Shown here piece after piece: positions 1 to 64,000 of a stretch of 64,000 nt of DNA. The DNA lies in the NCBI GenBank assembly GCA_026014565.1, contig JAOZIB010000026.1:13829-77828 (forward strand), written 5' to 3'. A program made the position numbers and the translations under genes. The notes beneath the pieces are model-generated. The model was not told the DNA's origin. It ran no database searches and worked only from the letters and a program-made list of their open reading frames with translations. Positions within the stretch are counted from its first letter, which is position 1; each line of letters opens with the position of its first letter. The stretch comes from Candidatus Bathyarchaeum sp. (GTDB lineage: Archaea; Thermoproteota; Bathyarchaeia; Bathyarchaeales; Bathyarchaeaceae).

Positions 1-998
1 GCGTTACTCACTGCATCAAAAATGGGAACCCATCCACTGTTTGCTAAATGCAACGAAGAGTATGACTTTATTGGTTCTTTAATCAAATACAAGGCAGGAA
101 CAATGTCTCGGATGTCGCCACCAATTTTTAGCAGACCAAGGTTGAGTCCACGTTTTTTTAATGCTCCAGCAACTCCAGTAACTATGAAGGTTTTACCTGA
201 CCCACTACCAGTTGCTGTCGTAAACAAAAGGACAGGAACTTGTGAAGGCCTTGGCAAGTTTTGTTCAGGATGAAGATTTGTTGATACGCCAATTTCATTG
301 CTAACCGTTTGTATCAATTGTGAATTGGCAGCTTTTATTTCTTGGAAGTCTTCAGATGACAAATCCAATGACTTCATGATGCTGTTAATAATAACAGGGT
401 TTTCATCCAACAAACCGTGAGTTAAAATGCCAACCACATTGCCTTTTTTGTTGCTGAATCCTGACGTAAAATCTTGTGGATTATTTCGGTAATTAAGCCG
501 CTGAATGTGAGAAACAATAATGGGTCTTGCGTTTTTGCCAGGAACGATTTTGCCGTACGTGTGACAGTGAAAACCAGAAACTGTTTCTCCGATGACATCA
601 GTCATGAAACTTTTTCCAATAACAGTAGCTTTCACACGGTCAGTGCAAATCAAGGGCTGAAATTCTACATCAATCAAGCCAAGCCCTTCTCGCATGATGG
701 GGGTAGATGACAAGCGTCCAATGTCGGTTGCATTAGAAAGTATCTGAAAACCTGAACATATACCCAAAACAAACTTATCCGAATCAGCCATTTTAACTAT
801 CTCTTTTTGGAGACGAGAGCTTATGCTTTGAGATTCAACAAGGCTGCCTCCAGGGATTATTAATAAATCAAGAATTTCTGATGCAGGTTTTCCATCAACC
901 ATTGCATCTTCGCGAATTAGGTCAGTTGGTAGGTTTCCGAAGTTTTCAAAGCAAGGTAATGACCCAGAAACATATACTAATCCAATTCGGTGCCGCAA
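1..998 (-). CDS. CobQ/CbiA-family amidotransferase-like protein, partial (3' end runs off the window). A GATase_3-type domain is followed by a P-loop CbiA-like domain.
   Basis: Absent from the ORF track because there is no stop in the window. My minus-strand translation is open from a TTG at 998-996 to position 1. It reads ..RIGLVYVSGSLPCFENFGNLPTDL..LLIIPGGSLVES..FVLGICSGFQIL..SGFHCHTYG.., which is a CobQ-type glutamine amidotransferase pattern with a nucleophile Cys. It continues ..VLLFTTATGSGSGKTFIVTGVAGALKKRGLNLGLLKIGGDIRD, a Walker A / CbiA N-terminus-like segment. The first ATG (MVDGKP) would cut off conserved residues, so the TTG start is a guess. Confidence 0.6.
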   Translation of the reverse strand, partial: MRHRIGLVYVSGSLPCFENFGNLPTDLIREDAMVDGKPASEILDLLIIPGGSLVESQSISSRLQKEIVKMADSDKFVLGICSGFQILSNATDIGRLSSTPIMREGLGLIDVEFQPLICTDRVKATVIGKSFMTDVIGETVSGFHCHTYGKIVPGKNARPIIVSHIQRLNYRNNPQDFTSGFSNKKGNVVGILTHGLLDENPVIINSIMKSLDLSSEDFQEIKAANSQLIQTVSNEIGVSTNLHPEQNLPRPSQVPVLLFTTATGSGSGKTFIVTGVAGALKKRGLNLGLLKIGGDIRDIVPALYLIKEPIKSYSSLHLANSGWVPIFDAVSN

Positions 999-1050
999 GT
1001 TTATCGCCTTTTACGTGTAGGCGAGAAATATGCGAACTCTTATATTTAAG

Positions 1051-1067
1051 TTGGAAGGAGTATCCAT
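1051..1067. promoter_or_regulatory. Operator-like 17-bp inverted repeat TTGGAAGGAGTATCCAT upstream of the hemA-cbiX-cbiC fusion
   Basis: It lies between a TATA-like CTTATATTTA (1038-1047) and the ATG at 1070. It has the same half-sites and spacing as the sites at 22385, 22658 and 29843 (TTGGA-N7-TCCA). Confidence 0.4.
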
Positions 1068-1069
1068 CC

Positions 1070-3430
1070 ATGGAACCGTCTGCTGTTAACAGCCACATCA
1101 TAAACGCAAGGATTACGCACCAAAATTCAGGCATAAGCCTAATTGAAACTGCCGCAGTCAAAGACCTACAAAGAGCCCTAAAGCAGCTTCATGACAATAA
1201 TATCGTTGATGAATGTGTTATACTTCAAACATGTAATCGAACAGAAGCATACATCGTCAGCAAGCACCCAGAAAATGCACCTGAGATTCTAAAAGAAATG
1301 TTACTAGAAAGATGTGAAACAAAAGCAGGAGAAGCAAAAATCGCCATTGAAATTTGTTCAAATCACGACGCTCTAAAACATCTGTTACGTGTTAGTTCAG
1401 GACTAGAATCCATGGTCATAGGGGAAGACCAAATCTTAGGTCAAGTATGGGACGCATACAGGGCAGCAAAGTCTGCAAAAACTGTGGGTCCAGTTCTAAA
1501 AACTGTGTTTACACGAGCAGTTAGTATTGGAAGGCGAGTGAGAAACGAAACAAAAATCAACCGAGGTGCTGTGTCCGTAGGTTCTGTTGCTGTTGAGCTA
1601 GCAGAAACGCTGCTAGGTAGTCTCAATGGAAAAACAGTTTTAATCATGGGCGCAGGAGAAACGGGAACTCTTGTAGCCAAAGCCTTAGCAACATGCGGTC
1701 CCCATGCAATATTCATTGCTAATCGAACATATGAACGGGCAGTAAAGCTTGCGGATGAACTTCAAGGCGAAGTCGTAAAATTTGACAAACTAGAAGATGC
1801 TCTCAAAGATGCCGACGTGGTAATTTGTTCTACTTCTGCACCTCATTATCTGTTGAAAAAGGAACCAGTTTCCAAAATCATGGAACAACGAACCAAAAGA
1901 AAAGAGTTAATGATTATCGATATCTCAAATCCTAGAAACGTAGAAGATTCAGTTCAAGAAATTGACGGAGTTAACCTTTACAACATTGACGACCTTCGAG
2001 GTATATCGAACAAAAACAAAGACAAACGACAAGAAAAGGCAGAAAAGGCTTCAAAAATCGTCCAAGAATCCTTGTTTTTGCTAGAACAAGACCTGAAAGC
2101 CCAGTCAGTAAGCGACATTGTTTCGTTCCTTTTTACTCATGCTGAAGAAATTCGTCAAAGAGAATTAACCAAAGCACAATCCATGTTAGGCGATTTGGAC
2201 CCAAAAAAGAAGGGCGTTATTGACAGTTTAACTTTTGAAATAGTCGAACAAACATTGGTTCCTATCGTGGCAAAATTACGTAACGCAGCGGTCAACGGTG
2301 ACAAACAGATGATAGACGCTGCAACTGAGTTGTTCAAACTAAAACATAAAAACAAGGGTGGAAAAAAATTGAAAAAAACAGTTTTGATTCTTATTGGACA
2401 CGGTAGCAAACTTCCATATAATCGTGAAACTTTAGAGAAACTTGCAGATGTAATCAGAAAAGATTCCAAGTTTGACACAGTGGAAATTGCTTTTATGGTG
2501 AAAAACAAACCAACCATTCCACAAAGCATAGAAAATGCGGTAAAAAATGGTGCCAAAAAAATTGTTTTGATTCCGGCTTTTATTGCCCATGGAGTTCATA
2601 CAAAGGACGAGATTCCTGAAATAATTAAAGCAAAACAAAATGAACTGGGACTGGAAGGCAAAGGAGTGGAAATAATATATGGAGACCCCTTGGGCGCTGA
2701 TGAACGGATAGTAGAAATAATTGAGGATAAAGCTTTGAGTATGCTGGGTCAAGAAACCAATGATGAACAACAGGTTCGAGAAGCCCGTAACCTGAAGGCT
2801 TCAACCAAAATGTACAACACCAGCATAGAAATACTCACCCCCCTCATCAAAGAGGTCATTGAAAATGCTTCAGAAACAGATATTCCTGTAATTGAGCGAG
2901 TGGTTCATACTACTGCAGACCCAGAATTTGCTAAACTTTTAGTCATAAACAAAGATGCCGTAAAAAAGGGTATTGCAGCCATTAAATCGGGAGCAAAAAT
3001 CATAACAGACGTCAAAATGGTTCAAGCAGGAATCAATAAGACCCGGGTTAAACGATTTGGTGGACAGATTCTAACTTATGTTGATGATAAACGTGCCATA
3101 GAAATGGCAAAACAAGAATCGTCCACAAGGTCAGCAGCAGCTATGCGATTAGCAGTAAAAGATGGATTGGATAATTCCGTCATTATTATTGGGAATGCGC
3201 CAACTGCGGCTTTTGAAATTGCCAAAGCAGTAAAACAGGGATTAACTAAACCCGCCTTGATTATTGCAACACCAGTTGGTTATGTAGAGGCTGCTGAATC
3301 GAAAGAAGAAATTGCATCATTACCCATTCCATACATAATAATTCGGGGACCTAAAGGTGGAAGCGCATTAGCAGTCGCGATTTTTAATGCGATACTGGGA
3401 ATGGCAGAGACAGACGCAAACGTAACATAG
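1070..3430 (+). CDS. hemA-cbiX-cbiC: Triple fusion: glutamyl-tRNA reductase (HemA) + small sirohydrochlorin cobaltochelatase (CbiX-S) + cobalt-precorrin-8 methylmutase (CbiC)
   Basis: The track ORF 881..3430 is a single open frame. The likely start is the ATG at 1070 (MEPSAVNSHIIN..), preceded by GGAAGGAG. HemA: ILQTCNRTEAY (catalytic Cys) and VLIMGAGETG (NADPH site). CbiX-S (about 2370-2750): KTVLILIGHGS..LIPAFIAHGVH. CbiC (about 2800-3430): VVHTTADPEF..IIIGNAPTAAFE..ATPVGYVEAAESKE. Confidence 0.85.
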   Translation: MEPSAVNSHIINARITHQNSGISLIETAAVKDLQRALKQLHDNNIVDECVILQTCNRTEAYIVSKHPENAPEILKEMLLERCETKAGEAKIAIEICSNHDALKHLLRVSSGLESMVIGEDQILGQVWDAYRAAKSAKTVGPVLKTVFTRAVSIGRRVRNETKINRGAVSVGSVAVELAETLLGSLNGKTVLIMGAGETGTLVAKALATCGPHAIFIANRTYERAVKLADELQGEVVKFDKLEDALKDADVVICSTSAPHYLLKKEPVSKIMEQRTKRKELMIIDISNPRNVEDSVQEIDGVNLYNIDDLRGISNKNKDKRQEKAEKASKIVQESLFLLEQDLKAQSVSDIVSFLFTHAEEIRQRELTKAQSMLGDLDPKKKGVIDSLTFEIVEQTLVPIVAKLRNAAVNGDKQMIDAATELFKLKHKNKGGKKLKKTVLILIGHGSKLPYNRETLEKLADVIRKDSKFDTVEIAFMVKNKPTIPQSIENAVKNGAKKIVLIPAFIAHGVHTKDEIPEIIKAKQNELGLEGKGVEIIYGDPLGADERIVEIIEDKALSMLGQETNDEQQVREARNLKASTKMYNTSIEILTPLIKEVIENASETDIPVIERVVHTTADPEFAKLLVINKDAVKKGIAAIKSGAKIITDVKMVQAGINKTRVKRFGGQILTYVDDKRAIEMAKQESSTRSAAAMRLAVKDGLDNSVIIIGNAPTAAFEIAKAVKQGLTKPALIIATPVGYVEAAESKEEIASLPIPYIIIRGPKGGSALAVAIFNAILGMAETDANVT

Positions 3431-3447
3431 AATAAAAAGGGTTTGTT

Positions 3448-4533
3448 ATGCGAAGAGTTCTACAATACGGCAACACAACTGGCGCTAATGCTACAGCTGC
3501 CGCAAAAGCTGCCGTAATTACTTTGCTTGATAAACCCGTTGACCACGTAGGCATACCCAGTCCATTAGGGATTCGCTTTGAAATTTTGGTTGAAGAATGT
3601 AAAAAACTCAGTGACGACACAGCCATAGCATACACAATTAAAAACGCGGGAGAAGACATAGACGCAACAGATAAAATCGAAATTTGTGCTGAAGTAAAAC
3701 TAACGGATACAGGCAAAATTAACATAACTGGCGGCAAAGGGGTTGGCATTGTAACCAAACAGGGGTTACCAATTCCCATTGGAGAAGCCGCAATCAATCC
3801 CACTCCAAAAAAAATGATTAAACAAGCCATCAGAGAAGTTTTACCAAAAAATAAAGGCGCCGAAGTAACCATAAGCGTGCCCCAAGGGGAAGTAGTCTCC
3901 AAAAGAACCCAAAACGCAAAACTAGGAATCATAGGCGGAATATCTATTTTAGGCACAACAGGAGTGGTCAGACCTTTATCAATTACAGCATACAGAAGCT
4001 CCATGGTTCCAGCCCTTGAGGTTGCTCTTGCTCAAAAGTATGAACAAATTTTTGTGGTCCCAGGAAACATCGGAGAAAAACTTGCCAAGAAAGTGTTTTC
4101 AGTTCCAGATGATGGGATAGTCCAAACAGGCGATTTCATGGGATACATACTGGAAAAAGCTGTAGAAAAAGGAGCAAAAGATATTGTTGTTTTTGGGCAC
4201 CCAGGAAAGTTAGTTAAACTGGCTGCAGGCATATTTAATACTCATCACAAGATGGGGGATGCCCGAATGGAAGTCATCGCCGCCTATGCGGGAGCTGCTG
4301 GTGCAAGCACAGAGCTTATTCAAAATATTGTTGCTTCAAACACAACCGAACAAACAATAAAGCTTCTTAAACACGCAAACCTTGTTAAACAAACTTTTGA
4401 CCAGATTGCAGAACAAGTTTACGTGCGAGTGTTAGAGAAGACTGAGAACAAAGCTGAAATCAGGGTAGTAATTGTGTCCATGGACGGAACCATTCTGGGA
4501 ACCAGCAAAAACGCAAGGAGTATGATAAAATGA
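3448..4533 (+). CDS. cbiD: Cobalt-precorrin-5B (C1)-methyltransferase CbiD
   Basis: N-terminal GNTTGANATAAAKAAV, GGKGVGIVTK and GGISILGTTG are typical CbiD patterns. It sits in the cbi operon. Confidence 0.88.
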   Translation: MRRVLQYGNTTGANATAAAKAAVITLLDKPVDHVGIPSPLGIRFEILVEECKKLSDDTAIAYTIKNAGEDIDATDKIEICAEVKLTDTGKINITGGKGVGIVTKQGLPIPIGEAAINPTPKKMIKQAIREVLPKNKGAEVTISVPQGEVVSKRTQNAKLGIIGGISILGTTGVVRPLSITAYRSSMVPALEVALAQKYEQIFVVPGNIGEKLAKKVFSVPDDGIVQTGDFMGYILEKAVEKGAKDIVVFGHPGKLVKLAAGIFNTHHKMGDARMEVIAAYAGAAGASTELIQNIVASNTTEQTIKLLKHANLVKQTFDQIAEQVYVRVLEKTENKAEIRVVIVSMDGTILGTSKNARSMIK

Positions 4534-5183
4534 GCAAACTCAAACTAGTTGGAACGGGGCCTGGCTCACCAGAGTATATTACACCAATAGCCAAGAAGCT
4601 AGTAAAAAATGCCGAACTAGTTATAGGTGCAGAACGGTCGTTAGATTTGTTTCAAGATTATATCAAAAGCGAGATTCTTCTTTTGACGGCATCAAACGTA
4701 AAAAGAGCAATCAAACAAGGAGTAAAATTTGCTCAAGACGGAAAAAACGTGGTAATACTTTCAACGGGTGACCCAGGGTTTTCGGGTTTACTACGTACAT
4801 TGGTTAGTGTTGCTGGAAAAGATGCTGATGTAGATATAATTCCAGGAGTTAGTTCAATTCAAGTTTGTGCAGCCCGACTTCGGATGCGTTGGGATACTGC
4901 TGATTTGGTTAGTTTTCACGCAGACATTACCAATGAAAAAAAAGTAGGTATGGTTGACTCATTAAAAAAGGGCAAACCAGTTATTTTGCTTCCTGACCCC
5001 CACAAGTTTACTCCTTGTGATGTTGCAAAGTTCTTAATCGGACACGGAATACCAAAGGAAACTCCTGTTGGTATTTGTGAAAAATTGACCATAAAAAATG
5101 AAAATACAACTACTTCTACGTTGAGTGGAATTTTAGAACAAAAATTTGATCGTTTATGCGTTATGATTGTAGGAACGAAGTGA
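4530..5183 (+). CDS. cbiE: Cobalt-precorrin-7 (C5)-methyltransferase CbiE
   Basis: Tetrapyrrole methylase fold: KLVGTGPGSPEYITP..VVILSTGDPGFSG. ATGA overlap with the cbiD stop. A separate cbiT follows. Confidence 0.82.
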   Translation: MSKLKLVGTGPGSPEYITPIAKKLVKNAELVIGAERSLDLFQDYIKSEILLLTASNVKRAIKQGVKFAQDGKNVVILSTGDPGFSGLLRTLVSVAGKDADVDIIPGVSSIQVCAARLRMRWDTADLVSFHADITNEKKVGMVDSLKKGKPVILLPDPHKFTPCDVAKFLIGHGIPKETPVGICEKLTIKNENTTTSTLSGILEQKFDRLCVMIVGTK

Positions 5184-5205
5184 AAAAGAAGGGGAAGTTT
5201 GCAAC

Positions 5206-5805
5206 ATGGTTGACAATCAAAGTTACAGAATGGGAATTTCAGATTCAGAGTTTATTCAAAGCGACAAGGTTCCAGGTCCTACAAAAGAAGAAATCCGAGT
5301 GATTACCATTTCAAAAGCCCAGTTATTTGAAGGCGCTTATGTGATTGATGTGGGTTGTGGCACGGGAGGATTAACTGTTGAAGCCGCACTGCAAATTAAA
5401 CAGAAAGGAAAAGTCTTTGCCATAGATAAAAAAGATGAAGCAGTTAATTTAACAAAACAAAATGTTGCAAAATTTCAGTTGCAAAATATGGTTGAAGTAA
5501 TCAGGGGAAATGCAGTAGAAGTAATTCCAAAGTTGCCTCAAGCGGACACAATTTTGATAGGAGGCAGTCAGTTGTTAAGAGAAACTATTCAGGCTGCTTA
5601 TGAAAAACTGAAACTGAACGGCAAAGTTGTGATTAATGCAATATTGTTAGAAACAGCAGTTGATGCTGTTGATGAAATCAAGAAGGTTGGCTTCAAAGAT
5701 GTTGATGTTGCTCAGGTTTTTGTTGCTAAAGGGAAACAAGTTCCGTCAGGGACTATGATGTTGGCAAGAAATCCAATCACGATAATATCTGCTAGAAAAA
5801 AGTAA
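5206..5805 (+). CDS. cbiT: Cobalt-precorrin-6B (C15)-methyltransferase, decarboxylating (CbiT)
   Basis: PGPTKEEIR and the SAM-binding motif VIDVGCGTGGLTVEAA. Size of about 200 aa and a position after cbiE. Confidence 0.82.
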   Translation: MVDNQSYRMGISDSEFIQSDKVPGPTKEEIRVITISKAQLFEGAYVIDVGCGTGGLTVEAALQIKQKGKVFAIDKKDEAVNLTKQNVAKFQLQNMVEVIRGNAVEVIPKLPQADTILIGGSQLLRETIQAAYEKLKLNGKVVINAILLETAVDAVDEIKKVGFKDVDVAQVFVAKGKQVPSGTMMLARNPITIISARKK

Positions 5806-5815
5806 GTGAAAAAAA

Positions 5816-6553
5816 ATGATAGAAGGAAAATTTGTTGGAGTGGGTGTGGGTCCAGGTGACCCCGAGTTGATTACTATAAAAGCTGTAAAGGTTTTGAAAA
5901 CTGCAGACATTATAAGTATTCCAAAGGCTCATGAAGATAAGTCTAGTCTTGCTTTGTCGATTGTTAAAGAAGTTTTAGAGGAACGAAAAACTGTTCCTGA
6001 AATTCTGGAGTTAGTTTTTCCCATGATAAACGACAAACAAGAACTCAAAGACGCTTGGAGCGAAAACGCCCAAATTATTGCCCAAAAAGCCAAAATGGGG
6101 AAAACAATTGCCTTCATCACTTTGGGTGACCCCATGTTTTTTAGTACATTCATTTACCTATGCCAAAGAATGAAAGAAGAACACCCAGAAGTCAAACTGG
6201 AAATTATACCAGGGGTTACGTCATTAACTGCGTGTGCAGCAGTTTCTAAGATACCCCTTGCCGAAAAAAGTGAGGTAGTTGCAATCATTCCTTCCAGTGT
6301 TGAATCAGAAAGGATTGGAGAAATTGCCAAACATGCGGACAGCCTAGTTTTGATGAAGGGCGCTAAACGGTTAAAGGAGCTTGTTCCAGTTTTAGAAAAA
6401 TCTGGCTTCAGTAAGAATTCCATAATTACAGTAATACGCAGATGCACCATGCCTGAAGAAACCGTAATTGTTGGAAACATGGATGATGTGAAAAACTGGG
6501 ACATTAATGAGGATTATTTTTCAATTTCAATGATAAAGGAGAACACAAAATGA
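5816..6553 (+). CDS. cbiL: Cobalt-precorrin-2 (C20)-methyltransferase CbiL
   Basis: FVGVGVGPGDPELITIKA..FITLGDPMFFSTF is the CbiL/CobI-type tetrapyrrole methylase pattern. Confidence 0.8.
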   Translation: MIEGKFVGVGVGPGDPELITIKAVKVLKTADIISIPKAHEDKSSLALSIVKEVLEERKTVPEILELVFPMINDKQELKDAWSENAQIIAQKAKMGKTIAFITLGDPMFFSTFIYLCQRMKEEHPEVKLEIIPGVTSLTACAAVSKIPLAEKSEVVAIIPSSVESERIGEIAKHADSLVLMKGAKRLKELVPVLEKSGFSKNSIITVIRRCTMPEETVIVGNMDDVKNWDINEDYFSISMIKENTK

Positions 6554-7323
6554 AACAAGTAATCTTTATTGGTGCAGGTCCAGGAGACCCTGAACTAATC
6601 ACCCTGAAAGGAAAAAAGAACCTAGAAAAAGCAGATGTAGTAATCTATGCGGGTTCGTTATTGAATCCAGAAATTCTTGGTTATGCGAAAAAGGATGTCA
6701 AACTTTATGATAGCGCCAAGATGAATTTGAAGGAAGTTCTTCAAGTTATGGTGGACTCGGTTAGAGAAGGAAAAGTTGTTGCGCGAGTTCACGATGGCGA
6801 CCCAAGCTTTTTTGGTGCCATAACTGAGCAGATGGACTTTTTGGATGAACAGAAAATCGAATATGATGTGATTCCAGGAGTGAGTTGTTTGCAAGGGGGA
6901 GCAGCAGCCTTGAGAAGAGAATTAACGTTGCCCAATATTTCCCAGAGTGTAATAATTACTCGACCCGAGGGTAGAACTCCAGTTCCTGAAAGAGAAAGAA
7001 TCCGAGAATTAGCTAAACATGGAACAACCATGGTCATCTTTTTGGGGATTCAGCACGTGGAAAAGGTCATAGATGAGCTGAAGTCGAGTGGTCGTCCACT
7101 AGATACTCCAGTTTCTGTTGTGTACAGAGCTACTTGGAAACAACAAAAAATAGTTCGAGGCACCATACAAGACATAGTCCAAAAAGTCAAAGATGCAGGT
7201 ATAACACGAACTGCATTGATTTTTGTTGGGGAAGTTTTCAACCCGAAAAGTTACGATTTTTCGAAGCTTTATGACCCAAAGTTTACTACAGGTTACCGTA
7301 AAGGCGAAGATGATGTTTCCTAG
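6550..7323 (+). CDS. cbiF: Cobalt-precorrin-4 (C11)-methyltransferase CbiF
   Basis: VIFIGAGPGDPELITLKG..VIYAGSLLNPEIL..RVHDGDPSFFGA..TRPEGRTP is the classical CbiF/CobM pattern. ATGA overlap with cbiL. Confidence 0.88.
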   Translation: MKQVIFIGAGPGDPELITLKGKKNLEKADVVIYAGSLLNPEILGYAKKDVKLYDSAKMNLKEVLQVMVDSVREGKVVARVHDGDPSFFGAITEQMDFLDEQKIEYDVIPGVSCLQGGAAALRRELTLPNISQSVIITRPEGRTPVPERERIRELAKHGTTMVIFLGIQHVEKVIDELKSSGRPLDTPVSVVYRATWKQQKIVRGTIQDIVQKVKDAGITRTALIFVGEVFNPKSYDFSKLYDPKFTTGYRKGEDDVS

Positions 7324-8392
7324 AGGCGTAGCAATTTTCGCCATTACTAGGCAAGGAGTAGAAACTGCAGCCAAAATACGGAATGCTCTGGAAAAAACTG
7401 GAATAAAATGCCAAGTATATGCAGTTGAAAAGTATGTTAAAAAAAATGTTGTACCCATCAAGAAGACCGGAGATGCAATAAAAGCTGTTTTCAGCGATGT
7501 GGATGGAATTATTGGGGTTATGGCTTCGGGCATAGTTGTAAGAAAAATTGCTCCGCTACTGAAAAGTAAACTATCTGACCCTGCAGTTGTTTGTGTTGAT
7601 ACCTCTGGAAAGTTTGCAATTAGTTTACTTTCTGGACATTATGGGGGCGCCAACAAACTTACAAAACTAGTTGCGGAAGGCTTGGGTTCAACTGCTGTGA
7701 TTACTACTGCTTCTGATGTTTTGGGCAAAAAAAGCATTGATGAACTTGCTAAAGACTTGCACTGCCAAATATTAAATCCGCAGAGTTTGGTTGTAGTTAA
7801 CTCTGCATTAGTTAATGAAGAGAATTTGGGTTTGGTTTTGTCAGGGAACGTTAAGATTTCCTTGGGTCGAATCAGGGATTATGAAGTAAAAAAAGCAGAA
7901 AACATCAACCAAGCAATCAAGATTGTTCAAGATTTTGATGCGGGAGCAATAATTTCATCAGAACAAGTTCCAAAGAACAGTTTGAAGAATGTTACTTTTT
8001 TGAAGCCAAAAACAATCGCTGTTGGGATTGGTTCACGAAAAATTGTCAATGAAAAAGATATTTTGGAGTTAGTGAATTCTGCGTTGATTCAACTGCAGAT
8101 TCCCTTAGAGCGTGTTGATCGGTTGGCTACGGTTGACATAAAAAAGGATTCAGAAAACATGTTAAACGCAGTCAAGAAAATGGGTTTGACTTTAGAGTTC
8201 ATTAGTGTTGGTGAGCTTGGTAAGTTTAGTCATGAAGACCTTTCTGAAGATTCACAGTTAGTTAAAGAAAAAATTGGAGTTGGAGGAGTATGCGAAAGAG
8301 CAGCGTTGATAGTTGCGGGAAAAAATGCAAAACTGTTATTGAAGAAAACCAAAGCAAAAGGCGTGACCGTGGCAGTAGCCGAGGGCGGATAG
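7310..8392 (+). CDS. cbiG: Cobalt-precorrin-5A hydrolase CbiG
   Basis: The track ORF starts at 7223. The likely start is ATG 7310/7313 (MMFPRGVAIFAITRQG), overlapping the cbiF stop. C-terminal GIGSRK..VATVDIKKDS..GVGGVCERAAL is typical of CbiG. Confidence 0.8.
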   Translation: MMFPRGVAIFAITRQGVETAAKIRNALEKTGIKCQVYAVEKYVKKNVVPIKKTGDAIKAVFSDVDGIIGVMASGIVVRKIAPLLKSKLSDPAVVCVDTSGKFAISLLSGHYGGANKLTKLVAEGLGSTAVITTASDVLGKKSIDELAKDLHCQILNPQSLVVVNSALVNEENLGLVLSGNVKISLGRIRDYEVKKAENINQAIKIVQDFDAGAIISSEQVPKNSLKNVTFLKPKTIAVGIGSRKIVNEKDILELVNSALIQLQIPLERVDRLATVDIKKDSENMLNAVKKMGLTLEFISVGELGKFSHEDLSEDSQLVKEKIGVGGVCERAALIVAGKNAKLLLKKTKAKGVTVAVAEGG

Positions 8393-9114
8393 CCGCAGTC
8401 GGCATTGGTCCAGGTGCCCTTGAGCACATGACCCTTAAAGCCAAACAAGAAATTGAAAACGCCGATGTTATTGTAGGTTACAAAACGTACGTCAAACTAA
8501 TTGAGCAAATTATCAAACCCGAAACCGAAGTTTTCAGCGGCAACATGGGACAAGAAGTAGACAGAGCCCGAAAAGCCATCCAAAAAGCCCAAGAAAATAA
8601 ACAAGTAGCAGTTATCAGCAGTGGAGATTCAGGAGTTTACGGCATGGCAGGCGTAATTTTAGAAACTGCAGCCCATGAAAATGTAAATGTTCCAATAGAA
8701 GTTGTCCCAGGAGTAACTGCTGCTACTGCGGCCGCGGCAACTTTAGGTGCACCCTTGGTTGGAGATTTCGCTGCCATTAGTTTAAGTGATATTTTGACGC
8801 CATGGGAACTAATAGAAAAACGGTTGCGTGCGGCTGCTGAGGCAGACTTTGGGATTGTTTTGTATAATCCCCAAAGTATGGGACGCAAAAAGCCGTTGGC
8901 AGAGGCTCATAAAATTTTGTTGGAATACCGTGACCCCAAGACTAATGTTGGTATTGTAAAGAACGCAAAAAGGGCTGGAGAAGATGCTGTTATTACGACT
9001 CTAAAAGACATGATGAATTTTGAAATTGATATGTCGACCGTTTTGGTTATCGGAAACTCGAAAACTTACTTGATTGAAGATAAACTGGTTACGCCTAGAG
9101 GTTATAGTTTCTAA
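8290..9114 (+). CDS. cbiH: Cobalt-precorrin-3B (C17)-methyltransferase CbiH (start uncertain)
   Basis: RIAAVGIGPGALEHMTLKA..VIVGYKTYVKLI..VISSGDSGVYGMAG. The only canonical in-frame start is ATG 8290, 103 nt inside cbiG. The conserved part begins at about 8386. Confidence 0.82.
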   Translation: MRKSSVDSCGKKCKTVIEENQSKRRDRGSSRGRIAAVGIGPGALEHMTLKAKQEIENADVIVGYKTYVKLIEQIIKPETEVFSGNMGQEVDRARKAIQKAQENKQVAVISSGDSGVYGMAGVILETAAHENVNVPIEVVPGVTAATAAAATLGAPLVGDFAAISLSDILTPWELIEKRLRAAAEADFGIVLYNPQSMGRKKPLAEAHKILLEYRDPKTNVGIVKNAKRAGEDAVITTLKDMMNFEIDMSTVLVIGNSKTYLIEDKLVTPRGYSF

Positions 9115-9141
9115 ACAAAAAAAGGAGAAGAACAAGTTTCT

Positions 9142-9888
9142 TCATACGCTGGAGCGTTTTAGTGCAACCATAGACATTGTGAAGAAGAAAACTGCAAAGC
9201 ATACAAGCGCCACGATGTTAAGCCATGGAAAAGCTTGTCCTAAGCTTATTGCGCGTAATGATTCGCTGGCGTGGGACAGGGGTAAGAAGTATAGAACGAT
9301 TTTGAGTGCTTCTGGAATTTGGCTTAACGAGAAGAATGTTCCGCTAAGGAAAGTCATAGGTAACAGAACTAGGCTGCTTACGGTGCTCATGTCTTGGTGG
9401 GATTTTGCTAGGAACGACACTAGGACTCCAAAGAAGGAGAAAACAAAGCATGAAAGCACCAAAACTGCAATGAATACTAGATCAATGTGAAGGGTTGGCG
9501 AAAATAGAAAGCCCACTATTAGAAAAGCAACAGAAGTAAATAATCCTCGAACTACACCAATCAGGGCTTTTCCAATTATTATTGAATACACACTGACAGG
9601 AGACATTAAGCATTCATCAAACGAACGAAAGAATAATCTGTCTACGTTTAGTTTTTGTCCTGCGCCTCCAAAACTGACAGTCATTGAGGTTAATGCAATG
9701 ATACCGGGGATAACGAATTCAAGGTAACTGTAGCCGTCAAAGCTGATGCCTTGTCCTAATCCAAAACCAAAGGCTACAAGGTACAAAATTGGATTCACTA
9801 AGCTGGTGGAAAGGGTTCGGACCCATCGCCGTCTTAAGACGCGCAGGTCTACCCATAATACGGAATATATGTCGGTTAACATTCTCAT
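9142..9888 (-). CDS. ABC-2 type transporter permease
   Basis: Six hydrophobic segments and an N-terminal YSVLWVDLRVLRRRWVRTL ABC-2 signature region. It lies directly after its ATPase. Confidence 0.75.
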   Translation of the reverse strand: MRMLTDIYSVLWVDLRVLRRRWVRTLSTSLVNPILYLVAFGFGLGQGISFDGYSYLEFVIPGIIALTSMTVSFGGAGQKLNVDRLFFRSFDECLMSPVSVYSIIIGKALIGVVRGLFTSVAFLIVGFLFSPTLHIDLVFIAVLVLSCFVFSFFGVLVSFLAKSHQDMSTVSSLVLLPMTFLSGTFFSLSQIPEALKIVLYFLPLSHASESLRAISLGQAFPWLNIVALVCFAVFFFTMSMVALKRSSV

Positions 9889-9890
9889 TT

Positions 9891-10754
9891 TTAGTCCTCA
9901 CTTACTTTTTGTCCAGTTAATTCAACAAACACATCTTCAAGGTTTGATTCGCGAATGATGATTGTTTTCATGTTATGTGGTAACATCTGAACATAGTTTT
10001 TTGCTGCCGTTTCATCAGGGAAATAGTTATACTGTGTCCCTAAATCTTCAGTTAAGGTTTCAACAGCAAATAACCCCAATTTTTTGCGAAGCTCCAGAGG
10101 TTCACCAACAGTTACTAGTTTTCCTTGATGAAGAACGCCTACACGGTTGCATAATGCTTCGGCTTCTTCTATGTAATGAGTTGTGAGAAAGATTGAGGTG
10201 CCATCACTGTTCAGTTTGCGTATGAGTTCCCAGATTTTGCGGCGGGTTTGGGCATCTAGTCCTACTGTGGGTTCATCCAAGAAGAGTATTTTTGGTTGGT
10301 GAATCAATGCCCGAACAATCATTGCTCGTTTTTGCAGTCCACCGGAAAGGGTCATAACCATGCGGTCAGCGTATTCTGTTAATCCAACAAATTCAAGAAG
10401 CTCTTGGATACGTCGTTTGCGTTCGGCTCCACCAATATGATGCAACCGAGCGTGCAGTTCCATGTTTTCTATTACGTTCAGGTCGCGGTCCAGACTCATG
10501 TGCTGCTGGGCAATTCCGAATTCTTGTTTTACTTTATTAGATTCAGTTACAACATCAAAGCCGTTTACAAGTGCTCTTCCAGAAGTTGGTTTAGTCAAAG
10601 TGGTTAGCATGCGAATAGTGGTAGTTTTACCTGCACCATTTGGACCTAAGAAACCAAAGACTTCCCCTGAATGAATGTTCAGGTTCAACTCTTTAACTGC
10701 TTTTACTTTGCCATAATTTTTGGTCAAGTTTTCTGTTACGATTATGTCACTCAA
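9891..10754 (-). CDS. ABC transporter ATP-binding protein (DrrA/CcmA-like exporter type)
   Basis: Walker A GPNGAGKTT, signature LSGGLQKR, Walker B ILFLDEPTVGLD. Confidence 0.9.
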   Translation of the reverse strand: MSDIIVTENLTKNYGKVKAVKELNLNIHSGEVFGFLGPNGAGKTTTIRMLTTLTKPTSGRALVNGFDVVTESNKVKQEFGIAQQHMSLDRDLNVIENMELHARLHHIGGAERKRRIQELLEFVGLTEYADRMVMTLSGGLQKRAMIVRALIHQPKILFLDEPTVGLDAQTRRKIWELIRKLNSDGTSIFLTTHYIEEAEALCNRVGVLHQGKLVTVGEPLELRKKLGLFAVETLTEDLGTQYNYFPDETAAKNYVQMLPHNMKTIIIRESNLEDVFVELTGQKVSED

Positions 10755-10757
10755 TAA

Positions 10758-11534
10758 TCAACTACTCCAGTTTTCATTCATTTCATGATTTTTCATGCTC
10801 GCAACCATTGCTTCATGTTTTTTTATGGTTTCAGCAACTGTAACCTTGGTCGTAGCACCAATCAATTCTCCTAACTTTGTGTGTCCACCGGTGTGCCGAA
10901 CTTTCTTGTCAGGGTCGGTTCCAGAAATAACAATCATATTATCGGTTCCTGTTCCTGTTGCTAGCTTTTCAGGAGAAAGAGAGCTCCGAGCATCCATGTC
11001 TTGAAGGGCGGCTGTTTTCGCTTCAGTTCCAGTTATTATGGTTCGGGCAAGGGCACCATCAGTTAAAGTAACGTTAGTTAACAAAATAATGTTAATAGTT
11101 CCAAGAGTGGTCAAATACTTTCCATCATTTTCAATCCAGTTTGCTGTGTCTACTCCAGACCGTAAAGCATTGCCAACGCCACCAGTGGCTAAACAACAAA
11201 CTTTTCGGTCTTTAAACGATTTTTCACATACTGCCAAATTGTTCATGTTGGCTCCTGTGCTCAAAAAAGTAAGATCATCAGCAGGTAGATTCAAAAGGCT
11301 GGGAAATTTTTCTGCAAAAGAAGCGTAGTCTTTCATTGTATTCATTGACAAGTCCAAAGGCTGGTAATGGTTGGCTACATATCGCACTTCACAGTAGCCA
11401 TCCAAAGTGGAAAGAACACGACGTTTCTTGTTAAAAGAAACAAGTAAAGTGTTTACGTCAACGTTTTGATAATTATGGTAAAGAACTTGTGCCCGCACAT
11501 TTTCCAGTTTTAGTTTAATTTCTTTTTTCTCCAT
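10758..11534 (-). CDS. cbiZ: Adenosylcobinamide amidohydrolase CbiZ
   Basis: RRVLSTLDGY.., CCLATGGVGNALRSG and TINIILLTN..GTEAKTAALQDMD match my recollection of the CbiZ family. It sits beside a BtuFCD-like importer, as in archaeal cobinamide salvage loci. Confidence 0.72.
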   Translation of the reverse strand: MEKKEIKLKLENVRAQVLYHNYQNVDVNTLLVSFNKKRRVLSTLDGYCEVRYVANHYQPLDLSMNTMKDYASFAEKFPSLLNLPADDLTFLSTGANMNNLAVCEKSFKDRKVCCLATGGVGNALRSGVDTANWIENDGKYLTTLGTINIILLTNVTLTDGALARTIITGTEAKTAALQDMDARSSLSPEKLATGTGTDNMIVISGTDPDKKVRHTGGHTKLGELIGATTKVTVAETIKKHEAMVASMKNHEMNENWSS

Positions 11535-11551
11535 TTTTTAACCCTTCAGTT

Positions 11552-14500
11552 TTATTTTGACTCTCCTGCTTTTTCAATTAATCCTTCAATATCCAAATAA
11601 ATACGTTGTAACTGATTTTTCATTTCGTCAGCGGCATTCCACAATCCACGATCAATAGCTTCCAAAAACCGTTCAACCATATTTTGAAGCGCATATGGGT
11701 TTACTTCCTTAAACCATTCTTGCATTTTTTTGTCCAGAACATATTTTTCGGCTAGTTTTTCGTACATCCAATCTTCAACAACTTCAACTGTAGCATCCCA
11801 ACCAAATACATAATCAACCGCTCGGGACAGGTCCCCAGCGCCTTGGTATCCGTGACGTTTTTCGCTTTCAATCCATTTGGGGTTTAGAAGACGGGACCGG
11901 AAAATGAATTTTGTTTCTTCATCCGTGTTTCTAAGTTTCACACGGTCAGGGTCAGAGCTGTCCCCACAATAGGAACGTGGAGCTTCACCTTTGAAAGTTT
12001 TAATTGAACAAATCAGGCCCCCATGGATGTCGTACCAGTCGTCTGCGTCTAGTATATCGTATTCGCGGGAGTCCTGATTTTTTACAGTAACATCAATTTT
12101 ACTTAACCGTGACTTGAACTGGTTAGGCACAGATTTGCCATAATTTTTCCGACCATATGCATAACAGCCCCATGTAACGTAGATGTCGCTGAGATCTTTT
12201 TGGGTTTTCCAGTTTTTGGTGTCTACTGCTTCGCTGACTCCAGAGCCGTGAGCCCCGGGTCGGTCGCCAAAGATGCGGTAGCAGGCTTCTTCTTTTGCTT
12301 GTTCTAAACTGATGCCGTGACTTACCCGTTCTTCGATTTCTGCTAAAACATGTTTAGCCAAAAAGTTTTGTTCAGGAGATTCCTTAAGAGTTGCAACCAA
12401 TTCCACTGCTTCGTCAATAAGATTGACAATGTTTGGAAAGGCATCTCGGAACATTCCGCTGATTCGAAGGGTTACATCAACACGGGGACGTTTCAAGGTT
12501 TCAAGAGGAATAACTTCAAGTCCTGTGACTCTGCCGCTGGTTTCTTCCCATACGGGTTTAATGCCCATAAGATAAAGGACTTCAGCTACGTCGTCTCCTT
12601 GAGTTTTCATTGTATCAGTTGCCCAGATTATAATAGCTACATTCTCAGGATATTTTCCTTCTTCCTTCAAATATCGCTTCAACAAAGCATCACCTAAATC
12701 AACTCCAACTTTCCAAGCACCTGAAGAAGGTACTGCACGAGGGTCAACAGAATAAAAATTTCTGCCCGTAGGCAAAATGTCTGCCATACCCCGTGTTGGA
12801 GAACCAGAAGGACCAGATGGGACATACTTGCCGTTGCAGGAACATAAAACGTATTTTAACTCATCAGTAGTAGCAAACAAAGCAGGAACAAGAAAAGATG
12901 AAAGATATGCCAAACATTTTTCGACCTTAGAGTCAGGTTTACCAAGAACACTTTTAGTTAAAACTGGAATGACCATTGTATCGAAGTCAAAAACATGAAA
13001 TTGTTTCACAAGCTCTAAACAAAGATTGTGTACTTCATTTATCACATCACCGTTTGTCTTGCCGTCAGCAAGTAGTTTTCCCCGGTTTGCTAAAAGGTAT
13101 TCATAGTTGTAGCCTTTCATTTCAGCAATTGCTTGCCGCAAAGAAGCAACAGAACCATTACTTAATCGGGTTAACGCAACTAAGAACTCTTCAAGACGAG
13201 AACCTTCAGGAGGTTCACCCAGAATGTGCAAACCATCACGAATCTGAGCATCAGAAAGTTCATTCAAATAATCATGCAAAGTTTCCACAAAAGAGTCAAA
13301 GGCCTCAAAAACAGTTTTTTCATCAATTTTCAAATCATGATCTAGATTGGATTCACAGACTTTGCCCCAAATCAGTTTTTGCATGGTCGGCAGTTTTGCA
13401 GTGTCAGAAGTTTTTGCGTGGTAGTAATCTTTCAATTGAATTTCCAATTTTGCTAGTTCTTCGTACGAGTCAGCGTTGTGCATAACTGGAACTAAATGCT
13501 CAATGATACAACAGTAGCTACGTCGTTTTGCTTGTGTGCCTTCTCCGGGATTGTTTATGATGTAAGGGTAAACATTGGGTAAATCTGAAATTGCTACATC
13601 GGGAAAACAAGAAGCAGAAAGCCCGATAGATTTTCCAGGCAACCATTCTAGAGTGCCATGTTTACCAATATGCAGTATAACATTAGCTTTGAAAACGTCG
13701 CGAATCCAACGGTAATACGCATAATACTGGTGAGAAATAGGAAGGTCTGGACTATGGTAAACACTTGCTGGGTCGTCAAAATAGCCTCTACGGGGTTGGA
13801 GTCCAATGAACACGTTTTTGTTAATTAGCCCAGAAATAAGTAACTGATCATCATAAGTGAAAACAGACCCAGGGGGTTCGTTCCACTGGTTTTCCATTTT
13901 TTCTTGAACATCCATTGGAAGTTCACTAAACCAACTGCCATAGGTTGGAAGAAAAACTTTGGCAGCAGCTCGTTCTGCGAGTTCTTGTGCGCTTGCCCAG
14001 CGGTTGTCGTTTGTTAACCCGTTTATTATTTTGTCGATGATTTCTTTGCCATTTTCAGGTAGGTTTAGTTTGATTCCTGCTTTTTGTAACTCTCGTAAAA
14101 TGTTCCAAACAGAAACCGGTGAATCAAGCCCAAAGGCATGACCAATAAGGTCGTTTCTGGGGGGGTAGTTATGAAAGATTATTGCTACTTTTTTTTCTTC
14201 ATTTGGTATGAATTTCAGTTTAGCCCAGTTTATGGTTAAGCGAACTAGTTTGTCCACTCGTTCAGGAATAGGTTCATACTTGATTATTTTTGTTCCTGTT
14301 GTTGGGTCAACTTCCGAATATTTCATTGCAGCCACAGGCACAGTAATCAGCATACCGTCGAATTCAGGCATTGCAATGTTTGAGGCAATTTCGACCGTGT
14401 GTAGACCTTGTATACTTTCTTGCCAAGCCTTAAGTCGATTTACTGTTAGTACTGCCTTGATAACTGGCACGTCCAGTTTTGTTAATAGTTTGGTTGATTC

Positions 14501-15292
14501 ATCAGAACACGACAAAGTGGACAACGAAAAAGACAAAACACTAATTACAGCGTCAACTAATGCTTTGCCGTTTTTCATGAAATAATTTTCAATAATCCAT
14601 TCTACGCTTTTCACCCCTAAATTGGGGTCTTTGGCGCCACTGAAAAAAACTGCCAGAACATTTACTCCTTTGCTTTCAAGTTTTTCGATGATAAAATCCA
14701 CATAATCTAAATCATTTGCTTGCCATGAAACTTGATGAAACCATAATCCAATTGTTGGTTTACCGTTAACTATTTTTTTTGAAATATATTCGTCAATGGA
14801 AGGCAGTTCAGAAAAATCAGGATGATAAATTCCTTGCCAGGCCAAAGGTGTTGGTGGGTCAAATTCATAGGTTTTTCCTGTAAAACGGTTGGATATGTAC
14901 AAAAATAGGTTTTCAAAATTCTTTTTTCCGCCATAATTGAGGTATTTTAGGATGTTTTGATAATCATTATTTTCAACTGTAGAGGCATTAATGAACTCAG
15001 GGGACGGATTAAGGGAGGAAGATGCAACAAAAACCGGGACGTTTGCTTTTTCAAGGGCAGACAAAAGGTTTTGGTAACAAGGAAGTTGTCCCATCATATG
15101 GACAATAACAAAATGAGAAGCAGTAGCAAACTGAAGTAAATGATCAACATTCTCAAAGTCTTTAGAGTCAGCACCAGTTTGCAGAAAAAATTCCAGAATT
15201 TTTCCGTTTTTTTCATTTATGGAGTTGGCAGCAGCAACAAAAGGTACCGCATCAGTAGGAATGTTTGATATGAAGGCAACCTTTGTTGTCAC
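11552..15292 (-). CDS. cobN: CobN/Mg-chelatase H family large subunit (class I chelatase), paralogue 1
   Basis: 1246 aa. Conserved blocks: IIFHNYPPRND, YHSPDL..HQYYAYYRWIR, HIGKHGTLEWLPGK, GEGTQAKRRSY and NQDSREYDILD. Confidence 0.9.
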   Translation of the reverse strand: MTTKVAFISNIPTDAVPFVAAANSINEKNGKILEFFLQTGADSKDFENVDHLLQFATASHFVIVHMMGQLPCYQNLLSALEKANVPVFVASSSLNPSPEFINASTVENNDYQNILKYLNYGGKKNFENLFLYISNRFTGKTYEFDPPTPLAWQGIYHPDFSELPSIDEYISKKIVNGKPTIGLWFHQVSWQANDLDYVDFIIEKLESKGVNVLAVFFSGAKDPNLGVKSVEWIIENYFMKNGKALVDAVISVLSFSLSTLSCSDESTKLLTKLDVPVIKAVLTVNRLKAWQESIQGLHTVEIASNIAMPEFDGMLITVPVAAMKYSEVDPTTGTKIIKYEPIPERVDKLVRLTINWAKLKFIPNEEKKVAIIFHNYPPRNDLIGHAFGLDSPVSVWNILRELQKAGIKLNLPENGKEIIDKIINGLTNDNRWASAQELAERAAAKVFLPTYGSWFSELPMDVQEKMENQWNEPPGSVFTYDDQLLISGLINKNVFIGLQPRRGYFDDPASVYHSPDLPISHQYYAYYRWIRDVFKANVILHIGKHGTLEWLPGKSIGLSASCFPDVAISDLPNVYPYIINNPGEGTQAKRRSYCCIIEHLVPVMHNADSYEELAKLEIQLKDYYHAKTSDTAKLPTMQKLIWGKVCESNLDHDLKIDEKTVFEAFDSFVETLHDYLNELSDAQIRDGLHILGEPPEGSRLEEFLVALTRLSNGSVASLRQAIAEMKGYNYEYLLANRGKLLADGKTNGDVINEVHNLCLELVKQFHVFDFDTMVIPVLTKSVLGKPDSKVEKCLAYLSSFLVPALFATTDELKYVLCSCNGKYVPSGPSGSPTRGMADILPTGRNFYSVDPRAVPSSGAWKVGVDLGDALLKRYLKEEGKYPENVAIIIWATDTMKTQGDDVAEVLYLMGIKPVWEETSGRVTGLEVIPLETLKRPRVDVTLRISGMFRDAFPNIVNLIDEAVELVATLKESPEQNFLAKHVLAEIEERVSHGISLEQAKEEACYRIFGDRPGAHGSGVSEAVDTKNWKTQKDLSDIYVTWGCYAYGRKNYGKSVPNQFKSRLSKIDVTVKNQDSREYDILDADDWYDIHGGLICSIKTFKGEAPRSYCGDSSDPDRVKLRNTDEETKFIFRSRLLNPKWIESEKRHGYQGAGDLSRAVDYVFGWDATVEVVEDWMYEKLAEKYVLDKKMQEWFKEVNPYALQNMVERFLEAIDRGLWNAADEMKNQLQRIYLDIEGLIEKAGESK

Positions 15293-15314
15293 TAAATTCA
15301 GCTCAAAGGTGAAA

Positions 15315-16139
15315 TCAGAGTCTAGTCATAATTTTTGGGGGTAAAATGTTTCCCAAATTTTTGGTTTCTGATTCTATAGGTGTGACTTGGGGCAGGCCAA
15401 CAATTGATTTTGTTACTTTTGATTTAATTCCATATACTGCTTCGATGTTTTCTTCAGTCATGACGGTTTCTGGAGTGCCAACAGAGTAGATTTGACCTTC
15501 TTTTATTAGAACTAATCGGTCAGAGAATCTGCATGCAAGGTTTAGGTCATGTATGGAAATGACTACGGAGCAGTGTTTGCGTTGAGCTAAAGTTCTAAGG
15601 ATGCACAAGATTTCTAGTTGATGGCGAATGTCTAGTGAACTAGTGGGTTCATCCAAAAGTATGATTTCGGGTTGTTGGGCTAATGCACGGGCGATGATAA
15701 CTTTTTGTTGTTCTCCACCGCTTAGTTCGTTAAAGTAACGCATGCCCAAATGAGCGATACCAAGGTAATCTAAGATTTTAGCAACGATTTCTTTGTCGTT
15801 TCTGCCTAGACTCCACTGAACATAGGGCCTTCTTCCCATTAGAACAACATCAAAAACGGTGAAAGGAAAAACGTTCTTAGAACTCTGGGGAACATAGCCC
15901 ATCACTTTAGCTAGTTCTTTGAGTCCGATGTCTGAAATGTCTTTGTTGTCAATTAGTATGGTGTTTTTTTCAGTTTTTAGAATTCGGTTCATGCATTTTA
16001 AGAGGGTACTTTTTCCAGAACCGTTTGGTCCAACAATACCCAATACTTCACCGAATTCTACTTTTAGGTTAAAGTCGTTTAGAACAGGATTTCCAGTGTA
16101 ACTAAACGCCAAATTGTTTATTTCTAAATTCAACCCCAA
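15315..16139 (-). CDS. ABC importer ATPase, FepC/BtuD (iron-siderophore/cobalamin) type
   Basis: Walker A GPNGSGKST, signature LSGGEQQKV, Walker B ILLDEPTSSLD. It overlaps the upstream permease gene. Confidence 0.9.
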   Translation of the reverse strand: MGLNLEINNLAFSYTGNPVLNDFNLKVEFGEVLGIVGPNGSGKSTLLKCMNRILKTEKNTILIDNKDISDIGLKELAKVMGYVPQSSKNVFPFTVFDVVLMGRRPYVQWSLGRNDKEIVAKILDYLGIAHLGMRYFNELSGGEQQKVIIARALAQQPEIILLDEPTSSLDIRHQLEILCILRTLAQRKHCSVVISIHDLNLACRFSDRLVLIKEGQIYSVGTPETVMTEENIEAVYGIKSKVTKSIVGLPQVTPIESETKNLGNILPPKIMTRL

Positions 16140-17206
16140 CTTTGCCTCCTTCTACTTAACAAGATGTAAATGAAGAATGGAACACCCAACAGTGAAGTTA
16201 TTATTCCTACAGGAAACTCCACAGGGGGCATAACAGTTCGTGCTAAGGTGTCTGATGCTAAAAGCAAACAAGAACCAATAACTGTGCAGCACGGTAAAAG
16301 GAATCTGTGGTCACTGCCGATTATCATCCGCGCGAGGTGAGGAGAAATCAAGCAGATGAACCCAATGACCCCAGTAAATGAGATAATAGTTGATGTTGCG
16401 AGAGTTCCTAAAATCATGGAAACCAGCAAAACTCGTTTAGAGTTAACTCCAAGACTGGTTGCTACTTCTTCGCCTAGGCTCATGACGTTTAGGTCCCAAG
16501 ATTGTTTCATCATCAAAAGAATAGAAAACAACACAATAGGAAGAGTAATGAAAACACTATCCCACGAGGCTTTTTGGAAAGAGCCCAAAAGCCAAAAAAC
16601 TACAGCTCGAACAGCTTCGTGTTCGGGAGCCAAGAACTGAATTAATGATAGTAAAGCAGAAAACAAAAATCCGACTGCTACACCGGCCAAAATTACTGTT
16701 TCGGAAGATATTCCACGTATACGGGCAATGCCTAGTACTAACATCATTGCAAGAAAACTGAAAATAAAAGCGTTAATGACAGTCACATAATTGGCGTATT
16801 GTGCCAAAATACCTACACCAAATACTATGGATAAAGCTGCGCCAAAACCTGCAGCTGAAGAAATTCCTAAGATGTAAGAGGAAACCAAAGGGTTGCGGAG
16901 CACGCCTTGCATGACTGCACCAGAAGCAGAAAGCCCTGCACCAGCAATGATTGCCAAGGCAATTCGGGGTAGTCGTAAGTCCATAATAATTATCTGGGTT
17001 ATTGTTGTACACGGGTCAAAATCAAAAGAGGGAAAAATCTTATACATAATAACATTGAAGGCTTCATTAAATCCTGGTGAGCCAGCACCAAGACTAACTG
17101 CAATAACTGAAACTACAACTAAAGTTACTAAAATAGAAAGAATAGCAAGAACCTTGCGGCTCTTGCCTTGAGAATAAAGAGACTCAAGCTCTGCAGCGGA
17201 ACTCAT
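16130..17206 (-). CDS. FecCD/BtuC-family ABC importer permease
   Basis: About 10 TM segments. RLPRIALAIIAGAGLSASGAVMQGVLRNPL and GVIGFICLISPHLAR are FecCD-family hallmarks. Confidence 0.9.
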   Translation of the reverse strand: MSSAAELESLYSQGKSRKVLAILSILVTLVVVSVIAVSLGAGSPGFNEAFNVIMYKIFPSFDFDPCTTITQIIIMDLRLPRIALAIIAGAGLSASGAVMQGVLRNPLVSSYILGISSAAGFGAALSIVFGVGILAQYANYVTVINAFIFSFLAMMLVLGIARIRGISSETVILAGVAVGFLFSALLSLIQFLAPEHEAVRAVVFWLLGSFQKASWDSVFITLPIVLFSILLMMKQSWDLNVMSLGEEVATSLGVNSKRVLLVSMILGTLATSTIISFTGVIGFICLISPHLARMIIGSDHRFLLPCCTVIGSCLLLASDTLARTVMPPVEFPVGIITSLLGVPFFIYILLSRRRQSWG

Positions 17207-20190
17207 GGGTAGAAATAAACTCCTGGTATGTCAGCTCCAAAGAATTTTTCATTAATTTCAGTATTCACGGCAGCGGGATCTATGTCTTCAAACAGGTCAG
17301 GTTGGCACCATTTTGCCCAGCATAGGTATCCAACTATACAGCGTATTCCACCACGGGCAGCCCAATCATAGATGTAGACTTTACCATTTACAACAGCAGA
17401 CACTTCACTTAATTCTGGTCGTTCCATTATCTGTGTTTGCATGTCGATGAAGTCGGCTTCTTCATGATTCACACTTTGAATTGCACGAAGAATAATGTCT
17501 GGGTCCTGTTCGACTACAAACTCGGCACTTAAGACTGGCGCATATTCTGTTTGGTTTTCTGCAATGTTTATTCCACCTGCTTGGTCCAAACCAGGAGTAA
17601 CAAAGGTGTTGTAAGGTGCATACCATTCAAGAAGCACTTTTGGTCGGTCTTCTACGGTGAGGGTTGCAACACGTTCTTTGACAAGATTGTTGTAATATTG
17701 GACGTATTCGATGTATTCATCAGCAGCATCGGGGTCACCTACGATTTTAGCAAGTTTTTGTAGTAGTTTACATGAAAAATCTACTGAAGTTTCATTAGAG
17801 TGAGCTGTTGGTTCGGGGTCCGATGTGTCGCTGATAAAGATGGGAATTCCTGCAGATACAATTTGGTCATACAGTTCTGCATTGTAAGGCAACATTGAAT
17901 CAGCAAAAAGCAAGTCGGGTTCTGCTTCTAGTACCAATTCAACATTTGGCAAGTACGAATTATCGCCAACAACGGGTATGTCAAGAACAGACGGTGGCAA
18001 AGTTGAAGCTTCATCTCGGCCAACGATTCTGTCTTCATATCCTAGTGCGGAAAGCATCTCTGTTAAACCAGAGTTGATGCTGACAATGCGCTCCACAGGC
18101 AGATTAATGGTTAATTCATTCTCGTTTCCATCAGTAACGGTAACAATTTCAGGGTAGGCGTAGACTTGTTGAAGTTCTTCATCAAAGAACAACTGATTCA
18201 TTTCTTCATGAATAGCAGCAGGGTCAATGTCTGCAAACAGGCTAGGATTGAACCATTTTGCCCAATACATCAAACCGATTGGGTATCGAAGTCCCTGGAA
18301 GACTACGGAAGCATAAATGTAAACGCGGTCATCTGAAACAGCAGTTGTTCCACTTAACCCTGGGCGAGAGAGTAGCTCTTCTCGTAGAATTTGCATTCCA
18401 GTAAAGTTGCTACCAGAACTTGCCATTCTGATGATTACTTCAGGGTCTTGCTCCGTTACGTATTCAGGACTTAATGTTGGTGAAGAATCATCAGAGTGCC
18501 CAGAAGCAATGTTTATTCCTCCAGCTTTAAGGAGGATCTCATGACTGGAACTGCCTTCAGCAAAACTTAGCCAGTCTTCGCTCCATTCAATGAAAACTTT
18601 GGGTTTTTCACTTTCGTCAAGAGATTCAGTGCGGTCAAGTACCAAGTTTTCATATTCTTCCATAAAATCAATTATGGTATCTGCATTTTCAGAGTTTTCT
18701 AAAATGTTACCTAGATAGGTGACCATTTCAGGCAATCGAGTAAAGTTGCTGGAAGATTCCATGATGACGGGTATACCAGCGCTTCGGATGGTAGCTAGTT
18801 CTTCTGTTTTGTATGAGAGCATTGTATCGGCAACTAACAGGTCAGGCTCTAATTCGAGAATCATTTCAACATTGGGAGTGTATGAACTCCCACCTACGAC
18901 TGTTGCATCCACAATCGATTCAGGGAAAAGAGAGTTTTCGTCTCGTCCAATTATGCGGTCGTCTCCACCGAGGGCACATAAAAGTTCGGTTAATCCAGGG
19001 TTCATACAAACTATTGATTCAACTGGAAGAGCTATCTCAACTTCGTTTCCTTTACCATCTACAACAGTAATGGTTTCGGGTTCAGGTTCATTCGGCTCGC
19101 TTGGCTCTGAAGTTTCATCAGGGTAAACGAATACGCCTGACACGCTGGTTCCAAAGAATTTGTGAACATATTCTTCATGCACTGCAACAGGGTCGATGTC
19201 ATCAAACAGGTCAGGATGGAACCACTTAGCCAGGTACAGCAAGCCGATTGGTCGACGCCCAACTAGGGCAGTGTTTTTGATGATGTAGACTTCTTCATTT
19301 TGCACGGCATCAGTGTCAACCAGTGCCTCGCGGGTTAGTATCCCTTCTCTTAGGGCTTGGAAGTCTTCTAGTTCTTCGCCATCGTAAAAAGTCAGCATAC
19401 GAACAATCATGTCTGGATTTTCTTCAACTACAAACTCGGCACTTACATCCATAGATGATACGTTCTGGTCACCTGCAATGTTTATTGCTCCAGCAGTGTA
19501 AATCATCTCGGTATAAGAGCCAGTTGCACCACTGCTGTACCAATCCTTGTACCATTCAAAGTATACGGTGGGTTTTTCTTCATCAGTTAGAGAGGACACA
19601 CGCTCAACGATAAGGTCCTCATAATGGGACTCGAAGTCAAGAAACTCATCAGCAGCTTCTTGAGCATCCAAGATCACTGCAAGGTTTTGAATATAATCCT
19701 CACGACGTGGATAAGTTGAACTTTCTTCAAGAACTGCAACACCTGCAGCTTCAAGGGCTGCCCGATTCTCGTCAGAGAGCCGTTGACTGGCGATTACCAA
19801 GTCGGGTTCTAGTTCCAAAATTAATTCTAGACTTGCACTAGAGTCGGTGTCTCCAACAACGGGCAAATCTTTAACATATTGGGGCAAAATTGATTCTTCA
19901 TCAGTAGATAGTTTTACGCGTCCTACAATTTTGTCTTCACAACCTAAGGCGGAAATGAATTCTGCACCAATCATTGCAACGATCCTGTTTACGGGCTTTG
20001 TTATTGTTACTTCAGTGTCAGTAACATCAACCACAGTAACTGTAACTGGGGTTTCAGGCTCATTTGGTTCATCTGATACTTCTGGAGTAAAAAAGACGCT
20101 GTAAGCTCCATAAGAGCCTCCAATAATCACGACCAGAAGGATTACCCCTAAAATTATTTTTTTATTTGTTGTGTTTACAAGTTTACTCAT
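17203..20190 (-). CDS. Membrane-anchored protein with three tandem BtuF/FepB-like (Peripla_BP_2-type) substrate-binding domains
   Basis: N-terminal TM anchor (IILGVILLVVIIGG). There are three units of about 310 aa (aa 48-357, 372-680, 681-995). Each starts ..TV(V/T)D..E(V/L)(T/E)I..PV(N/E)RIV....G..E.L.ALG.(E/D)D(K/R)I(V/I)GR and ends ..W(A/L)KWF(H/N/C)P(D/S)LF.DIDP.A(V/I). An acidic Pro/Glu linker (SEPSEPNEPEPE) joins units 1 and 2. Confidence 0.85.
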   Translation of the reverse strand: MSKLVNTTNKKIILGVILLVVIIGGSYGAYSVFFTPEVSDEPNEPETPVTVTVVDVTDTEVTITKPVNRIVAMIGAEFISALGCEDKIVGRVKLSTDEESILPQYVKDLPVVGDTDSSASLELILELEPDLVIASQRLSDENRAALEAAGVAVLEESSTYPRREDYIQNLAVILDAQEAADEFLDFESHYEDLIVERVSSLTDEEKPTVYFEWYKDWYSSGATGSYTEMIYTAGAINIAGDQNVSSMDVSAEFVVEENPDMIVRMLTFYDGEELEDFQALREGILTREALVDTDAVQNEEVYIIKNTALVGRRPIGLLYLAKWFHPDLFDDIDPVAVHEEYVHKFFGTSVSGVFVYPDETSEPSEPNEPEPETITVVDGKGNEVEIALPVESIVCMNPGLTELLCALGGDDRIIGRDENSLFPESIVDATVVGGSSYTPNVEMILELEPDLLVADTMLSYKTEELATIRSAGIPVIMESSSNFTRLPEMVTYLGNILENSENADTIIDFMEEYENLVLDRTESLDESEKPKVFIEWSEDWLSFAEGSSSHEILLKAGGINIASGHSDDSSPTLSPEYVTEQDPEVIIRMASSGSNFTGMQILREELLSRPGLSGTTAVSDDRVYIYASVVFQGLRYPIGLMYWAKWFNPSLFADIDPAAIHEEMNQLFFDEELQQVYAYPEIVTVTDGNENELTINLPVERIVSINSGLTEMLSALGYEDRIVGRDEASTLPPSVLDIPVVGDNSYLPNVELVLEAEPDLLFADSMLPYNAELYDQIVSAGIPIFISDTSDPEPTAHSNETSVDFSCKLLQKLAKIVGDPDAADEYIEYVQYYNNLVKERVATLTVEDRPKVLLEWYAPYNTFVTPGLDQAGGINIAENQTEYAPVLSAEFVVEQDPDIILRAIQSVNHEEADFIDMQTQIMERPELSEVSAVVNGKVYIYDWAARGGIRCIVGYLCWAKWCQPDLFEDIDPAAVNTEINEKFFGADIPGVYFYP

Positions 20191-22241
20191 GCATTTTCAC
20201 ATCCAAAATTTGTTTTCATCATTGCATAATTTTGAGGCAAATGGCTACGAACCGCAGAAGCAAGAGGCGCTGCGCTCAAGTCTTCTAAACGTAGATATTT
20301 TCCACCCATCTCTGAACAGATTTGGTTTACCAAACCAAACGAAATGAAATCCCGTTCAGTATCAATGGCGATGGATTTGATTCCAGCCGATTTAATGGCA
20401 CGGGCTATGGTTTTTGCTTCTTCGATTGGATCACCATCATACATGTTGACGTTTGCCCGACCATCAGAAACCAAAGTTAAAAGAGGAATGGCTTCTTTGT
20501 CCCGTCGCATACACTCACGGATTGTATCCAATCCAGACTTTAACCCATGAGCAAGAGGAGTTCGTCCACCAGTAGGAAGTTTTGCCAAGCATTTTTGGGC
20601 TAACTCCACGCTGCTAGTTGGAGGCAAAATTACCTCTGCCTTGTTTTTCCGAAAAGCAATCATTCCAACCCGGTCACGACGCTGATACGCATCAATTAGA
20701 AGGGATAAAATGGCACCCTTAGTTGCAGTCATGCGCTCTTGGGCAGCCATTGAGCCACTGGCATCAACAACAAACATGATTAAATTGCCCATTTTCGTTT
20801 CTCGAACTTTCTGGCGCAGGTCAGATTTTTCGATAAGTAACGCGTTTTGGCCGTTAGATTCTTCTCGTCTTCTGTTTTGAAAAGGAGCTGCAGCCCGCAA
20901 AGTAGCATCAAAAGCAAGGTCAGTAACTTTTCCTTTAGGAACAGCACTAGAAACATAACGTCCAGTTTTGGAGTTAGTTCTAGTTTTTGACCTTCGTCCA
21001 GAGCCAGTGCGTTGCATCTGGTCCAAAACTGGATTTTCTAAAGGTTTAACTTTTTCTGGAGAATCAGCCTCAAAAACTTGTTCATGTTGGGGATCTGAGT
21101 TTTCCTGGGGGTTATCTGATGAAGAATCATCAGGAGGGGAATTACTCTCAGAAGGAGATTGCTGTTCCTGATTTTGTTTCCATTTATCGATGTTGTCTTG
21201 AATTTGTTGTTGCTCTTGCTTGGGTTCTTCAAAAGGCTGACGACGAAGACGATGAGGAAGCGCCAATTCTGCAGCTTCACGAACATCTTCTTCAGTTACT
21301 TCAGTTCGTCCTCTAAACGCTGCGATGGTGCATGCAGTCTTATAAATCGTAATATCTGCACGGTGCCCATCAACACCAAAGTCCACACAGATTTGAGTGA
21401 TTAAATCAAGCATTTCATCACTTAACTTAACTTTAGGCAAAAGGTCGGTTGCATCAACTATCTTTTTACGCATTTTTTCTTGTTCTTCATGACGACTGTC
21501 AACAAACCCTTGAGGGTCAGATTCAAAGGCAACACGTCTTCGAACAATTTCTGCTCGGGCTTCTCGGTATGGGATGCCTTTAACTTCAACTGTTAATCCA
21601 AAACGGTCCAAGAGTTGAGGACGAAGATCCCCTTCTTCAGGGTTCATGGTGCCGACTAGTACAAAATTGGATGGGTGACTGAATGAAACCCCTTCCCGTT
21701 CAACAAAGTTTATGCTCATTGCAGCAGCATCTAGCAAAACGTCAACTAGGTGGTCGTCTAGCAGGTTTACTTCATCAATATAGAGGATGTTTCGGTTTGC
21801 TTCTGCTAAAAGTCCGGGCTCGAAATGTTTTTCACCTGTTTTGATTGCTTTTTCTAGGTCGATTGTACCTACTAAGCGGTCTTCGGTTGCACCAATAGGC
21901 AAATCAACTACAGAAACAGACTGTTTTGCAACAGAGATTTTTTTTCCTTTTTCTTGTTTGGTGCTACAGGTATCGCACATTTCTTTTTGGTTGATTGGGT
22001 CACAGTGGAAAGGACAATCAGCAACTACATCTACTTCGGGCAGAAGATGAGCAAGAGCGCGTACTGCCATTGATTTTCCAGTTCCTTTTTCTCCTCTTAG
22101 TAGAACTCCCCCGATTTTTGGGTTTATGACATTAAGGATTAGAGCCATTTTCATGGTGTCTTGTCCAACGATAGCAGAGAATGGGTAAACTGTTTTTGTT
22201 CTCCAGCGCATTAGTATGCTTCCTTTTTGTTTTCTGGACAT
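20187..22241 (-). CDS. ChlI/ChlD-type chelatase ATPase: intact AAA+ module + acidic/Gln-Pro linker + vWA (MIDAS) domain in one polypeptide
   Basis: PFSAIVGQD.MK, Walker A GEKGTGKS, Walker B ILYIDEVNLLDDHLVD and NPEEGDLRPQLLDRFGL are ChlI/BchI-like. A long acidic linker follows. The vWA domain has VVDASGSM and LVSDGRANV. There is a 4-Cys insertion CPFHC-x12-CDTC. ATGA overlap with the downstream binding-protein gene. Confidence 0.85.
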   Translation of the reverse strand: MSRKQKGSILMRWRTKTVYPFSAIVGQDTMKMALILNVINPKIGGVLLRGEKGTGKSMAVRALAHLLPEVDVVADCPFHCDPINQKEMCDTCSTKQEKGKKISVAKQSVSVVDLPIGATEDRLVGTIDLEKAIKTGEKHFEPGLLAEANRNILYIDEVNLLDDHLVDVLLDAAAMSINFVEREGVSFSHPSNFVLVGTMNPEEGDLRPQLLDRFGLTVEVKGIPYREARAEIVRRRVAFESDPQGFVDSRHEEQEKMRKKIVDATDLLPKVKLSDEMLDLITQICVDFGVDGHRADITIYKTACTIAAFRGRTEVTEEDVREAAELALPHRLRRQPFEEPKQEQQQIQDNIDKWKQNQEQQSPSESNSPPDDSSSDNPQENSDPQHEQVFEADSPEKVKPLENPVLDQMQRTGSGRRSKTRTNSKTGRYVSSAVPKGKVTDLAFDATLRAAAPFQNRRREESNGQNALLIEKSDLRQKVRETKMGNLIMFVVDASGSMAAQERMTATKGAILSLLIDAYQRRDRVGMIAFRKNKAEVILPPTSSVELAQKCLAKLPTGGRTPLAHGLKSGLDTIRECMRRDKEAIPLLTLVSDGRANVNMYDGDPIEEAKTIARAIKSAGIKSIAIDTERDFISFGLVNQICSEMGGKYLRLEDLSAAPLASAVRSHLPQNYAMMKTNFGCENA

Positions 22242-22384
22242 TGAATTGAAAGGTAATCATCAACAAAATATCGAGCAGAGTTGGGGTTTGCGCGCATTAA
22301 ACAAAAATGCAGGGGCGTCGGCGCTATTCTGTTGGATTGTATTTGGTGCCTTGATTCTTTGTGTGTCAATACGAAACCATCCAG

Positions 22385-22401
22385 TTGGATGGGTTATCCA
22401 A
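22385..22401. promoter_or_regulatory. Operator-like 17-bp palindrome TTGGATGGGTTATCCAA upstream of the chlID-led operon
   Basis: Perfect TTGGAT/ATCCAA inverted repeat with a 5-nt spacer. It lies just promoter-distal of the start codon (22241) and downstream, in gene orientation, of a TTTTATAAA TATA-like box at about 22410-22418. Confidence 0.5.
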
Positions 22402-22431
22402 TAAATAGTTTATAAAACTTTGTTTAACTAA

Positions 22432-22448
22432 AGTTGAATTTGAGTTGA
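22432..22448 (-). promoter_or_regulatory. Direct repeat TTCAACT-N4-TTCAACT (11-nt period) upstream of the TATA box of the chlID-led operon
   Basis: The minus strand reads ATTCAACTCAAATTCAACTTTAG. The same TCAACT-N5-TCAACT arrangement occurs upstream of cobN paralogue 2 (29990-30021). Confidence 0.4.
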
Positions 22449-22657
22449 ATAAAACATTTATTAAAACACAAAAGAATTACACATAAAAAAAGCATTGAAA
22501 TAATTAATTTTTAAAACAATTTCGAAAAAAATAGAACAATCAGAACCACAAGAATCATTAACAAATACATTCATTGGAGTTGAAGAAAAAAATCAAACAG
22601 AAATAAATGTGTAGTAAGAAAAAAGGAAAAAATTTATTTCAACCAACAAACTCGTTA

Positions 22658-22674
22658 TTGGATGGTTAATCCAA
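22658..22674. promoter_or_regulatory. Operator-like 17-bp palindrome TTGGATGGTTAATCCAA upstream of the wHTH regulator gene
   Basis: Perfect TTGGAT/ATCCAA inverted repeat with a 5-nt spacer, 66 nt upstream of the ATG at 22740. It is flanked by A/T-rich TATA-like boxes (AAATTTATTT at about 22630 and CTTATATTTT at about 22681). Confidence 0.5.
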
Positions 22675-22739
22675 CCAAAAACTTATATTTTGTTAAACGA
22701 CACCTAAAGGAAGGTTGAAGAAGCAGACGGGATAACCCA

Positions 22740-23555
22740 ATGAATCTTTTAAGAAACAAAGGCGAATTAACAAAATTTCAGATTCTTTTCGAAATAAAAA
22801 GGAAACAGCCCCACATTAAACAAGAAGAAATAAGCAAGACACTTGGAATAACTGTTCAAGCAGTCTCAAAACATTTTAAAAAATTGATCCATGAAGGGTT
22901 GATTGAAGCCGGACCCGAAAAAGCAAACTACAGGTTAACACCCAAAGCCATCGAAAAACTACAGGAAGGAGCCAAAAGCCTAGAAAGATACGCCCTTAAA
23001 ATCGAGAATGGATTAAAAATTGAACGTGTTTGCCCTGCCATTGCAACCCTGCCCACAAAAACAGGGGACCACGTGGGAATCATAATGAAGGAGGGCGTAG
23101 TGTATGCCGTAGCTTCTGATCATCCCGAGGCTAAAGCTTTTGGAATTGTAACAACGAATGCGGAGCCAGGAGAAGATTTGGGCTTTGAGTACCTAGAAGG
23201 CAAAATCAAAATTGAACGCGGGCGAATCTTAATAATTAAACTCCCCAGCATAAAAGAAGGCGGTTCAAGGTCTGTTGATTTGGTCAAAGTTAAGCAACTT
23301 TACGAAGAGTTTAAGCCAGACAGAATAGGGGTTATGGGTTCTGTTGGAAGGGCAGTTTTGAATAAATTAAATCTAAAAGCAGACATTGAATTTGGTATAA
23401 ACCGAGCTGCCGCCATAGCTGCTTTGCGGGGGTTGAATGTTTTTGTTTTTGTTGTTGGCCGGATGGCAAACCGGATGATAGAAGAAATTGATGAAATAAA
23501 CATCAAACGCACAATGAACATAAAATACGAGATGAAAGACGGGAGAAAAACATGA
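22740..23555 (+). CDS. Archaeal winged-helix transcriptional regulator with a C-terminal domain of about 190 aa of unknown function
   Basis: The N-terminus LTKFQILFEIKRKQPHIKQEEISKTLGITVQAVSKHFKKLIHEGLIE is an ArsR/MarR-like wHTH. The C-terminal domain was not recognised. It may belong to the archaeal 'predicted regulator' family of about 260 aa, but that is recollection only. Confidence 0.6.
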   Translation: MNLLRNKGELTKFQILFEIKRKQPHIKQEEISKTLGITVQAVSKHFKKLIHEGLIEAGPEKANYRLTPKAIEKLQEGAKSLERYALKIENGLKIERVCPAIATLPTKTGDHVGIIMKEGVVYAVASDHPEAKAFGIVTTNAEPGEDLGFEYLEGKIKIERGRILIIKLPSIKEGGSRSVDLVKVKQLYEEFKPDRIGVMGSVGRAVLNKLNLKADIEFGINRAAAIAALRGLNVFVFVVGRMANRMIEEIDEINIKRTMNIKYEMKDGRKT

Positions 23556-24280
23556 GCGATCAAAGCTCCCTTCAAACTCGAACAAAAAAAAGCATAGAAT
23601 TCGTTACTTCCGATGCCAAAAAAATTTCAGAAAAATCAAATGAAGAATTATTAGATGCCCTAGAAAAAGTGCGAAGCAAAATCGCCCGTGGACCTGCTCC
23701 AGCGTTTAATGAAGCCCATGCGATTAAAGCAATAGAACTTATTGCCAGCCACAAAATTTTGGGACGAACAACGATGTCTAATAAGCTTGAACTGGGAATT
23801 GGAACAACAAGAACAGTACTAAAGCACCTCAAGAAATGGGAGTTTATTGTAAGTTCAAAACATGGATTTGAGTTATCCGAGAAAGGAAAAAAATTGTCTA
23901 TGCAAATCCAGTCAAAAATGAGCCCCCGAATCCAAGTGCCTAAAACCCAGTTGGCAGTTGGCCCAGTTGTTGTAGCATTAATAGTAAAAAATGCAGCGCA
24001 CAAAATAGACAGAGGAATAGAACAAAGAAACACCGCAATCCGAGCGGGAGCGGCTGGTGCAACTACCCTAGTTTTTAGTGACGGCAAACTAGTCATGCCT
24101 TCGAAGAAAAAACACAGCACCAAAGGTATAAAACAAATACAAGAAGCAGTAACCACCAATCTAAATCCCCAAGAAAACGACGTTATAATCCTAGGCAGTG
24201 GAAGCAACCAAATCAATGCAGAAATTGGCGCCATAATGGCAGCAATAAAACTGCTAAAAAACAACAAGCAAGAACAATAA
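23552..24280 (+). CDS. Second HTH-containing protein, translationally coupled to the preceding regulator
   Basis: ATGA overlap with the upstream gene. The central LGRTTMSNKLELGIGTTRTVLKHLKKWEFIVSSKHGFELSEKG looks like a wHTH. The remainder was not recognised. Confidence 0.5.
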   Translation: MSDQSSLQTRTKKSIEFVTSDAKKISEKSNEELLDALEKVRSKIARGPAPAFNEAHAIKAIELIASHKILGRTTMSNKLELGIGTTRTVLKHLKKWEFIVSSKHGFELSEKGKKLSMQIQSKMSPRIQVPKTQLAVGPVVVALIVKNAAHKIDRGIEQRNTAIRAGAAGATTLVFSDGKLVMPSKKKHSTKGIKQIQEAVTTNLNPQENDVIILGSGSNQINAEIGAIMAAIKLLKNNKQEQ

Positions 24281-25772
24281 CAACAAAAAATTGTAGAGTT
24301 AAGAAAACTATTAACTTTCTTTGTTTTGAAACAAATTATTGCGAACTATTAGAATGAGTTGTGTAGGGTGCAGAAAAATTCAGAAAATAGTCTGTTTTTC
24401 AACATTGTACTTCTATTTGAATACTAATATGCTGCACAGAAGTATGAATCAGTTTAAAGACCATTTTCTTGTAAACGACAACAACAAAAACCTCAGCAAC
24501 AAACATTACGCAAATAAACACAAAAAAGACGTTAGTTAAAGTTTTTTGACTATTTGATAGTTGATTTTGGTCAAAGGTTTCTTGACAAAAATCCTCTTAT
24601 TTTCTCTAAATAGAGCAACTATTGGAGTTAGTTTTGGACAGAAGGAAACTCTTTGTTAGTTCTACGATAGATGCAATATTAGTCTTAACCCTTTTTCCAA
24701 GTATTTTTGGTGCTTTTGAAAATTGTAAAGCAAAAGATTTGGTTAAAAACCAAACTAACAAAATTAGTATCACACAGTTTTCAACATCAGAATTAAGAAC
24801 AGTGGAAAATTGCATAATTTTGAATCCCCCAGGAAATGTAAAAACTCAAAATTTTGGTATATTACGCCACAGGACTGACGGAAACCATTGTACTTTTTGA
24901 CGATGAAAACTCTACATCCGTGCCGATAGACATTATCCACAGTAGAGAAGAAAAAGAAATTTCTATCAAAGTAAAATGGACTTACGGTGCCAGGTGAACC
25001 AAGTTCTGCTACTATCAAAATAGGCGACTTAATGTTAGACCAAAAGTTTTTGTCGGCCTCAGAACATGAATTGATACGAAATAGTAGATTCTATTCTTCA
25101 ATGTTTAATCCAGTGTAATCTTTGCAGTATTTTGCTTTAGAAACTCCCCGCTTGTTGCATTCATTCTTAAAATTGTTCGGGCAATCCACAGTATTACAAG
25201 TTAAATCGTTTACCATTCTCAATCACTCAAAATAAACCTGAATCATTTCTTCTTAAAAAGTTTAAACCAAAAACAAAATGAAAAAACTAGAAAAAGCAAA
25301 TAAATATGAAAGGGAGATTTCTGATTGATGGATAACTTCATTTTAAATCTCTACTCAATTATTCAATCGATTAGAAATAAATTAAAGGGTTTTTCTCAGG
25401 AAACTTTGACAAAACATAACAGCAGAGGATCAGGAAAACTGACTGAATAAAGGTAGCCTCTCCACAAAAGATAACTTTAAGAAATCAACCACTCATCAAG
25501 GGGAATAATCGTAAAATAATTCACCAGTAACAAACAAGCTCTGATAAAGTTCTGAAGACAGCACATATCCAATTAGTCCCATTTTTATCCTTTTCTGCCC
25601 TTTACTTTGATTTCAAACCTAAACAAACCTATAACATAAACCCGTTTAGAACTCATTTAAAAAATAAGATTAGAAATCAAATATCCAAAAAACTATTTTT
25701 TCCTATTTTTTGCGGAATAAAAGTAATAACAGTTTTATGAGTAGTAACATAAAGATTACATGGAGACAAATC

Positions 25773-26180
25773 ATGACAAAGATTGTTCGTGTTGGGGTTA
25801 CTTTTCCTCCAGAATTATTAACAGAATTAGATGAAATCATTGATGACATTGGTTATGAAAGTCGGTCTAAGGCTATTCAGGACGCAGTGTCATTATTTGT
25901 AACCGAACAAAAAATACTGCACAAGCAAGAAGGAAAAAAAGCCGGAGTCCTTGTTATGGTCTACGACCACGATGTGAAAGGCTTAGAAGACGACCTAGTT
26001 GACTCACAACACCATCACCGTGACATAATAAACTCAGTTCTTCATGTCCACTTAAGCGACAACGAATGCCTCGAAGCAGTTGCAGTAAAAGGTAACGCAA
26101 AAGACATCCAAAAATTAGCCCAAGAACTCGCAACACGAAAAGGAGTAAAACAAGTCCGATCCACCATAGTCAGCGCATAA
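25773..26180 (+). CDS. nikR: Nickel-responsive regulator NikR (RHH + C-terminal metal-binding domain)
   Basis: The track ORF starts at 25710. The likely start is ATG 25773, with GGAG 8 nt upstream. The RHH N-terminus is RVGVTFPPELLTELDEII..YESRSKAIQDAV. The C-terminal domain has YDHD..QHHH..HVHL..CLE, a His/Cys pattern typical of NikR. Confidence 0.85.
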   Translation: MTKIVRVGVTFPPELLTELDEIIDDIGYESRSKAIQDAVSLFVTEQKILHKQEGKKAGVLVMVYDHDVKGLEDDLVDSQHHHRDIINSVLHVHLSDNECLEAVAVKGNAKDIQKLAQELATRKGVKQVRSTIVSA

Positions 26181-26304
26181 CACCAACAAGCGCCGGCAAT
26201 ATTTTTTCTGGTTTATTTTCTAAACGCAAGCCTCTTTAGTCAACAACACCAAGACCAATATATCAGCACAGAAAGTGCTGGCAGTCAAAAAGGTAGCAAC
26301 TAAA

Positions 26305-27162
26305 ATGGCAGCCCAAAATGTCCAGATAACTGTTTTAATTGAAAACACACAAAACCCAACAAACCCTAAACTGGAAGCCAAACACGGGCTTTCAATTTAT
26401 GTTACAGCAACAATCGATAACAACAATGTAACAGTACTAATGGACACTGGTTCCTCACCCCAAAAGCTTTTGCAAAACATCAAAGAATTAAAAATCAACT
26501 TAGAAGACGTTGATGCAATTGCCCTTAGCCATGGTCACTACGACCACACAGGAGGACTAATAGCAGTCCTTAAACAAATCAACAAACAAGTTCCCGTCAT
26601 TGGGCATCCAACTGTTTTTAGTCCTAAACTTAGCATGATGCCCCACTTGAGGCTAGTTGGAGCACCGTTCAGGTCTTGTGATGTAGAATCTGCCAATGGT
26701 GTGCCCCTGTTAGCAAGCAACCCGGTAAAGATTGCCAAGGGTATCACTACAACCGGTGAGGTCCCTCGAATAACAAGTTTTGAAAAAGTCAGAGGCTTTT
26801 GGGCAATCCACAAAGAAAACTTTGTTGACGACAAAATTCTAGATGACCAATCCTTGATCATTGAAGTTGAAAGCAAAGGCTTAGTTGTTTTAGCGGGTTG
26901 TGCCCATTCCGGCATAATTAACACTGTAAAGTATGCCCAAAAAATAACAGGAATCAGCAAAGTTTACGCTGTTTTTGGGGGTTTTCATCTCATAGGACCA
27001 AACGAAAGCAGAATTCAAGCAACAATAGATGAGTTAAAAGCCCTTGATCCTGCTGTTGTTGCTCCGTGTCATTGCACCGGCAAAACTGCAATCAAAAAAT
27101 TTGCTGAAGAATTCAAAGACCGTTTTGTCTCTGTTCACACTGGAACTGTCATCAAAATGTGA
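26305..27162 (+). CDS. Metallo-beta-lactamase fold protein (COG1237-like)
   Basis: ITVLIENT..KHGLSIYV..LMDTGSS..AIALSHGHYDHTGGL contains the HxHxDH motif. An alternative GTG start lies at 26275. Confidence 0.78.
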   Translation: MAAQNVQITVLIENTQNPTNPKLEAKHGLSIYVTATIDNNNVTVLMDTGSSPQKLLQNIKELKINLEDVDAIALSHGHYDHTGGLIAVLKQINKQVPVIGHPTVFSPKLSMMPHLRLVGAPFRSCDVESANGVPLLASNPVKIAKGITTTGEVPRITSFEKVRGFWAIHKENFVDDKILDDQSLIIEVESKGLVVLAGCAHSGIINTVKYAQKITGISKVYAVFGGFHLIGPNESRIQATIDELKALDPAVVAPCHCTGKTAIKKFAEEFKDRFVSVHTGTVIKM

Positions 27163-27232
27163 CATGACACATTTTTGAGGTAAAGGAACTTAAACAGCCA
27201 AAGGGTTTACGAGTCATAGAAAGTGGTTACAG

Positions 27233-27949
27233 TTGGACGTAAAAGGATTTGTTGACCTAAGTTTTGTGGATTGGGATGGCAAAGTTTCTTCTGTTCTGTT
27301 TTTGCCAAACTGCAATTTTCGTTGTCCTTTTTGCCACAATGTAAATCTTGTTCTTAATCCCGAAAGTATCGAAACTATTCCCTTTGAATACATAAACGAA
27401 CAACTAAAAAATCAGAAAGGCTGGATAGACGGAGTTTGCATAACCGGTGGAGAACCAACCCTTCACAGCGATTTGCCTGATTTGATTCCAAAAATAAAAC
27501 AGATGGGGTTTTTGGTTAAATTGGACACAAACGGAACTAACCCAGACACGCTCAAGGAGCTTCTGGACAAGAAGCTTTTAGACTATGTAGCTATGGACGT
27601 AAAAGCCCCCTTAACAGTTGAAAAATACTCCAAAGCAATTGGTGTGAATGCAAAAAAGCTGTTAGAAAAAGTTAAACAAAGCATCAGTCTCTTGATGAAT
27701 TCGGATACGGATTACGAATTTCGAACAACCGTTGTTCCCACACTGCACGATCCAGATGACATCAAACAAATATGCCATAGCCTAGAGGGGTGCAAAAAGT
27801 ATGTTCTACAAAAATTTGATGTGAATATTGGGCAAAGAGTTTTGGACCCAACATTTACAACAAAAACAATAACCAACGATGAAATGCAGAAATTTTTGGT
27901 TGCTGCAAAGGAAATAATTCCAAACACAAAAGCCCGCGGGCTAGTTTAA
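27233..27949 (+). CDS. Radical SAM activating enzyme, NrdG/PflA-like
   Basis: SFVDWDGKVSSVLFLPNCNFRCPFCHN carries the CxxxCxxC cluster motif, followed by GVCITGGEPT. TTG start. Confidence 0.78.
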   Translation: MDVKGFVDLSFVDWDGKVSSVLFLPNCNFRCPFCHNVNLVLNPESIETIPFEYINEQLKNQKGWIDGVCITGGEPTLHSDLPDLIPKIKQMGFLVKLDTNGTNPDTLKELLDKKLLDYVAMDVKAPLTVEKYSKAIGVNAKKLLEKVKQSISLLMNSDTDYEFRTTVVPTLHDPDDIKQICHSLEGCKKYVLQKFDVNIGQRVLDPTFTTKTITNDEMQKFLVAAKEIIPNTKARGLV

Positions 27950-28364
27950 AGCGATTGGATTACCAAAAACCATTTTTTCGTAATCGAAATAATTTCTTAT
28001 TAATTGGGTGAAACGATGTGCTCCCGTCGATGCCTGTACCACCCTACCCATATAAAGTCAAATTTTGGATATCTCGCTGTGAGATTGCGTCAATTTTGGG
28101 ATTTATGCGTGCAGAGCAGGTCTTTTCGACGAGAGCACAATAGTATCTAATGCAGTCAGAAACTAAAAGTTTGAAGACATTTCTACGTTTATTCACATTA
28201 ATTTTTGTTTCAACTTTTACAAAAACAGATTTTTCTTCATATAGAAACTAATCGCAGGGTACATCTCCACATATCATGCACAGACAAAAAACAACTAAAA
28301 TGTGCTTAAATGTAATTGATGCATTTTTTGAGTGATGAAAAGCAATTAAAAACTATTCAAAAAC

Positions 28365-28650
28365 TCATCCGTGATGTAAAGTGATGATGAATTTTGTGCA
28401 TTTTCCGTTGGTACTTTCAACTTTAATGCGGGCTCCATTGGCCTCAATGAACTTTTTACATATTGATAATCATAACCTTTGACCCTGAGTCTTTGTGGAA
28501 AAAAAGTTCAAAGATTTTGGCTAAACATCGAAAAAGAGTCATAACTAGTAATTTATCAAATATGCGAATTTGAAAACAGAATCCGCACCTGAAGAGGTTA
28601 TTAACACAAAAAATATGTTGTAGAGCATAAATAATAAATAAACAAACCAA
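28365..28650 (-). pseudogene. Degraded remnant of a histidine kinase C-terminus (HATPase_c)
   Basis: Minus-strand frame 28365-28469 reads LSICKKFIEANGARIKVESTNGKCTKFIITLHHG*. This resembles the G2-box/C-terminal strand pattern GLGLsI.k.ive.hgG.i.veS..g.Gt.F.f.L. It is preceded by an in-frame TGA where a Gly would be expected. A shifted frame upstream reads ..KIFELFFHKDSGSK, similar to the F-box region. There is no intact kinase ORF. Confidence 0.35.
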
Positions 28651-28695
28651 AAATTAACTCCCTAAATAAACTGGAACAAAACGTCTACAAGGCAA

Positions 28696-29664
28696 TTAGA
28701 TTAGTATCCAAGTAATGGTTAGCAAAGGAAACACAATCAACAGTGCAAACAACAAAGAGCACATCATCATCATTTGCAATGCTTTGTTTATGTGTTGGGG
28801 CGATAGATTATTTTTGTCGCCAATTATGTAATGACCGGGTTTTTCTAACTGAACGTTTAAGGCTCCCGCCATTGCCGATATTGTCCATCCAGCGTTAGGG
28901 CTTACGGTTATGTTTTTGTCTCTGCTCAAAATTTTGTAGGATTGCTTCCAGTCAAGTCGGAGAATAAATGCTGATGCTACCATCAAAAGGGCAGTTAATC
29001 GGGTAGGAATATAATTGACTAATGTGTCCATTGATGCCGAAAACCAACCAATGTTAATATGTTCTTCGTCCTTGTAACCCACCATTGAATCCAAGGTATT
29101 AATTACTCTAAACGCAACCGCTCCTGGAACACCAAACAAAGCAAAGTAAAAAAAAGGTGATGTAATTCCATCCGTGGTTCCTTCCGCTATTGTTTCAACT
29201 GCAGCAGAAATTATGTGACGGCTAGTTAGCTCCTTTGGGTTACGCCTAACGATAAAGGGTAAATACTTTTTAGCTGTTTCAAAATCGTTTTTTTCTACGG
29301 CTTCAGCAACCGGCAAAGTATACTGTTTCATGCACTTGATGGCAAAGGTTGTTTGTAACACAAAAGAAGAAACAATAACATAAACTAAACTACCAAACAA
29401 TTCTCGAGTCCAAAACAACCCAAAACAGGTAGGGCCCACAAATAACGCAAGAAGGCCTAAACAAAGAAAAACACCTTTTATTTTTTCAATTTGTGGGTTG
29501 TTGCTTCTAAGTTTGGGCTTAAGGCGCCCGGCAATTTGCCCCATCCATAATGTGGGATGAAATCTGTCTGGAACTTCACCAAAGATGACATCGATCAAAA
29601 AAGCTAAACAAAAAATCAGCAAAGAATCAAAAAGAAAAGAAACCGATCCCTCAAACATTTTCAT
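28696..29664 (-). CDS. cbiB: Adenosylcobinamide-phosphate synthase CbiB/CobD
   Basis: The N-terminus FGEVPDRFHPTLWMGQIA together with DSMVGYKDE, a multi-TM profile and a length of 322 aa fit CbiB. Confidence 0.88.
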   Translation of the reverse strand: MKMFEGSVSFLFDSLLIFCLAFLIDVIFGEVPDRFHPTLWMGQIAGRLKPKLRSNNPQIEKIKGVFLCLGLLALFVGPTCFGLFWTRELFGSLVYVIVSSFVLQTTFAIKCMKQYTLPVAEAVEKNDFETAKKYLPFIVRRNPKELTSRHIISAAVETIAEGTTDGITSPFFYFALFGVPGAVAFRVINTLDSMVGYKDEEHINIGWFSASMDTLVNYIPTRLTALLMVASAFILRLDWKQSYKILSRDKNITVSPNAGWTISAMAGALNVQLEKPGHYIIGDKNNLSPQHINKALQMMMMCSLLFALLIVFPLLTITWILI

Positions 29665-29842
29665 TCACTTTGTAGGTTCTACAAACAAGTTATTGATTGA
29701 TCCATCACGATATTTCTGGGATGATTTAGATATTTGATTTTCAGAAATTGGTCCATCATTGATTGTGTAGCAAAAATTGCTGTCCCATCATCGATTTTAT
29801 TGCACATAAGTTGTTTATCGGGCGAGTGTTTCGTATAAACAT

Positions 29843-29859
29843 TTGGATGGATAGTCCAA
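29843..29859. promoter_or_regulatory. Operator-like 17-bp near-palindrome TTGGATGGATAGTCCAA in the cbiB / cobN-2 divergent intergenic region
   Basis: Same 8-nt left arm (TTGGATGG) and same spacing as the sites at 22385 and 22658, with one mismatch in the right arm. On the cbiB (minus) side it directly abuts a TTTATA box. Confidence 0.45.
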
Positions 29860-29989
29860 CGATAATCTAGAGGTTATTGATGCAGGTTTATTGTTTCTTG
29901 TTTCTTGATTTGAGTGAAAATGGTATGTGGTCTAACAAACTCTGTGTTGTTTTTAGCAAATGTGCCCCCTTATTGCATTTAATAAACAG

Positions 29990-30021
29990 TCAACTTAAAC
30001 TCAACTCAAGTTAAGTCAACT
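29990..30021 (+). promoter_or_regulatory. Three TCAACT direct repeats (TCAACT-N5-TCAACT-N9-TCAACT) immediately upstream of a TTATAT box of cobN paralogue 2
   Basis: The sequence is GTCAACTTAAACTCAACTCAAGTTAAGTCAACTGTTATAT. The 11-nt periodic pair mirrors the element at 22432-22448. An ATCCA-N7-TGGAT everted repeat follows at 30046-30062. Confidence 0.4.
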
Positions 30022-30179
30022 GTTATATGTTGGGTCAGTTATTGCATCCACAATAGTTGGATTAACATTTGTTGAAAACGTCAATTGGAAACAAACTTTG
30101 AATAAATTTGACTTCCTGTGACGCAATGTTTTCTTCATTACAAATGTTTTTCAAAAGTTTAACTAAAGGAGGCACTTGA

Positions 30180-33100
30180 TTGACTCAACTTAAATTAGCT
30201 TTTGTTGCAACAATGATAACTGACACTGTACCATTGGTTTCTGCTGTTGAATCTGTGAACCAAAAATTTGGTAATGTAGTAAAGGTCAGGCTTCAAACGG
30301 GTATTGCAGACCAAGATTTTGATAACATGGAAGAGTTTATTGATTTTGCAAAAAACTCTCATGTAGCCATAGTGCACTTGATGGGAGAATTCCCCGCATA
30401 TGATCGGTTTGTGTCTACTCTCCAAGATGCAAAAGTTCCTTTGCTGATTGTTTCTCCAAACAAGAATCAACCAAGTGTATGCACTGTTGAACCCAAAGAT
30501 AAACAACAGGTAGTGAAGTATCTTCGATATAATGGGAAACAAAATTTTGAAAACCTTTTACTGTACTTGGCAAACCGTTTCACAGGCTCTAGCTATGAGG
30601 TTTGTCCACCTAAAAAAATACAATGGGAAGGCATTTATCATCCAGATTTTGAAGGCACAATCACATTACAGGAATATGAAACAAGAATCGCACCGGATAA
30701 GCCCACTGTAGGCATTTTGTTTCACACTACTCAGTTACGGGGCGAAAACACCAGTTTTGTTAACAGCTTAATAACCGCTGTTGAAGCCCACGGCGCTAAC
30801 GTTGTTACTGTTTCGTACATGAACAACATACAAAAAACAATCGAAACATGTTTCATGAAAAACGGCAAACCCATCATCGATGCAGTAGTAAGTGTTCTGT
30901 GTTTTTCGTTGACGTCTTCCAACACTAAAGCATCAGAAGCACTAACCAAGTTAAATGTGCCTGTCATAAAAGCGATAACAACCGTGAACAGTTTTGAAAA
31001 CTGGCAAGAAGACATGCAAGGACTAAACTTTATGGACATTCCAGCAAGCGTAGTAATGCCTGAATTTGACGGATTTCTAATAACAGTGCCCATGGCAGCA
31101 ATGGATTACAACAAAATCAACTCTTTGACAGGGACTAAAATATTACAATTTGAACCGATTCCCGAAAGAGTGGACAAAGTCGCTCGATTAGGCGTTAACT
31201 GGGCAAAACTAAAGAGCATTCCAAACAGCAAACGAAAAGTTGCCATAATTTTTCATAATTATCCTCCCAGAAACGACACCATCGGCAAAGCTTTCGCAAT
31301 TGATACGCCTGTTTCTATTTTGAATCTGTTAACTGATATGAAAAATGTAGGTTATACGTTAGACAGCATTCCAGAAAGTGGACAAGAACTAATCGATGGC
31401 ATAATTAATGGTCTAACTAATGACCTTAGGTGGTTAAGCACTGAAGAGCTTGCAAAACGCGCAGTTGGCAAGACGTCAACTAAACAGTATACTGAATGGT
31501 TTAACGAGTTGCCCTCGGATGCAAAGCAAACAATGCAAAATAAGTGGGGGAAACCTCCAGGTAAGCTGTTCAGTTATCAAAATAATTTGATTGTTCCGGG
31601 AATATTAAACGGCAATGTGTTCTTGGGGCTTCAACCTTCAAGGGGACCGTTGGGGGATGATTCAGAAAGCTATCACAGCCCTGACCTTTCTTTGTCTCAC
31701 CACTATTACGGATATTACCGCTGGATTCGTAATGTGTTCAAAGCAGACGTAGTCATTCACGTTGGAACCCATGGAAGTTTAGAATGGTTACCCGGCAAAT
31801 CTGTGGGGCTATCTGCATCGTGTTTTCCGGATGCAACAATATCCGATTTACCCAACGTGTACCCATACGTTATCACAAATCCAGGAGAGGGAACTCAAGC
31901 TAAACGGCGAAGCTATTGTTGCATTGTTGATTATTTGATTCCAGTGATGCACAACGCTGACTCATACGAAGAAACAGCAGAACTTGAAGTTCAACTGCAG
32001 GATTATTATCACGCAAAACTTGCAGACAAAGAAAAGGTACCTGTTTTACAAAAAGTGATTTGGGAAACCGTTGTTTCAGGTAAGCTGGACAAAGACCTTG
32101 AAGTAACCAAAAAAAGTGCTTTTGCTGATTTTGATGAGTTCCTAGAAACTTTACATGCTTATTTGCATGATTTGGCAGATGCTCAACTTCGTGATGGGTT
32201 ACATACTCTTGGTCAACCCCCTACGGATGAGAGGTTAGAAGAGTTTTTGGTAACTTTAACCCGATTAAGCAACGGTTCAGCACCTTCTTTGCGACAGTCT
32301 CTTGCTGAATTGAAAGGGTATGATTACGAAGATTTACTTGCCAACAAGGGAAAACTGCGCTCTGACGGCAAAACAAATGGTGATGTAATCAAAGAAATGA
32401 ACGGTATAGCATTAGAACTGATGAAACAATTTAATGCCAACGGCTTTGAGGAAACAAAAATTGATGACATTATGCAACAAATTCTTGGATGTTGTAGTCC
32501 CAAAGTTAAGGAGTGTCTAGTTTATGTGGCCAATTTTTTGGTGCCTTGCTTGGAAAAAACCACAGATGAATTAGGCAATGTTATGTCGGCGTTTGAGGGA
32601 GGTTATGTTCCTCCGGGTCCGTCAGGTTCCATAACAAGGGGCATGGCAGATATTTTGCCAACGGGTAAAAACTTTTATTCTATCGATCCTCGGGCGGTTC
32701 CTTCTCCAGCTTCGTGGCGCGTGGGCATTGCCTTGGCTGAGGGTTTGTTGGAGCGTTACTTGAAAGAAGAAGGCAGCTACCCTGAAAGCGTTGGAACTAT
32801 CCTATGGGCTACGGACACCATGAAAACCAAAGGCGACGACTTGGCAGAAATTTTGTATTTGATGGGAGTAAAGCCAATTTGGGAAGAATCCAGCGGACGT
32901 GTAGTAGGGGTTGAGGCCATTCCCCTTGAAGAGCTGAACCGTCCCCGCGTTGATGTTACTGTTCGGATTAGTGGCTTGTTCAGGGATACTTTTCCTAACA
33001 TTGTTCATCTTCTTGATGATGCGGTCGCTTTGGTTGCGGGTCTTGATGAGGGTTCTGACAAGAATTTTGTTCGTAAACATGTTGAAAACGAAGTAAGTGA

Positions 33101-33872
33101 ACGAGTATCTGAAGGCGTTGACGCCGAACAAGCCAGAGATGAAGCCCATTATCGTGTTTTTGGTGACCGCCCAGGAGCTTATGGTTGTGGAGTGAGCACA
33201 TTAGTAAGTTCCCAGAAGTGGGAAACCCAAGAAGACCTCAGTGACGTCTATATTTCTTGGGGCAGTTATGCTTACAGTAAGAAAGTTTATGGACGTTCGG
33301 TGCCTGAGCGGTTTAAGGCCCGCCTTAGCCAGATTCAAGCAACAGTAAAGAACCAAGATTCACGCGAATACGACATACTTGACTGCGACGACTGGTACGA
33401 CGTTCATGGAGGTATGATTGTGTCAGTTAAAACCTTGAGCGGGAAGGTTCCACGCTCTTTTTGTGGAGACAGCTCCGACCCCAACAGGGTAAAAGTTAGA
33501 ACCACTGCCGAAGAGACATGTCATGTTTTTCGTACCCGCCTTTTGAATCCGAAATGGATTGACAGCATGGTTCGCCATGGTTACGCGGGCGCGGGCACTC
33601 TTTCTAAGACTTTGGATGACGTTATGGGCTGGGACGCCACCGTCGAAGTTGTTGAAGATTGGATGTATGAAGACCTTGCTAACAAGTATGTTCTGGACAA
33701 AAAAATGCAAGAGTGGCTCAAAGACGTCAACCCATACGCTTTGCAAAATATGGTTGAGCGCCTTTTAGAAACCATAAACCGAAATCTATGGAACGCAACC
33801 GAAGAAATGAAAAAAGAACTCCAGCGCCTTTATCTAGAAATTGAAGGCGTAATAGAAGGGGCAAACGAATAA
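30180..33872 (+). CDS. cobN: CobN/Mg-chelatase H family large subunit, paralogue 2 (stand-alone)
   Basis: 1230 aa, TTG start preceded by AAAGGAGG. It is collinear with the 11552..15292 product and shares its blocks: IIFHNYPPRND, HVGTHGSLEWLPGK, GEGTQAKRRSY and NQDSREYDILD. The C-terminal 70 aa are nearly identical between the two. Confidence 0.9.
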   Translation: MTQLKLAFVATMITDTVPLVSAVESVNQKFGNVVKVRLQTGIADQDFDNMEEFIDFAKNSHVAIVHLMGEFPAYDRFVSTLQDAKVPLLIVSPNKNQPSVCTVEPKDKQQVVKYLRYNGKQNFENLLLYLANRFTGSSYEVCPPKKIQWEGIYHPDFEGTITLQEYETRIAPDKPTVGILFHTTQLRGENTSFVNSLITAVEAHGANVVTVSYMNNIQKTIETCFMKNGKPIIDAVVSVLCFSLTSSNTKASEALTKLNVPVIKAITTVNSFENWQEDMQGLNFMDIPASVVMPEFDGFLITVPMAAMDYNKINSLTGTKILQFEPIPERVDKVARLGVNWAKLKSIPNSKRKVAIIFHNYPPRNDTIGKAFAIDTPVSILNLLTDMKNVGYTLDSIPESGQELIDGIINGLTNDLRWLSTEELAKRAVGKTSTKQYTEWFNELPSDAKQTMQNKWGKPPGKLFSYQNNLIVPGILNGNVFLGLQPSRGPLGDDSESYHSPDLSLSHHYYGYYRWIRNVFKADVVIHVGTHGSLEWLPGKSVGLSASCFPDATISDLPNVYPYVITNPGEGTQAKRRSYCCIVDYLIPVMHNADSYEETAELEVQLQDYYHAKLADKEKVPVLQKVIWETVVSGKLDKDLEVTKKSAFADFDEFLETLHAYLHDLADAQLRDGLHTLGQPPTDERLEEFLVTLTRLSNGSAPSLRQSLAELKGYDYEDLLANKGKLRSDGKTNGDVIKEMNGIALELMKQFNANGFEETKIDDIMQQILGCCSPKVKECLVYVANFLVPCLEKTTDELGNVMSAFEGGYVPPGPSGSITRGMADILPTGKNFYSIDPRAVPSPASWRVGIALAEGLLERYLKEEGSYPESVGTILWATDTMKTKGDDLAEILYLMGVKPIWEESSGRVVGVEAIPLEELNRPRVDVTVRISGLFRDTFPNIVHLLDDAVALVAGLDEGSDKNFVRKHVENEVSERVSEGVDAEQARDEAHYRVFGDRPGAYGCGVSTLVSSQKWETQEDLSDVYISWGSYAYSKKVYGRSVPERFKARLSQIQATVKNQDSREYDILDCDDWYDVHGGMIVSVKTLSGKVPRSFCGDSSDPNRVKVRTTAEETCHVFRTRLLNPKWIDSMVRHGYAGAGTLSKTLDDVMGWDATVEVVEDWMYEDLANKYVLDKKMQEWLKDVNPYALQNMVERLLETINRNLWNATEEMKKELQRLYLEIEGVIEGANE

Positions 33873-33921
33873 AAATAGAATGATTTGATAAGGAAAGGGG
33901 TTATGCAAAATAATGTTAAAA

Positions 33922-34692
33922 TTATTTCGCTTCAACTAAAACGCTGATATCATTCAAATCATTCCAGCCCGTTATGAAATAACCATCAGGATCTAAAATT
34001 TGGCTAATATGTATCGAGTAGTTACCGGGTCCATAATAGAATGAATCTGGTGGGGCAACAAAAAAATCCCCCACTCCATTGACTTCGAAGTGTTCTCCTA
34101 TTGAAACACCTCCTAACTCTCCAAACAGAGAGTCAATTGAAATTGTGAAGTGTCCGTGGAATGCAGTTCCATTTAAGTAATATATGCTTGCACTACCATG
34201 AATTGAGTCAGTATAAGAATGGATTGTCTTGTTGACTGAAAGTTCAATTTGGAAATCATCTATTGTAGCAAATTTTCTAGCAGGTGCATTAATCAGTTTG
34301 TAATCTGCTAATAATTCGTCATATTCTTCAAGTAGGTCTTGATAATTTTGGTTCAAGTCATTTAGTTGGTTTTGAATGTCCGTAGCTTGGTTTTGGAGAG
34401 TGGTATATTGGGAATTGGAAAAAGTGTGATTTGTTACGTAATTTTCGTAAGTTTGGGTAAGTTCTTCGTAGCTATTCATTAGGTCGTTGTATTCAGTGTT
34501 TATGTGGCTGTGATTGTTTTTGTATTCTTGAAATGTTGAATTCAAGGATTCAAAATTGTTTTTTAAAGCTTCAATTTGTTGGTCAAGGGAACTAATGTTT
34601 GAATCATTCTGGGCGATAACAAAATAAAGAGTGACATTTAGAACAAGACTAAATATCAAAGCTATGGTGACAATAATCAAGTTTTTTTTCAT
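33922..34692 (-). CDS. Membrane-anchored hypothetical protein: N-terminal TM, Asn/Gln-rich coiled coil with many N-x-S/T sequons, C-terminal globular domain
   Basis: KKNLIIVTIALIFSLVLNV is the signal/anchor. It is followed by heptad-like NDLNQNYQDLLEEYDELLADY. At least 9 N-x-S/T sites are present. No family was recognised. Confidence 0.55.
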   Translation of the reverse strand: MKKNLIIVTIALIFSLVLNVTLYFVIAQNDSNISSLDQQIEALKNNFESLNSTFQEYKNNHSHINTEYNDLMNSYEELTQTYENYVTNHTFSNSQYTTLQNQATDIQNQLNDLNQNYQDLLEEYDELLADYKLINAPARKFATIDDFQIELSVNKTIHSYTDSIHGSASIYYLNGTAFHGHFTISIDSLFGELGGVSIGEHFEVNGVGDFFVAPPDSFYYGPGNYSIHISQILDPDGYFITGWNDLNDISVLVEAK

Positions 34693-34921
34693 TGTAGTTC
34701 CTCAAACCTAACTTAATATTTACATCAATGAAGATTTTTGAATCTATTAATCGTTTTTTCTGTTTAAAACTTTTTCAGTAACGAATTATGGATTTTTTAT
34801 GAAAAATTGTGCAGTAAAAAAAATAAAATGTTTTTTGGATTGTTTTTTAAATTGAGGCTTAAAACAGGTTTAAGTTAGGGGTAAAAAAGGGAGAGGTTTG
34901 ATGAAGGACTGAAATCTTTTG

Positions 34922-35791
34922 TTAGGTAAGGCTGATTAGAATGATTCCCATAATAATTAAAAGTGCATTTGCAATAAGGGTGATTGAAATTTTTTCGATT
35001 TTTCTGAGGAATATATAGCTGAACAATAATATGAAAAGCAGTTCAGTTTGGAGCAAGGGCACAATTATGGAAACCATCTCTTGGCTCAGGGCAAAAAATG
35101 ATAGTAACCATCCAATTGCGATTCCTACTCCAGATCTCCAGAACAGTTTGAGATCTTTTTTTGTATATTTTGAAGGGGCATCAGGTTTAGAAAATGCTAA
35201 CACTATCAAGTAAAAAATTAGTGAGGCACTGTATCCTACTGCAACGCCCAGAAGGGGTTGGTTGTATAGGTTCAGTCCTTCTTTTCTGATGATTGATGAA
35301 AAGGCTACGAGTAATGATCCTGTTACGGGAATTAGCAGTCCTTTTGTTGTTGCTTGGCTGGTTGGTGAGTTTTTGTTTGATATTTTGCCAATAATCAGTA
35401 CCCCTGTGGTGATGCATACGAGTCCAATCCAGTTTTCTGTTGTTATTACTTCGCCCAGAAAACTAACGGCAATAATTGTTGTGTAAAGGGGGTATGTTGA
35501 AAATATGGTTGAGTTTGCAGATATTCCTACTGTTTTCATTCCTTTGAAGTATACCAGTCGGGCAACTCCTGGAGCAAGAAAACCTGCAATCAGAAAAAAC
35601 ACGATTCCTTCAGGGTTTAGCTTGCTAAAATCAGTAAATAGTATAGCCAAGGGCCAAAGAACAATGTTGCCCATTATTGTTACGGTTACGGAAGTGTTAA
35701 GGTAGTTTGATTGTTCAATGTTTTTTCTTATTAATATTTGTGAAGCCGCAAAAGCCACAGAAGACAACAACGCCAAAACAATTGGTAACAT
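34922..35791 (-). CDS. EamA/DMT-family transporter
   Basis: Ten hydrophobic segments in two similar halves. The length of 289 aa is typical for DMT carriers. Confidence 0.75.
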   Translation of the reverse strand: MLPIVLALLSSVAFAASQILIRKNIEQSNYLNTSVTVTIMGNIVLWPLAILFTDFSKLNPEGIVFFLIAGFLAPGVARLVYFKGMKTVGISANSTIFSTYPLYTTIIAVSFLGEVITTENWIGLVCITTGVLIIGKISNKNSPTSQATTKGLLIPVTGSLLVAFSSIIRKEGLNLYNQPLLGVAVGYSASLIFYLIVLAFSKPDAPSKYTKKDLKLFWRSGVGIAIGWLLSFFALSQEMVSIIVPLLQTELLFILLFSYIFLRKIEKISITLIANALLIIMGIILISLT

Positions 35792-36034
35792 ACAGCCTCA
35801 AACACGCAAAGAACATTATTAAACAAAACTATTAACAGCTTAAAGAAAAAATACTGTTTAACGCAATGATAGGAAATCTAAAGAGCCTTAAAAAGGATTA
35901 AAACGTATTTTGACTAATAAATGGATCATAAAAAGTCTTTATTTTAATCCTCGAAAACAGTACAAATTTGAATTCAGTTTCTGAAGGTATAAATTTAGGT
36001 GTTCCCATTTTTTAGTTGGATGGAAAATTAAGTT

Positions 36035-36541
36035 TTGCTGGATCGGTTAAAAATAGTTGCTTCAATAAAAAATTCGAAAAATAGATCTGAAGTTGAATTT
36101 TACAATAGATACTCAATTTTCGTTTTTGAAAGTTTAAAAAAACCACATTTTCAAAGGTATCTTAATTGGATATTAAAAAGAGAAAAAATTGACAAAGAAA
36201 AAATTAGAAACGTTCAGATCAGGGTGTTTCCGTTCATTAAAAAAAATGGTAATGGATTGGCTGGAAGGTGCTACACTAAAAAAGGAGAGATTTTGTTGTA
36301 CCCTAAGAGGCAAAAATCATGTCAAAAGATAAAACAAAGAACAGACGCAAAAGGTTTTTTGAAAGTTCTTAAGGGTCGAGCGAGAGCGGCTTTAATCCAT
36401 GAAATACTACACATTAAATACAAAAAAGATGAACGAAAAGTAAAGAGCCTTACCAAAAAATATTACGTAAATTTTTATGAGAAACTTGGTTCTAATCCAT
36501 CAGTTTTTGAAAAACATTGCAAACTGATTTTTAATTACTAA
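36035..36541 (+). CDS. Basic hypothetical protein with an HExxH motif (possible small metallopeptidase-like protein)
   Basis: TTG start. The only recognisable feature is ALIHEILHIKY (HEILH). The protein is very Lys-rich. Weak call. Confidence 0.4.
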   Translation: MLDRLKIVASIKNSKNRSEVEFYNRYSIFVFESLKKPHFQRYLNWILKREKIDKEKIRNVQIRVFPFIKKNGNGLAGRCYTKKGEILLYPKRQKSCQKIKQRTDAKGFLKVLKGRARAALIHEILHIKYKKDERKVKSLTKKYYVNFYEKLGSNPSVFEKHCKLIFNY

Positions 36542-37064
36542 AAACAAGATTTTAATCAAAGAACAACACTTGAAAGTGACTAACTACCAACAGGTTTAGT
36601 ATAAATTAGGTTACATTTTTTGGAAGGATTTTCATTTTAAATTGTGATTTTAGTTTCATGAAGACTAAATTAGGGCATAGTTAAATTTTGTAAAAATGTT
36701 GATTAAAGTAGTTTTTGTTGTGTCATTCATTGCGTCTTTTAGGGCTACTTTTTCAGCATTTACGAATCTGCCCCCAAGGAAATTAATTTTTGAAATTTTT
36801 GGAAATCCCCCAGCGGATTACATGATGTTTGGAAGTTCCGCAGAACTGGTCATGTCAGCAACAATGAAGGGAATTCTTTAGTCAGCAATTATTGTGTTGG
36901 GGCATTCGTTGTAGAAAACCCATTGTCAAAAAGTCCGATGCAACTCAAAAGATTGGCATGAAATAACTGAGGGAGCAAAAATGACAGGTTTTGAATGTGG
37001 TTGTGGAAAAAACACATTCAAAAAAACACGTATAACCATAAAAGCATAAAGACCATGAATTCTT

Positions 37065-38132
37065 TCATTTTTTGTTTTTTACTTTTCCAAAAAAGTTAGT
37101 TTTTGAGGAGGCCTCTTGTGAAGAGGCTCTTGCGTCAGCGGCTTCAGTTCGGTCAATTGAAACATAAGCAATTTCATGAGCATGGTGTTGTACTTGTTCA
37201 AGACTATCAAAAATCAAACGAAGGTTTGCTTGAACCAAACTGGAAAGTTCTGATTCTCCCGAAAGTTTCAGGCACTGGCTCCATAAATCATCAAAATTTA
37301 TGCATACATCTAAGACATTGTTTGCCAAGGGAATGTCTTTATTCAGCAGAGCCTGCACGGAATCATCATACAGTTTTTGGATTGATTTGCCGGTTTTAAC
37401 TAAAAGAGTGGAAATCTCTTGGGGCAACTGTTTACCAGTTAGTGAATCGATATTTTTTGCAATCTTATTCAAGTTACCAGTTATTTCCGAAGTTACATGA
37501 AGGATTTGAAGATAATCCACACAATCAATCAGGGGAATGGAATCATTCTGGGAGGGTTTGGGAAAAAGAATGGAACTTCGTAACAAACGGTTAGTAACCA
37601 TAAGAAGTCGTTTAATGTCACGGGTTCTGCGAGTTAATCCTTTGATTAGGTCAACATTTTGGTTTTCTACCGCTGAAATTGTTTCGCTCCACATTGAAAT
37701 TATTACGTTATGTATTCTAGTTACAGCTTTATTGACGGGCATAGTTTGTTTTAGCAAGCAAACAATAATCATCGTGTTTCCGGTTACTTCAATTAGTTCT
37801 AATCCAAACAGGCTGTCAATTGTTTCCCGAATAGAATCGTGTTGGTCTTCCGTAAAAGTGGTTTCAGTTTTTACTTTGATGGTGTCGAAACCATCCAAAT
37901 AAGCTCCAATAATTCCCCGTTTAAGGGATTGACTGGAGCTTTTACGAGTGACATTCAATGTTATTTCCCGTCTTTGATTGTTGAGCTGAGGATAAATTGA
38001 AATGGACCCGTCTTGTTGGGTGAGTAATGTTACTTTTTCACCATGGTTCAGATTCAAATGGTCAGTCCAAGATTTAGGAATCGAAACATAAAGAGTGTTG
38101 CCAATTTTCTGGATTTTTCGCGTCTCTGACAT
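37065..38132 (-). CDS. AbrB/SpoVT-domain + PhoU-domain regulator (archaeal PhoU-like)
   Basis: The likely start is MSETRK (ATG at 38132). IQKIGNTLYVSIPKSWTDHLNLNHGEKVTL is an AbrB-type swapped hairpin. The rest is helical PhoU-like repeats. Confidence 0.75.
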   Translation of the reverse strand: MSETRKIQKIGNTLYVSIPKSWTDHLNLNHGEKVTLLTQQDGSISIYPQLNNQRREITLNVTRKSSSQSLKRGIIGAYLDGFDTIKVKTETTFTEDQHDSIRETIDSLFGLELIEVTGNTMIIVCLLKQTMPVNKAVTRIHNVIISMWSETISAVENQNVDLIKGLTRRTRDIKRLLMVTNRLLRSSILFPKPSQNDSIPLIDCVDYLQILHVTSEITGNLNKIAKNIDSLTGKQLPQEISTLLVKTGKSIQKLYDDSVQALLNKDIPLANNVLDVCINFDDLWSQCLKLSGESELSSLVQANLRLIFDSLEQVQHHAHEIAYVSIDRTEAADARASSQEASSKTNFFGKVKNKK

Positions 38133-38398
38133 GTAAAGAGATCTCCAATTTAAATTAAAGTACAATTATTTAATTTGATTGATTGTATTTAAGTTATTCC
38201 ATCACATATAAATAGTTATACGAAAAGTTTAAATCTATTAGTTTCCCTCCGAGGAGAAAAACAGGAAAAGGTTAAGGCGTGCTCAAGAAGAAAACTGCAA
38301 TCACTAACACGCAAAAAATTGTTTCGGTGACACAGCATGCGAGACATCTAACTGAGCAAAACGTCATCAACAATTACAAAATCTTAGGAGACTAAAAA

Positions 38399-39598
38399 AT
38401 GGAAATATTAGCAATTGTACCCATCATTCTCATTGCAGCATTCATACTTGGTGAAATGTTCAAAAGAATTGGATTACCATCCGTTGTTGGACAAATTATC
38501 GCAGGACTATTGTTTGGAATTCCCGCAATCAAAGAAGTTGTTTTTGGTGAAGGTTCCGCCCTCATAATAATAGATTTCATGGCAACTCTTGGAGTGCTAC
38601 TTCTTTTGTTCCTCGCAGGATTAGAAATTGAAATTGACAAAATAAAAGAAACATCAAGAGATTCAATCCTTGTGTCACTCAGTTCGGCATTGGTACCCTT
38701 TGGACTGGGATTTTTGTTCATTACATTTGCTTTCCCAGAATACGGCTTTTTGTCTGCACTAATTTTTGGAGGAGCAATGATGGTTACATCAGAAGGAACC
38801 AAAGTAAAAGTACTGATGGACCTAAACTGCCTGAACACTCGACTGGGAGCAATAATGCTAGCGGCAGGAGCAATAGATGACATTTTCGAAGTTTTGTTTT
38901 TGTCCATTGTTGTAATCTTCGCCAAAGGAGGAAGCTTATTTGATTTGGCAATGATTCCAGTAGAAATCATAATCTTCCTCATAATCGCTTACATATCATT
39001 CAAAATAATGTCTAAAGTCATCCAAAACCTAGACAAACCCGGAGAAGAAACAGGATTATTCTCAATAGTAATGATATTCATCTTACTTCTAGCAGCACTT
39101 TCCGAAAGCTTGAACGTAGGTTATTTGATAGGTTCAATTCTTGGTGGATTCTTGCTACAAATCTCCTTAAGAAACATTAGTGAAGAAAACAAAACCAAAA
39201 TGCTCAGTGTTGTTAAACTTATTGCATTAGGCTTTATTGTTCCATTCTTTTTTGTTAACGTTGGATTATCCTTTGACCTAACTACAATATCTTCGAACCT
39301 GCCCTTAATTGCAGTTACAATCGCAATTGCATTCTTTGGAAAAATGATAGGAACCCTGATAATCAAACCAGTCTCCACATTAAGTTGGAAACAACTATAC
39401 TACATGGGATGGGCAATGAACTCGAGAGGTGCAGCCGAGCTGGTAATTGCATTAATTGCCATGCAATACAATTTAATTTCTCTGGAAATCTTTTCAGCAC
39501 TAGTAGCAATGAGCATAGCAACTACACTGATATTTCCTCCAGTTCTCGCCCGAGGAATAAAAAAGAATCCAGGATTAATGGATGCAAAAGAAATATAG
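38399..39598 (+). CDS. Cation:proton antiporter, CPA2 (Kef/NapA-like) family
   Basis: About 12 TM segments. LPSVVGQIIAGLLFG and LLFLAGLEIEIDKI are characteristic Na_H_exchanger motifs. Confidence 0.85.
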   Translation: MEILAIVPIILIAAFILGEMFKRIGLPSVVGQIIAGLLFGIPAIKEVVFGEGSALIIIDFMATLGVLLLLFLAGLEIEIDKIKETSRDSILVSLSSALVPFGLGFLFITFAFPEYGFLSALIFGGAMMVTSEGTKVKVLMDLNCLNTRLGAIMLAAGAIDDIFEVLFLSIVVIFAKGGSLFDLAMIPVEIIIFLIIAYISFKIMSKVIQNLDKPGEETGLFSIVMIFILLLAALSESLNVGYLIGSILGGFLLQISLRNISEENKTKMLSVVKLIALGFIVPFFFVNVGLSFDLTTISSNLPLIAVTIAIAFFGKMIGTLIIKPVSTLSWKQLYYMGWAMNSRGAAELVIALIAMQYNLISLEIFSALVAMSIATTLIFPPVLARGIKKNPGLMDAKEI

Positions 39599-39654
39599 AA
39601 AAAATTAAAGCAACAAACAATTTAATGAACATAAGGAATGAAGGGAAAAAACAG

Positions 39655-40041
39655 ATGAAACAAAATTTAAAAATTCTAGTAGGCGTTGACGGCTCAGACA
39701 ATTCTACATGGGCACTAATGGAGGCAATCAGTATTGCAAAGAAGTTCTCAGGGCACATAAAAGTAATAACAGTTTATAAACAAGGCAAAAAAGACGAAGC
39801 AACAAAAACTCAAACTAAAATAAAACAACTCTTAGACGAAGAACAAATTGATTCAAACTTATCAGCAATTCTTGGTTCCAACCCTGCTCGAGCCTTAGTT
39901 GATACCGCAGAAAACGAAAAAATAGACCTGATAGTAGTGGGCAGCCGAGGACTTGGTAACGCTGCATCTTTCATACTAGGTAGTGTTTCAAAAAAGGTTG
40001 TTTCCAAAGCAAGTTGTAATGTTCTTGTAATAAAAAAATAG
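39655..40041 (+). CDS. Universal stress protein (single UspA domain)
   Basis: The track ORF 39385.. overlaps the antiporter gene. The domain starts at MKQNLKILVGVDGSDNS and ends with VVGSRGLGN..LGSVSKKVV..CNVLVIK. An alternative start is ATG 39625. Confidence 0.8.
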   Translation: MKQNLKILVGVDGSDNSTWALMEAISIAKKFSGHIKVITVYKQGKKDEATKTQTKIKQLLDEEQIDSNLSAILGSNPARALVDTAENEKIDLIVVGSRGLGNAASFILGSVSKKVVSKASCNVLVIKK

Positions 40042-40107
40042 GTCACTAACAACTCAATTGTTAACAAAAAATTAGAAGAAAACCAGTAACAAACAATTTG
40101 TTACGGT

Positions 40108-40989
40108 CTATTTAACTATCAAAACTGAGCTTCGTGCATGCATGCTTATGTCATCACTTACACTACCAAGCAAATATCGACCAACACTGCTTAATCCTCT
40201 GCTTCCTACGGCGATGATGTCAACGTTTGCTTTTTTGCCTACTTTTATTATAACTTCTGCAGGACTACCAAGTTCCATCATTTTATCTATTGGAATCCCT
40301 TGAGTTTTTTGTGAAGCGTCTTTAAGGATGCATTCCCCAACGGTTCCAAGGCAATCAACCACCTGAGGTCCACCAATACGAACTAGTTTGTCCTCTTCAA
40401 CGTGCAACAGTGCCAAACTTGCGTCGTACTTCTTTGCCAGTTCAACGGAGTAGTTAAGGGCTTTTTCTGCATGTTTAGAACCGTCAACAGCCACAAGTAT
40501 TCGTTTGAGTTTGGGTTTTTTCTTAACTATAAGAACAGGACATGCTGAATGCCGAGCAACTTTTTCTGTTACACTTCCCAAGGAATATCGAGCGGATTGG
40601 TTGTCAGCGCGGTTTCCGATGACAACTAAATCGTATTTTTCTTTTTTAATAAAGTCAAGCAAGAATTCTGCAGGGTCTTCGTGGGTGACTAGCTGGGCAT
40701 CAACTGCGATTTTTTTCTCTTCAAATAGTTCTTTGGCGTTTTTTATGATTTTTTTGCCAGCATCCATGTAAGACTCGTCAAGTTTGTGTAAAATGGAGTG
40801 AGGCAACTGATACTGTGCCTTGAGTTCAGGGTGCATAAAATCGTGGGAAATTACATGAACAACTGTTACTTTTGAGTTGAATTTTTTAGCGATAGAAATA
40901 GCAAAAAGTTTAGCATGCAGACATGAATGTGAACCATCTACGGGCACAAGAATTTTCTGAAAAATTTGTTGACTGGTCATTATTGTCAC
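40108..40989 (-). CDS. Tandem universal stress protein (two UspA domains)
   Basis: Two copies of the ..ILVPVDGS.. / ..GNR/GSRG....LGSV(T/S)..V...A.C.VLIVK pattern. Confidence 0.85.
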   Translation of the reverse strand: MTIMTSQQIFQKILVPVDGSHSCLHAKLFAISIAKKFNSKVTVVHVISHDFMHPELKAQYQLPHSILHKLDESYMDAGKKIIKNAKELFEEKKIAVDAQLVTHEDPAEFLLDFIKKEKYDLVVIGNRADNQSARYSLGSVTEKVARHSACPVLIVKKKPKLKRILVAVDGSKHAEKALNYSVELAKKYDASLALLHVEEDKLVRIGGPQVVDCLGTVGECILKDASQKTQGIPIDKMMELGSPAEVIIKVGKKANVDIIAVGSRGLSSVGRYLLGSVSDDISMHARSSVLIVK

Positions 40990-41047
40990 ATATACTCCTA
41001 GATTCTAATCTGTATTTTAAGTTTCTTAAATTAAAAAAGTGGATAAA

Positions 41048-42565
41048 CTAAGAATGCCCTAGTATATGCCTCAAATCGGTAGTTGTTAATACTCCAAGAA
41101 TTTTCTTGGGATTAGATTCGTCAACAACTGCAATTCGTCCAATTTCATAGGTTCGCATCTTCTTGAAAGCATCCAAAGCATGCTCCGTAGGATAACAAAC
41201 AACAGGGTCTTCATGTGCAATGTCTTTGACTAGAACTTCATCGCGTTTTTCCTTCTCTACCTTTGCTGCATCCTGCAAAGTAACAACCCCGACAAAATCA
41301 CCAATTGAATCCACAACTGGATAACCAGTATAGTGGTGCTTAGCCATGAAATCCAAAAGTTGACTAACAGTCAAATCAGGAGAAACAGTTTGCAGTTTCT
41401 TGGTCATTACATCTTCCACAGTAAACTTGGACAGAATTGCGATTTCGTTCAAAGGCTTGGTAGGAACAGGCACGTAGGCTTGTTTCATGTCGTTTAGTTC
41501 TTTGATTGCGGTTCGTCGTTTTTGTTGAGCAGCTTCAATAACTTGGGCAAAGGCATCAGGCTCAAGCTCGATTACTCCGGTGTTAATAACACCTGCTTCA
41601 ACTGCAGAATAAAAGAAATCTTCTCCAGCTTTAGTTCGGATAATGACAGTAGACCACTCTTTAAGAGGATAAGCAGTTCCAACAGAAATGTCCGCAAGTT
41701 CTGATGTAAAATCGGTACAGGTTTCACAGCTAGTCAAAATGTTTGGTTTAACTTCAGAGAGTGGAACTTCTATAGTTTCTTTTTCTGTGGTTACATATAG
41801 TTTATCAACGATGTCTAAACGTTTAATGTCATCTTGTTCAAGGTTATATTTTTCTTTAAGATACTTGAGCATACTACCAAAAGAAAGAGTCCAAAAACAG
41901 AAAAGCCCAATGATAACTTTGAGATTTCCTGAAATTTTGTGCTCCCATGCCTCAAGTTTACGCAAAGCCAACACGTGACAAGGAACACCAACGAAGGCAA
42001 TGTTACCTTTTCCGTATTCATAAACTGCACTTCCATAGGCTCGAGCAACTGATGAGGGAAAGAATTTACTGCCAACAGCAGAAAAAACATCGTCAGGGAC
42101 CACACCAACTAATGCTTTGGGTTTGATTGGGACGTTAGTTTCTGCCTGAGAAACAATGGCGCTGTCGATTATTCCTGTCTCTATAGCATTTGTAAGAAGG
42201 GTTGTAACTACTCCACCCCCGTGACCAAGTTTTCGCAACTCAGGGTCTGCGGCTTGAGCTAATAGGATTTTTCTGTAGTATCCAAGACCGTCTCGTTTTG
42301 TAGGGGAATCTGAAACAAACTTGAGCGTAGCACGCATCAAAGTGTCGGAGTGTGGACAAATCTCAAAACATATGGGACAAGACCCAATGTGTTCTGAGCA
42401 ATCAAAGTGTTCAACTGTGCCGTCTCCTACGGTTATTGCATGCACGGGGCATGCTGCTTCACAAGCTCCGCAGAAGGTGCAAAATCCAGAATTAATGATT
42501 TTACTTTCTAGATCATTGTATGCTATCGCATTTTCTCTTTTTGCTACCAACCATTTCCCCACCAA
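41048..42565 (-). CDS. FrhB/FpoF-like flavo-iron-sulfur protein (2x[4Fe-4S] + FrhB_FdhB N/C domains) fused to a C-terminal CBS pair
   Basis: CTFCGACEAACP and CPICFEICP are ferredoxin motifs. GHGGGVVTTLL.NAIETGIIDSAIV, IAFVGVPCHVLALRKL and CETCTDFTSELADISVG are FrhB-family blocks. The last 120 aa or so form two CBS motifs (VEDVMTKKLQTVSP.. and VKDIAHEDPVVCYP..). It lies 32 nt downstream of the nuoN-like gene on the same strand. Confidence 0.8.
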   Translation of the reverse strand: MVGKWLVAKRENAIAYNDLESKIINSGFCTFCGACEAACPVHAITVGDGTVEHFDCSEHIGSCPICFEICPHSDTLMRATLKFVSDSPTKRDGLGYYRKILLAQAADPELRKLGHGGGVVTTLLTNAIETGIIDSAIVSQAETNVPIKPKALVGVVPDDVFSAVGSKFFPSSVARAYGSAVYEYGKGNIAFVGVPCHVLALRKLEAWEHKISGNLKVIIGLFCFWTLSFGSMLKYLKEKYNLEQDDIKRLDIVDKLYVTTEKETIEVPLSEVKPNILTSCETCTDFTSELADISVGTAYPLKEWSTVIIRTKAGEDFFYSAVEAGVINTGVIELEPDAFAQVIEAAQQKRRTAIKELNDMKQAYVPVPTKPLNEIAILSKFTVEDVMTKKLQTVSPDLTVSQLLDFMAKHHYTGYPVVDSIGDFVGVVTLQDAAKVEKEKRDEVLVKDIAHEDPVVCYPTEHALDAFKKMRTYEIGRIAVVDESNPKKILGVLTTTDLRHILGHS

Positions 42566-42597
42566 TAGTTATGTGATTTTAAGTTAAGAAGTTTAGC

Positions 42598-44079
42598 TTA
42601 CACAGGTAATGTTGTTGCAACCGATGAAACCAAACTCAAAGCCAAATCTGGGAACAGACCCAAAACAACGATTATCACAACTAAACAATATATTGGAATG
42701 AGCAATTTCTTGGGCTCTTCAATCGGAATGTCATCTTTTGCTGGTTTTGCATAAAAGTAATGAATTACCCGCAAGAAATATGCAGACTGCAAAACAGAAT
42801 TCAACACACCAACAATAGCCAGCCAAGAAACGCTTGACTGTAAAACTGAAGTAAACACCATATATTTTGCAATAAATCCAGCAAACAAAGGCACACCGGA
42901 GAAAGACAAAGCTGCTGCGATAAAAGCTAGACTTGTCAAAGGCATTTTTCGTCCCATTCCAGACATGTCTTCTAGGGTTTCATAGCCCATGTTGCGGAAG
43001 ACACCAATTACCATGAAAGCGAGAGCAGTTTCCAATGCAGCAACAAAGAAGAAAAACAGATTGCCCATCAGACCGATAGAAGTAATGCTTGTAATTGCTA
43101 TCAGGTTGTAACCAATGTCTGCAATACAAACGTAAGAGACCATTCTTTTTACATTTTGTTGGGCGAGAGCAAACATGTTTCCGGCAATCATCGTAATTGC
43201 AGAGAAAACTGCAACAGTAAATCTCCAATCAACAATTGCAGTTGGAGTTAAGATAAACAACAAAACCCGCAATATTACATAGTAGCTGCCTTGATCCACA
43301 ATGGCAGACAAGAAAGCCGAACCAGAGTCTGGAGCGGCAGTGTATGCGTCGGGCATCCACATGTGGAAGGGCACAATTGCGGTTTCGATAGCGTAACCTG
43401 CCACAATGAAAGCGAAGGCAATCAACAAAAGTGTTGGATTTGATGTGGTTAACAGAGCTTCTTTAACTGTCCAAAAGTTCAGGGAACCTGTCAGACCGTA
43501 GATTAATGATAATCCGTAAAGGGTAGACCCAGATGCTATGATGACCATGACCAAATACTTCAAGGCAGATTCCAAAGATTCCTTAGATTTTCTGTAAGAT
43601 ACAATAAAACATGCCCCAGCAGCGGCAGCTTCCCAGAATATGAAAAGTGTAAGCAAATCGCCTGTAAAAGTGGCTGCAACTACAGCTCCAGTTACAATTA
43701 GTAAAAGAGCATAGTAACGTTCAGACAAATTCTCTTTTGAGTTGACATGCAACACACCATAAACACAAGAGATTGAACCCACTATCATGTATGCGATTAC
43801 CATGTAAACGGATACGGCGTCAATGAGAAAGCTGCTAGATAGGGACTCAAAGACCGTGTCAGCTGTAAAAACTTGGATGAATGGTTCGGGTTGGTTGTAA
43901 AATTCGTCTGCGATTCGGTAAACTCCCACGGATGCAGCAGCAAAGGTGAACAACATCCAAACGACCATAAAGTATTGAGAGTTAATTTTGGTTTTTCGTA
44001 CCAAACGTAGAAGGGGTATAGTAACTAAAGCGCAAATCGTAAAGACTATTGTAGGTAATAGAACGTCGACAATATTCAT
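42598..44079 (-). CDS. nuoN: Complex I subunit N-like antiporter-type membrane subunit
   Basis: About 14 TM segments. Proton_antipo_M-type blocks: FIFWEAAAAGACF, VPFHMWMPDAYTAAP and SYVCIADIGY. It is the last antiporter-like gene in the operon. Confidence 0.82.
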   Translation of the reverse strand: MNIVDVLLPTIVFTICALVTIPLLRLVRKTKINSQYFMVVWMLFTFAAASVGVYRIADEFYNQPEPFIQVFTADTVFESLSSSFLIDAVSVYMVIAYMIVGSISCVYGVLHVNSKENLSERYYALLLIVTGAVVAATFTGDLLTLFIFWEAAAAGACFIVSYRKSKESLESALKYLVMVIIASGSTLYGLSLIYGLTGSLNFWTVKEALLTTSNPTLLLIAFAFIVAGYAIETAIVPFHMWMPDAYTAAPDSGSAFLSAIVDQGSYYVILRVLLFILTPTAIVDWRFTVAVFSAITMIAGNMFALAQQNVKRMVSYVCIADIGYNLIAITSITSIGLMGNLFFFFVAALETALAFMVIGVFRNMGYETLEDMSGMGRKMPLTSLAFIAAALSFSGVPLFAGFIAKYMVFTSVLQSSVSWLAIVGVLNSVLQSAYFLRVIHYFYAKPAKDDIPIEEPKKLLIPIYCLVVIIVVLGLFPDLALSLVSSVATTLPV

Positions 44080-44092
44080 TGGTCTAGCCTCT

Positions 44093-45604
44093 TCACAATA
44101 TTGAAGTAACCGCGTGGATTAGGTCTATGAAAATTCCAGGGTAAATACCAAGCACCACAATAAATGCTGCTAAAGCAACCATGGAAATTGTAATCCAGAT
44201 TTTTGGGTCATATGTTTTGTTTGGGTTTTCGTCTGCTTCAGCGTCAGAGTGAGCGAATTTAATTGGCTTTTCAGGAGTTACCAAGAATATTTTCCAGAAA
44301 TACCGCAAGACATAGCCAAGACTGAAAACAGTAGCAATAAGCATCAGAATTGTAGGCACATAAAAGGCTGAATCTACACCAGCTACCCCAACTGCTCCAA
44401 CAAAGATGTGGAACTCACTGATGAAACAAGCAAATGGAGGGATGCCACCAATACTAAATGCAGCAATTGCAGAACATATGGCAGTTATGGGCATCTTGGA
44501 TGCTAATCCACCCATTTCATTGATGTTTCGAACTCCCGTTTGGTGCATAACTGCGCCAGCAGTGAGGAACAAAAGTCCTTTGCTTGCAGCGTGGTTAACT
44601 AAGTGAAGAACACCTCCAGTTATTCCTTCTGCAGAAGGGAATAGGGATAATGCAAACAAGGTGTACCCCATATGGCTGATGCTTGAGTAGGCGATTATTC
44701 GTTTGATGTCTGTTTCTGCGATGGCAAGAAAACTACCATAAAACGCGGATATAACTCCGAAGAAACTCATTGCCAGAAGGAATTCGTTTCCGGGGTTGGG
44801 TATTGCAGTGTACACTGTTCCAAGGGCTATCCTCAGAATAGCGTAACCTCCTGCACCGATGATTACTCCACTTAGCAATGCAGACATTGGGGCAGGGGCT
44901 TCTCCGTGGGCGTCGGGTAGCCACATGTGAAGGGGAACAATTGCCATTTTTACTGCGAACCCTGCAGTGAAAGATAATAAAATCCAGTTTAGGATTGCGG
45001 GGTCTTGTGTTGAAAGAAGGACTTGGGCTTCGAAAATGTCCAAGGTTCCAGTGAGCATGTAGATTGCGCCGATGCCTAGCAGGACAAATATTGCTCCGGC
45101 GTGGGTAAATATGAAGAATTTAAAGGCTGTTTTGAAGGAGTCACGGTAGCCCCATCCTCCGATGATGAAGTAGGTTGGAACCAGCATGAGTTCCCAGCAG
45201 AAGTAGAACAGCAATAGGTTTGAGGTAATGAAAACTCCAATCAGTCCAATGGTCAGCAAACTCAGTAAGGCGTAGTATTGGGGCAGGGAGCTTTTTTCTT
45301 CCATGTAGTTTATTGAGTAAATTACACATGCTGCAACTAGTATCAGTGTTGCAATTGTTAGCGACAAACTGATGCCGTCAACAAACAGTGTAAAATCGGA
45401 GCCTAACGTGGGAATCCAAGTATAGGATTCGATGTACACGTCGTTTTCGAGTACCGTAGGTACTAAAGTTAAAAGCATCGATAAGCTAGTCAAGGAAATT
45501 AATGCTAAGAATATTGCAGCAATTTTTTGGGATTTTCTTCCAATGCCAAATACTACTGGGATAGCCAGAGCAGGCAACAATAGAGCGATTAATAGTGTTT
45601 GCAT
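44093..45604 (-). CDS. nuoM: Complex I subunit M-like antiporter-type membrane subunit
   Basis: FYFCWELMLVPTYFIIGGWG, VPLHMWLPDAHGEAPAPMSALLSG and YSSISHMGY are NuoM/NdhD-type blocks. Confidence 0.85.
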   Translation of the reverse strand: MQTLLIALLLPALAIPVVFGIGRKSQKIAAIFLALISLTSLSMLLTLVPTVLENDVYIESYTWIPTLGSDFTLFVDGISLSLTIATLILVAACVIYSINYMEEKSSLPQYYALLSLLTIGLIGVFITSNLLLFYFCWELMLVPTYFIIGGWGYRDSFKTAFKFFIFTHAGAIFVLLGIGAIYMLTGTLDIFEAQVLLSTQDPAILNWILLSFTAGFAVKMAIVPLHMWLPDAHGEAPAPMSALLSGVIIGAGGYAILRIALGTVYTAIPNPGNEFLLAMSFFGVISAFYGSFLAIAETDIKRIIAYSSISHMGYTLFALSLFPSAEGITGGVLHLVNHAASKGLLFLTAGAVMHQTGVRNINEMGGLASKMPITAICSAIAAFSIGGIPPFACFISEFHIFVGAVGVAGVDSAFYVPTILMLIATVFSLGYVLRYFWKIFLVTPEKPIKFAHSDAEADENPNKTYDPKIWITISMVALAAFIVVLGIYPGIFIDLIHAVTSIL

Positions 45605-45611
45605 TTTTGTT

Positions 45612-47651
45612 TTACCTCAAAGCAGTAAATATTAATAATATTACAATCAAAAAGAACCCAAGTGTAGCCGCCAAAACAAAGTCTGGCAGGTGTCCTCGAT
45701 GAACTTTCTTTAGTTTTTCTCCTTGTTCCACTGTTTTTCCAGCGAACAGATACACCAGCTTATCCAAGAAAGTGTCAATGGTTTCGTGGGTTACTCGAGC
45801 GGTTTCGACTGTTCCACCGGCTAGTATGTAACAGAAACGATCAAGGAAAGCGTCAAGATTTTGATGAGTTTTATGGGCGGTAACTACAGCGCCACCTGCA
45901 ATAATGTACACAAACCGGTCAAGGAAAGATTCAATGTAATTCAGAGTGCCGTGGGCGAGTTTTGAAGCTCCGCCTGCAATAACATATGGGAATCGCTGTA
46001 TTGCAGCGTTTTCAATATACTTGAAGGCAAATTGCGACAACCCCATGATTCCACCGAGTATTTTATTGTAAACGGCGTCAAAATAGTAGCCGTTGGATAT
46101 AACCAAATAAAGTGGATTGTTTAAAAGACTTCTTGCGAAAACCAACGAAGTGGATCGTCTTTTGTAATAAAGATAATATGCAGTAGGAACTGCAATTGCA
46201 AGAATTATTGCAGAAGTTGCACTGGCCAAAAGTACCCCAGTCATTGAGGCTTCAGCATGTATTTCGAGATAATGTTCTAGTGGTGTTTTGAAAAAGCCCA
46301 TAACACAGGAAGCAGCAGCCAATAGGATAAGGGGAACATAAATTATTGGGCTGGGGTCATGAATGTGATGGTCCGCCAAAAATTCGGAGCGTTCTCCAAG
46401 GAAAACTTTGCATATCCATCGTATACTGTAGATTGCAGTTAGAACTGAGGTTCCAAAGATTAGTATATACAATGGACCGTTATTGGCTAGGATTATGGCT
46501 TCAAAGATTGTGTCTTTGCTCCAAAAGCCACTAAAAGGTGGAATCCCTGCAAGGGAAAAGGCTCCAATAACGCTTACAATGAAGGTTATGGGCATTGATT
46601 TTCGCAGGCCACCTAACTGGTTTAAGTCAAGGGTGTGAGTAACGTGCATTACAACACCTGCACAAAGGAACAATAAGGATTTGAAAAGGGCATGGCTGAT
46701 TACATGGAATTGGCTGGAGAACCAGCCAAGTTCAGTTCCAATTCCGAGGGCAGACATAATCATGCCAAGTTGGCTTATGGTGGAAAAAGCCAGAACTCGT
46801 TTCATGTCGTTGCTGGTTAAAGCCATTGTTGCTGCAAGAATTGCGGTGATTCCGCCAACATAAGCGACAGTTGTTAACCAGGGGGTAACAAATGAGAACA
46901 GAATGTAAATTCGTGCAACAAGGTAAATTCCAGCTTTTACCATGGTTGCACCGTGAATCAGTGCACTTGTTGGGGTAGGTCCTTCCATAGCATTTGGTAG
47001 CCAAACGTGTAATGGAACTTGGGCAGATTTTCCTACAGCCCCAATGAACATTAATATAGATACCGTCAAAGCGGGAACAGAAACATGTCCAGCCAGTATG
47101 AGTTCTTTGATTTCTAGGAAGTTGAAAGTACCAGTGTTAGTGTATAGTATGAGAATTCCTAGTAATAGGAAAATGTCTCCGACACGGGTTACGATGAAAG
47201 CTTTCATTCCAGCTTTTGCTGCTTCTGTTCGGTCGTACCAAAATCCAATAAGGGAATATGAACAAAGTCCAACTGTTTCCCAGAAGAAATACATCTGTAG
47301 GAGGTTGTTAGCCATTACTAGACCAATCATTCCTCCGACGAAAAGCAACATGAAGAAGAAGAATCTGGGTGTCGCTTTGTCTTTTTCCATGTAGTTTACT
47401 GAGTATACCATAATCAGCAGGCCTATGCAACCTGCGATGTTTGCCATCATGGTGCTTAGGGGATCAATTAGAACGCTAGCGTCTATCCCCATGGCAGGCA
47501 TCCAAGGTATGGAAAATACTTCGGCTTCACCGTGACCACTCAAAACACTTGAAAGTAATGAAAGGGTGTTTACTACTGAGATTGCAACTACGAAAACTGC
47601 ATACCATCCTACCCATTTTTTGCGAAGCTTTGCAACTAAGGGCACAAACAA
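45612..47651 (-). CDS. nuoL: Complex I subunit L-like antiporter-type subunit with an extended, internally repeated C-terminal lateral-helix region (true start probably upstream of 47651)
   Basis: MYFFWETVGLCSYSLIGFWY, VPLHVWLPNAMEGPTPTSALIHGATMV and FSTISQLG are NuoL blocks. Four to five tandem 26-aa units occupy aa 522-651. The in-frame 20 codons upstream of the TTG start read TFVPVEYAAWLCWAIPFLAS and look like part of TM1. Confidence 0.85.
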   Translation of the reverse strand: MFVPLVAKLRKKWVGWYAVFVVAISVVNTLSLLSSVLSGHGEAEVFSIPWMPAMGIDASVLIDPLSTMMANIAGCIGLLIMVYSVNYMEKDKATPRFFFFMLLFVGGMIGLVMANNLLQMYFFWETVGLCSYSLIGFWYDRTEAAKAGMKAFIVTRVGDIFLLLGILILYTNTGTFNFLEIKELILAGHVSVPALTVSILMFIGAVGKSAQVPLHVWLPNAMEGPTPTSALIHGATMVKAGIYLVARIYILFSFVTPWLTTVAYVGGITAILAATMALTSNDMKRVLAFSTISQLGMIMSALGIGTELGWFSSQFHVISHALFKSLLFLCAGVVMHVTHTLDLNQLGGLRKSMPITFIVSVIGAFSLAGIPPFSGFWSKDTIFEAIILANNGPLYILIFGTSVLTAIYSIRWICKVFLGERSEFLADHHIHDPSPIIYVPLILLAAASCVMGFFKTPLEHYLEIHAEASMTGVLLASATSAIILAIAVPTAYYLYYKRRSTSLVFARSLLNNPLYLVISNGYYFDAVYNKILGGIMGLSQFAFKYIENAAIQRFPYVIAGGASKLAHGTLNYIESFLDRFVYIIAGGAVVTAHKTHQNLDAFLDRFCYILAGGTVETARVTHETIDTFLDKLVYLFAGKTVEQGEKLKKVHRGHLPDFVLAATLGFFLIVILLIFTALR

Positions 47652-47712
47652 TGATGCAAGGAACGGAATTGCCCAACATAACCATGCAGCATATTCTACT
47701 GGAACAAACGTT

Positions 47713-48042
47713 TTAGGCGTCCTCCTCTACTTGTTTGGTTTGTTCCGTTTCCTCAGCTTGTGATTCTGAAAGGTCGCGAATGTCACGGATGTTTAGTTTT
47801 TTGTAAATTGCAATAGCAAGGGCAAGAGCAACAGCGGTTACGCAGGCATCAACAGACAAGGCAAGAATCATGAAAGGCTGACCTAATGAATTGTCCATTA
47901 AGGAGCCGAATACAACAAAGTTCATTGTTGCGGCTGCACTCATCATTTCGATGGCAATCAGCATTTTGATGAGATCATGTTTTGTGACCAGCCCGATTAT
48001 TCCAATTGCCAGAAGAGTGAGAGAAAGGATAACATAGTCCAT
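47713..48042 (-). CDS. nuoK: Complex I subunit K-like
   Basis: Three TM segments in about 100 aa, with a conserved Glu in IAIEMM (TM2). It sits between J and L. Confidence 0.82.
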   Translation of the reverse strand: MDYVILSLTLLAIGIIGLVTKHDLIKMLIAIEMMSAAATMNFVVFGSLMDNSLGQPFMILALSVDACVTAVALALAIAIYKKLNIRDIRDLSESQAEETEQTKQVEEDA

Positions 48043-48507
48043 CTATTTTCGCCTCCATTCTTCTCGCAACAATAGAATTACGCCGATTGCGGCAGTTAAT
48101 ACAACTATACCTTGGGCTAGAACATCAATTGCCCTTAAGTCCCATATTGTTTGGGATAAAGAAATTTCCATTGATTCAATAACTGAACCTGTTTCTATAG
48201 TTCCAACAAGCATAGGAACACAAAGAATGGCAGAAGCAATTATTGCAAGAAACTTGGTTTTCGTGGAAGTTTTTTCATCACGTTTTGTTGTTAAACTATC
48301 ACCTGCCAACAGAAAAATTGCGGCAGTTCCAACACCCAGTGCCAACTGGAAAATTGCAGCAAAAGGAGCGTTTAAGTTGAAGTATAATAATGCGAGCAAA
48401 AGCATCAGTGTGCTTAAGGATAAAACTGAAGCAATTGTCTCTTTGAGGTAAATGGCTAAAACTGCAGAAACTATCATTCCGATAGCAAGGATTGTTTCAA
48501 ACAACAT
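48043..48507 (-). CDS. nuoJ: Complex I subunit J-like
   Basis: 154 aa, 4-5 TM segments, positioned between I and K. There are few sequence motifs, so the call rests mainly on order and topology. Confidence 0.7.
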   Translation of the reverse strand: MLFETILAIGMIVSAVLAIYLKETIASVLSLSTLMLLLALLYFNLNAPFAAIFQLALGVGTAAIFLLAGDSLTTKRDEKTSTKTKFLAIIASAILCVPMLVGTIETGSVIESMEISLSQTIWDLRAIDVLAQGIVVLTAAIGVILLLREEWRRK

Positions 48508-48929
48508 TACTTGCTAGCCTCCTTTTGAGATAGTTTTCTTTCAGGCAGAAACTCTTCTGGATTTACTGAAAGGTCTTTTGTGTCTGTGGTGGACATCTCA
48601 TAATTTGGAGATAGCTCAATTGCGTTCCTTGGACATGTTTCTGCACATTGATAACAGAATATGCAACGGTCAAGGAAAAATTTCGGCATTCGTTTTCCAG
48701 AAACTTCTACAAGTTCAATTGCATTTGCTGGACAGTCTCGTTCACACAGTCCACAACTGATGCACTTTATTGGGTCTAATGTATGTCTGCCTCTGTATCC
48801 TTCGGGTGCTTGAACTGAAACAAATGGATACGGTCGAGTAAAGGGCTTCTTGAAAAGACATGAGCCCATGTCCTTGATTAATGCGGGTAATCTTCGTTTT
48901 TTTGGCATATCATTTCCTCCTTTAACCAA
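48507..48929 (-). CDS. nuoI: Complex I subunit I-like 2x[4Fe-4S] ferredoxin subunit
   Basis: CISCGLCERDCP and CIFCYQCAETCP. Confidence 0.9.
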   Translation of the reverse strand: MVKGGNDMPKKRRLPALIKDMGSCLFKKPFTRPYPFVSVQAPEGYRGRHTLDPIKCISCGLCERDCPANAIELVEVSGKRMPKFFLDRCIFCYQCAETCPRNAIELSPNYEMSTTDTKDLSVNPEEFLPERKLSQKEASK

Positions 48930-49914
48930 TCACCGACCGCAATAGGGGTTCGACAATTATTGTAAGAGCAAGAGAAAGAAGTGACAATGGAATCAACAGT
49001 TTCCAGTTTCCATGGACAACTTGGTCGATACGTAATCGAGCAGAAACATTGCCGATATATTCAAGAACAAAAACCACACCAAGGGTTTTTACCATAAACC
49101 AGAAGGCATACCATATTTCAGGGGGACCAAAGAATATGGGTCCATGTGCTCCGCCTAAGAATAACATTGTTACCAAAGAGGCCCCAACCAAGAACTGGAA
49201 ATCTTCTCCAAGTTTTATGAAGGCAAGTTTTCTTCCACTGTATTCAGTTTCATAGCCACCAACGATTTCAGTTTCGGCGTGAGGAATATCGAAGGGGTCT
49301 TTTTCTAATTCAGCCTGTAAAACAATAATAAATAACGCGCAACACCATGGAGTCAAAGCAAGAAACGGAATATTTTGACTTGCCGTGATGGTGGTAATTG
49401 ACAAACTTTTGGCCAGATAAGCAGGGCCAATTGCAAGAAGAACAAGAGGAATATCATAACCAAGGAATTGGGTTAAAACGCGAGTTGCACCAATTCCACT
49501 GTAAGGATTCAATGAAGACCAGCCAGACAGGAAAAGTGCAAAGTTAGCAAGAGTCAGCAAAAGCATGACTAAAAGTAAATCGCCCTCAAAACTTGAGCCT
49601 AAAATAACATTTGAGCCATCAATTGGAATAAAGAAGAGGGCAAACACATACAAAGAAAATGCGAGAATGGGAGCTACAATAAACAGTGCTTTGTTGGTTT
49701 GTTTTGGTGTGATGTCTTCTTTTGAAAATAGTTTGATGTAATCTGCAAGGGGCTGAAGAATACCAAAAGGACCAGCATAGGACGGTCCCATACGGTTTTG
49801 GAATCTTGCAGTCAATTTTCTTTCAAACCAGTCAAAGAAAAGTACAAGAACTAACAGAAACAGGAAACCTGGAAACACCAGAGTTCTCACAAGAAAAACT
49901 AAGTCCAGTGCCAA
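48922..49914 (-). CDS. nuoH: Complex I subunit H-like membrane subunit
   Basis: ERKLTARFQNRMGPSYAGPFGILQPLADYIKLFSKED, PFDIPHAETEIVGGYETEYSG and RLRIDQ are NuoH/HycD-type blocks. Confidence 0.9.
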   Translation of the reverse strand: MALDLVFLVRTLVFPGFLFLLVLVLFFDWFERKLTARFQNRMGPSYAGPFGILQPLADYIKLFSKEDITPKQTNKALFIVAPILAFSLYVFALFFIPIDGSNVILGSSFEGDLLLVMLLLTLANFALFLSGWSSLNPYSGIGATRVLTQFLGYDIPLVLLAIGPAYLAKSLSITTITASQNIPFLALTPWCCALFIIVLQAELEKDPFDIPHAETEIVGGYETEYSGRKLAFIKLGEDFQFLVGASLVTMLFLGGAHGPIFFGPPEIWYAFWFMVKTLGVVFVLEYIGNVSARLRIDQVVHGNWKLLIPLSLLSLALTIIVEPLLRSVIG

Positions 49915-51588
49915 CTAGATAAGCACCTTCCTGTTTTTTTGGTTATTTACGTCGTCTAGGCTCCAATGCCATTTCTTATTGTTGTTAGTGTCAATGAATG
50001 CCATACGATCCGTGCATGAAAAGCATGGATCCAAACTGCCCATAACTGAAGGAATGTCAGCAACATAACCACCACGTATTGCATCTGGAAATGCTACAAG
50101 GTTTGCCAATGTTGGAGCACGAACTTTAACGCGGTATGGGTATGCGCTTCCATCACTTTTAACATAATGAATAAGAGCACCTCGGGGAGCTTCAACACGG
50201 CTGGTAGCTTCACCTTCAGGGATTTTTCGTTGAACCCTTACACGTATCTTTCCATCTGGAAGGTTAGCAAGAGCATATTCTACAATGTTTATACTTTCTA
50301 CGACTTCATCAACGCGAACCATAAGGCGAGCCCAAGTGTCACAGTCTGTGTAACTAATTACGTTAAAAGGAATTTCGTCATACGCAGCATAAGGTTCATC
50401 TTTTCGAACATCAGAAGCAACACCAGACCCACGCAAAACAGGACCAACAACACACAGTTTCAAAGCATCTTCCCTGCTTAAGACACCAACACCTTCGGTT
50501 CTAAGCCGTAAAGTTGCGTCTTCTTCGAAGACATTCTTGTAGAAAACTGCACGTTTTCTGACGTCTTTAAGAGTTTTTAGGGTTTTTTCGATTGTACTTG
50601 GAGCAATATCTCGGCGTACACCACCAATAGTGTTAAAGCCACTCATCAAACGGTTACCTGTTATTCGTTCAACTATGTCCATTATTGGTTCGCGGTCACG
50701 CCAAACATGCTGGAACAAAGATTCAAAACCCAACAAGTGACCAGCAACACCAAGCAATAATAGGTGACTGTGAATTCGGTTCAGTTCATGAACAATTGTG
50801 CGATAATACTGTGCACGGGGTGGAGTTTCCACGTTTGCTATGTCTTCTACTGCTTGACAGAAAACTGTTGTATGAGCAGCATTGCAGATACCACAGATTC
50901 GTTCCACCAAGTAAACATCTTGGAAATACATCATTTTTTCTGCAGCTTTTTCGATGCCACGATGAACGTATCCAAGGCGTGCGTTAACGTCAACTACTTT
51001 TTCACCATCAAGGGTGAATGAGAATTTTTCGGGTTCGTGTAAAACAGGGTGCTGAGGACCAACAATAACATTAACCAACGACTCAGAAGCCTCACTCACA
51101 GATTCAGGTTGGGACTCGTCTTTGGACATGAAAACGTCTTCTTGATGTTCTGGGGCTTGCCAATCTCTGCGAAGAGGATAATTTCCTTGAGGCCAACTTT
51201 CAGGGAGCAACAAGCGTTCCATGTTAGGGTGGCCTTCAAAAGTTACGCCTAACAGGTCGAAGACTTCACGCTCATACAAATTAGCGCCAGGAATAAGGTC
51301 ACAAATCGATTTGGTTACAGGATTTTCTTTGGGAACCCGAATCTTCAGAGTAACTGTTCCACCACAAATCATGTGATAGTTTAGTTCAATTTCTTCCCCC
51401 AAATCAACTCCAGTAATAGTTGAAAGTATTGTTTCCTCAACCTGTTTCAAGAGCAATGAAATTGCCTCTCTGTGATTTTCAGGTTTAAGAAAAACGTAAG
51501 CTTTCCTTGGCCTAGGGACCTTTAACTCATCAATCGAATCAGCCAAATTGTTCTTTAACACTTCTAATGCTTTTTCAAATCTTTCCAT
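49915..51588 (-). CDS. Fused NuoC-like + NuoD-like subunit that retains [NiFe]-hydrogenase large-subunit ligand motifs (HycE/HyfG-like)
   Basis: NuoC part: ANLYEREVFDLLGVTFEGHP..PLRRDW. Large-subunit part: GPQHP, LGYVHRGIEK, RICGICNAAH (aa 230-239, nt 50872-50901), EAPRGALIHY and DPCFSCTDR (aa 520-528, nt 50005-50031). A 29-aa tail follows. I verified the Cys codons on the sequence. Confidence 0.85.
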   Translation of the reverse strand: MERFEKALEVLKNNLADSIDELKVPRPRKAYVFLKPENHREAISLLLKQVEETILSTITGVDLGEEIELNYHMICGGTVTLKIRVPKENPVTKSICDLIPGANLYEREVFDLLGVTFEGHPNMERLLLPESWPQGNYPLRRDWQAPEHQEDVFMSKDESQPESVSEASESLVNVIVGPQHPVLHEPEKFSFTLDGEKVVDVNARLGYVHRGIEKAAEKMMYFQDVYLVERICGICNAAHTTVFCQAVEDIANVETPPRAQYYRTIVHELNRIHSHLLLLGVAGHLLGFESLFQHVWRDREPIMDIVERITGNRLMSGFNTIGGVRRDIAPSTIEKTLKTLKDVRKRAVFYKNVFEEDATLRLRTEGVGVLSREDALKLCVVGPVLRGSGVASDVRKDEPYAAYDEIPFNVISYTDCDTWARLMVRVDEVVESINIVEYALANLPDGKIRVRVQRKIPEGEATSRVEAPRGALIHYVKSDGSAYPYRVKVRAPTLANLVAFPDAIRGGYVADIPSVMGSLDPCFSCTDRMAFIDTNNNKKWHWSLDDVNNQKNRKVLI

Positions 51589-51591
51589 ATC

Positions 51592-52020
51592 TCATCCCTT
51601 CAATTTCGCTAACAACTTAGCAACACCTTGTAAGATTGCTTCGGGTTTTGGAGGACAACCCGGAACGTAAACATCAACTGGAATTATTTCATCTAAACGT
51701 CCACTAATGTTGTAACAGTTCTGAAAGATGCCCCCCGAACACGAACACGCACCAACAGCGACAACAAATTTCGGAGAAGGCATCTGCTCATAAATCATTT
51801 TCAGACGAGGGGCGCATTGTCTGGTCACAGGTCCAGTTACAACTAAAACGTCTGCATGACGGGGAGAAGGCTCAAGTTTTGCTCCAAAGCGTTCCACATC
51901 GTAACGGGGAGTAAGTAGTGATACTACTTCAATGTCGCATCCGTTACAGGCACCAGTATTAAAATGAAGAAGCCAAGGTGAGTTTCGTCTTGCCCATTTT
52001 AGTAGTCCTAGGTCGGGCAT
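51592..52020 (-). CDS. nuoB: NuoB-like / group 4 hydrogenase small subunit
   Basis: GACNGCDIE, GACSCSGG and PGCPPKPE supply the four Cys for the proximal [4Fe-4S] cluster. The first motif is of the hydrogenase (xCNGCxIE) type rather than the complex I CCxxE type. Confidence 0.88.
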   Translation of the reverse strand: MPDLGLLKWARRNSPWLLHFNTGACNGCDIEVVSLLTPRYDVERFGAKLEPSPRHADVLVVTGPVTRQCAPRLKMIYEQMPSPKFVVAVGACSCSGGIFQNCYNISGRLDEIIPVDVYVPGCPPKPEAILQGVAKLLAKLKG

Positions 52021-52021
52021 T

Positions 52022-52345
52022 TTAGTTGCCTCCGAGAAGCAGTAAGTCGGCTGCTAAGATTATTCCAACATAAATCAGTAATGTGAAAGGGTTGATCATT
52101 TCAAGGGCCAATGCGGCAAAGGCTAAAATCAGTGCAGGTGAATCTATGATTACAAAAAATATTAGATACTTATACAAAGTAACATTAACCAACAAGCGCT
52201 TAGAACTGACCTTTTCTCCGCAAGCATACATTTCATTTTTATCTTTGCTTTCAGAAGATTTGGGTATCAGAACTTTACTGCCCAGATAAATCAGCGTTGC
52301 AAGAACCAGAATAATCAAAAATGCAATAAGAGATTCGGTAAGCAT
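52022..52345 (-). CDS. nuoA: Complex I subunit A-like
   Basis: 107 aa with 3 TM segments. MYACGEKV..YLIFFVIIDSPALILAF resembles the NuoA pattern YECGe..fy..a.lF.ifD.E. It is the first gene of the operon. Confidence 0.68.
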   Translation of the reverse strand: MLTESLIAFLIILVLATLIYLGSKVLIPKSSESKDKNEMYACGEKVSSKRLLVNVTLYKYLIFFVIIDSPALILAFAALALEMINPFTLLIYVGIILAADLLLLGGN

Positions 52346-52768
52346 TGTTTGTCATCAACCATTCACAGTGTTTGTAAGGTACTTTCAGTAGCCATTGTTG
52401 ACAAAATGTTTACAGTGTTTATATCAGTTTTTAACGATACTGTGTTAAAACAGTGTTTTGTCCCTAGTCTCGACGTAAACCAAAGCACCTTAACAGTAAT
52501 AACTGCCAATTGTGAGATTGCGTAAGCCACTAGGTTTGTGTGCGTTTCTGATTACCTCCGCTTTTTGAACGGGAAGTAAAAACTTAGGATTTAAGGGTTC
52601 CGTATAGTAAAATAAAACATGAACAATAAATTATAATAATTTAAATTAAATTAAATAATTGAAAAATCATATTATAAAAGAAACAAACCACAATGGCAAA
52701 CAATAAAAAGTTCACAAAAAGTTTAAAATTTTCCAAAAATTAGAAAACAAAAATGATCCAAACACAAA

Positions 52769-53557
52769 CTAGTCAGAAAGTGAGTCCAACAGAGCTTTCA
52801 TTACAGTTGTGTTGTGAGGAAACTCCAACTTAATTGGAGTTACTGAAACATGATTACCATTTTTTATGGCATGTAAATCTGTTCCCGGGTCACCATCAGG
52901 ATAGTGATGCAGGGCCCAGCTTTTGATTTCGTAACCGTCACTGATTTCATCATGTATGTCCCCATAGCCGTCATAACAAAGACGAGTAAGTTGAACATTT
53001 TTGGGATCAGCATTTTCAGGAACATTAATAGAAATGATATCCACATCAGCAGGCATACCAGATTCTAATACGTGTTTAGATGCTTTGTATCCCAGACTAG
53101 CCGCTAGTTCCAAGTCTTTTATGGAAAAACGGGTAGTTCCAAGGGTGTTTTCTGAAAGTTCAGACAAACAATAAGAAACAGCAATCGCAGGTATGTTATG
53201 GATTGCGGCTTCAAAGGCTGCGCCTACAGTTCCAGAAGTTAGCACGTCATCAATTCCAAGGTTGGGACCAATGTTAATTCCAGAAACAAGCAAATCAGGC
53301 ATTTTTTTAAGAATTTTGTTAATGGCAATCAAAAATGAGTCAGCAGGCGTGCCAGTTGTAGCATATGCAGTTATGCCATCACCAAGGTTAGCGTCACATA
53401 TTTTCACCTGACCAATGCTGATAGATTTTCCTACACCGCTCCTTTGACATCCTGGAGTTACTACTACGACCTCTCCTAGGTGCGTCAACTGCTTTGCGAG
53501 CACAGATAATCCGATGGAGTCAATACCGTCATCATTTGTTACTAGTATTGTAGGCAC
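52769..53557 (-). CDS. surE: 5'/3'-nucleotidase SurE
   Basis: The N-terminal ILVTNDDGIDSIGL, SGINIGPNLG and GTVGAA are SurE hallmarks. Confidence 0.9.
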   Translation of the reverse strand: MPTILVTNDDGIDSIGLSVLAKQLTHLGEVVVVTPGCQRSGVGKSISIGQVKICDANLGDGITAYATTGTPADSFLIAINKILKKMPDLLVSGINIGPNLGIDDVLTSGTVGAAFEAAIHNIPAIAVSYCLSELSENTLGTTRFSIKDLELAASLGYKASKHVLESGMPADVDIISINVPENADPKNVQLTRLCYDGYGDIHDEISDGYEIKSWALHHYPDGDPGTDLHAIKNGNHVSVTPIKLEFPHNTTVMKALLDSLSD

Positions 53558-53744
53558 TTTGATTCCTCAGGTTGTTTTAGATATGGCATCGAGTTATTTT
53601 AGGGTATTCTTAAACTGTTCAGATATTACTGAAGTGACAAAAAACATGGAATTAATGAAAAACATAAGGAACCATGAGAAAAAAAGGAATAATCCGGATT
53701 AATTTTTCAATAACTTTATATCTGAGGAACACATTTTCCGCTCA

Positions 53745-53871
53745 ACATGGGATGGTGACGGGACGCAGAGAAAATACCCCTATTCTCCGTCGCCAGGAGA
53801 CCTACCCTCTCCTTGCGCGATCGCCGGTGCATACGCGCGCATGCACCAACGCCCCCACCTCCTACAATTTT
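53745..53871 (+). ncRNA. Candidate structured ncRNA (GC-rich island with three hairpins; family not identified, possibly H/ACA-like)
   Basis: I counted 63% G+C over 53751-53860, against A/T-rich flanks. Hairpins: GGTGACGG(53754-61)/CCGTCGCC(53787-94), AGGAGA(53796-801)/TCTCCT(53809-14) and GGTGCAT(53826-32)/ATGCACC(53841-47). TTTATAT lies at 53715-53721, about 25 nt upstream. ACA (53864-66) is followed by TTTT, and a T6 run lies at 53898-53903. The overlapping track ORF 53674..53877 has no protein-like features. Strand assignment is tentative. Confidence 0.35.
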
Positions 53872-53923
53872 AATTAACAGAATCTGGTGATTCTCAATTT
53901 TTTCAAAAAAAAGAAAGAGTCAG

Positions 53924-54250
53924 TTACAAGATAAGGTCTTCTTTTACAGCAAAGTTAGTGAATTCACCAATAAATTTCCCCCAACGCACATCAGTTCGAG
54001 AAACATCAGCTGCTCGGGGTCCAACACGACAAAACTCAATCATTTGTTCGACGTTTTCTCGTTTTCCTTCAAAAATAGCTTCCACCCTACCATCAGACAC
54101 ATTTCTGACACACCCATTCACATTTAGTTTAATTGCCTCGGAACGAGTGGATGCTCTAAAAAACACTCCTTGGACTTTTCCACTAACGAAAATATGGGCT
54201 CTAATGTTCAAGACGTTCTCAACTACTATATCTAGATTACAAAAAAACAA
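53924..54250 (-). CDS. acyP: Acylphosphatase
   Basis: IFVSGKVQGVFFRASTRSEA..L.VNGCVRNVSDGRVEAIFEG fits the acylphosphatase signature. The true start is probably the internal TTG at 54211 (..NIRAHIF), giving about 95 aa. Confidence 0.8.
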   Translation of the reverse strand: MFFCNLDIVVENVLNIRAHIFVSGKVQGVFFRASTRSEAIKLNVNGCVRNVSDGRVEAIFEGKRENVEQMIEFCRVGPRAADVSRTDVRWGKFIGEFTNFAVKEDLIL

Positions 54251-54276
54251 GTGTAGGCAAACAAAGACTTTTATGT

Positions 54277-54615
54277 TTATGTTATTTTTTTGAAGTGCAT
54301 AGTTTGTCCGAACATTTCTAATTCGTAAATTTGGTTTACGTCAAACTGGATTCCTAGTTGTTCGTATTCCAATTCAGTAAGAAACAAAATCATTTTAGGA
54401 ACAGCGAACTGGCTTGTTTGGTTTGCAACCATAGGGAGTTGTTGTTGCAGGCTTTTCATTACTTCTTGTACCATACGTGCTTCTTCGGTTGCAGGTTTGA
54501 CAGCAAAACGAGGGATTACACGGTCTTCAATTAGTTCGATGCGTTTGCCTAGGTTACCTTCAGGGTCTTTTGTTGATTCGATTTTTTGAACTCGGACACG
54601 CGTCATAGCAATCAC
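54277..54615 (-). CDS. Hypothetical protein (112 aa)
   Basis: Clean ORF with protein-like composition. No motif was recognised. Confidence 0.45.
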   Translation of the reverse strand: MIAMTRVRVQKIESTKDPEGNLGKRIELIEDRVIPRFAVKPATEEARMVQEVMKSLQQQLPMVANQTSQFAVPKMILFLTELEYEQLGIQFDVNQIYELEMFGQTMHFKKIT

Positions 54616-54676
54616 TTCAGGTAATCAAGTAGACGCGACGCCTTTATACATTTCTTAATGTCGTGCAAAGGTCGAG

Positions 54677-55132
54677 TTAAAGCTTGACGCCCCCTTCAGA
54701 AAACAATTGCTTTGCCATTTTTTCGGTTAGGTACATTCCCATTTGGGGCATTCTTTCTTTTTCAAGTATGGATAACGTCACTTTGTAGGGCACAGGTTTG
54801 GGGAAGATCTTCAAATTTGTGAAACGAACAAAAGTGGCTGTTTTTCGTTGTTGTAAAAAGTCATTATATTCATCAAATGAGTGAAGCAGAGATTCTTCTC
54901 CAAGAGACTCCCACAAATCTTTAGAGCGCCCAGTTACGCGTTCAACGAAATCAGCATAACCTTGGATTTCTTGTGTCGGGTGGGTAACATAAAAAAACAG
55001 TTTTTGAACGTTTTTTGGACCTACAAGTCCGCGACGAACAAAAGCATGCTTTTGTTTACCTGCTTTGTTTTGTTGACATAGTCGCGTCCAAAATTTTTCT
55101 AGGTTCAAGACGATATAAGCGTATTTTTGCAA
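54677..55132 (-). CDS. Hypothetical protein, possibly ASCH/PUA-like fold
   Basis: 151 aa. The pattern KLFFYVTHPTQEIQGYADFVERV..FVRFTNLKIFPKPVP resembles ASCH/EVE-type domains. This is a weak call by eye. Confidence 0.35.
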   Translation of the reverse strand: MQKYAYIVLNLEKFWTRLCQQNKAGKQKHAFVRRGLVGPKNVQKLFFYVTHPTQEIQGYADFVERVTGRSKDLWESLGEESLLHSFDEYNDFLQQRKTATFVRFTNLKIFPKPVPYKVTLSILEKERMPQMGMYLTEKMAKQLFSEGGVKL

Positions 55133-55342
55133 CTTTTTTCACATCCAATTTGAATTTAATTAATATAATTTATGCTGTTTTAACTTATAAATTAAACTTA
55201 TAAAACAGAATGAGAAATTAATTTTCAGTTGTAACCTAGAAAAACTGCTGTGACGAAATACTGAAACAGATATATTGCATGCAAGCACAAACATGAAAAG
55301 GTAAAACAACAAACATAACTGATGACATAGGATTGCATTGGT

Positions 55343-55453
55343 ATGAAATGTCCAAGATGCGAAACCGAAATGACCACTCGAAAATTAAAGGGAAAAAAAC
55401 AAGTTTTCTTTTCGTGCCCAAAATGCCACTATAACCGAACATCAAGAACATAA
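55343..55453 (+). CDS. Small zinc-ribbon protein (36 aa), not in the ORF track
   Basis: My translation is MKCPRCETEMTTRKLKGKKQVFFSCPKCHYNRTSRT*. It has two CxxC pairs with rubredoxin-knuckle spacing. It replaces the implausible antisense track ORF 55236..55451. Confidence 0.45.
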   Translation: MKCPRCETEMTTRKLKGKKQVFFSCPKCHYNRTSRT

Positions 55454-55461
55454 TTGAGTTT

Positions 55462-56307
55462 TTACTCTATTTTTTGTTCATCAGATGGTTTTTGTCCATT
55501 AAGAAATTCTCTGCGCATTACCGCAGGAAGAGGTGGTAGTATGCATTCATTCTTGAACTCTTTTTGAATAATCTCGGCAATATTAGATTTTATAAATTCT
55601 TCATCAGAGGGGTCATTTATCCAAAACAGAACCTCAATTTCGTTTGCCCATTCTTTGTTTCGGAAAATAAAACGAATTTCTCTTCTTCTTTTGAGGTTAA
55701 AAATTACAGACTTGTGATTTTTCAAGACTTTTTCAATTATTGGTTTGACTTTTTCAATATTAACAGTATAGTCTACTGCAAAAGTTATCGAGACAACAGA
55801 TTCCCGAGAACCCCCTGTGAGGTTAATTATTTTTTCTTTCACCAAAACAGAGTTTGGAATTATTATTTCATTTCGATCATATGTTTTCAGCTTGGTTGTT
55901 CTCAAAGATATGTCACTAACTGTTCCAGTTAAATCTCCTATTCTAATTACATCACCAATTGCATATGTTTTCCCAGAAATTAATAGCACACCAGAAACCC
56001 AGTTTTCTATAATGTTGTTCAAACCAAAGCCAATAATTAATGCACTTATGCCCAAGCCAGCAAAGGCTCCAGTGATATCCTCAGTTACAGACGAAAGAAG
56101 AATAACGCCCGCTATTAAGTAAGTAACAAATTGGAAAAATTTTTTTAGATTGGCAAGCTTGCCTTTTTCTAATTCTCCTCTTTTTTCAAGACTATTGATT
56201 AATCTGTTGAATATTTTGATGGCCAGAAAGGCCCCGATTAGTGTAGCAATAACCGTTACGATAAACATCTGATTCGCGATTAGCCATTCAACAACATAAG
56301 TCATCAA
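55462..56307 (-). CDS. Small-conductance mechanosensitive channel (MscS family)
   Basis: GFGLNNIIENWVSGVLLISGKTYAIGDVIRIGDLTGTVSDISLRTTKLKTYDRNEIIIPNS is the MscS pore-helix/beta-domain signature. Confidence 0.85.
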   Translation of the reverse strand: MMTYVVEWLIANQMFIVTVIATLIGAFLAIKIFNRLINSLEKRGELEKGKLANLKKFFQFVTYLIAGVILLSSVTEDITGAFAGLGISALIIGFGLNNIIENWVSGVLLISGKTYAIGDVIRIGDLTGTVSDISLRTTKLKTYDRNEIIIPNSVLVKEKIINLTGGSRESVVSITFAVDYTVNIEKVKPIIEKVLKNHKSVIFNLKRRREIRFIFRNKEWANEIEVLFWINDPSDEEFIKSNIAEIIQKEFKNECILPPLPAVMRREFLNGQKPSDEQKIE

Positions 56308-56612
56308 ATATTCCCCAGAGCATCATCTCATCAGGACAATATATCTTTTTTAGGTTTCCTAAGCTTTCAATTCTTGATAGTTAGCAAAAAATCAAAAGTT
56401 CGTGTTAATTTCAAGAGCATCACTGAAACGCCCACTTGTTTTAGAGTGAACACAATACAGACAGCACATAGAAAAAATGTAAGTTCCTTTTCATCTTGTT
56501 TAGAAAAAATAATGAAGAAGACAAAAAATGGATACAGCACGTTTATTTGAGATAAACGCTATTAAGGATATAGCTAAATATTCAAGAGATAATATAACAA
56601 GGTGAAACATGA

Positions 56613-56762
56613 ATGAAACTGGTAACCGTTCTTCTTCCAGAAGCATATTTGACTGGACTTGACGAGCTAGTGCGATCAGGGATGTACCCAAGTCGAAGTG
56701 CTGCAATCAGGGCTGCTGTTCGAGACATGTTAAAGAAAGAACTTTGGGGCAAACGGGAATAA
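56613..56762 (+). CDS. Ribbon-helix-helix (CopG-like) small DNA-binding protein (49 aa), not in the ORF track
   Basis: My translation is MKLVTVLLPEAYLTGLDELVRSGMYPSRSAAIRAAVRDMLKKELWGKRE*. It follows the RHH pattern (beta strand, then SRSe.iR.Av). AGGTGA lies 8 nt upstream. It replaces the antisense track ORF 56500..56706. Confidence 0.6.
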   Translation: MKLVTVLLPEAYLTGLDELVRSGMYPSRSAAIRAAVRDMLKKELWGKRE

Positions 56763-57020
56763 AAAAATTCCTTTTGCAGCTAATTTTTTCAATCTTTACG
56801 TTTCAAGATTTTTGTTCTAATTGTTTGTGTGAACTGTAGAACATAAAACATGCTACACAGGAAATTTCAGGAAAAGTTATTTTCAAAAGGGTACTTCCTA
56901 TTTGAACACATAAACAACACAAACATATGAATCGTTGCTCACAGAGGGGCACATTACGGGTTTTGACCTTTTGTTTTAAATTTGAGTTTGTAGTTATGTT
57001 TTGAGCGGAGCTGTCAAAAC

Positions 57021-58301
57021 TTGAAGCTAATTTACATTGTAATTGACGGAATGGGTGATCGTCCCATGGCTGAACTGGGCGATAAAACTGCTTTGGAGGC
57101 TGCTGAAACTCCTTACATGGATTCTCTCGCCAAGAACGGAAAAACGGGTTTGATGTACACAGTAGGTAAAGGAATGGCCCCCGAAAGTGATGTTGCTGTT
57201 GTTTCTATTCTGGGTTATGACCCCTTCAAGTATCATGTAAGCAGGGGGGTTTTGGAAGCGGTGGGTTCTTTGATGAAAATAGAAAATGGAGACCTAGCCC
57301 TTCGATGCAATCTGGCTACGTTAGCAGATGATAAAAGCTCCATTATTGACCGTCGAGCAGGACGAGATTTAACCCAAAATGAAGCAGATACCTTGGCTCA
57401 GGCATTAAACAAACAAGTGAAGCTCGAGTCGCATCCTGCAAGTTTTGAAATAAAAAGTAACGCAGTTCATCGTGCAACTTTGGTTATTCATCGCAAAGAC
57501 GGAACCCTTTCTGGCGAAATTGACAACACAGATCCTGCATACAAAAGAGTGAAAGGGGTGGGAGTGGCAGACATGGATGCTGAAATGGTTTTGAAGTCTT
57601 GTGTTCCTCTTGAGGATACTGAAGAAGCAAAAGTTGCAGCCGATTTGGTTAACGAGTTTACTCAAAAAGCAATTACAGTCTTAGATAACCATGCAGTTAA
57701 CAAAAAACGTGTGAAAGAAGGCAAACTCAAGGCGAACGCTATTCTTAGCAGAGATGCTGGAAGCAGTATTCCAGAATTTCCTGCGATTTGTAAACTTTAT
57801 AATCTAAGTTTTGTGTGCCTAGCAGACATGAACGTAGAGCGAGGAATTTCAACCTTGGCAGGAATGAGTCTAGTTGACATTCCGTTACCATCCGAAGATT
57901 TAGCAAAGGACTCTCAGTTCAGGCTAAAAAAACTCTTTGAAGTTTTACCAGACTACGACGCCTTTTACATACACATCAAAGGTCCAGATGAACCTGGACA
58001 CGACGGGGACTGTAAAAGAAAAGCTGAACTGATTTCAATTATTGACAAACATTTCATTGGTGAAATGCTCAAAAAAATAAACTTGGACGAATACGTTGTT
58101 TGCATTACTGCTGATCATTCGACGCCATGTGGACTAAAATCCCACAGTGATGACCCAGTACCCATTCTGATCTCTGGAAATAACATTAAAGCGGACAAGG
58201 TTCAACACTTTTCTGAAACAGAAAGCAAAGACGGAGAACTAGGAATCCTGCCTAACGGAACAAAACTAATACCAAAACTGGTAGAGCTTATGAAAAAATA
58301 G
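57021..58301 (+). CDS. apgM: Cofactor-independent phosphoglycerate mutase, archaeal type (ApgM)
   Basis: LIYIVIDGMGDRP, HIKGPDEPGHDGD and ITADHSTPC are ApgM/metalloenzyme-superfamily blocks. TTG start. Confidence 0.88.
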   Translation: MKLIYIVIDGMGDRPMAELGDKTALEAAETPYMDSLAKNGKTGLMYTVGKGMAPESDVAVVSILGYDPFKYHVSRGVLEAVGSLMKIENGDLALRCNLATLADDKSSIIDRRAGRDLTQNEADTLAQALNKQVKLESHPASFEIKSNAVHRATLVIHRKDGTLSGEIDNTDPAYKRVKGVGVADMDAEMVLKSCVPLEDTEEAKVAADLVNEFTQKAITVLDNHAVNKKRVKEGKLKANAILSRDAGSSIPEFPAICKLYNLSFVCLADMNVERGISTLAGMSLVDIPLPSEDLAKDSQFRLKKLFEVLPDYDAFYIHIKGPDEPGHDGDCKRKAELISIIDKHFIGEMLKKINLDEYVVCITADHSTPCGLKSHSDDPVPILISGNNIKADKVQHFSETESKDGELGILPNGTKLIPKLVELMKK

Positions 58302-58343
58302 ACAGCAAAAACACAGGTTACGCCCACAAAAATTGTGGGTATT

Positions 58344-58949
58344 TCATCTTACTCTAAAGTTCACGCCCATTGTTTGTGCCTGTTCTTTGACCTTTTTCAT
58401 ATTCACTTCGGGAACAGATACAGCAGTTACTTCAGTTTCCATGACATTTTTTGCTTTTTCAATAAACTCTAGGACGCTTTCATATGCATCATCAAACTCG
58501 GGCTTGCAAATTTTGTTATAAGTTTGTTTGTCCTGAGCGTTTAAACTAACATTTACCCGGTCTACCCCTGCAGTCTTTAACTCAGTTATTACTTCTCTTC
58601 CATTGTTTAACAAATAGCCCTGACCGTTGGTGTTAACTCTAACGGGTATCTGCTGATTCCTTTTTATCCACCTGGTTACTTCCAAAACAACATCCAAGCG
58701 TTCTAAGGGCTCACCAAATCCACAAAATACAATTTCGATCCAGTTCTTTCTGGGCAAAACTTTTTTCAAATCTTCAATAATTTCTTTTGGTGTTGGCTCT
58801 TTTTGCAGGTTCAAATAAAACCCGTTAAGTCCATCCTTAAATTGTCTCACACAAAAACAGCAATTATTAGAGCACTTGGTAGTGATATTCAAATACAAGT
58901 TATTTCCAAGCCAATAAACAATGCTCGGTTTTTTATCAGACGTTGACAT
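58344..58949 (-). CDS. Small radical SAM protein (about 200 aa)
   Basis: YLNITTKCSNNCCFCVRQF carries CxxxCxxC. FCGFGEPL is also present. It may be the TatD-associated radical SAM family, but that is recollection only. Confidence 0.7.
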   Translation of the reverse strand: MSTSDKKPSIVYWLGNNLYLNITTKCSNNCCFCVRQFKDGLNGFYLNLQKEPTPKEIIEDLKKVLPRKNWIEIVFCGFGEPLERLDVVLEVTRWIKRNQQIPVRVNTNGQGYLLNNGREVITELKTAGVDRVNVSLNAQDKQTYNKICKPEFDDAYESVLEFIEKAKNVMETEVTAVSVPEVNMKKVKEQAQTMGVNFRVR

Positions 58950-59053
58950 TTAGTTTTAGATGTACCAACGGAGATTCTTGAATTTTTCTTCATATTCCAC
59001 CCAGTTTTGGCAATGAAAAAAATAAAAAATGAGAAGGGACAAGATACTAGAAA

Positions 59054-59374
59054 TTAGTATCTTCGGCATCCGATGAACATACATGCTACAAAGCTTGCTG
59101 CAAAAGGGACACTAGTTATGGCTGCGATGATTCCTAAGGGTGTGATTACTCCCATGAATTCTGTGACACCTGCAGATATTGTGTCTAGGTTTAAGTCTAG
59201 GTTTCCGGTTCTCCAAAACACAATGACTACAATGGCGACGACTACCAAGGTTAGGGTCATGCCCGAGATTTTTCGAAACATTTGGCCTACAAAATATCCG
59301 GCGATTCCGCCGATTGCCAGCATCAATATTTGGGGATTGTTAGTTCGTGCATTTTTGTTCCACATCATGTGCAC
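59054..59374 (-). CDS. Small membrane protein (FUN14-like?)
   Basis: 106 aa with three hydrophobic segments and a Gly-rich first helix, LAIGGIAGYFVG. The antisense track ORF 59073..59381 is less protein-like. Confidence 0.45.
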   Translation of the reverse strand: MHMMWNKNARTNNPQILMLAIGGIAGYFVGQMFRKISGMTLTLVVVAIVVIVFWRTGNLDLNLDTISAGVTEFMGVITPLGIIAAITSVPFAASFVACMFIGCRRY

Positions 59375-59833
59375 AGATTAACTGTTGTGTCAACCGTTTC
59401 TGCAGATGAAACGCCTTGTTATCTGCTTGTTAGTTCTTCGTATTGATTTTTTGTATACACCGTAATTATGAATTCAGAGTACATATGCACATTTCATAAT
59501 TCCTTTTTATTAAAACGGCTGACTGGCACTTCGGAGTTCAAAATGAACGCAAAAATTCGAGAAATGCAAAAAAAACTTGCAGACATTCAAAAAGAAGCAA
59601 AAGAGATTAAGACCCTTCGCTCAGACATACGACGTGTCAAGCAATTCAACAAAATGATTGTTAAACACCAAGTAGACTAATTTGCTCTACTTGTTTCAGT
59701 TTTGGATGATTTTTCGTTTCTGCAACTGCAGTTTCATCCAATTTCTTTAATCTGTTCTACAGTTAGGCATATTTTTACATACAAGCTAGTTTTTGTGGGC
59801 AAACTTTTATTTCAGAACAGAACCTAGGGTTAC

Positions 59834-59948
59834 TTGGTGGGCGATGACGATTTTTGACCCACTGAATCGTGATTGAGATCTTGAGAAAAGGGGAAAACCA
59901 AAAGTTTTTGGTTAGTCCCGTTTCAAGAGTGCGTGAGCCCACCACCAA
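59834..59948 (+). ncRNA. Candidate structured sRNA closed by a box C/D-like (K-turn) motif
   Basis: The terminal stem is GGTGGGC(59836-42)/GCCCACC(59937-43). Directly inside it are ATGACGA (59844-50, one mismatch to RUGAUGA) and GTGA (59933-36, CUGA-like). Internal CTGA lies at 59862-65 and GTGATTGA at 59869-76. There is an inner hairpin AACCAAAA/TTTTGGTT (59896-59912). A TATA-like TTTTATTT lies at 59805-12, about 25 nt upstream, and a T6 run at 59955-60 downstream. It is longer than typical archaeal C/D sRNAs. Confidence 0.35.
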
Positions 59949-60106
59949 AATCTTGTTTTTTGTGGGTTTGTGTCTCTTTGTGTTGTGCATGATTACATTT
60001 AGCTGAAGTGTAGTACATATATGCAGTATTATGTCAAAAATCGTAATATATAGTTAAATGTGAAAACAGTATCAGTAATCAACAACGGAAAACAGGTGTG
60101 TAGTGG

Positions 60107-60427
60107 TTGACAGAAGAAAAAATAAAAAGAATACTCACAAACGAAAAACTCTCCTCAATAAAAGCAGCTCTGGAAAAAGACCATGCAATTGACTGCATCT
60201 TTCTTTTAAAACTAGAAAACGGCAGATGGAAAAACGCAAAGGCCTTCATGAAAGACCAAAACCTCACCCTAAGCGACGGCACATTCCGTTCAAGAATGAT
60301 GGAACTAGAAAGCCTAGGCATAGCAGAAAGCGTAGCCATCGACCCACTAAAGAAGTATTACGTGATTACAGACCTAGGAAACAAAGTAGCCGACCTTCTT
60401 TTGGGACTCTTTGACGAATTAGAATAA
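60107..60427 (+). CDS. Small winged-helix DNA-binding protein
   Basis: 106 aa with a TTG start. LTLSDGTFRSRMMELESLGIAESVAIDPLKKYYVITDLG resembles a recognition helix plus wing (PadR/ArsR-like). Confidence 0.5.
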   Translation: MTEEKIKRILTNEKLSSIKAALEKDHAIDCIFLLKLENGRWKNAKAFMKDQNLTLSDGTFRSRMMELESLGIAESVAIDPLKKYYVITDLGNKVADLLLGLFDELE

Positions 60428-60568
60428 AGCGTTATTTTTAATGTGCCATTTAAGGCTCATTTTTAGTTAAATTTTTTTGGTTTAGTAATATGTTGTATTA
60501 AGTCGTAAGATTTAAATCTACTATCTACCTAGTTCAGTCTGTAACAAAAACAGGAGGGAAAGAAAAAA

Positions 60569-61039
60569 ATGAAAAGACTCCTAAAAAATAAAAAAGCTCT
60601 AAGCCCAGTAGTCGCAGCAATCATCTTGATCGCCGTAACAGTAGCAGTATCCATCGCAGTCGCAGCATGGATGGGCTCACTAACCATCGGATTCATGGAA
60701 ACAGCAGAAGTAACAATTACTAATGTTGAATTCATCAGTCCAGTAGGAACAGCCGATGATTGGATTGAAGTTACACTCATCAACACAGGTACTAGTGACG
60801 CCACTGTCAATGGAGCAAAAGTAAATGGAGATACTTACGATATCGCACCAGAAAATTCTGCGGATGGTTCAACACTTGAAGCCGGAGGCAACTCAATCAC
60901 ATTTATAGTTGACAGCGACGACGTAGAAGAATTTAATGACGGCAGCAAATACAGCATCAGCATTTACGGAACTGATGGTTCATTGCTATCCTCTAACACA
61001 GTTACAGCTTCAGTCAAACAACTGACAACAACAACTTAG
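60569..61039 (+). CDS. Archaeal type IV pilin-like protein with class III signal peptide
   Basis: MKRLLKNKKA|LSPVVAAIILIAVTVAVSIAVAAW has a basic leader, a KKA/L prepilin-peptidase-type site and a hydrophobic helix, as in the archaeal Pilin_N pattern. GGAGGGA lies upstream. Confidence 0.75.
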   Translation: MKRLLKNKKALSPVVAAIILIAVTVAVSIAVAAWMGSLTIGFMETAEVTITNVEFISPVGTADDWIEVTLINTGTSDATVNGAKVNGDTYDIAPENSADGSTLEAGGNSITFIVDSDDVEEFNDGSKYSISIYGTDGSLLSSNTVTASVKQLTTTT

Positions 61040-61122
61040 GCTTTGAATCAGGAACTTTCAACTTGAATTTGGGTTGGCTTTGCCGCCCTTTTTTCCTTAT
61101 CTTTGGAGGTATAAATAACAAA

Positions 61123-61548
61123 ATGGTAGTAGAATTAAAAGAATATGAATCCGCAGTCGACATAGCAAAGGCTATGGACGATGACATTTCAAAAACTAAA
61201 AGTGTACTAGGTGAATACCTACGCAGACTTGATTCCATACGGAACTTGGCCGAGAGATCAAAAAAGATACGAGAAGTAGTCTTCAAGCTCGCTGGCAAAA
61301 AGGCAGCCCAAGAAAGTCTGGGCGAAATGACCGTTGGGGACTTGAGCGTAATCCTAGATGCTAACCCATTCCATGAACTAACAGCCATCGAGCAAGTAGT
61401 TCGCAGTCAACAAGACAGACTCTTGGTGCTCCAAAAAGCACGAGAAGCACTGAACTGGGTTGACCAAATCGGGGACACTGAAGGACTCAAGTACATAGTG
61501 CTAGAAAGCGACGGGGTTCCAGAACAAATACTGCTAAAGATCTCTTAG
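61123..61548 (+). CDS. Hypothetical helical/coiled-coil protein (141 aa)
   Basis: The likely start is ATG 61123, with GGAGGT 13 nt upstream. The track start at 61063 adds a hydrophobic non-genic leader. No family was recognised. It is the first gene of a three-gene unit with the two Roadblock-like genes. Confidence 0.5.
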   Translation: MVVELKEYESAVDIAKAMDDDISKTKSVLGEYLRRLDSIRNLAERSKKIREVVFKLAGKKAAQESLGEMTVGDLSVILDANPFHELTAIEQVVRSQQDRLLVLQKAREALNWVDQIGDTEGLKYIVLESDGVPEQILLKIS

Positions 61549-61569
61549 ATCGGGCAGGAGTTGTAAAAA

Positions 61570-62322
61570 ATGAACAGGGACCCATACGCTACAGCATTAA
61601 ACAACGCTTTAACTGAGATTCAAAAAGCGTACCCTGACATCACTCACTCTTTCATTTGTAGTGAAGACGGTTCAATAATTGCTGGGGAAACAGAAAACGA
61701 CCCCAAACTATTGAACAAAGTGTCAGACTCTTTTGAAGAACTAAAAACAAATGCAAAAACAATCGGTAACATAACAAGTTATTCAGTTAACTGCGAAAAA
61801 GGCAAACTAAACATGTCAAACGTTAATGGCATGTACCTCATGTTGGCAACAAATGGCAATGCTGATGATGCTCAAATTTATTCCTTAAGTCATGTGGTTA
61901 TTCCACCACTGATGAGAACTTTGCAATCCTTTGCGGGTCAAACAAGTGCTCCAAGAACACCAGAAAATGGACCAGTAAACGCTCAAACTAACTTTGGAAA
62001 CATTCAAACTAATGCTGCCATGCACCTCCAAACACAAGCAATAATGAACCTAATAGTAAACCCCTTGAGTGGCTTCTTTGACGGCGACGCAGTTCAAGTG
62101 GACAAAAAAACACTAGACGACTGGAGTGACATCGAAGCAGATGGAGAAGAAATCCAACAAGTCAAAATCGAAACAATCGAAGGAAAATCAACAATATGCC
62201 AAGTAAAAAAGATCACTGTTGGAAACATGAAAAGCAAAGGCTTTATTCGGATGCCAGCAAAAATCTGCAGCGCACTTAACCTCAAAGGCGGCGACAGGGT
62301 AAACGTCTCACCGAATCTGTAG
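61570..62322 (+). CDS. Roadblock/LC7 (MglB)-like domain + low-complexity linker + C-terminal AbrB/SpoVT-like domain
   Basis: The N-terminal 100 aa or so (LTEIQKAYPDITHSFICSEDGSIIAG..GKLNMSNVNGMYLMLATNGN) fit the Roadblock alpha-beta-alpha pattern. The C-terminus KGFIRMPAKICSALNLKGGDRVNVSP fits the AbrB swapped-hairpin pattern. By eye only. Confidence 0.5.
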   Translation: MNRDPYATALNNALTEIQKAYPDITHSFICSEDGSIIAGETENDPKLLNKVSDSFEELKTNAKTIGNITSYSVNCEKGKLNMSNVNGMYLMLATNGNADDAQIYSLSHVVIPPLMRTLQSFAGQTSAPRTPENGPVNAQTNFGNIQTNAAMHLQTQAIMNLIVNPLSGFFDGDAVQVDKKTLDDWSDIEADGEEIQQVKIETIEGKSTICQVKKITVGNMKSKGFIRMPAKICSALNLKGGDRVNVSPNL

Positions 62323-62333
62323 AAGGTGTTTGT

Positions 62334-62684
62334 ATGCTAGCAAAAAACATTAGAATGGAAAAAATTGATGACTTGCTAGGAAAACTGCAAGACCTCAAAA
62401 AACAAGAAGGAGTAATCGGCTACATCATACGTGGACCAGAAACAGCAGCCATCGACATAAAAGACCCAACAAAAATCATTGAGTATGCATCTTTGTCTTC
62501 TACTGCGTTCGAAGTAAGCAACGACATCGCAAAAACCATGGAAACTGGCGAAGTAAACGACTTGGTTGTTGAAAGCGAAAACACCAAACTCTTGTGCATG
62601 ATTGTTAAAAATCATCGCGTGAGTGTATTCATGGAAAAAAATGTCAAGCACGATAAGGTTTGTAATGACCTGAAAAGTTCCTAA
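62334..62684 (+). CDS. Roadblock/LC7 (MglB)-like protein
   Basis: 116 aa. IDDLLGKLQDLKKQEGVIGYIIRGPETAAIDI..LVVESENTKLLCMIVKNHRVSVFM fits the Roadblock pattern. It lies 11 nt after the previous gene. Confidence 0.55.
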   Translation: MLAKNIRMEKIDDLLGKLQDLKKQEGVIGYIIRGPETAAIDIKDPTKIIEYASLSSTAFEVSNDIAKTMETGEVNDLVVESENTKLLCMIVKNHRVSVFMEKNVKHDKVCNDLKSS

Positions 62685-62887
62685 CTTTATTTTTTTAAAA
62701 TCATTTTATAACAATTATTTTCCAAGCTGCAACTAGCTTAGCAAGTTTTGCAGGTTTTTTTCCTTTTAAGTTTAGCAAATCACAGTCAATACATGTTTTT
62801 CAGAGATAAACCTAAAAGGAAAACAATAGTAACAGCTCTGCACAAACAACATTGTATGTTCAGGTTCAAAGCAAGGAAGAAGTAAAA

Positions 62888-63724
62888 ATGGGAAAACTGA
62901 AGGGTTTTGCGCAAATAATTCGACCCATAAACTGCATAATGATGGGGTTTGCAGTGATTGTTGGCGCTTCCTTGGTTTCTGAACTCAATTTTAATTGTAA
63001 CTTGCTGTTTGCTTTTGTAACGTCTTTTACTTTAACGGGTGCATCAATGGTAGTAAACGACTACTATGACCGTAAAATCGACGCCATAAATGAGCCAAAT
63101 CGCCCAATTCCCCGAGGAGATGTTTCACCAAAACAAGCATTAGTTTACGCGTTGGTTTTGACCATTATCGGATTTGTGGCAGCTTACCTAACTAACATGT
63201 CAAGTCTTGTCGTCGCAGTTGTAGCATCCATTATCTCAATAGCTTACATAACCAAAGGAAAAGGAACTGGACTTCCAGGAAATTTTTTGGTCAGTGCAAC
63301 AGTGGTTATTCCCTTTATTTATGGAGGATTAGCAGTAGGAGAGCTTCAAACGTCCACATTATTGTTTGTGGCCATAGTGTTCTTTTCCAACACAGGACGA
63401 GAAATAACAAAAGGCATAGTCGACGTTGAAGGCGACAGGTCACATAACATCAAAACAGTTGCGGTGGCCTTTGGCGAAAAAACTGCAGCAATAGTAGCGA
63501 CAGCATTTTCTCTTATCGCAGTAGGCTTAAGTCCATTACCTTGGCTGTGGGGCTTAGTCTCGGATTGGTTTATTCCTGCAGTAATAATTACCGATGTGGG
63601 CCTTGTTGTTTCGGCTATTTGGCTATTAAAAGACTACTCGCGAACGAATGCAAAGAAAATAAAAAATCTGCACTTAACATGGTTTTTAACTGGATTAGTA
63701 GCCTTTGTTATGGGAACAATATAA
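62888..63724 (+). CDS. Digeranylgeranylglyceryl phosphate synthase (UbiA prenyltransferase family)
   Basis: The likely start is MGKLKGFAQIIRP (ATG 62888). NDYYDRKIDAINEPNRPIPRG and GIVDVEGD are the two Asp-rich UbiA motifs in the archaeal DGGGPS context. Confidence 0.82.
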   Translation: MGKLKGFAQIIRPINCIMMGFAVIVGASLVSELNFNCNLLFAFVTSFTLTGASMVVNDYYDRKIDAINEPNRPIPRGDVSPKQALVYALVLTIIGFVAAYLTNMSSLVVAVVASIISIAYITKGKGTGLPGNFLVSATVVIPFIYGGLAVGELQTSTLLFVAIVFFSNTGREITKGIVDVEGDRSHNIKTVAVAFGEKTAAIVATAFSLIAVGLSPLPWLWGLVSDWFIPAVIITDVGLVVSAIWLLKDYSRTNAKKIKNLHLTWFLTGLVAFVMGTI

Positions 63725-63733
63725 AAAAGGGAC

Positions 63734-64000
63734 TTAGCAGATTTTACTTCCTGAAGCAATATCTTTTTCTGGAGAAACTAAAGCGACGTTTCCGTCATCA
63801 TCTTCTGCGGCTAGGATCATACATTGAGATTCGATGCCCATGAGTTTTCTTCGCTGCAAATTGGTAAGAAAGGCAAATTTTTTACCCACGAGCTCAGTGG
63901 GTTCATAATAGTTCAACAAACCTGCAACACATTGCCTTTTTTCAGAACCAAAATCAACAATAAGCTTTAGCAAATTTCGAGAGTCAGGAACAGGTTCTGC
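63734..64000 (-). CDS. tRNA-binding (EMAP/Trbp111/MetRS-C-like) domain protein, partial (5' end beyond window)
   Basis: LLKLIVDFGSEKRQCVAGLLNYYEPTELVGKKFAFLTNLQRRKLMGIESQCMILAA is the OB-fold tRNA_bind pattern. The frame stays open upstream of the track's Met to the window edge. Confidence 0.75.
   Translation of the reverse strand, partial: AEPVPDSRNLLKLIVDFGSEKRQCVAGLLNYYEPTELVGKKFAFLTNLQRRKLMGIESQCMILAAEDDDGNVALVSPEKDIASGSKIC

Follow-up and report, generated by a model that had tools for sequence, protein, structure and literature searches.

Gene order and modules at the locus

The window, a stretch of 64,000 nucleotides from a Candidatus Bathyarchaeum genome, contains an open frame at 881-3430 of the plus strand, in which a gene of 786 codons plus stop encodes the tetrapyrrole enzymes HemA, CbiX and CbiC as one polypeptide (Table 1). 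We take ATG 1070 to be the biological start because homologues begin there, with the N-terminus ME(P/A)S, and because promoter elements lie directly 5' of it. These are a TATA-like box, TTATATTTAA, at 1040-1049 and an imperfect operator-like palindrome, TTGGAAGGAGTATCCAT, at 1051-1067, which ends two bases 5' of the ATG; perfect copies of the palindrome (TTGGATGGnTnATCCAA) are located at 22385, 22658 and 29843. Both elements lie so near the ATG that the mRNA is probably leaderless. An Rfam scan of positions 1-4000 returned zero families, hence no B12 riboswitch in that interval. Three minus-strand ORFs within the gene (1441-1716, 2155-2556 and 2432-2770), taken from the ORF list only, were treated as shadow frames. 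On the other side of the promoter, cbiA is the first gene of a divergent operon, cbiA-sirC-hemB-hemL-hemC-cobA-hemD, the rest of which extends upstream of the window.

Table 1. Features of the fused gene and its neighbours (window coordinates).
Feature	Position	Strand	Basis
cbiA (cobyrinic acid a,c-diamide synthase)	3-998	-	NF004921, 370.9 bits
Promoter region of the fusion gene	1040-1067	+	Sequence; nearly invariant among relatives
Fused gene hemA-cbiX-cbiC	1070-3430	+	ORF, Pfam, NCBIfam
HemA module (predicted glutamyl-tRNA reductase), aa 1-425	1070-2344	+	Pfam, TIGR01035, PDB 1gpj
Motif TCNRTEAY	1229-1252	+	
Motif GAGETG	1649-1666	+	
Linker 1, Lys-rich (KHKNKGGKKLKK)	2342-2377	+	Junction alignment with unfused relatives
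Relic cbiX-cbiC translation start	2354-2371	+	Comparison with fused assemblies and L034
Small CbiX module (CbiXS/CfbA-type class II sirohydrochlorin chelatase), aa 437-556	2378-2737	+	PF01903, PDB 6m2a
Motif GHGS	2396-2407	+	
Motif AHGVH	2585-2599	+	
Linker 2, Gln/Glu-rich	2738-2812	+	Gln/Glu-rich stretch from 2747
CbiC module (cobalt-precorrin-8 methylmutase), aa 582-786, then stop	2813-3430	+	PF02570, PDB alignments
Motif HTTADPEF	2906-2929	+	
Motif GNAPTA	3191-3208	+	
Remaining operon: cbiD, cbiE, cbiT, cbiL, cbiF, cbiG, cbiH	3448-9114	+	NCBIfam equivalog matches

A sequence-only reading of this locus had described three complete modules in a single frame, and the profile searches agreed, with matches that were near full-length and with the catalytic residues aligned. 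Pfam placed GlutR_N at residues 15-161, Shikimate_DH at 176-312 and GlutR_dimer at 326-424 in the HemA part, followed by CbiX at 444-552 and CbiC at 582-777. The three HemA profiles (PF05201, PF01488 and PF00745) were matched at positions 3-151 of 151, 1-138 of 138 and 1-99 of 99, respectively, and the NCBIfam model TIGR01035 (hemA; cut-off 209.55 bits) scored 399.1 bits, with positions 3-415 of its 416 aligned. All six motifs quoted in that reading were located, as were its Lys-rich and Gln/Glu-rich linkers; neither junction contains a stop codon or a change of frame.

The HemA module consists of a catalytic domain with Cys55, an NADPH domain with the GAGETG motif and a complete dimerisation domain. 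When it was aligned with the Methanopyrus kandleri enzyme (PDB 1gpj; E 4.9e-74), Cys55 paired with chain residue 48, a serine in that structure, and GAGETG paired with GAGEMG. We take residue 48 to be the nucleophile position and the crystal form to be C48S. The two proteins have all three domains, the catalytic Cys position, the NADPH motif and the dimerisation domain in common; unlike 1gpj, the protein described here carries 360 additional C-terminal residues that make up two more enzymes. As the sole hemA of the genome, with hemL, hemB, hemC and hemD adjacent, the module is predicted to be a glutamyl-tRNA reductase converting Glu-tRNA(Glu) to glutamate-1-semialdehyde.

The CbiX module matched PF01903 at profile positions 1-105 of 106 (E 3.9e-26) and the Methanocaldococcus jannaschii structure 6m2a (E 5.6e-34). 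Its candidate histidines are His444 and His507/His510; His444 (GHGS) and His507 (AHGVH) paired with GHGS and AHGIH of 6m2a. The free CbiXS/CfbA enzymes of Archaeoglobus fulgidus (2dj5/1tjn) and M. jannaschii (6m25/6m2a) have the same alpha/beta domain of about 120 residues with two His motifs, whereas here the domain lies between two other enzymes and its dimer would form within a dimer of the fusion. The CbiC module matched PF02570 at profile positions 3-195 of 196 (E 2.4e-65), and His613 in HTTADPEF paired with the HATAD histidine of PDB 2afr and 1v9c.

An AlphaFold monomer model contained three well-folded modules (CbiC pLDDT about 90) and disordered linkers, with pLDDT below 50 at residues 403-432 around linker 1 and at residues 562-575 in linker 2. 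The pTM was 0.40; thus, no fixed arrangement of the modules and no interface between them is predicted. Among fused copies, dN/dS was 0.06-0.13 per module at dS of 0.6-1.1, with the catalytic residues kept; every module has been shown by these comparisons to be under purifying selection. A second hemA or cbiC elsewhere in the genome, for which the sequence-only reading had advised a check, was not found: in the 95.7%-complete genome the hemA, cbiX and cbiC families are each single-copy, represented by the fusion only.

The metal of the CbiX module is predicted to be cobalt, which would make it a sirohydrochlorin cobaltochelatase. Several matches would also fit an enzyme that inserts nickel (CfbA) or iron and so links B12 to another cofactor: NF033198, the sirohydrochlorin nickelochelatase model, scored 126.8 bits against a cut-off of 120, the nearest solved structure is the M. 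jannaschii enzyme (E 5.6e-34, as against 1e-10 for A. fulgidus CbiXS), and NCBI names many unfused homologues "nickelochelatase". However, the module is joined to CbiC, heads a cbi operon and is the only class II chelatase found. Profile searches of the genome found no McrA, no NIR_SIR sulfite/nitrite reductase, hence no sirohaem-dependent reductase, and no ferrochelatase, and AhbA/B gave nothing above the cut-off. We regard a nickel or iron chelatase as highly improbable. Class II sirohydrochlorin chelatases are largely without intrinsic metal specificity (PMC7689651), so the metal does not follow from the family name, and the "nickelochelatase" label on the unfused relatives wrongly points to F430 synthesis.

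Authenticity and origin of the fusion

A frame of the same length, 2361 nt, free of stops and indels, was present in six independent assemblies from different projects: the window, the single-contig 2.2-Mb genome G006, ENA ERZ22147072, and JGI 3300022698, 3300022699 and 3300076654. The encoded proteins are 82-98% identical, linker 1 has the same length in all six, and the junction contains substitutions but zero indels. The junction, AAAAAAATTGAAAAAAA, is A-rich and homopolymeric, a kind of sequence prone to indel errors, and more distant relatives have a stop there, as would be expected if two genes had been joined by a miscalled base or a collapsed indel. Such an artefact would have to recur with the same frame and linker length in six assemblies, one of them a single-contig genome, and leave the frame intact although dS reaches about 1. 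We give it almost no credence and consider it in effect refuted; the six intact frames and the purifying selection on every module argue that the fusion is real.

The complete architecture is rare. It was found in two of 401 sampled Bathyarchaeia genomes (G000 and G006) and forms six 90%-identity clusters among 5.8 billion clusters, so the possibility that it is common in the lineage did not hold. No triple-fusion representative appeared in the best 150 matches among 1.84 billion cluster representatives, where fused proteins may hide under unfused representatives. The earlier statement that the three enzymes are normally separate stood for the HemA junction but not for CbiX and CbiC, which are fused as a rule in Bathyarchaeia in a protein of about 352 aa (more than 100 clusters). 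These CbiX-CbiC proteins are 60-88% identical and occupy the same operon place, after hemA and before cbiD; they are without HemA, whereas the protein described here has a complete HemA at its N-terminus. A bifunctional CbiX/CbiC protein is also a named family (NF004449, PRK05782) with the same order of domains and the same linker. Residues 436-780 matched positions 3-331 of 333 of that profile, but the score of 169.6 bits lies below the cut-off of 298, the architecture being the same and the sequence lineage different. Only the HemA junction is new, CbiX-CbiC being already known and named.

In relatives, cbiX-cbiC is a gene of its own directly after hemA; the two often share a frame that is interrupted by one stop. 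Thirteen genomes of the class sample have hemA and cbiX-cbiC in one frame with one or two stops between, and in the 401-genome sample G000 and G006 alone are without a stop. The homologous place holds a hemA stop, a ribosome-binding-like motif and a cbiX-cbiC start in G004, G017 and G012 of the same genus and in G040, which belongs to a different family. One further candidate for a hemA fusion, G025, was rejected; it has hemA, a stop and then hemL. The free HemA of relatives ends about 8 residues past the point where linker 1 starts, and from the junction alignment linker 1 is read as the one-time hemA stop and intergenic spacer, now translated through. Linker 2, with dN/dS of about 0.3 as against about 0.1 in the modules, would be the older CbiX-CbiC junction that the unfused relatives share. 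Judged from these comparisons, the fusion is young and shallow and arose by stop loss between adjacent genes: within a single Bathyarchaeia genus, one sub-clade would have lost the hemA stop codon and a short spacer, in one recent event, in front of a gene that was already CbiX-CbiC.

A lineage designated L034 has a stand-alone cbiX-cbiC gene and has deleted hemA. It is nested in the fused clade (support 100/99), and one A-to-T change plus deletions totalling 3 nt are all that sets its junction apart from the fused form. The nesting and the nearly identical junction rule out L034 as the ancestral split state. We read it as a reversion within the fused clade, a fission that would have reused a start codon buried in the fused gene.

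The buried start codon and the product of the gene

Within linker 1, a Shine-Dalgarno-like motif, AAGGGTGG, occupies 2354-2361, separated by 7 nt from an in-frame TTG at 2369-2371 (Leu434). The motif and its spacing resemble the ribosome-binding sites of cbiE, cbiF and cbiT. Codon 434 is TTG in five and ATG in one of the six fused assemblies, and in L034 the stand-alone gene starts with ATG at this position. TTG 2369, the old cbiX-cbiC start, may still give a separate CbiX-CbiC protein; if initiation occurs at codon 434, the N-terminus would be (M)KKTVLILIGHGSK.

We considered whether the gene is fused in frame and yet yields mostly two proteins, ribosomes restarting at TTG 2369 and the full-length product being minor. 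The retention of a start-capable codon 434 in all fused copies, while nearby Leu codons vary synonymously, speaks for restarting, as do the spacing of AAGGGTGG and the L034 lineage, which tolerated an upstream stop and starts at this position. However, the comparison comprises six sequences only, and in one of the fused relatives, P0006, the Shine-Dalgarno-like motif is degraded. Moreover, ribosomes on hemA meet no stop and run into cbiX, so full-length protein would be made at least in the amount of HemA. A predominance of two proteins is possible but on balance doubtful.

We favour, with a probability of roughly 80%, a genuine three-enzyme protein that arose by recent stop loss, with functional modules and obligatory co-expression as its main effect. 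Each module would act like its free-standing counterpart. GluTR and CbiC/CobH are homodimers. The CbiXS class II chelatases are homodimers as well, their active site lying where the subunits meet (PMC7689651). Because the parent enzymes are homodimers and the two linkers are flexible, a dimer of the fusion could satisfy all three modules. The main effect would be that the first cistron of a B12-regulated operon necessarily yields the three enzymes in a 1:1:1 ratio, which is a trivial result of the fusion itself; the fusion probably changes little beyond this.

The proposal that the fusion commits glutamyl-tRNA flux to B12 is not called for in this genomic context. All hem and cbi genes already lie in one divergent B12 supercluster, and unfused relatives have the same operon. 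The tetrapyrrole pathway appears to serve cobamide only, and since the 95.7%-complete genome yielded no pathway to a different tetrapyrrole end product, commitment of flux is superfluous as an explanation; a frameshifted gene for a haem catalase, present in the same genome, speaks against a cobamide-only pathway. The description of the three steps as non-consecutive was correct: HemA and CbiX are about seven enzymatic steps apart, and CbiX and CbiC about nine. Any scaffold formed by the fusion would be unlikely to channel substrates over such distances in the pathway.

Other HemA fusions and the question of coupling

HemA joined to CbiC without CbiX was found in an archaeal protein, P0008 (661 aa), and in eight clusters of Solirubrobacteraceae (Actinomycetota; P0161 and P0271-P0277, 674-703 aa). 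As in the triple fusion, CbiC lies C-terminal to HemA; the CbiX module is missing. P0008 comes from a Bathyarchaeia-type archaeal lineage whose gene order is the same; its cbiX is a separate gene of 136 aa. The P0008 linker was rejected as a decayed CbiX, being only about 24 residues long with that separate cbiX in the locus. At the two loci examined (P0008 and P0277), the fused gene is the first of a B12 operon and is divergent from cbiA or sirC. HemA identity to the query was 51% for P0008 and 31% for P0161, and 60-70% for unfused relatives. Because P0008 and P0161 are less like the query HemA than unfused relatives are, we treat them as separate events, and by this comparison HemA-CbiC fusions arose separately at least twice more, beyond the triple-fusion clade.

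This recurrence raises the question of whether joining HemA to CbiC, with or without CbiX, was selected to regulate or stabilise the rate-limiting enzyme; for example, CbiC could report late intermediates to glutamyl-tRNA reductase, or the dimeric partners could stabilise the HemA dimer. Separate fusions in this clade, the P0008 lineage and Solirubrobacteraceae are consistent with such selection, as is the position of the fused gene at the head of a B12 operon in both other loci. In addition, the cobalt regulator CoaR has a CbiC/CobH-like domain that is thought to bind tetrapyrroles as a sensor (PMC7689651); PDB 8x33 and 9ika were among the structure matches. On the other hand, dozens of genomes have hemA directly 5' of cbi(X)C, and often the loss of one stop codon would fuse the two, so repeated fusion is expected by chance. 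The triple fusion is shallow (2/401 genomes), the L034 lineage undid it, and no interface between modules is predicted (pTM 0.40). Furthermore, CbiC is the sole copy and has its catalytic His, and must therefore stay an enzyme. We judge selected coupling unlikely. Less likely again is its more specific form, in which the recurrence would be no chance and CbiC would also sense late B12 intermediates and feed back on glutamyl-tRNA reductase where haem feedback is absent. A natural polypeptide that combines three homodimeric enzymes, and the two independent HemA-CbiC fusions beside it, would provide a cheap test of whether corrinoids control the first tetrapyrrole step in organisms that lack haem; if they do not, the fusion would be an ordinary operon-level event.

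In full-text literature searches, neither a HemA-CbiC nor a HemA-CbiX-CbiC fusion turned up in any paper, and a search on Bathyarchaeota, cobalamin and hemA found nothing relevant. Enzymes of B12 and sirohaem synthesis are often fused, and CysG and CbiET are multifunctional tetrapyrrole enzymes. HemA itself occurs in SirC-HemA (P0127 and P0192) and HemA-hemerythrin (P0266) proteins, indicating that it tolerates partners at either end. These four kinds of protein combine adjacent or regulatory functions, whereas none of them brings a chelatase and a late corrin enzyme together with the first committed tetrapyrrole step. The locus would represent a clean, datable stop-loss fusion of coupled neighbours, with a later fission that reused the buried start codon. 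Public records name the triple fusion and the HemA-CbiC proteins only "glutamyl-tRNA reductase"; because of this label, pathway reconstructions would score the triple-fusion genomes as having neither CbiX nor CbiC, and hence as incapable of B12 synthesis.

Integrity of the fused frame

The open frame on the plus strand spans 881-3430. We took ATG 1070 as the relevant start, because homologues begin at the same place with ME(P/A)S and the upstream bases are almost invariant; sequence comparison with relatives indicated that this near-invariance covers a TATA-like box and an imperfect palindrome. The sequence-only reading had described one frame with three complete modules, and Pfam and NCBIfam searches of the 786-residue product confirmed it: the HemA (glutamyl-tRNA reductase, GluTR), CbiX (small sirohydrochlorin chelatase) and CbiC (cobalt-precorrin-8 methylmutase) domains were all present, with 399 bits against the NCBIfam hemA equivalog (cut-off 209.55). 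Every motif quoted in that reading was found in its place, and both linkers were located.

Features of the hemA-cbiX-cbiC fusion gene and its product (nucleotide positions in the window; aa, residues of the product)
Feature	Position	Strand	Remark
TATA-like box TTATATTTAA	1040-1049	+	within 30 bases before ATG 1070
Imperfect palindrome TTGGAAGGAGTATCCAT	1051-1067	+	within 30 bases before ATG 1070
GlutR_N	aa 15-161	+	Pfam, nearly end to end
Shikimate_DH	aa 176-312	+	Pfam, nearly end to end
GlutR_dimer	aa 326-424	+	Pfam, nearly end to end
CbiX domain	aa 444-552	+	Pfam
CbiC domain	aa 582-777	+	Pfam
Linker 1	2342-2377	+	between HemA and CbiX
Linker 2	~2738-2812	+	between CbiX and CbiC

The fusion is not an artefact; independent assemblies answer the question. 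A frame of identical length (2361 nt) was present in six assemblies: the window, the single-contig 2.2-Mb genome G006, a congener with 86% identity at the protein level, and contigs from ENA ERZ22147072 and from JGI 3300022698, 3300022699 and 3300076654 (82-98% identity). No indels or stops were found across the frame in these six, and the junction carried ordinary substitutions. Pairwise dN/dS among the fused sequences was 0.06-0.13 per module at dS 0.6-1.1, and ~0.3 in the linkers, indicating that the frame has been kept by selection through substantial divergence.

Structure matches were obtained for the HemA module with M. kandleri glutamyl-tRNA reductase (1gpj, E 4.9e-74), for the CbiX module with the M. 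jannaschii small chelatase (6m2a, E 5.6e-34) and for the CbiC module with the solved CbiC structures 2afr and 1v9c. Cys55 aligned with residue 48 of 1gpj and GAGETG with its NADPH loop, His444 and His507 with the two His motifs of 6m2a, and His613 with the H(A/T)TAD histidine of CbiC. Judged by these alignments, all three modules look catalytically intact. An AlphaFold model built from 63 sequences gave three well-folded modules (pLDDT mostly 75-95; pTM 0.40), with low confidence confined to aa 403-432 and 562-575 and no inter-module contact predicted; the modelled protein is beads on a string.

Origin and reversal of the HemA junction

Three same-genus species (G004, G017 and G012) and G040, from another family, carry two genes at the homologous place, in which a hemA stop (TAA/TGA) is followed by a purine-rich ribosome-binding-like motif and the ATG/TTG of cbiX-cbiC (~355 codons). 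In the window's genome (G000) and G006 the hemA stop is gone, and the former spacer is translated as KHKNKGGKKLKK. Stops between the modules exist in unfused relatives but in none of the six fused assemblies.

Among 401 genomes of the class, each at least 80% complete, only G000 and G006 had the uninterrupted fusion, so the architecture is not common in the lineage; dozens, in the neighbouring family f9, were split, and 13 had one frame with one or two stops between. The 25 species representatives of the genus comprised two fused, three split, two with a distant hemA only (39% identity) and 18 without hemA or cbiC. B12 synthesis is patchy among these representatives, and several of the 18 are >90% complete or single-contig. 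The sequence-only reading took the three enzymes to be normally separate proteins, but in this lineage CbiX and CbiC are not usually so: CbiX-CbiC proteins of ~352 residues form >100 clusters, and the design already carries the NCBIfam name NF004449. The pairing of CbiX with CbiC is thus an old and common feature; what is new is the join to HemA, and that is shallow.

A stand-alone CbiX-CbiC protein, P0390 (88% identical), occurs in three further independent assemblies. Its locus (L034:649-1000; also L035 and L036) aligns with window 917-1156 and then skips to 2294, through an in-frame deletion that removes ~379 codons of hemA and is flanked by two short stretches coding for "AAV". A 48-codon hemA remnant ending in TAA is left, and the ATG of cbiX-cbiC lies exactly at the position of TTG 2369. 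A DNA tree of cbiX-cbiC grouped the fused sequences with the deleted lineage in a single clade (support 100/100), with the deleted lineage nested as sister to the fused relative P0003 inside a group with support 100/99. One fusion, followed by secondary HemA loss and fission, is the most economical reading. The deleted lineage keeps its cbi operon although the hemA of this locus is lost.

Codon 434 is TTG in five of the six fused assemblies and ATG in the other, and neighbouring Leu codons vary synonymously. AAGGGTGG lies 7 nt upstream of it, with form and spacing like the sites before cbiE, cbiF and cbiT. Together with the reversal in the L034 lineage, these six sequences suggest that CbiX-CbiC may still have a working translation start of its own.

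A full-text literature search found no paper on the HemA-CbiX-CbiC architecture, and databases label the protein glutamyl-tRNA reductase only. All three enzymes are well known; the arrangement of their domains is new, of simple and recent origin and with no sign of new chemistry. The fusion is real, evolutionarily instructive and helpful for annotation, and modest overall.

Two further sequences were noted. In another relative, P0007 (537 aa, 11.9-kb JGI contig), HemA residues 1 to ~265 run straight into the latter half of CbiX, followed by CbiC; this deletion takes out the dimerisation domain of HemA and the first histidine of CbiX. P0007 probably represents a decaying allele, or possibly an assembly chimera. 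In bin G004, whose own split hemA and cbiX-cbiC are ~70% identical to the query, a 1.6-kb contig (C162:623-1573) holds a cbiX-cbiC fragment 89% identical to it, probably from a second strain mixed into the bin.

Operon context and metal of the CbiX module

The fusion heads an operon that continues with cbiD, cbiE, cbiT, cbiL, cbiF, cbiG and cbiH; cbiA, sirC, hemB, hemL, hemC, cobA and hemD are divergent from it, and an exporter, cbiZ, cobN, a BtuFCD-type importer and chlID lie downstream. The start of cbiG (7223-8392) is uncertain: no start codon stands at 7331, there are ATG codons shortly before it (~7310), and the frame at its longest, from TTG 7223, overlaps cbiF. CbiJ (cobalt-precorrin-6A reductase, PF02571) was not detected in G000, nor did a control search recover it from Haloferax, Sulfolobus or Methanosarcina; in haloarchaea, the pathway is known to have a gap at this same step (PMC8305020).

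In the 95.7%-complete genome, hemA, CbiX and CbiC each occur exactly once, so no separate hemA or cbiC accompanies the fusion. McrA, a NIR_SIR sirohaem-dependent reductase and ferrochelatase were not found in it, and AhbA/B gave no match above cut-off; as far as can be seen from gene content, the tetrapyrrole pathway serves cobamide only. A haem catalase gene lies ~12 kb upstream of the window (C32:741-1875; L023:447-1914, minus strand) in two frames that overlap and match positions 1-137 and 109-381 of Pfam Catalase, split by either a frameshift or a sequencing error; haem synthesis genes were otherwise not seen in the genome.

The proposal that the fusion commits flux to B12 was not upheld, since unfused relatives with the same operon are already "committed". 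HemA and CbiX are separated by about seven enzymatic steps, and CbiX and CbiC by about nine, so substrate channelling is not a sensible role. The fusion does guarantee equimolar synthesis of the three enzymes. A putative dimer of the fusion protein is plausible, because GluTR and CbiC/CobH, both homodimers, and CbiXS are each dimeric. CbiXS needs dimerisation to form its active site (PMC7689651).

The CbiX module scored 126.8 bits against the NCBI nickel chelatase family CfbA (cut-off 120) and was far nearer the M. jannaschii enzyme than A. fulgidus CbiXS in structure matches. Many unfused homologues are named "nickelochelatase" by NCBI. However, methyl-coenzyme M reductase is missing from the genome, the module shares its chain with CbiC within a cbi operon, and class II chelatases of the CbiX type have poor intrinsic metal specificity (PMC7689651). 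Cobalt is therefore favoured, and by context appears the best assignment.

Other HemA fusions

Two further lineages have HemA-CbiC proteins that lack a CbiX module. The archaeal P0008 lineage (661 aa, four contigs) has the same gene order, but its cbiX is a separate gene, located distally in the hem operon that runs divergently. There (L025:1-2109) the small cbiX stands two small unannotated genes from a nitrogenase-like Oxidored_nitro gene, reminiscent of the F430 genes (cfbA with cfbD). The bacterial group comprises P0161 and seven further clusters, the named members being Solirubrobacteraceae; at the one locus examined (P0277), the fused gene is again the first of a B12 operon, with cbiA running divergently from it. 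The same metagenome contig (L037:3301-5052) encodes a 583-aa protein with CbiX chelatase and ABC-transporter ATPase (CbiO-like) domains.

Identity to the query HemA is 60-70% for unfused HemA proteins, well above that of the archaeal (51%) and bacterial (31%) HemA-CbiC proteins, so the fusion events are separate. Such fusions may recur simply because hemA so often directly precedes cbi(X)C. The recurrence would also allow a regulatory reading, by analogy with the cobalt regulator CoaR, in which a CbiC-like domain is believed to sense tetrapyrroles (PMC7689651); this reading of the recurrent HemA-CbiC fusion seems very unlikely. Other HemA proteins carry a C-terminal hemerythrin domain (P0266, 582 aa) or an N-terminal, SirC-like precorrin-2 dehydrogenase (P0127 and P0192, 619-642 aa).

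Follow-up and report, generated by a model that had tools for sequence, protein, structure and literature searches.

Equivalents of the gene cluster studied here have been published for Dehalobacter (operon-2, PMC4285132), haloarchaea (PMC8305020) and Chlorobium (PMC8620254), and a role in salvage was already speculated upon for such clusters in the same three papers. Rodionov 2003, as cited in PMC8305020, also belongs to the published sources on equivalent clusters. In Dehalobacter restrictus cbiH is truncated, so that ring contraction is not possible, and corrinoid starvation induced the btuFCD-cbiZ-cobN-chelatase operon 346-fold at the RNA level and 46-fold at the protein level (PMC4285132). 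Such clusters are widespread and already described, though uncharacterised. The remark in an earlier note on this DNA that such a system was not known therefore does not hold for its composition.

The eight-gene unit of the Bathyarchaeia MAG

We analysed a stretch of 64,000 nucleotides (the window) from a Bathyarchaeia MAG, in which eight minus-strand genes are tightly packed at 9142-22241. All eight ORFs listed in the earlier note were present at their coordinates, and their family assignments held in Pfam and NCBIfam. The two ATGA overlaps (20187-20190, 17203-17206) were confirmed. The remaining junctions had been described as gaps of 22 nt or less, which is correct for those of 22, 17, 3 and 2 nt, but the FecCD/BtuD junction is a 10-nt overlap. 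A candidate single promoter drives the eight translationally coupled genes, and the proposed operon-like single unit was supported.

The first gene encodes ChlID (20187..22211, minus strand), a single polypeptide in which an acidic/Pro/Gln linker connects the AAA+ motor to the vWA adaptor. The ORF is open to 22241 as first noted, but the most likely true start is the ATG at 22211, as called and conserved in relatives, where ATG-CGN-TGG-CG is the conserved chlID start. From there the protein comprises 674 aa and begins with MRWR. The AAA+/lid/vWA protein matched TIGR02442 ("putative cobaltochelatase") with 835 bits (cutoff 779), carries the motifs GEKGTGKS (Walker A), ILYIDEVN (Walker B) and DASGS (MIDAS), and has a Cys-rich insert at residues 76-92. 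The window contained no second ChlI, and a frameshift site was not found where the AAA+ motor of ChlID meets the linker.

CobN1, the class I chelatase large subunit (11552..15292, minus strand; 1246 aa), matched PF02514 with 1353 bits and TIGR02257 with 1066 bits (cutoff 822). Its residues H545, E584 and D1084 correspond to the putative active-site residues H554, E593 and D1100 of 9uk9. Judged by its sequence, CobN1 looks capable of catalysis and belongs with CobN rather than with HmuS or ChlH. It is the cytoplasmic, ChlID-partnered type of class I chelatase large subunit. Neither a signal peptide nor a TM segment was found in CobN1, its paralog CobN2, ChlID or CbiZ, and the idea of a membrane-proximal system is thus baseless. 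In the CobN tree CobN1 falls into archaeal clade B. It shares only 26% identity, over a long branch, with a cobW/cobG-linked aerobic CobN and does not group with this late-insertion protein, a result compatible with the earlier proposal of an imported substrate. The "uptake-linked" CobNs were monophyletic at only 58% bootstrap.

The triple BtuF-like binding protein (17203..20190, minus strand; 995 aa) consists of an N-terminal membrane anchor followed by three Peripla_BP_2 domains on Pro/Glu/Thr linkers. Relatives have separate SBP genes as counterparts of these domains, and triple and double forms recur in Bathyarchaeia. Against binders of heme, B12, siderophores and Ni the domains scored 40-76 bits, so that no ligand was assignable. 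The FecCD/BtuC-type permease (16130..17206, minus strand; PF01032, 301 bits) has 10 TM segments, and its top NCBIfam match, the archaeal BtuC PRK09535, stayed below the cutoff (235 bits, cutoff 461). The same was true for the BtuD/HmuV-like importer ATPase (15315..16139, minus strand), which reached 253 bits to the heme ABC ATPase NF010068 (cutoff 261) and 235 bits to the corrinoid ATPase PRK09536 (cutoff 537). The unit further encodes, all on the minus strand, the adenosylcobinamide amidohydrolase CbiZ for corrinoid remodelling (10758..11534; PF01955, 165 bits), an ABC-2 type DrrA-like ATPase (9891..10754; TIGR01188, 313 bits) that is kept at the 3' end of the operon in relatives, and an ABC-2 type permease, presumably an exporter (9142..9888; PF01061; 6 TM segments). 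The latter is also linked to CobN/ChlI/ChlD in Deltaproteobacteria MAGs without btuFCD.

Promoter, regulator and conservation of the module

On the transcribed strand an upstream palindrome, TCAAC-TTTA-GTTAA (22424-22437), and a TATA-like box (22409-22417) are followed, 8 nt downstream of the box, by the operator palindrome TTGGATGGGTTATCCAA (22385..22401). Further copies of this operator lie ahead of the regulator gene and of cbiB in the window: a second copy at 22658..22674 adjoins the start of the regulator gene, and a third, with one mismatch, lies between cbiB and cobN2 (29843..29859) in a layout as in the cobD-cbiB promoters of relatives. A weak operator-like site was detected at 1051-1067, before the cbi cluster. 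In relatives the operator also precedes cbiMNQO, cobD-cbiB and separate BtuF-CobN units. Archaeal versions of the module have a conserved promoter in common, a TATA box with the palindromic operator directly after it; bacterial versions lie behind cobalamin riboswitches. Operator and promoter were validated on three loci left out of motif building.

A wHTH-DUF7839 transcription factor (22740..23555, plus strand; homologs 64-84% identical) is the candidate regulator of the B12/cobalt regulon. Its gene always adjoins cbi, cbiB, cbiMNQO or ChlID genes, and its structural matches cover the wHTH domain only. Co-transcribed with it is a PH0730-like wHTH and DUF4443 protein (23552..24280, plus strand), kept in the related loci L012 and L013 and absent from L095-L097. 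The pair (22740-24280) is divergent from the operon. Both the co-regulation and the gene-level functions are well supported.

Convergent to the operon lies a complete anaerobic, early-cobalt cbi cluster (1070..9114, plus strand) with a HemA-CbiX-CbiC fusion, CbiD, a CbiE-like protein, CbiT, two methylases, CbiG and a CbiH-like protein. With this early-cobalt route of its own (CbiD, CbiG and a CbiX joined to HemA and CbiC), the host has no obvious need of CobN de novo. CbiB (28696..29664, minus strand) uses the cobyric acid that CbiZ yields. CobN2 (30180..33872, plus strand), a second clade-B paralog 59% identical to CobN1, is located about 8 kb from the operon. Between both CobN loci there is a NikR gene (25710-26180); no operator was found at this gene, and it is not conserved in relatives.

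In a synteny survey CobN/ChlID, a BtuFCD-type importer and CbiZ were kept together in Bathyarchaeia, Verstraetearchaeota and Dehalococcoidia; in many bacteria the association is looser and extends down to 37% CobN identity. ChlI/D, FecCD and BtuF were found in 16 of the 19 loci with a CobN at least 55% identical, CbiZ in 14 and the ABC-2 permease in 11. From the recurrence of this gene set in 16 of these 19 loci we concluded that the arrangement goes beyond chance. At 37-44% CobN identity an uptake or salvage gene was present in 33 of 61 loci. CbiZ often directly adjoins CobN, and 9 loci from diverse lineages have the two within 300 nt of each other. An SBP gene sits immediately upstream of each clade-A CobN, and in one Deltaproteobacteria MAG CobN and ChlD flank a TonB-dependent receptor. 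CobN lies outside the importer operon in L012-L014, the closest relatives, thus the tight embedding is variable. In L014 a dedicated cbiMNQO with the same operator adjoins the module, and in the Dehalococcoidia locus L010 the module is flanked by cobA/cbiX-cbiC and sirC-hemA, behind one riboswitch. The Bathyarchaeia and Dehalococcoidia versions group at 100% bootstrap with about 60% identity; their common gene order represents one transferred module and is therefore not independent evidence.

Possible roles of the chelatase

Our best guess, held tentatively, is that CobN1-ChlID acts on imported corrinoids. Within a B12/cobalt-limitation regulon the operon could be the branch for uptake, salvage and chelation, and its chelatase may insert Co2+ into salvaged cobalt-free corrinoids. 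The DUF7839 regulator would cease to repress when the cofactor is scarce. Several kinds of corrinoid would bind to the membrane-anchored triple binding protein and be delivered to one BtuCD-type permease and ATPase. Removal of the aminopropanol or nucleotide arm by cytoplasmic CbiZ would leave a cobyric-acid-type core for CbiB to feed back into nucleotide-loop assembly. CobN1 and the ChlID motor-adaptor would spend ATP to insert Co2+ into salvaged corrinoids arriving without cobalt, presumably hydrogenobyrinic or hydrogenobyric-acid-type compounds, which the Co-dependent CbiX/CbiD/CbiG route of the host would neither make nor use. The cobalt would come from a separate transporter, such as cbiMNQO as in L014, and the ABC-2 pair would export by-product or unusable tetrapyrroles. 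In favour of this reading, the CbiZ so often found near CobN is a salvage-only enzyme, and Dehalobacter induces its operon on corrinoid starvation although it is unable to contract the ring. The identity of the chelatase substrate is its weak, inferred step. To our knowledge no environmental pool of cobalt-free corrinoids has been documented for anoxic sediments, and with cobalt-containing corrinoids there is nothing obvious for CobN to do. Furthermore, B12 regulons group biosynthesis and uptake genes anyway, and ChlID-type CobNs are also found alongside CbiX inside purely biosynthetic cbi clusters (Haloferax, cobN-cbiC-cbiE; Ralstonia, hoxN-cobN-chlID-cbiE-cbiXC-cbiD).

The latter clusters point to an endogenous role, which we regard as rather unlikely for this operon: CobN-ChlID would be a second, ATP-driven, high-affinity cobalt chelatase of the cell's own pathway, with sirohydrochlorin, or a cobalt-free intermediate late in a hybrid route, as its substrate. 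It would be co-induced with the uptake and salvage genes only via the joint B12/cobalt-limitation regulon, and the importer and CbiZ would handle ordinary cobamides and cobinamide independently of it. CobN lies amid biosynthetic CbiX-CbiC, CbiD and CbiG in Ralstonia and Haloferax, in the latter with cobN overlapping cbiC, and is adjacent to CbiC in about 7 metagenome loci. The position of the L010 module, the CobN outside the importer operon in L012-L014, and an operator that also controls cbiMNQO, cbiB-cobD and possibly hemA-cbiX-cbiC would fit as well. However, the Co-dependent CbiD/CbiG route yields no hydrogenobyrinic acid a,c-diamide (PMC8305020), and the pathway already has a dedicated CbiX by gene fusion. 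The SBP-CobN pairs, the frequent tight CobN-CbiZ adjacency and the receptor between CobN and ChlD would be left unexplained, and Dehalobacter retains and induces the genes though it cannot make the ring. The importer, or some of its binding domains, might instead take up Co(II) or a cobalt chelate, which would make the operon one of cobalt uptake and insertion with CbiZ as a passenger. CbtJKL, a riboswitch-controlled BtuF-like/FecCD system first taken for a B12 importer, does import Co(II) (PMC7689651); the Ni/Co permease HoxN adjoins cobN-chlID in Ralstonia, a Peripla_BP_2 SBP follows cobN-cbiC-cbiE in Haloferax with cbtAB nearby, and our binding domains resemble BtuF no more closely than they do Ni and siderophore binders. 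We still consider this unlikely. L014 has its dedicated cbiMNQO beside the module, CbiZ, linked to no other importer, requires an imported corrinoid, and up to six paralogous binding domains would better match the diversity of cobamides than that of cobalt species. BtuFCD with CbiZ is moreover an experimentally grounded archaeal pair for corrinoid salvage (Woodson and Escalante-Semerena, as cited in PMC8305020 and PMC3541065).

Cobalt mining, in which CobN-ChlID would strip or swap the metal of imported corrinoids and the ABC-2 pair would export the emptied macrocycle, appears improbable. Its precedent is HmuS, a CobN-family protein that dechelates an imported tetrapyrrole (PMC12583661). Nothing accompanies CobN/ChlID more constantly than the ABC-2 exporter, even without btuFCD, and co-regulation with cbiMNQO would suit a response to cobalt hunger. 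The analogy with HmuS drawn in the earlier note proved weak, however: CobN1 scored 383 bits to HmuS and 821 bits to a solved CobN, has none of the HmuS membrane anchors, is about 200 residues shorter and does not align with the heme-ligand region, and heme dechelation by HmuS is reported to be NADH-dependent. Cobalt in corrins is also kinetically very inert. Least probable is the insertion of Ni or another metal into a non-cobalt tetrapyrrole, an idea once put forward for F430 and the CobN homologs of methanogens (Thauer's 2011 suggestion, PMC3087415), to which the NikR gene between the two CobN loci could point. All linked genes, among them the cbi cluster, cbiB, CbiZ and cbiMNQO, are specific to corrinoids or cobalt, as are the cobalamin riboswitches of the bacterial versions, and NikR is the gene lacking both operator and conservation. 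Nickel insertion into F430 is now assigned to CfbA.

Comparison with known systems

CbtJKL of Sinorhizobium meliloti, likened by description, resembles the importer in its BtuF-like SBP, FecCD permease, ATPase and B12 control (PMC7689651), but its SBP has a single domain and it has no link to CobN or CbiZ. The HmuS/BtuS heme dechelatase of Bacteroidota likewise places a CobN-family protein in an uptake operon for an imported tetrapyrrole (PMC12583661, PMC6460266). HmuS is membrane-anchored and periplasmic, with about 1460 aa, a Met-rich insertion and Met/His heme ligands, whereas CobN1 is soluble; the 383 bits overall derive from two matching stretches over roughly the C-terminal 60% of CobN1. 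With the aerobic CobNST cobaltochelatase of the Pseudomonas/Brucella type our system shares the fold family of the large subunit, the putative His/Glu/Asp residues and the motor-adaptor-effector logic (10.64898/2026.07.21.739949). It differs in the partner, a single ChlID of the Mg-chelatase AAA+ type instead of CobS and CobT, in the absence of CobW and CobG from our system, in the 26% identity to a cobW-cobN-cobG CobN, and in the early-insertion host.

Cobinamide salvage by archaeal BtuFCD and CbiZ follows the same logic of importer, CbiZ and CbiB (Woodson and Escalante-Semerena, as cited by others) and was noted for Bathyarchaeia, the same lineage (PMC11697101); the system as described has a single-domain binding protein and neither a chelatase nor an ABC-2 exporter. 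The haloarchaeal cobN-chlID (HVO_B0051/B0050) encodes a ChlID-type CobN with 38% identity in a cobalt-early archaeon with CbiX, a Peripla_BP_2 SBP belongs to the same string of genes, and a "salvage" role was speculated (Pfeiffer and Dyall-Smith 2021, PMC8305020). Unlike our genes it lies within the biosynthetic cluster cobN-cbiC-cbiE and not in an importer/CbiZ operon, FecCD, CbiZ and ABC-2 genes are not adjacent, ChlID is divergent, and CobN forms a separate clade (100% bootstrap).

Operon-2 of Dehalobacter restrictus is bacterial and riboswitch-controlled, with separate ChlI and ChlD genes and two CbiZ; CobN identity to the window is only about 40%, Dehre_0287 itself being likened by description, and an ABC-2 pair and a multi-domain binding protein are not described in PMC4285132. 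Metagenome loci of the operon-2 type with riboswitches were recovered. Like our operon, operon-2 and its counterpart in Acetobacterium woodii (Rupakula et al. 2015, PMC4285132) bring together importers of the FepBCD/BtuCD type, CbiZ, CobN and subunits of the Mg-chelatase type in a single B12-repressed unit, which in Dehalobacter is strongly induced by corrinoid starvation in a host with cobalt-early cbi genes.

Operon layout and genomic neighbourhood

The earlier note had read 9142-22241 on the minus strand as one operon of eight co-directional genes, and this was borne out by the ORFs and by Pfam and NCBIfam matches. The genes, all on the minus strand, encoded ChlID (20187-22241; AAA+, lid and vWA domains; TIGR02442 at 835 bits, over cutoff), a binding protein of 995 aa with three Peripla_BP_2 domains (17203-20190), an FecCD permease (16130-17206), an importer ABC ATPase (15315-16139), CobN1 (11552-15292), CbiZ (10758-11534; PF01955 nearly full-length at positions 2-188 of 191, 165 bits), a DrrA-like ABC-2 ATPase (9891-10754) and an ABC-2 permease (9142-9888; PF01061). 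Both ATGA overlaps that had been claimed were present in the sequence. Elsewhere gaps of 22 nt or less had been expected; gaps of 22, 17, 3 and 2 nt were found, but one junction was a 10-nt overlap. The ChlID gene stood, but not its start at 22241, as the deposited gene call and all relatives place the conserved ATG at 22211 (MRWR...). The nearest homologs of CobN and of the binding protein were supplied by Bathyarchaeia, 'Ca. Bathyarchaeum' included.

Convergent to the operon lay a complete cobalt-early cbi cluster (approx. 1070-9114) with a 786-aa HemA-CbiX-CbiC fusion, CbiD, CbiT, four tetrapyrrole methylases and CbiG. In this fusion (1070-3430, plus strand), HemA being glutamyl-tRNA reductase, an early chelatase (CbiX) is joined to a late methylmutase (CbiC). 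CbiX-CbiC fusions were also seen in Dehalococcoidia L010, in L096 and L097, and in a Ralstonia 'hypothetical protein' (locus L099, 17435-19039), and Ralstonia was therefore rejected as a case in which a ChlID-type CobN is the only chelatase. Divergent from the operon were a wHTH-DUF7839 gene and then a DUF4443 gene, and 8 kb upstream were cbiB (28696-29664) and a paralog, CobN2 (30180-33872, plus strand), 59% identical to CobN1 and without a ChlID of its own. Both paralogs fall in clade B of the archaeal CobNs. The CobN2 promoter combined a comparable upstream element and a TATA box with no more than half a site of the operator described below. Between both CobN loci (25710-27949, plus strand) were genes for NikR, a metallo-beta-lactamase-fold protein and an NrdG-type radical SAM activase, which relatives do not keep and at which the operator was absent; the radical SAM gene (27233-27949) was ruled out as a tetrapyrrole enzyme by its identity as NrdG. 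Further along, at 40108-52020 on the minus strand, was a complex-I/Mrp-like membrane module with three antiporter-like subunits, a NuoH-like and a fused NuoC/D-like subunit, a CBS-domain FrhB/FpoF-like subunit and a tandem Usp protein.

The genes for the Peripla_BP_2 binding protein, the FecCD permease and the ABC ATPase stand together in the operon. The binding protein had an N-terminal anchor, and Pro/Glu/Thr linkers separated its domains. Relatives had two or three separate single-domain genes for such extracytoplasmic binding proteins (SBPs) in place of the fused gene, and domains 1 and 3 matched different SBP genes of relatives, which points to an origin of the triple protein by fusion. 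Corrinoid-specific models stayed under their cutoffs for BtuC (PRK09535, 235 against 461), the ATPase (PRK09536, 235 against 537) and BtuF (PRK03379, 66 against 234). No ligand could be taken from solved binding proteins, because all three domains resembled heme, B12, siderophore and Ni binders to the same low degree. The neighbouring CbiZ gene is an indirect hint that corrinoids may be what the importer carries. The same genomes encode another family of triple-domain BtuF-like proteins (L012 1-1418; P0134, P0136, P0138), with approx. 981 aa and 41% identity to that of the window, its gene directly upstream of a clade-A CobN.

The chelatase and its relatives

CobN1 covered positions 1-1089 of 1090 of PF02514 (1353 bits) and exceeded the cutoff of TIGR02257 (1066 vs 822) and, narrowly, that of the BchH model TIGR02025 (851 vs 829). 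Its top PDB matches were the CobN structures 7c6o (821 bits) and 9uk9 (705 bits), ahead of ChlH (533) and HmuS (383). H545, E584 and D1084 were gap-free counterparts of H554, E593 and D1100 of the putative metal site in 9uk9, and in alignment A1 the putative metal-site residues were either invariant or conserved to 90% or more. CobN1 is predicted to be a full-length class I CobN-type cobaltochelatase subunit of the ChlID-partnered subtype and, from the residues at the proposed cobalt site, catalytically competent. In ChlID the Walker A (GEKGTGKS), Walker B (ILYIDEVN) and MIDAS (DASGS) motifs were intact. Some chlD genes are reported to carry a frameshift site that gives a small subunit (PMC9227772). 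No source of a small subunit was found within the window, where the AAA+/linker boundary of ChlID had no slippery site for a programmed frameshift and the 64 kb contained no further ChlI-like sequence; such a gene may lie elsewhere in the genome, although close relatives likewise carry only the fused gene.

The earlier note had called the system membrane-proximal. This did not hold for the chelatase, which is predicted to be cytoplasmic because CobN1, CobN2, ChlID and CbiZ had no signal peptide or membrane segment. HmuS/BtuS differ in this respect, as HmuS carries TM regions at its N- and C-terminal ends (PMC12583661), whereas CobN1 and CobN2 have neither a signal peptide nor a terminal TM segment. 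The similarity of HmuS to CobN1 covered roughly the C-terminal 60%, with the best stretch at 789-1235 and a second at approx. 470-707, and the N-terminal head/neck heme-site region of HmuS had no counterpart match in CobN1.

A survey of cobN-chlID-btuFCD-cbiZ synteny, as the earlier note had proposed, was run on genome contigs (8 loci) and on metagenome contigs (80 further loci), the wider part resting on contigs without taxonomy. The core recurred in archaea and Dehalococcoidia in the order ChlID-(BtuF)-FecCD-BtuD-(CobN)-(CbiZ)-ABC2-ABC2, in Bathyarchaeia (L002, L006, L007, L009 and the closest relatives, L012-L014), Verstraetearchaeota (L011) and a Dehalococcoidia bacterium (L010). The metagenome counts are lower bounds because the contigs are incomplete. 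Around CobNs at least 55% identical to CobN1 (n=19) we counted at least 16 loci each with ChlI/D, FecCD and BtuF, at least 14 with CbiZ, at least 11 with the ABC-2 permease and at least 18 with any uptake/salvage gene. Around CobNs with 37-44% identity (n=61) the corresponding counts were at least 37 (ChlI/D), 22 (FecCD), 9 (BtuF), 12 (CbiZ), 4 (ABC-2 permease) and 33 (any uptake/salvage gene). The three closest relatives had CobN outside the operon, in a nearby unit, and every archaeal CobN of clade A was directly preceded by an SBP gene. In two lineages an isochorismatase-family (amidohydrolase-type) gene came right after clade-A CobN (L011 4870-5397; L012 5341-5874); its product might, speculatively, trim side-chain amides of corrinoids.

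Deltaproteobacteria MAGs had CobN, a TonB-dependent receptor, ChlD, ChlI and ABC-2 genes, flanked by CbiK, radical SAM and nitrogenase-like genes. At L003/L004 (1-15400) the genes ahead of CobN encode a pair of nitrogenase-like (BchB/NifE-like) proteins, a membrane protein with a Gate domain and a radical SAM/SPASM enzyme, and those after it the receptor, ChlD, ChlI, the ABC-2 pair and CbiK; the cluster may serve a different kind of tetrapyrrole processing. The L003 receptor could not be assigned as BtuB, heme or siderophore type, because only its plug domain matched.

For the phylogeny three reference CobNs were included, of which that of Pseudosulfitobacter (cobW-cobN-cobG, truly aerobic) was 26% identical to CobN1, and the ChlID-partnered ones of Haloferax pHV3 and Ralstonia 38-39%. 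A neighbour-joining tree of 35 sequences (200 bootstraps) gave 100% support to each of three clades (archaeal, archaeal plus Dehalococcoidia-type, and haloarchaeal) and 94% to the Ralstonia-type clade. CobN1 did not cluster with the late-insertion de novo CobNs, a placement that according to the earlier note would have refuted an imported substrate. All importer- or CbiZ-linked CobNs formed one group at 58% support; a distinct 'salvage' CobN clade is only suggested by the tree.

The operator and the DUF7839 gene

Two copies of the palindrome TTGGAT-N5-ATCCAA were found in the divergent promoter region (22385-22401 and 22658-22674) and a third, with one mismatch, before cbiB (29843-29859), where 0.39 matches are expected per window. 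Among relatives this operator (consensus TTGGAT-AAnCC-ATCCAA) lay directly upstream of ChlID, and also before BtuF-CobN units and the gene of the candidate regulator DUF7839; in L014 it preceded cbiMNQO as well. The order in the ChlID promoter was conserved as a TTAAC-TTTA-GTTAA palindrome, TATA box, operator and start codon. A PWM scan gave 32 matches against a shuffle mean of 2.6, and 0 in bacterial loci. The operator-bearing loci (L002, L006, L007, L009, L011-L014, L024, L095-L097) belonged to Bathyarchaeia, Verstraetearchaeota and Nitrososphaerales, with cobD-cbiB among the targets. In three of three loci outside the motif-building set (L095-L097) the operator was in the expected promoters; here the DUF7839 gene adjoined cbiMNQO or ended a hemA-cbiXC-...-cbiH operon beside cobD-cbiB and ChlID. 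As a clade-wide feature the operator was rejected, since only 1 of 11 new loci with at least 55% identity reached the PWM threshold; upon inspection some new loci had degenerate variants and the bacterial ones none. The operator is confined to archaeal lineages.

The DUF7839 protein (22740-23555, plus strand) showed unusual conservation, with 64-84% identity in over 120 protein clusters, Nitrososphaerales included. Its AlphaFold model (pLDDT 82) matched PDB structures in the wHTH domain only, with no structural relatives in the PDB for the beta-rich middle and the alpha/beta C-terminal domains. A ligand could not be derived from the structure, and sequence searches were uninformative.

The search for a riboswitch or folded leader before ChlID was negative, as no Rfam match was found in the window, either at the gathering cutoff or at E <= 1, and the approx. 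150-nt leader common to the window and L012-L014 showed neither a significant fold (z = 0.20) nor covariation. This leader, at 22212-22384 (minus strand) between the operator and the ChlID start, was A-rich and partly conserved, and gene callers placed ORFs of 52-81 aa in it in the sub-lineage of the window and L012-L014. Bacterial homolog loci carried the cobalamin riboswitch RF00174, which in L010 headed the whole cobA...ChlID...CobN...ABC-2 string. To our knowledge archaea generally lack B12 riboswitches. From the archaeal operator and the bacterial cobalamin riboswitches we concluded that the module is probably part of a B12/cobalt regulon in both domains. On the archaeal side the operator and DUF7839 make up a candidate B12/cobalt regulon and a lead to archaeal B12 or cobalt sensing.

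Substrate of the chelatase and comparison with known clusters

What can be said firmly is that a co-regulated operon combines multi-receptor type II ABC import, CbiZ-to-CbiB remodelling, a ChlID-type CobN and an ABC-2 exporter. The earlier note had further proposed an imported tetrapyrrole as the probable substrate of the chelatase, in a system whose composition it did not know as characterised; its interpretation as a whole found partial support, and equivalent clusters are published. We tentatively favour that CobN1-ChlID puts cobalt into imported cobalt-free corrinoids, because CobN recurs in tight pairs with CbiZ and with SBPs, because a bacterial receptor gene sits between CobN and ChlD, because the host has its own CbiX route, and because of the Dehalobacter case discussed below. 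Against this stand the binding domains, which give no assignable ligand, and the varying position of CobN relative to the operon, and we know of no documented pool of such corrinoids. ChlID-type CobNs also occur with CbiX-CbiC in biosynthetic clusters, which again speaks against imported corrinoids. That the complex is an endogenous high-affinity chelatase appears somewhat unlikely to us. An import of cobalt or a cobalt chelate that feeds the chelatase, by analogy with CbtJKL, would be improbable, and a reaction that removes or exchanges the metal, the emptied ring then being exported, considerably more so. A metal other than cobalt is scarcely credible.

Extended beyond this locus, the favoured reading would make the importer-linked ChlID-type CobNs a dedicated branch of B12 salvage, which is possible although we regard it as rather doubtful. 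In anaerobes, cobalt-free or mis-metallated corrinoids would be taken up by multi-receptor BtuCD-type import, trimmed by CbiZ and (re)metallated at the expense of ATP, with ABC-2 export of rejects, and TACK archaea would use the previously undescribed DUF7839/operator pair in the role of the riboswitch. If imported corrinoids are the substrate, an unrecognised cobalt-free corrinoid pool would be exchanged in anoxic communities, and the ABC-2 pair would be a candidate for the corrinoid export step of prokaryotes, for which no transporter is known to us. The locus and its relatives offer a compact, conserved and co-regulated set with defined promoter and operator for biochemical testing.

It is a recognised question why strict anaerobes and archaea with early cobalt insertion retain an expensive, ATP-driven 'late' cobaltochelatase. 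For haloarchaeal cobN-chlID in cobalt-early organisms it was flagged as an open issue, with salvage as a speculation (PMC8305020), and the same paradox of early insertion and CobN was described for Chlorobium (PMC8620254). According to recent papers it is unclear what archaeal CobN homologs do (PMC12583661, PMC8305020), and BtuFCD with CbiZ has been noted in Bathyarchaeia (PMC11697101). Citing papers trace the substitution of ChlI/ChlD for CobS/CobT to Rodionov 2003. In Dehalobacter restrictus, whose cbiH is truncated, operon-2 encodes FepBCD/BtuCD-type importers together with CbiZ, CobN and Mg-chelatase subunits. This operon shares synteny with Acetobacterium woodii and is under riboswitch control, and corrinoid starvation induces it 346-fold (RNA) and 46-fold (protein) (PMC4285132). 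To this our analysis adds the breadth of synteny, the constant ABC-2 pair, the probable fusion origin of the triple binding protein, the predicted cytoplasmic location and competence of CobN1, and the candidate DUF7839 regulator with its operator. Clusters of the Rodionov 2003/Dehalobacter operon-2 type likewise hold CobN, ChlI/D, an FecCD-type importer and CbiZ in one direction, and the cluster described here is an archaeal, previously undescribed member of this known type.

Follow-up and report, generated by a model that had tools for sequence, protein, structure and literature searches.

A TM-anchored protein with three cluster A substrate-binding domains beside a type II ABC importer in Candidatus Bathyarchaeum

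The 995-residue protein encoded by the open reading frame at 17203-20190 (minus strand) of the window, the whole 64,000-nucleotide stretch of DNA analysed from the uncultured archaeon Candidatus Bathyarchaeum sp., carries three complete cluster A substrate-binding protein (SBP) domains behind a single N-terminal membrane anchor. It is best understood, with a probability of about 0.68, as a three-domain receptor for the adjacent type II importer, fused from SBPs of the same locus, whose domains dock in turn and whose cargo is corrinoid-like; a single vitamin B12-type (corrinoid) importer is thereby probably fed by one three-domain anchored protein. No paper found describes tandem substrate-binding domains (SBDs) for cluster A/type II importers, and to our knowledge the only tandem binding domains studied so far belong to type I importers (GlnPQ). 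The parts of the protein, all on the minus strand, are as follows.

20089-20190, minus: cytoplasmic tail containing KK at the N-terminus, then the single transmembrane (TM) anchor helix, residues 1-34; AF2 helix 8-34
20050-20088, minus: acidic Pro/Glu-rich tether from anchor to unit 1, residues 35-47; pLDDT below 50 for residues 27-46
19120-20049, minus: unit 1 (U1), residues 48-357, complete cluster A binding domain of type 'A'; docking glutamates E122 and E252
19078-19119, minus: flexible acidic U1-U2 linker, the 14-mer DETSEPSEPNEPEP, residues 358-371; pLDDT below 50 for residues 360-370
18151-19077, minus: unit 2 (U2), residues 372-680, complete binding domain of type 'B'; docking glutamates E442 and E576
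17206-18150, minus: unit 3 (U3), residues 681-995, complete binding domain of type 'C'; docking glutamates E751 and E890

Comparison of the 995-residue protein with Pfam matched Peripla_BP_2 in three stretches (305.5 bits in total against a gathering cut-off of 27.5), and a profile built from the units returned full-length envelopes (profile positions 1-310) at residues 48-357, 372-680 and 681-995, which coincide exactly with the three collinear units delimited in a preliminary description of this DNA. Pairwise identity between the units is 40-43% (BLASTP, E 1e-66 to 1e-85), far beyond chance, and their alignment contains the common start and end blocks that had been described. The single N-terminal anchor is likewise borne out by a predicted TM helix preceded by KK in the AF2 model; inspection of the 995-residue sequence, which ends in GVYFYP, identified no C-terminal anchor. 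Within the anchor region the motif KKIILGVILLVVIIGGSYGAY is kept among multi-domain paralogues (anchors of P0018, P0020 and P0032 compared). Both junctions are also as previously read: U1 and U2 are separated by the acidic linker, which ranges from 2 to 15 residues in three-domain homologues, and U2 abuts U3 directly (YAYP/EIVTV). This zero-length junction is kept in all complete three-domain proteins, with 1 residue in one paralogue, and a model of the U2-U3 di-domain (pLDDT 91.9, pTM 0.86) predicts that the two units form a rigid pair. Unit 3 also carries a type-specific insertion at about residues 788-800.

Neither of the outcomes that the preliminary description had named against itself, an artificial concatenation by assembly or one intact unit with the rest degenerate, was found, and it is next to impossible that assembly created the fusion or that the gene is decaying with only one working domain, for two reasons. 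First, the search for multi-domain homologues elsewhere in archaea recovered the same three-domain ORF at 79% identity in the complete (closed) genome of Ca. Bathyarchaeum tardum, and the architecture recurs at 46-99% identity in independent NCBI, JGI, ENA and Logan assemblies, which refutes the artefact. Second, each unit matches the full profile and folds with confidence (pLDDT about 90 in each, 87 over the whole model), with a predicted helix of 22 residues joining its two lobes (177-198, 500-521 and 820-841) and Foldseek TM scores of 0.65-0.82 between the unit models and solved cluster A SBPs. All three units are complete cluster A/class III SBP domains and none is degenerate. The dN/dS ratios against the B. 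tardum orthologue, 0.074, 0.089 and 0.098 for units 1, 2 and 3, indicate that every unit is under purifying selection.

The gene lies in an operon with an importer and with genes of chelatase and corrinoid-salvage type, the remaining members of which are listed here.

22385-22401, no strand: palindrome TTGGATGGGTTATCCAA, upstream of the operon
20187-22241, minus: fused ChlI/ChlD-type AAA+/VWA chelatase motor (ChlID), first gene of the operon and sole copy in the genome
16130-17206, minus: FecCD-type (type II) ABC permease, keeping the equivalents of BtuC R56, R59 and R295
15315-16139, minus: ABC ATPase of the importer
11552-15292, minus: large subunit of a CobN-type chelatase, cytoplasmic; the genome encodes four paralogues including this one
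10758-11534, minus: CbiZ (adenosylcobinamide amidohydrolase), indicative of corrinoid salvage

The FecCD permease and ATPase genes directly follow the SBP gene with overlapping stop and start codons, the permease gene overlapping the SBP gene by 4 nt. In BtuF, E72 and E202 are the glutamates that dock on BtuC, whose partner arginines are R56, R59 and R295. Both glutamates are present without exception in U1, U2 and U3 and in 79 of 79 family units, so that each lobe presents one docking glutamate and the adjacent permease the BtuC-type arginines, as the cluster A assignment calls for. These residues in every unit also bear on an earlier suggestion that some units act as docking platforms for the co-encoded CobN. 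Multi-domain SBP genes do adjoin CobN paralogues in this genome and its relatives; however, the idea fails on topology, since the positive-inside signal anchor (N-terminus in) places the units outside the membrane and no signal peptide or TM segment was found in CobN, its paralogues or ChlID. A platform for CobN is accordingly very improbable.

The history of the gene is recorded in related genomes. In those of the sister family the ChlID-SBP-FecCD-ATPase-CobN-CbiZ locus is also found, and in it domains of the U1, U2 and U3 types each have a gene of their own (46-68% identity); at two loci (L018 and L019) U1- and U3-type genes lie inside an operon of the order ChlID-SBP-SBP-FecCD-ABC-CobN-CbiZ. 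Given these separate genes, sequence comparison shows the three-domain gene to have arisen by fusion of single-domain paralogous SBP genes from a one-permease locus. The preliminary statement that cluster A SBPs normally occur as single domains, one per importer, was too strict: loci with more than one SBP gene are frequent in this family. In a tree of the units, distinct types are reused in differing order in two- and three-domain proteins, and the nearest stand-alone relative of unit 2 in the genome is a single SBP adjoining a second FecCD permease. The close-family binding domains of the genome (1.8 Mb) number 12, the close permeases only 2 and the close ATPases 1; the orphan two- and three-domain paralogues are without a permease of their own and probably use the importer of this operon. 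A further possibility is a combinatorial receptor in the manner of beads on a string, in which chains of two and three domains were assembled by shuffling a few ancient domain types, all 12 domains feed one or two type II importers, and each chain is paired with its own CobN-type paralogue and the single ChlID motor in a pathway for the uptake and re- or de-metalation of foreign tetrapyrroles. Such a scheme is improbable; if true, it would supply a function for the still unexplained CobN of anaerobes.

In the preferred reading, the three-domain product would be the surface receptor of the adjacent BtuCD/FecCD-class type II ABC importer. One N-terminal TM helix would tether three different cluster A domains, all of them functional, outside the cell, U1 hanging on flexible acidic tethers and U2-U3 forming a rigid pair; each domain would capture its own ligand and then use its two conserved glutamates to take its turn at docking on the FecCD dimer, so that U1, U2 and U3 would compete for one translocator like the tandem SBDs of GlnPQ. 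Type II importers (BtuCD-F) hold their SBP very tightly, almost irreversibly, and a slow exchange among the three tethered domains is therefore possible. Judged from the model, the rigid zero-linker U2-U3 pair may in addition hinder one unit from reaching the permease. This, with the single anchor, makes equal access doubtful, and it could be that only one domain delivers to the permease while the others concentrate ligand locally, as a capture antenna, a reservoir or a relay, as the lack of a permease beside the orphan multi-domain paralogues might also suggest. However, this is quite improbable: the docking glutamates are invariant at every position of the chain, purifying selection is equally strong on all units, and the same unit types stand alone beside a permease in the sister genomes.

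The units may differ in what they bind. Across the family 55 positions are shared by all types and 29, conserved inside a type, distinguish one type from another, and several of the type-specific residues and indels fall in loops aligned with the BtuF pocket, which suggests that U1, U2 and U3 differ in ligand specificity. The proposal that one importer may be fed by three sites of different specificity is the best reading, favoured by the docking glutamates, the permease arginines, the type-specific residues and the sister genes.

CbiZ in the operon, anaerobic cbi genes also within the window, a palindrome that this operon shares with the upstream regions of the C1 three-domain SBP gene and three other CobN genes, and the precedent of a Dehalobacter restrictus operon with the same gene set, which is induced 46-fold by corrinoid starvation (PMC4285132), together make corrinoids a plausible cargo from context. 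B. tardum, moreover, is reported to be deficient in cobalamin synthesis and yet to depend on a corrinoid O-demethylase (PMC10477458). The cargo would most likely be corrinoids, their precursors or analogues, salvaged from neighbours and then processed by CbiZ and the CobN/ChlID chelatase. The context thus favours the corrinoid ligands proposed earlier, whereas the comparison of ligand pockets with BtuF does not: the pockets are not BtuF-like. The aromatic corrin pocket of BtuF is formed by Y50, W66, W85, F162, F168 and W196 (PMC5269720), and only one of these six, the F162 column (Trp in all units), is kept in an alignment at 21-26% identity whose loop columns are uncertain. The F168 column holds Tyr in U1, and the remaining pocket columns read E/N/A, D/S/S, S/D/D and S/S/A in U1/U2/U3. 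The units reach none of the NCBIfam equivalog cut-offs, that of BtuF included (NF002894, 65.7 bits summed over three domains against 234), nor does the protein reach that of TIGR04281, the model of a PGF-CTERM-anchored ABC transporter SBP of haloarchaea (246.5 bits against 325). In Foldseek searches the nearest solved structures are YiuA, MolA and CeuE, which bind small metal chelates or oxyanions and not corrinoids, and BtuF lies outside the top 50.

The same architecture and docking could serve a non-corrinoid cargo, either Co, Ni or Fe chelates supplying CobN/ChlID or foreign metallo-tetrapyrroles (heme) de-metalated by a CobN paralogue, as with HmuS in Bacteroides. In keeping with this are the lack of the BtuF aromatic pocket, the nearness of YiuA (Fe with a catecholate fragment), MolA and Ni-(His)2 CeuE, and the presence of CobN within 6 kb at 47 of 74 family loci in archaea and Firmicutes against 22 of 74 for CbiZ. 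HmuS is itself a CobN-like heme de-chelatase of an uptake operon (PMC12583661), and BtuS1 and BtuS2 provide a second example alongside it (PMC6460266). Nevertheless, such a cargo is unlikely, if far from negligible: CbiZ lies within the operon with cbi genes adjacent, corrinoid starvation induces the equivalent operon of Dehalobacter, sister loci have a CbiMNQO-like cobalt system of their own beside the cluster, and the top NCBIfam match of the permease, although below its cut-off, is the archaeal corrinoid BtuC model. Furthermore, the Foldseek order may mostly reflect a common C-terminal extension and domain size.

With near-irreversible binding of SBPs by type II importers, and yet three tethered, putatively competing domains of which two are predicted to be rigidly paired, this family could answer a mechanistic question of docking and exchange in such importers. 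The locus is also a clean, datable case in which operon paralogues fused into a single chain and the modules were then shuffled. Among the archaea of sediments, Bathyarchaeia rank with the most abundant; B. tardum, which is in culture, relies on methanogen partners and on O-demethylation that requires corrinoids. A salvage receptor that is both expanded and multi-specific would belong to its way of living on cross-fed cofactors. The strong linkage of SBP and CobN genes, seen at 47 of the 74 family loci, points to an uncharacterised salvage role of CobN-type chelatases.

Of the systems compared, the tandem SBD1-SBD2 importer GlnPQ of Lactococcus lactis and its relatives (PMC8025302) resembles the 995-residue protein in having several membrane-tethered SBDs per chain. 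Its SBDs differ in specificity, compete for one translocator and deliver in dependence on linker length, as is proposed here; however, they belong to cluster F and are fused to a type I permease, whereas here three cluster A domains form a separate TM-anchored protein beside a type II FecCD permease, one junction is linkerless and predicted to be rigid, and the unit types are shuffled among paralogues. Escherichia coli BtuF in BtuCD-F shares the Peripla_BP_2 fold class of two lobes and one long helix, the conserved E72/E202 and permease arginines, and a corrinoid-related context, but it is a single soluble domain, only 21-26% identical to the units, each of which extends at its C-terminus by about 40 further residues. 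By sequence and by fold the units are matched best (E 7e-15 and 7e-20, TM about 0.78) by YiuA of Yersinia (PDB 6b2x, 9hrp, 9if3), MolA (3psa) and Helicobacter pylori CeuE (4ls3). YiuA shares with the units the C-terminal segment AKWFxPxxFADLDP; in contrast, all three are single-domain periplasmic proteins for Fe-catecholate fragments, oxyanions or Ni-(His)2, 19-25% identical and without a CobN or CbiZ context. Operon-2 of D. restrictus has the same gene set, a FepBCD/BtuCDE-like transporter with two CbiZ, CobN and Mg-chelatase subunits, but is bacterial, and its binding proteins are single-domain as far as they are described (PMC4285132). Finally, bacterial lipoproteins with three Peripla_BP_2 domains (for example P0198 of a Chloroflexota MAG, 979 residues) share tandem cluster A domains, near-zero linkers and a single anchor; their identity is about 28%, a lipobox anchor takes the place of the TM helix, and they are a family of independent origin.

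The 995-aa protein of the operon is a bona fide cluster A substrate-binding protein (SBP) in triplicate, being neither a BtuF orthologue nor of the GlnPQ type. Its minus-strand frame is open, a Pfam search placed Peripla_BP_2 in three stretches of it (305 bits summed), and a profile made from the three units U1, U2 and U3 gave full-length envelopes at aa 48-357, 372-680 and 681-995. These match exactly the nucleotide ranges of the three collinear binding units in the preliminary description, which domain parsing and pairwise identity (40-43%, BLASTP E values 1e-66 to 1e-85) bear out in every detail:

17203-20190 (-), open reading frame of the three-domain SBP, 995 aa
20089-20190 (-), N-terminal transmembrane (TM) anchor
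19120-20049 (-), binding unit U1
18151-19077 (-), binding unit U2
17206-18150 (-), binding unit U3

U1 is joined to U2 by an acidic 14-mer, DETSEPSEPNEPEP, and U2 directly abuts U3 without a linker. The N-terminus, MSKLVNTTNKK-IILGVILLVVIIGGSYGAY..., is a predicted TM helix and, given that on a reading of its sequence it has neither the Cys of a lipobox nor the G/A at -1 ahead of the hydrophobic stretch of a class III (pilin-like) signal, it is read as an uncleaved signal anchor. N-glycosylation sequons are not enriched in the protein (6 observed, 5.3 expected) and are uninformative on surface location. In the multi-domain paralogues (homologous proteins P0018, P0020 and P0032), as here, the anchor reads KK(I/M)(I/V)LG.ILL.V..G.SYG.Y, and most single SBPs of a sister family carry the matching stretch (A/V)SVYG(A/G)Y; it is the sequence itself, beyond mere hydrophobicity, that is conserved, which may reflect a specific contact between helices, perhaps with the permease.

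It is possible to regard such a protein as an assembly artefact, or as one whose units are partly degenerate. Both accounts are ruled out: first, the fusion is not an artefact because independent assemblies carry an identical layout, with matching three-domain ORFs in the closed genome of Candidatus Bathyarchaeum tardum M17C-01 (79% identity), in the MAG DYS_7 (70%) and in further NCBI, JGI, ENA and Logan assemblies (46-99%), which also places the window in a Ca. Bathyarchaeum species. Second, each unit has a full profile match, a confident fold and a low dN/dS. The AlphaFold2 model, made with an alignment of 22 homologues, has a mean pLDDT of 87, low confidence being limited to residues 1-14, 27-46 and 360-370, and in each of the three units it shows a pair of lobes bridged by a 22-residue helix, as is typical of cluster A SBPs. 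Against a same-genus orthologue, dN/dS is 0.074 (U1), 0.089 (U2) and 0.098 (U3), values that are approximate as dS is high. Alignment with E. coli BtuF indicates that E72 and E202, the glutamates docking BtuF on BtuC, are invariant in U1 (E122 and E252), U2 (E442 and E576) and U3 (E751 and E890); across the wider family, all 79 units examined have the pair, and the FecCD permease, whose gene overlaps the end of the SBP gene, retains the equivalents of BtuC R56, R59 and R295. On these four grounds, the fold, dN/dS, the docking glutamates and the permease arginines, all three units are intact.

The origin of the protein can be read from orthologous sister-family loci, where each unit type is a single-domain gene of its own: L019 is ordered ChlID, SBP (U3-type, 64%), SBP (U1-type, 54%), FecCD, ABC, CobN, CbiZ, and L018 is ordered SBP (U1), ChlID, SBP (U3), FecCD, ABC, CobN, CbiZ, and at a third, L017, a U2-type SBP lies beside a second CobN. 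Given these separate genes for the unit types, the ancestral arrangement is several SBPs encoded at the locus of one importer, and their fusion took place in the genus Bathyarchaeum. In a maximum-likelihood tree of 79 units, U1, U2 and U3 fall with their positional orthologues in separate, well-supported clades and the unit types are also reused in different arrangements, the U3 type leading the chain in P0028 and P0036 and taking the second place in several two-domain proteins; the paralogue on contig C41 of the source genome is a recent internal triplication. Some junctions within multi-domain SBPs have flexible acidic linkers (mostly 7-17 aa, range 2-48) and the others have none; among complete three-domain proteins, only the C41 paralogue has any linker between U2 and U3 (1 aa). 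U2-U3 is predicted to be a rigid pair, the di-domain model reaching a pLDDT of 91.9 and a pTM of 0.86, compared with a pTM of 0.59 for the whole protein.

In a sample of 201 Bathyarchaeia genomes, with at most four candidates scored per genome, three-domain frames occur in the source genome and B. tardum only, and a two-domain frame in one further genome. Of 74 loci in the species collection, 47 have CobN, 44 FecCD, 23 ChlID and 22 CbiZ within 6 kb, and Bathyarchaeia account for every multi-domain ORF among them (4 triple, 8 double). Elsewhere, in Methanothrix, Methanocellaceae, Moorella, Ammonifex and others, long matches were considered as fusions and resolved as arrays of up to seven separate single-domain SBP genes; at L094, L080 and L085 (Methanothrix, Methanocellaceae), five to seven such genes adjoin CobN. 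The Methanothrix and Methanocellaceae arrays represent in unfused form what Bathyarchaeum carries as multi-domain proteins. In this collection, the search for multi-domain homologues of the close family was positive within Bathyarchaeia and negative outside. More distant multi-domain families include two-domain proteins from Verstraetearchaeota and a family of bacterial lipoproteins of independent origin (P0130, P0196-P0201; one named Chloroflexota MAG), which carry three Peripla_BP_2 domains in tandem with almost no linker between them and among whose relatives P0203, P0206 and P0213 join Oxidored_molyb (PF00174) to one or two Peripla_BP_2. A 940-aa ENA metagenome protein, P0037, holds Peripla_BP_2, CbiZ and a second Peripla_BP_2 in a single chain and ties the fold directly to cobinamide processing. 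None of the best 50 PDB matches has a chain spanning more than one unit.

The operon runs ChlI/D-type motor, three-domain SBP, FecCD permease, ABC ATPase, CobN and CbiZ, with anaerobic cbi genes adjoining it. Peripla_BP_2 domains number 20 in the 1.8-Mb source genome. Besides the protein described here, they belong among others to two paralogues with three domains (981 and 980 aa), one with two (674 aa) and a closely related single-domain SBP, such that 12 close-family binding domains stand against two permeases and one ATPase that are close. The genome encodes four CobN paralogues and one ChlI/D-type motor gene, and a multi-domain SBP gene adjoins three of the four CobN genes, this operon's included: one three-domain paralogue is directly followed by CobN and the two-domain paralogue adjoins a split CobN. 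A CobN paralogue in two ORFs is found at C41:79191-82950 (-) in the source genome, G000, and at L015:12380-16138 (739+533 aa and 616+570 aa); the split looks conserved and not a frameshift error, because both genomes have the break at a similar position. The earlier alternative that some units serve as docking platforms for the co-encoded CobN is rejected on topology, given that a signal peptide was found in none of the source genome's CobN proteins. A palindrome, TTGGAT-N5-ATCCAA, lies upstream of the operon, of the three-domain SBP gene on contig C1 and of three other CobN genes. Also in the window, a predicted 849-aa ORF at 881-3430 (+) joins GlutR_N, Shikimate_DH and GlutR_dimer (glutamyl-tRNA reductase) to CbiX and CbiC, a candidate fusion. 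Outside it, C11:5108-7906 (-) encodes a 932-aa anchored protein in which a dockerin/EF-hand-like segment and, after it, a divergent Peripla_BP_2 domain form a module that is present twice in nearly identical form, a recent internal duplication; a 268-aa SAM-methyltransferase gene adjoins it, and a homologue of this methyltransferase adjoins the C41 three-domain SBP.

From the gene context the cargo may be a corrinoid, as the preliminary description proposed. Consistent with this are CbiZ and the cbi genes, the palindrome shared with other loci, and the permease, whose best match is the archaeal corrinoid BtuC model, below cut-off. An equal gene set in Dehalobacter restrictus is induced 46-fold by corrinoid starvation (PMC4285132), and B. 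tardum is reported to be cobalamin-deficient yet to need corrinoid O-demethylases (PMC10477458). A BtuF-like site is probably absent from the units, judging by a score of 65.7 bits against the BtuF cut-off of 234 bits, the conservation across the three units of one of six BtuF pocket aromatics (PMC5269720), and best sequence and fold matches to YiuA, MolA and Ni-His CeuE. The unit types differ in 29 type-specific columns, compared with 55 shared; the differences are conserved within each type and the indels are located in loops aligning with the BtuF pocket. A metal chelate or metalloporphyrin is still a live alternative as cargo, because CobN-like proteins from uptake operons can be de-chelatases, as for HmuS (PMC12583661) and BtuS1/2 (PMC6460266).

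Whichever the cargo, the signal-anchored chain would keep three receptors at the cell surface, each of which would capture its own ligand and use its two glutamates to dock on the FecCD dimer, competing there with the other two. Sequence evidence supports the ability of every unit to dock; in what order the units would do so, how far each one reaches and what each one binds are inferred. No paper describing tandem cluster A domains emerged from a literature search that also covered BtuF and Peripla_BP_2 in tandem, and the homologues stand in public records under the generic name 'ABC transporter substrate-binding protein' only. The proposed mechanism is analogous to that of GlnPQ (PMC8025302), in which several receptors compete for one translocator; however, the Bathyarchaeum system is of type II and its receptors are not fused to the permease.
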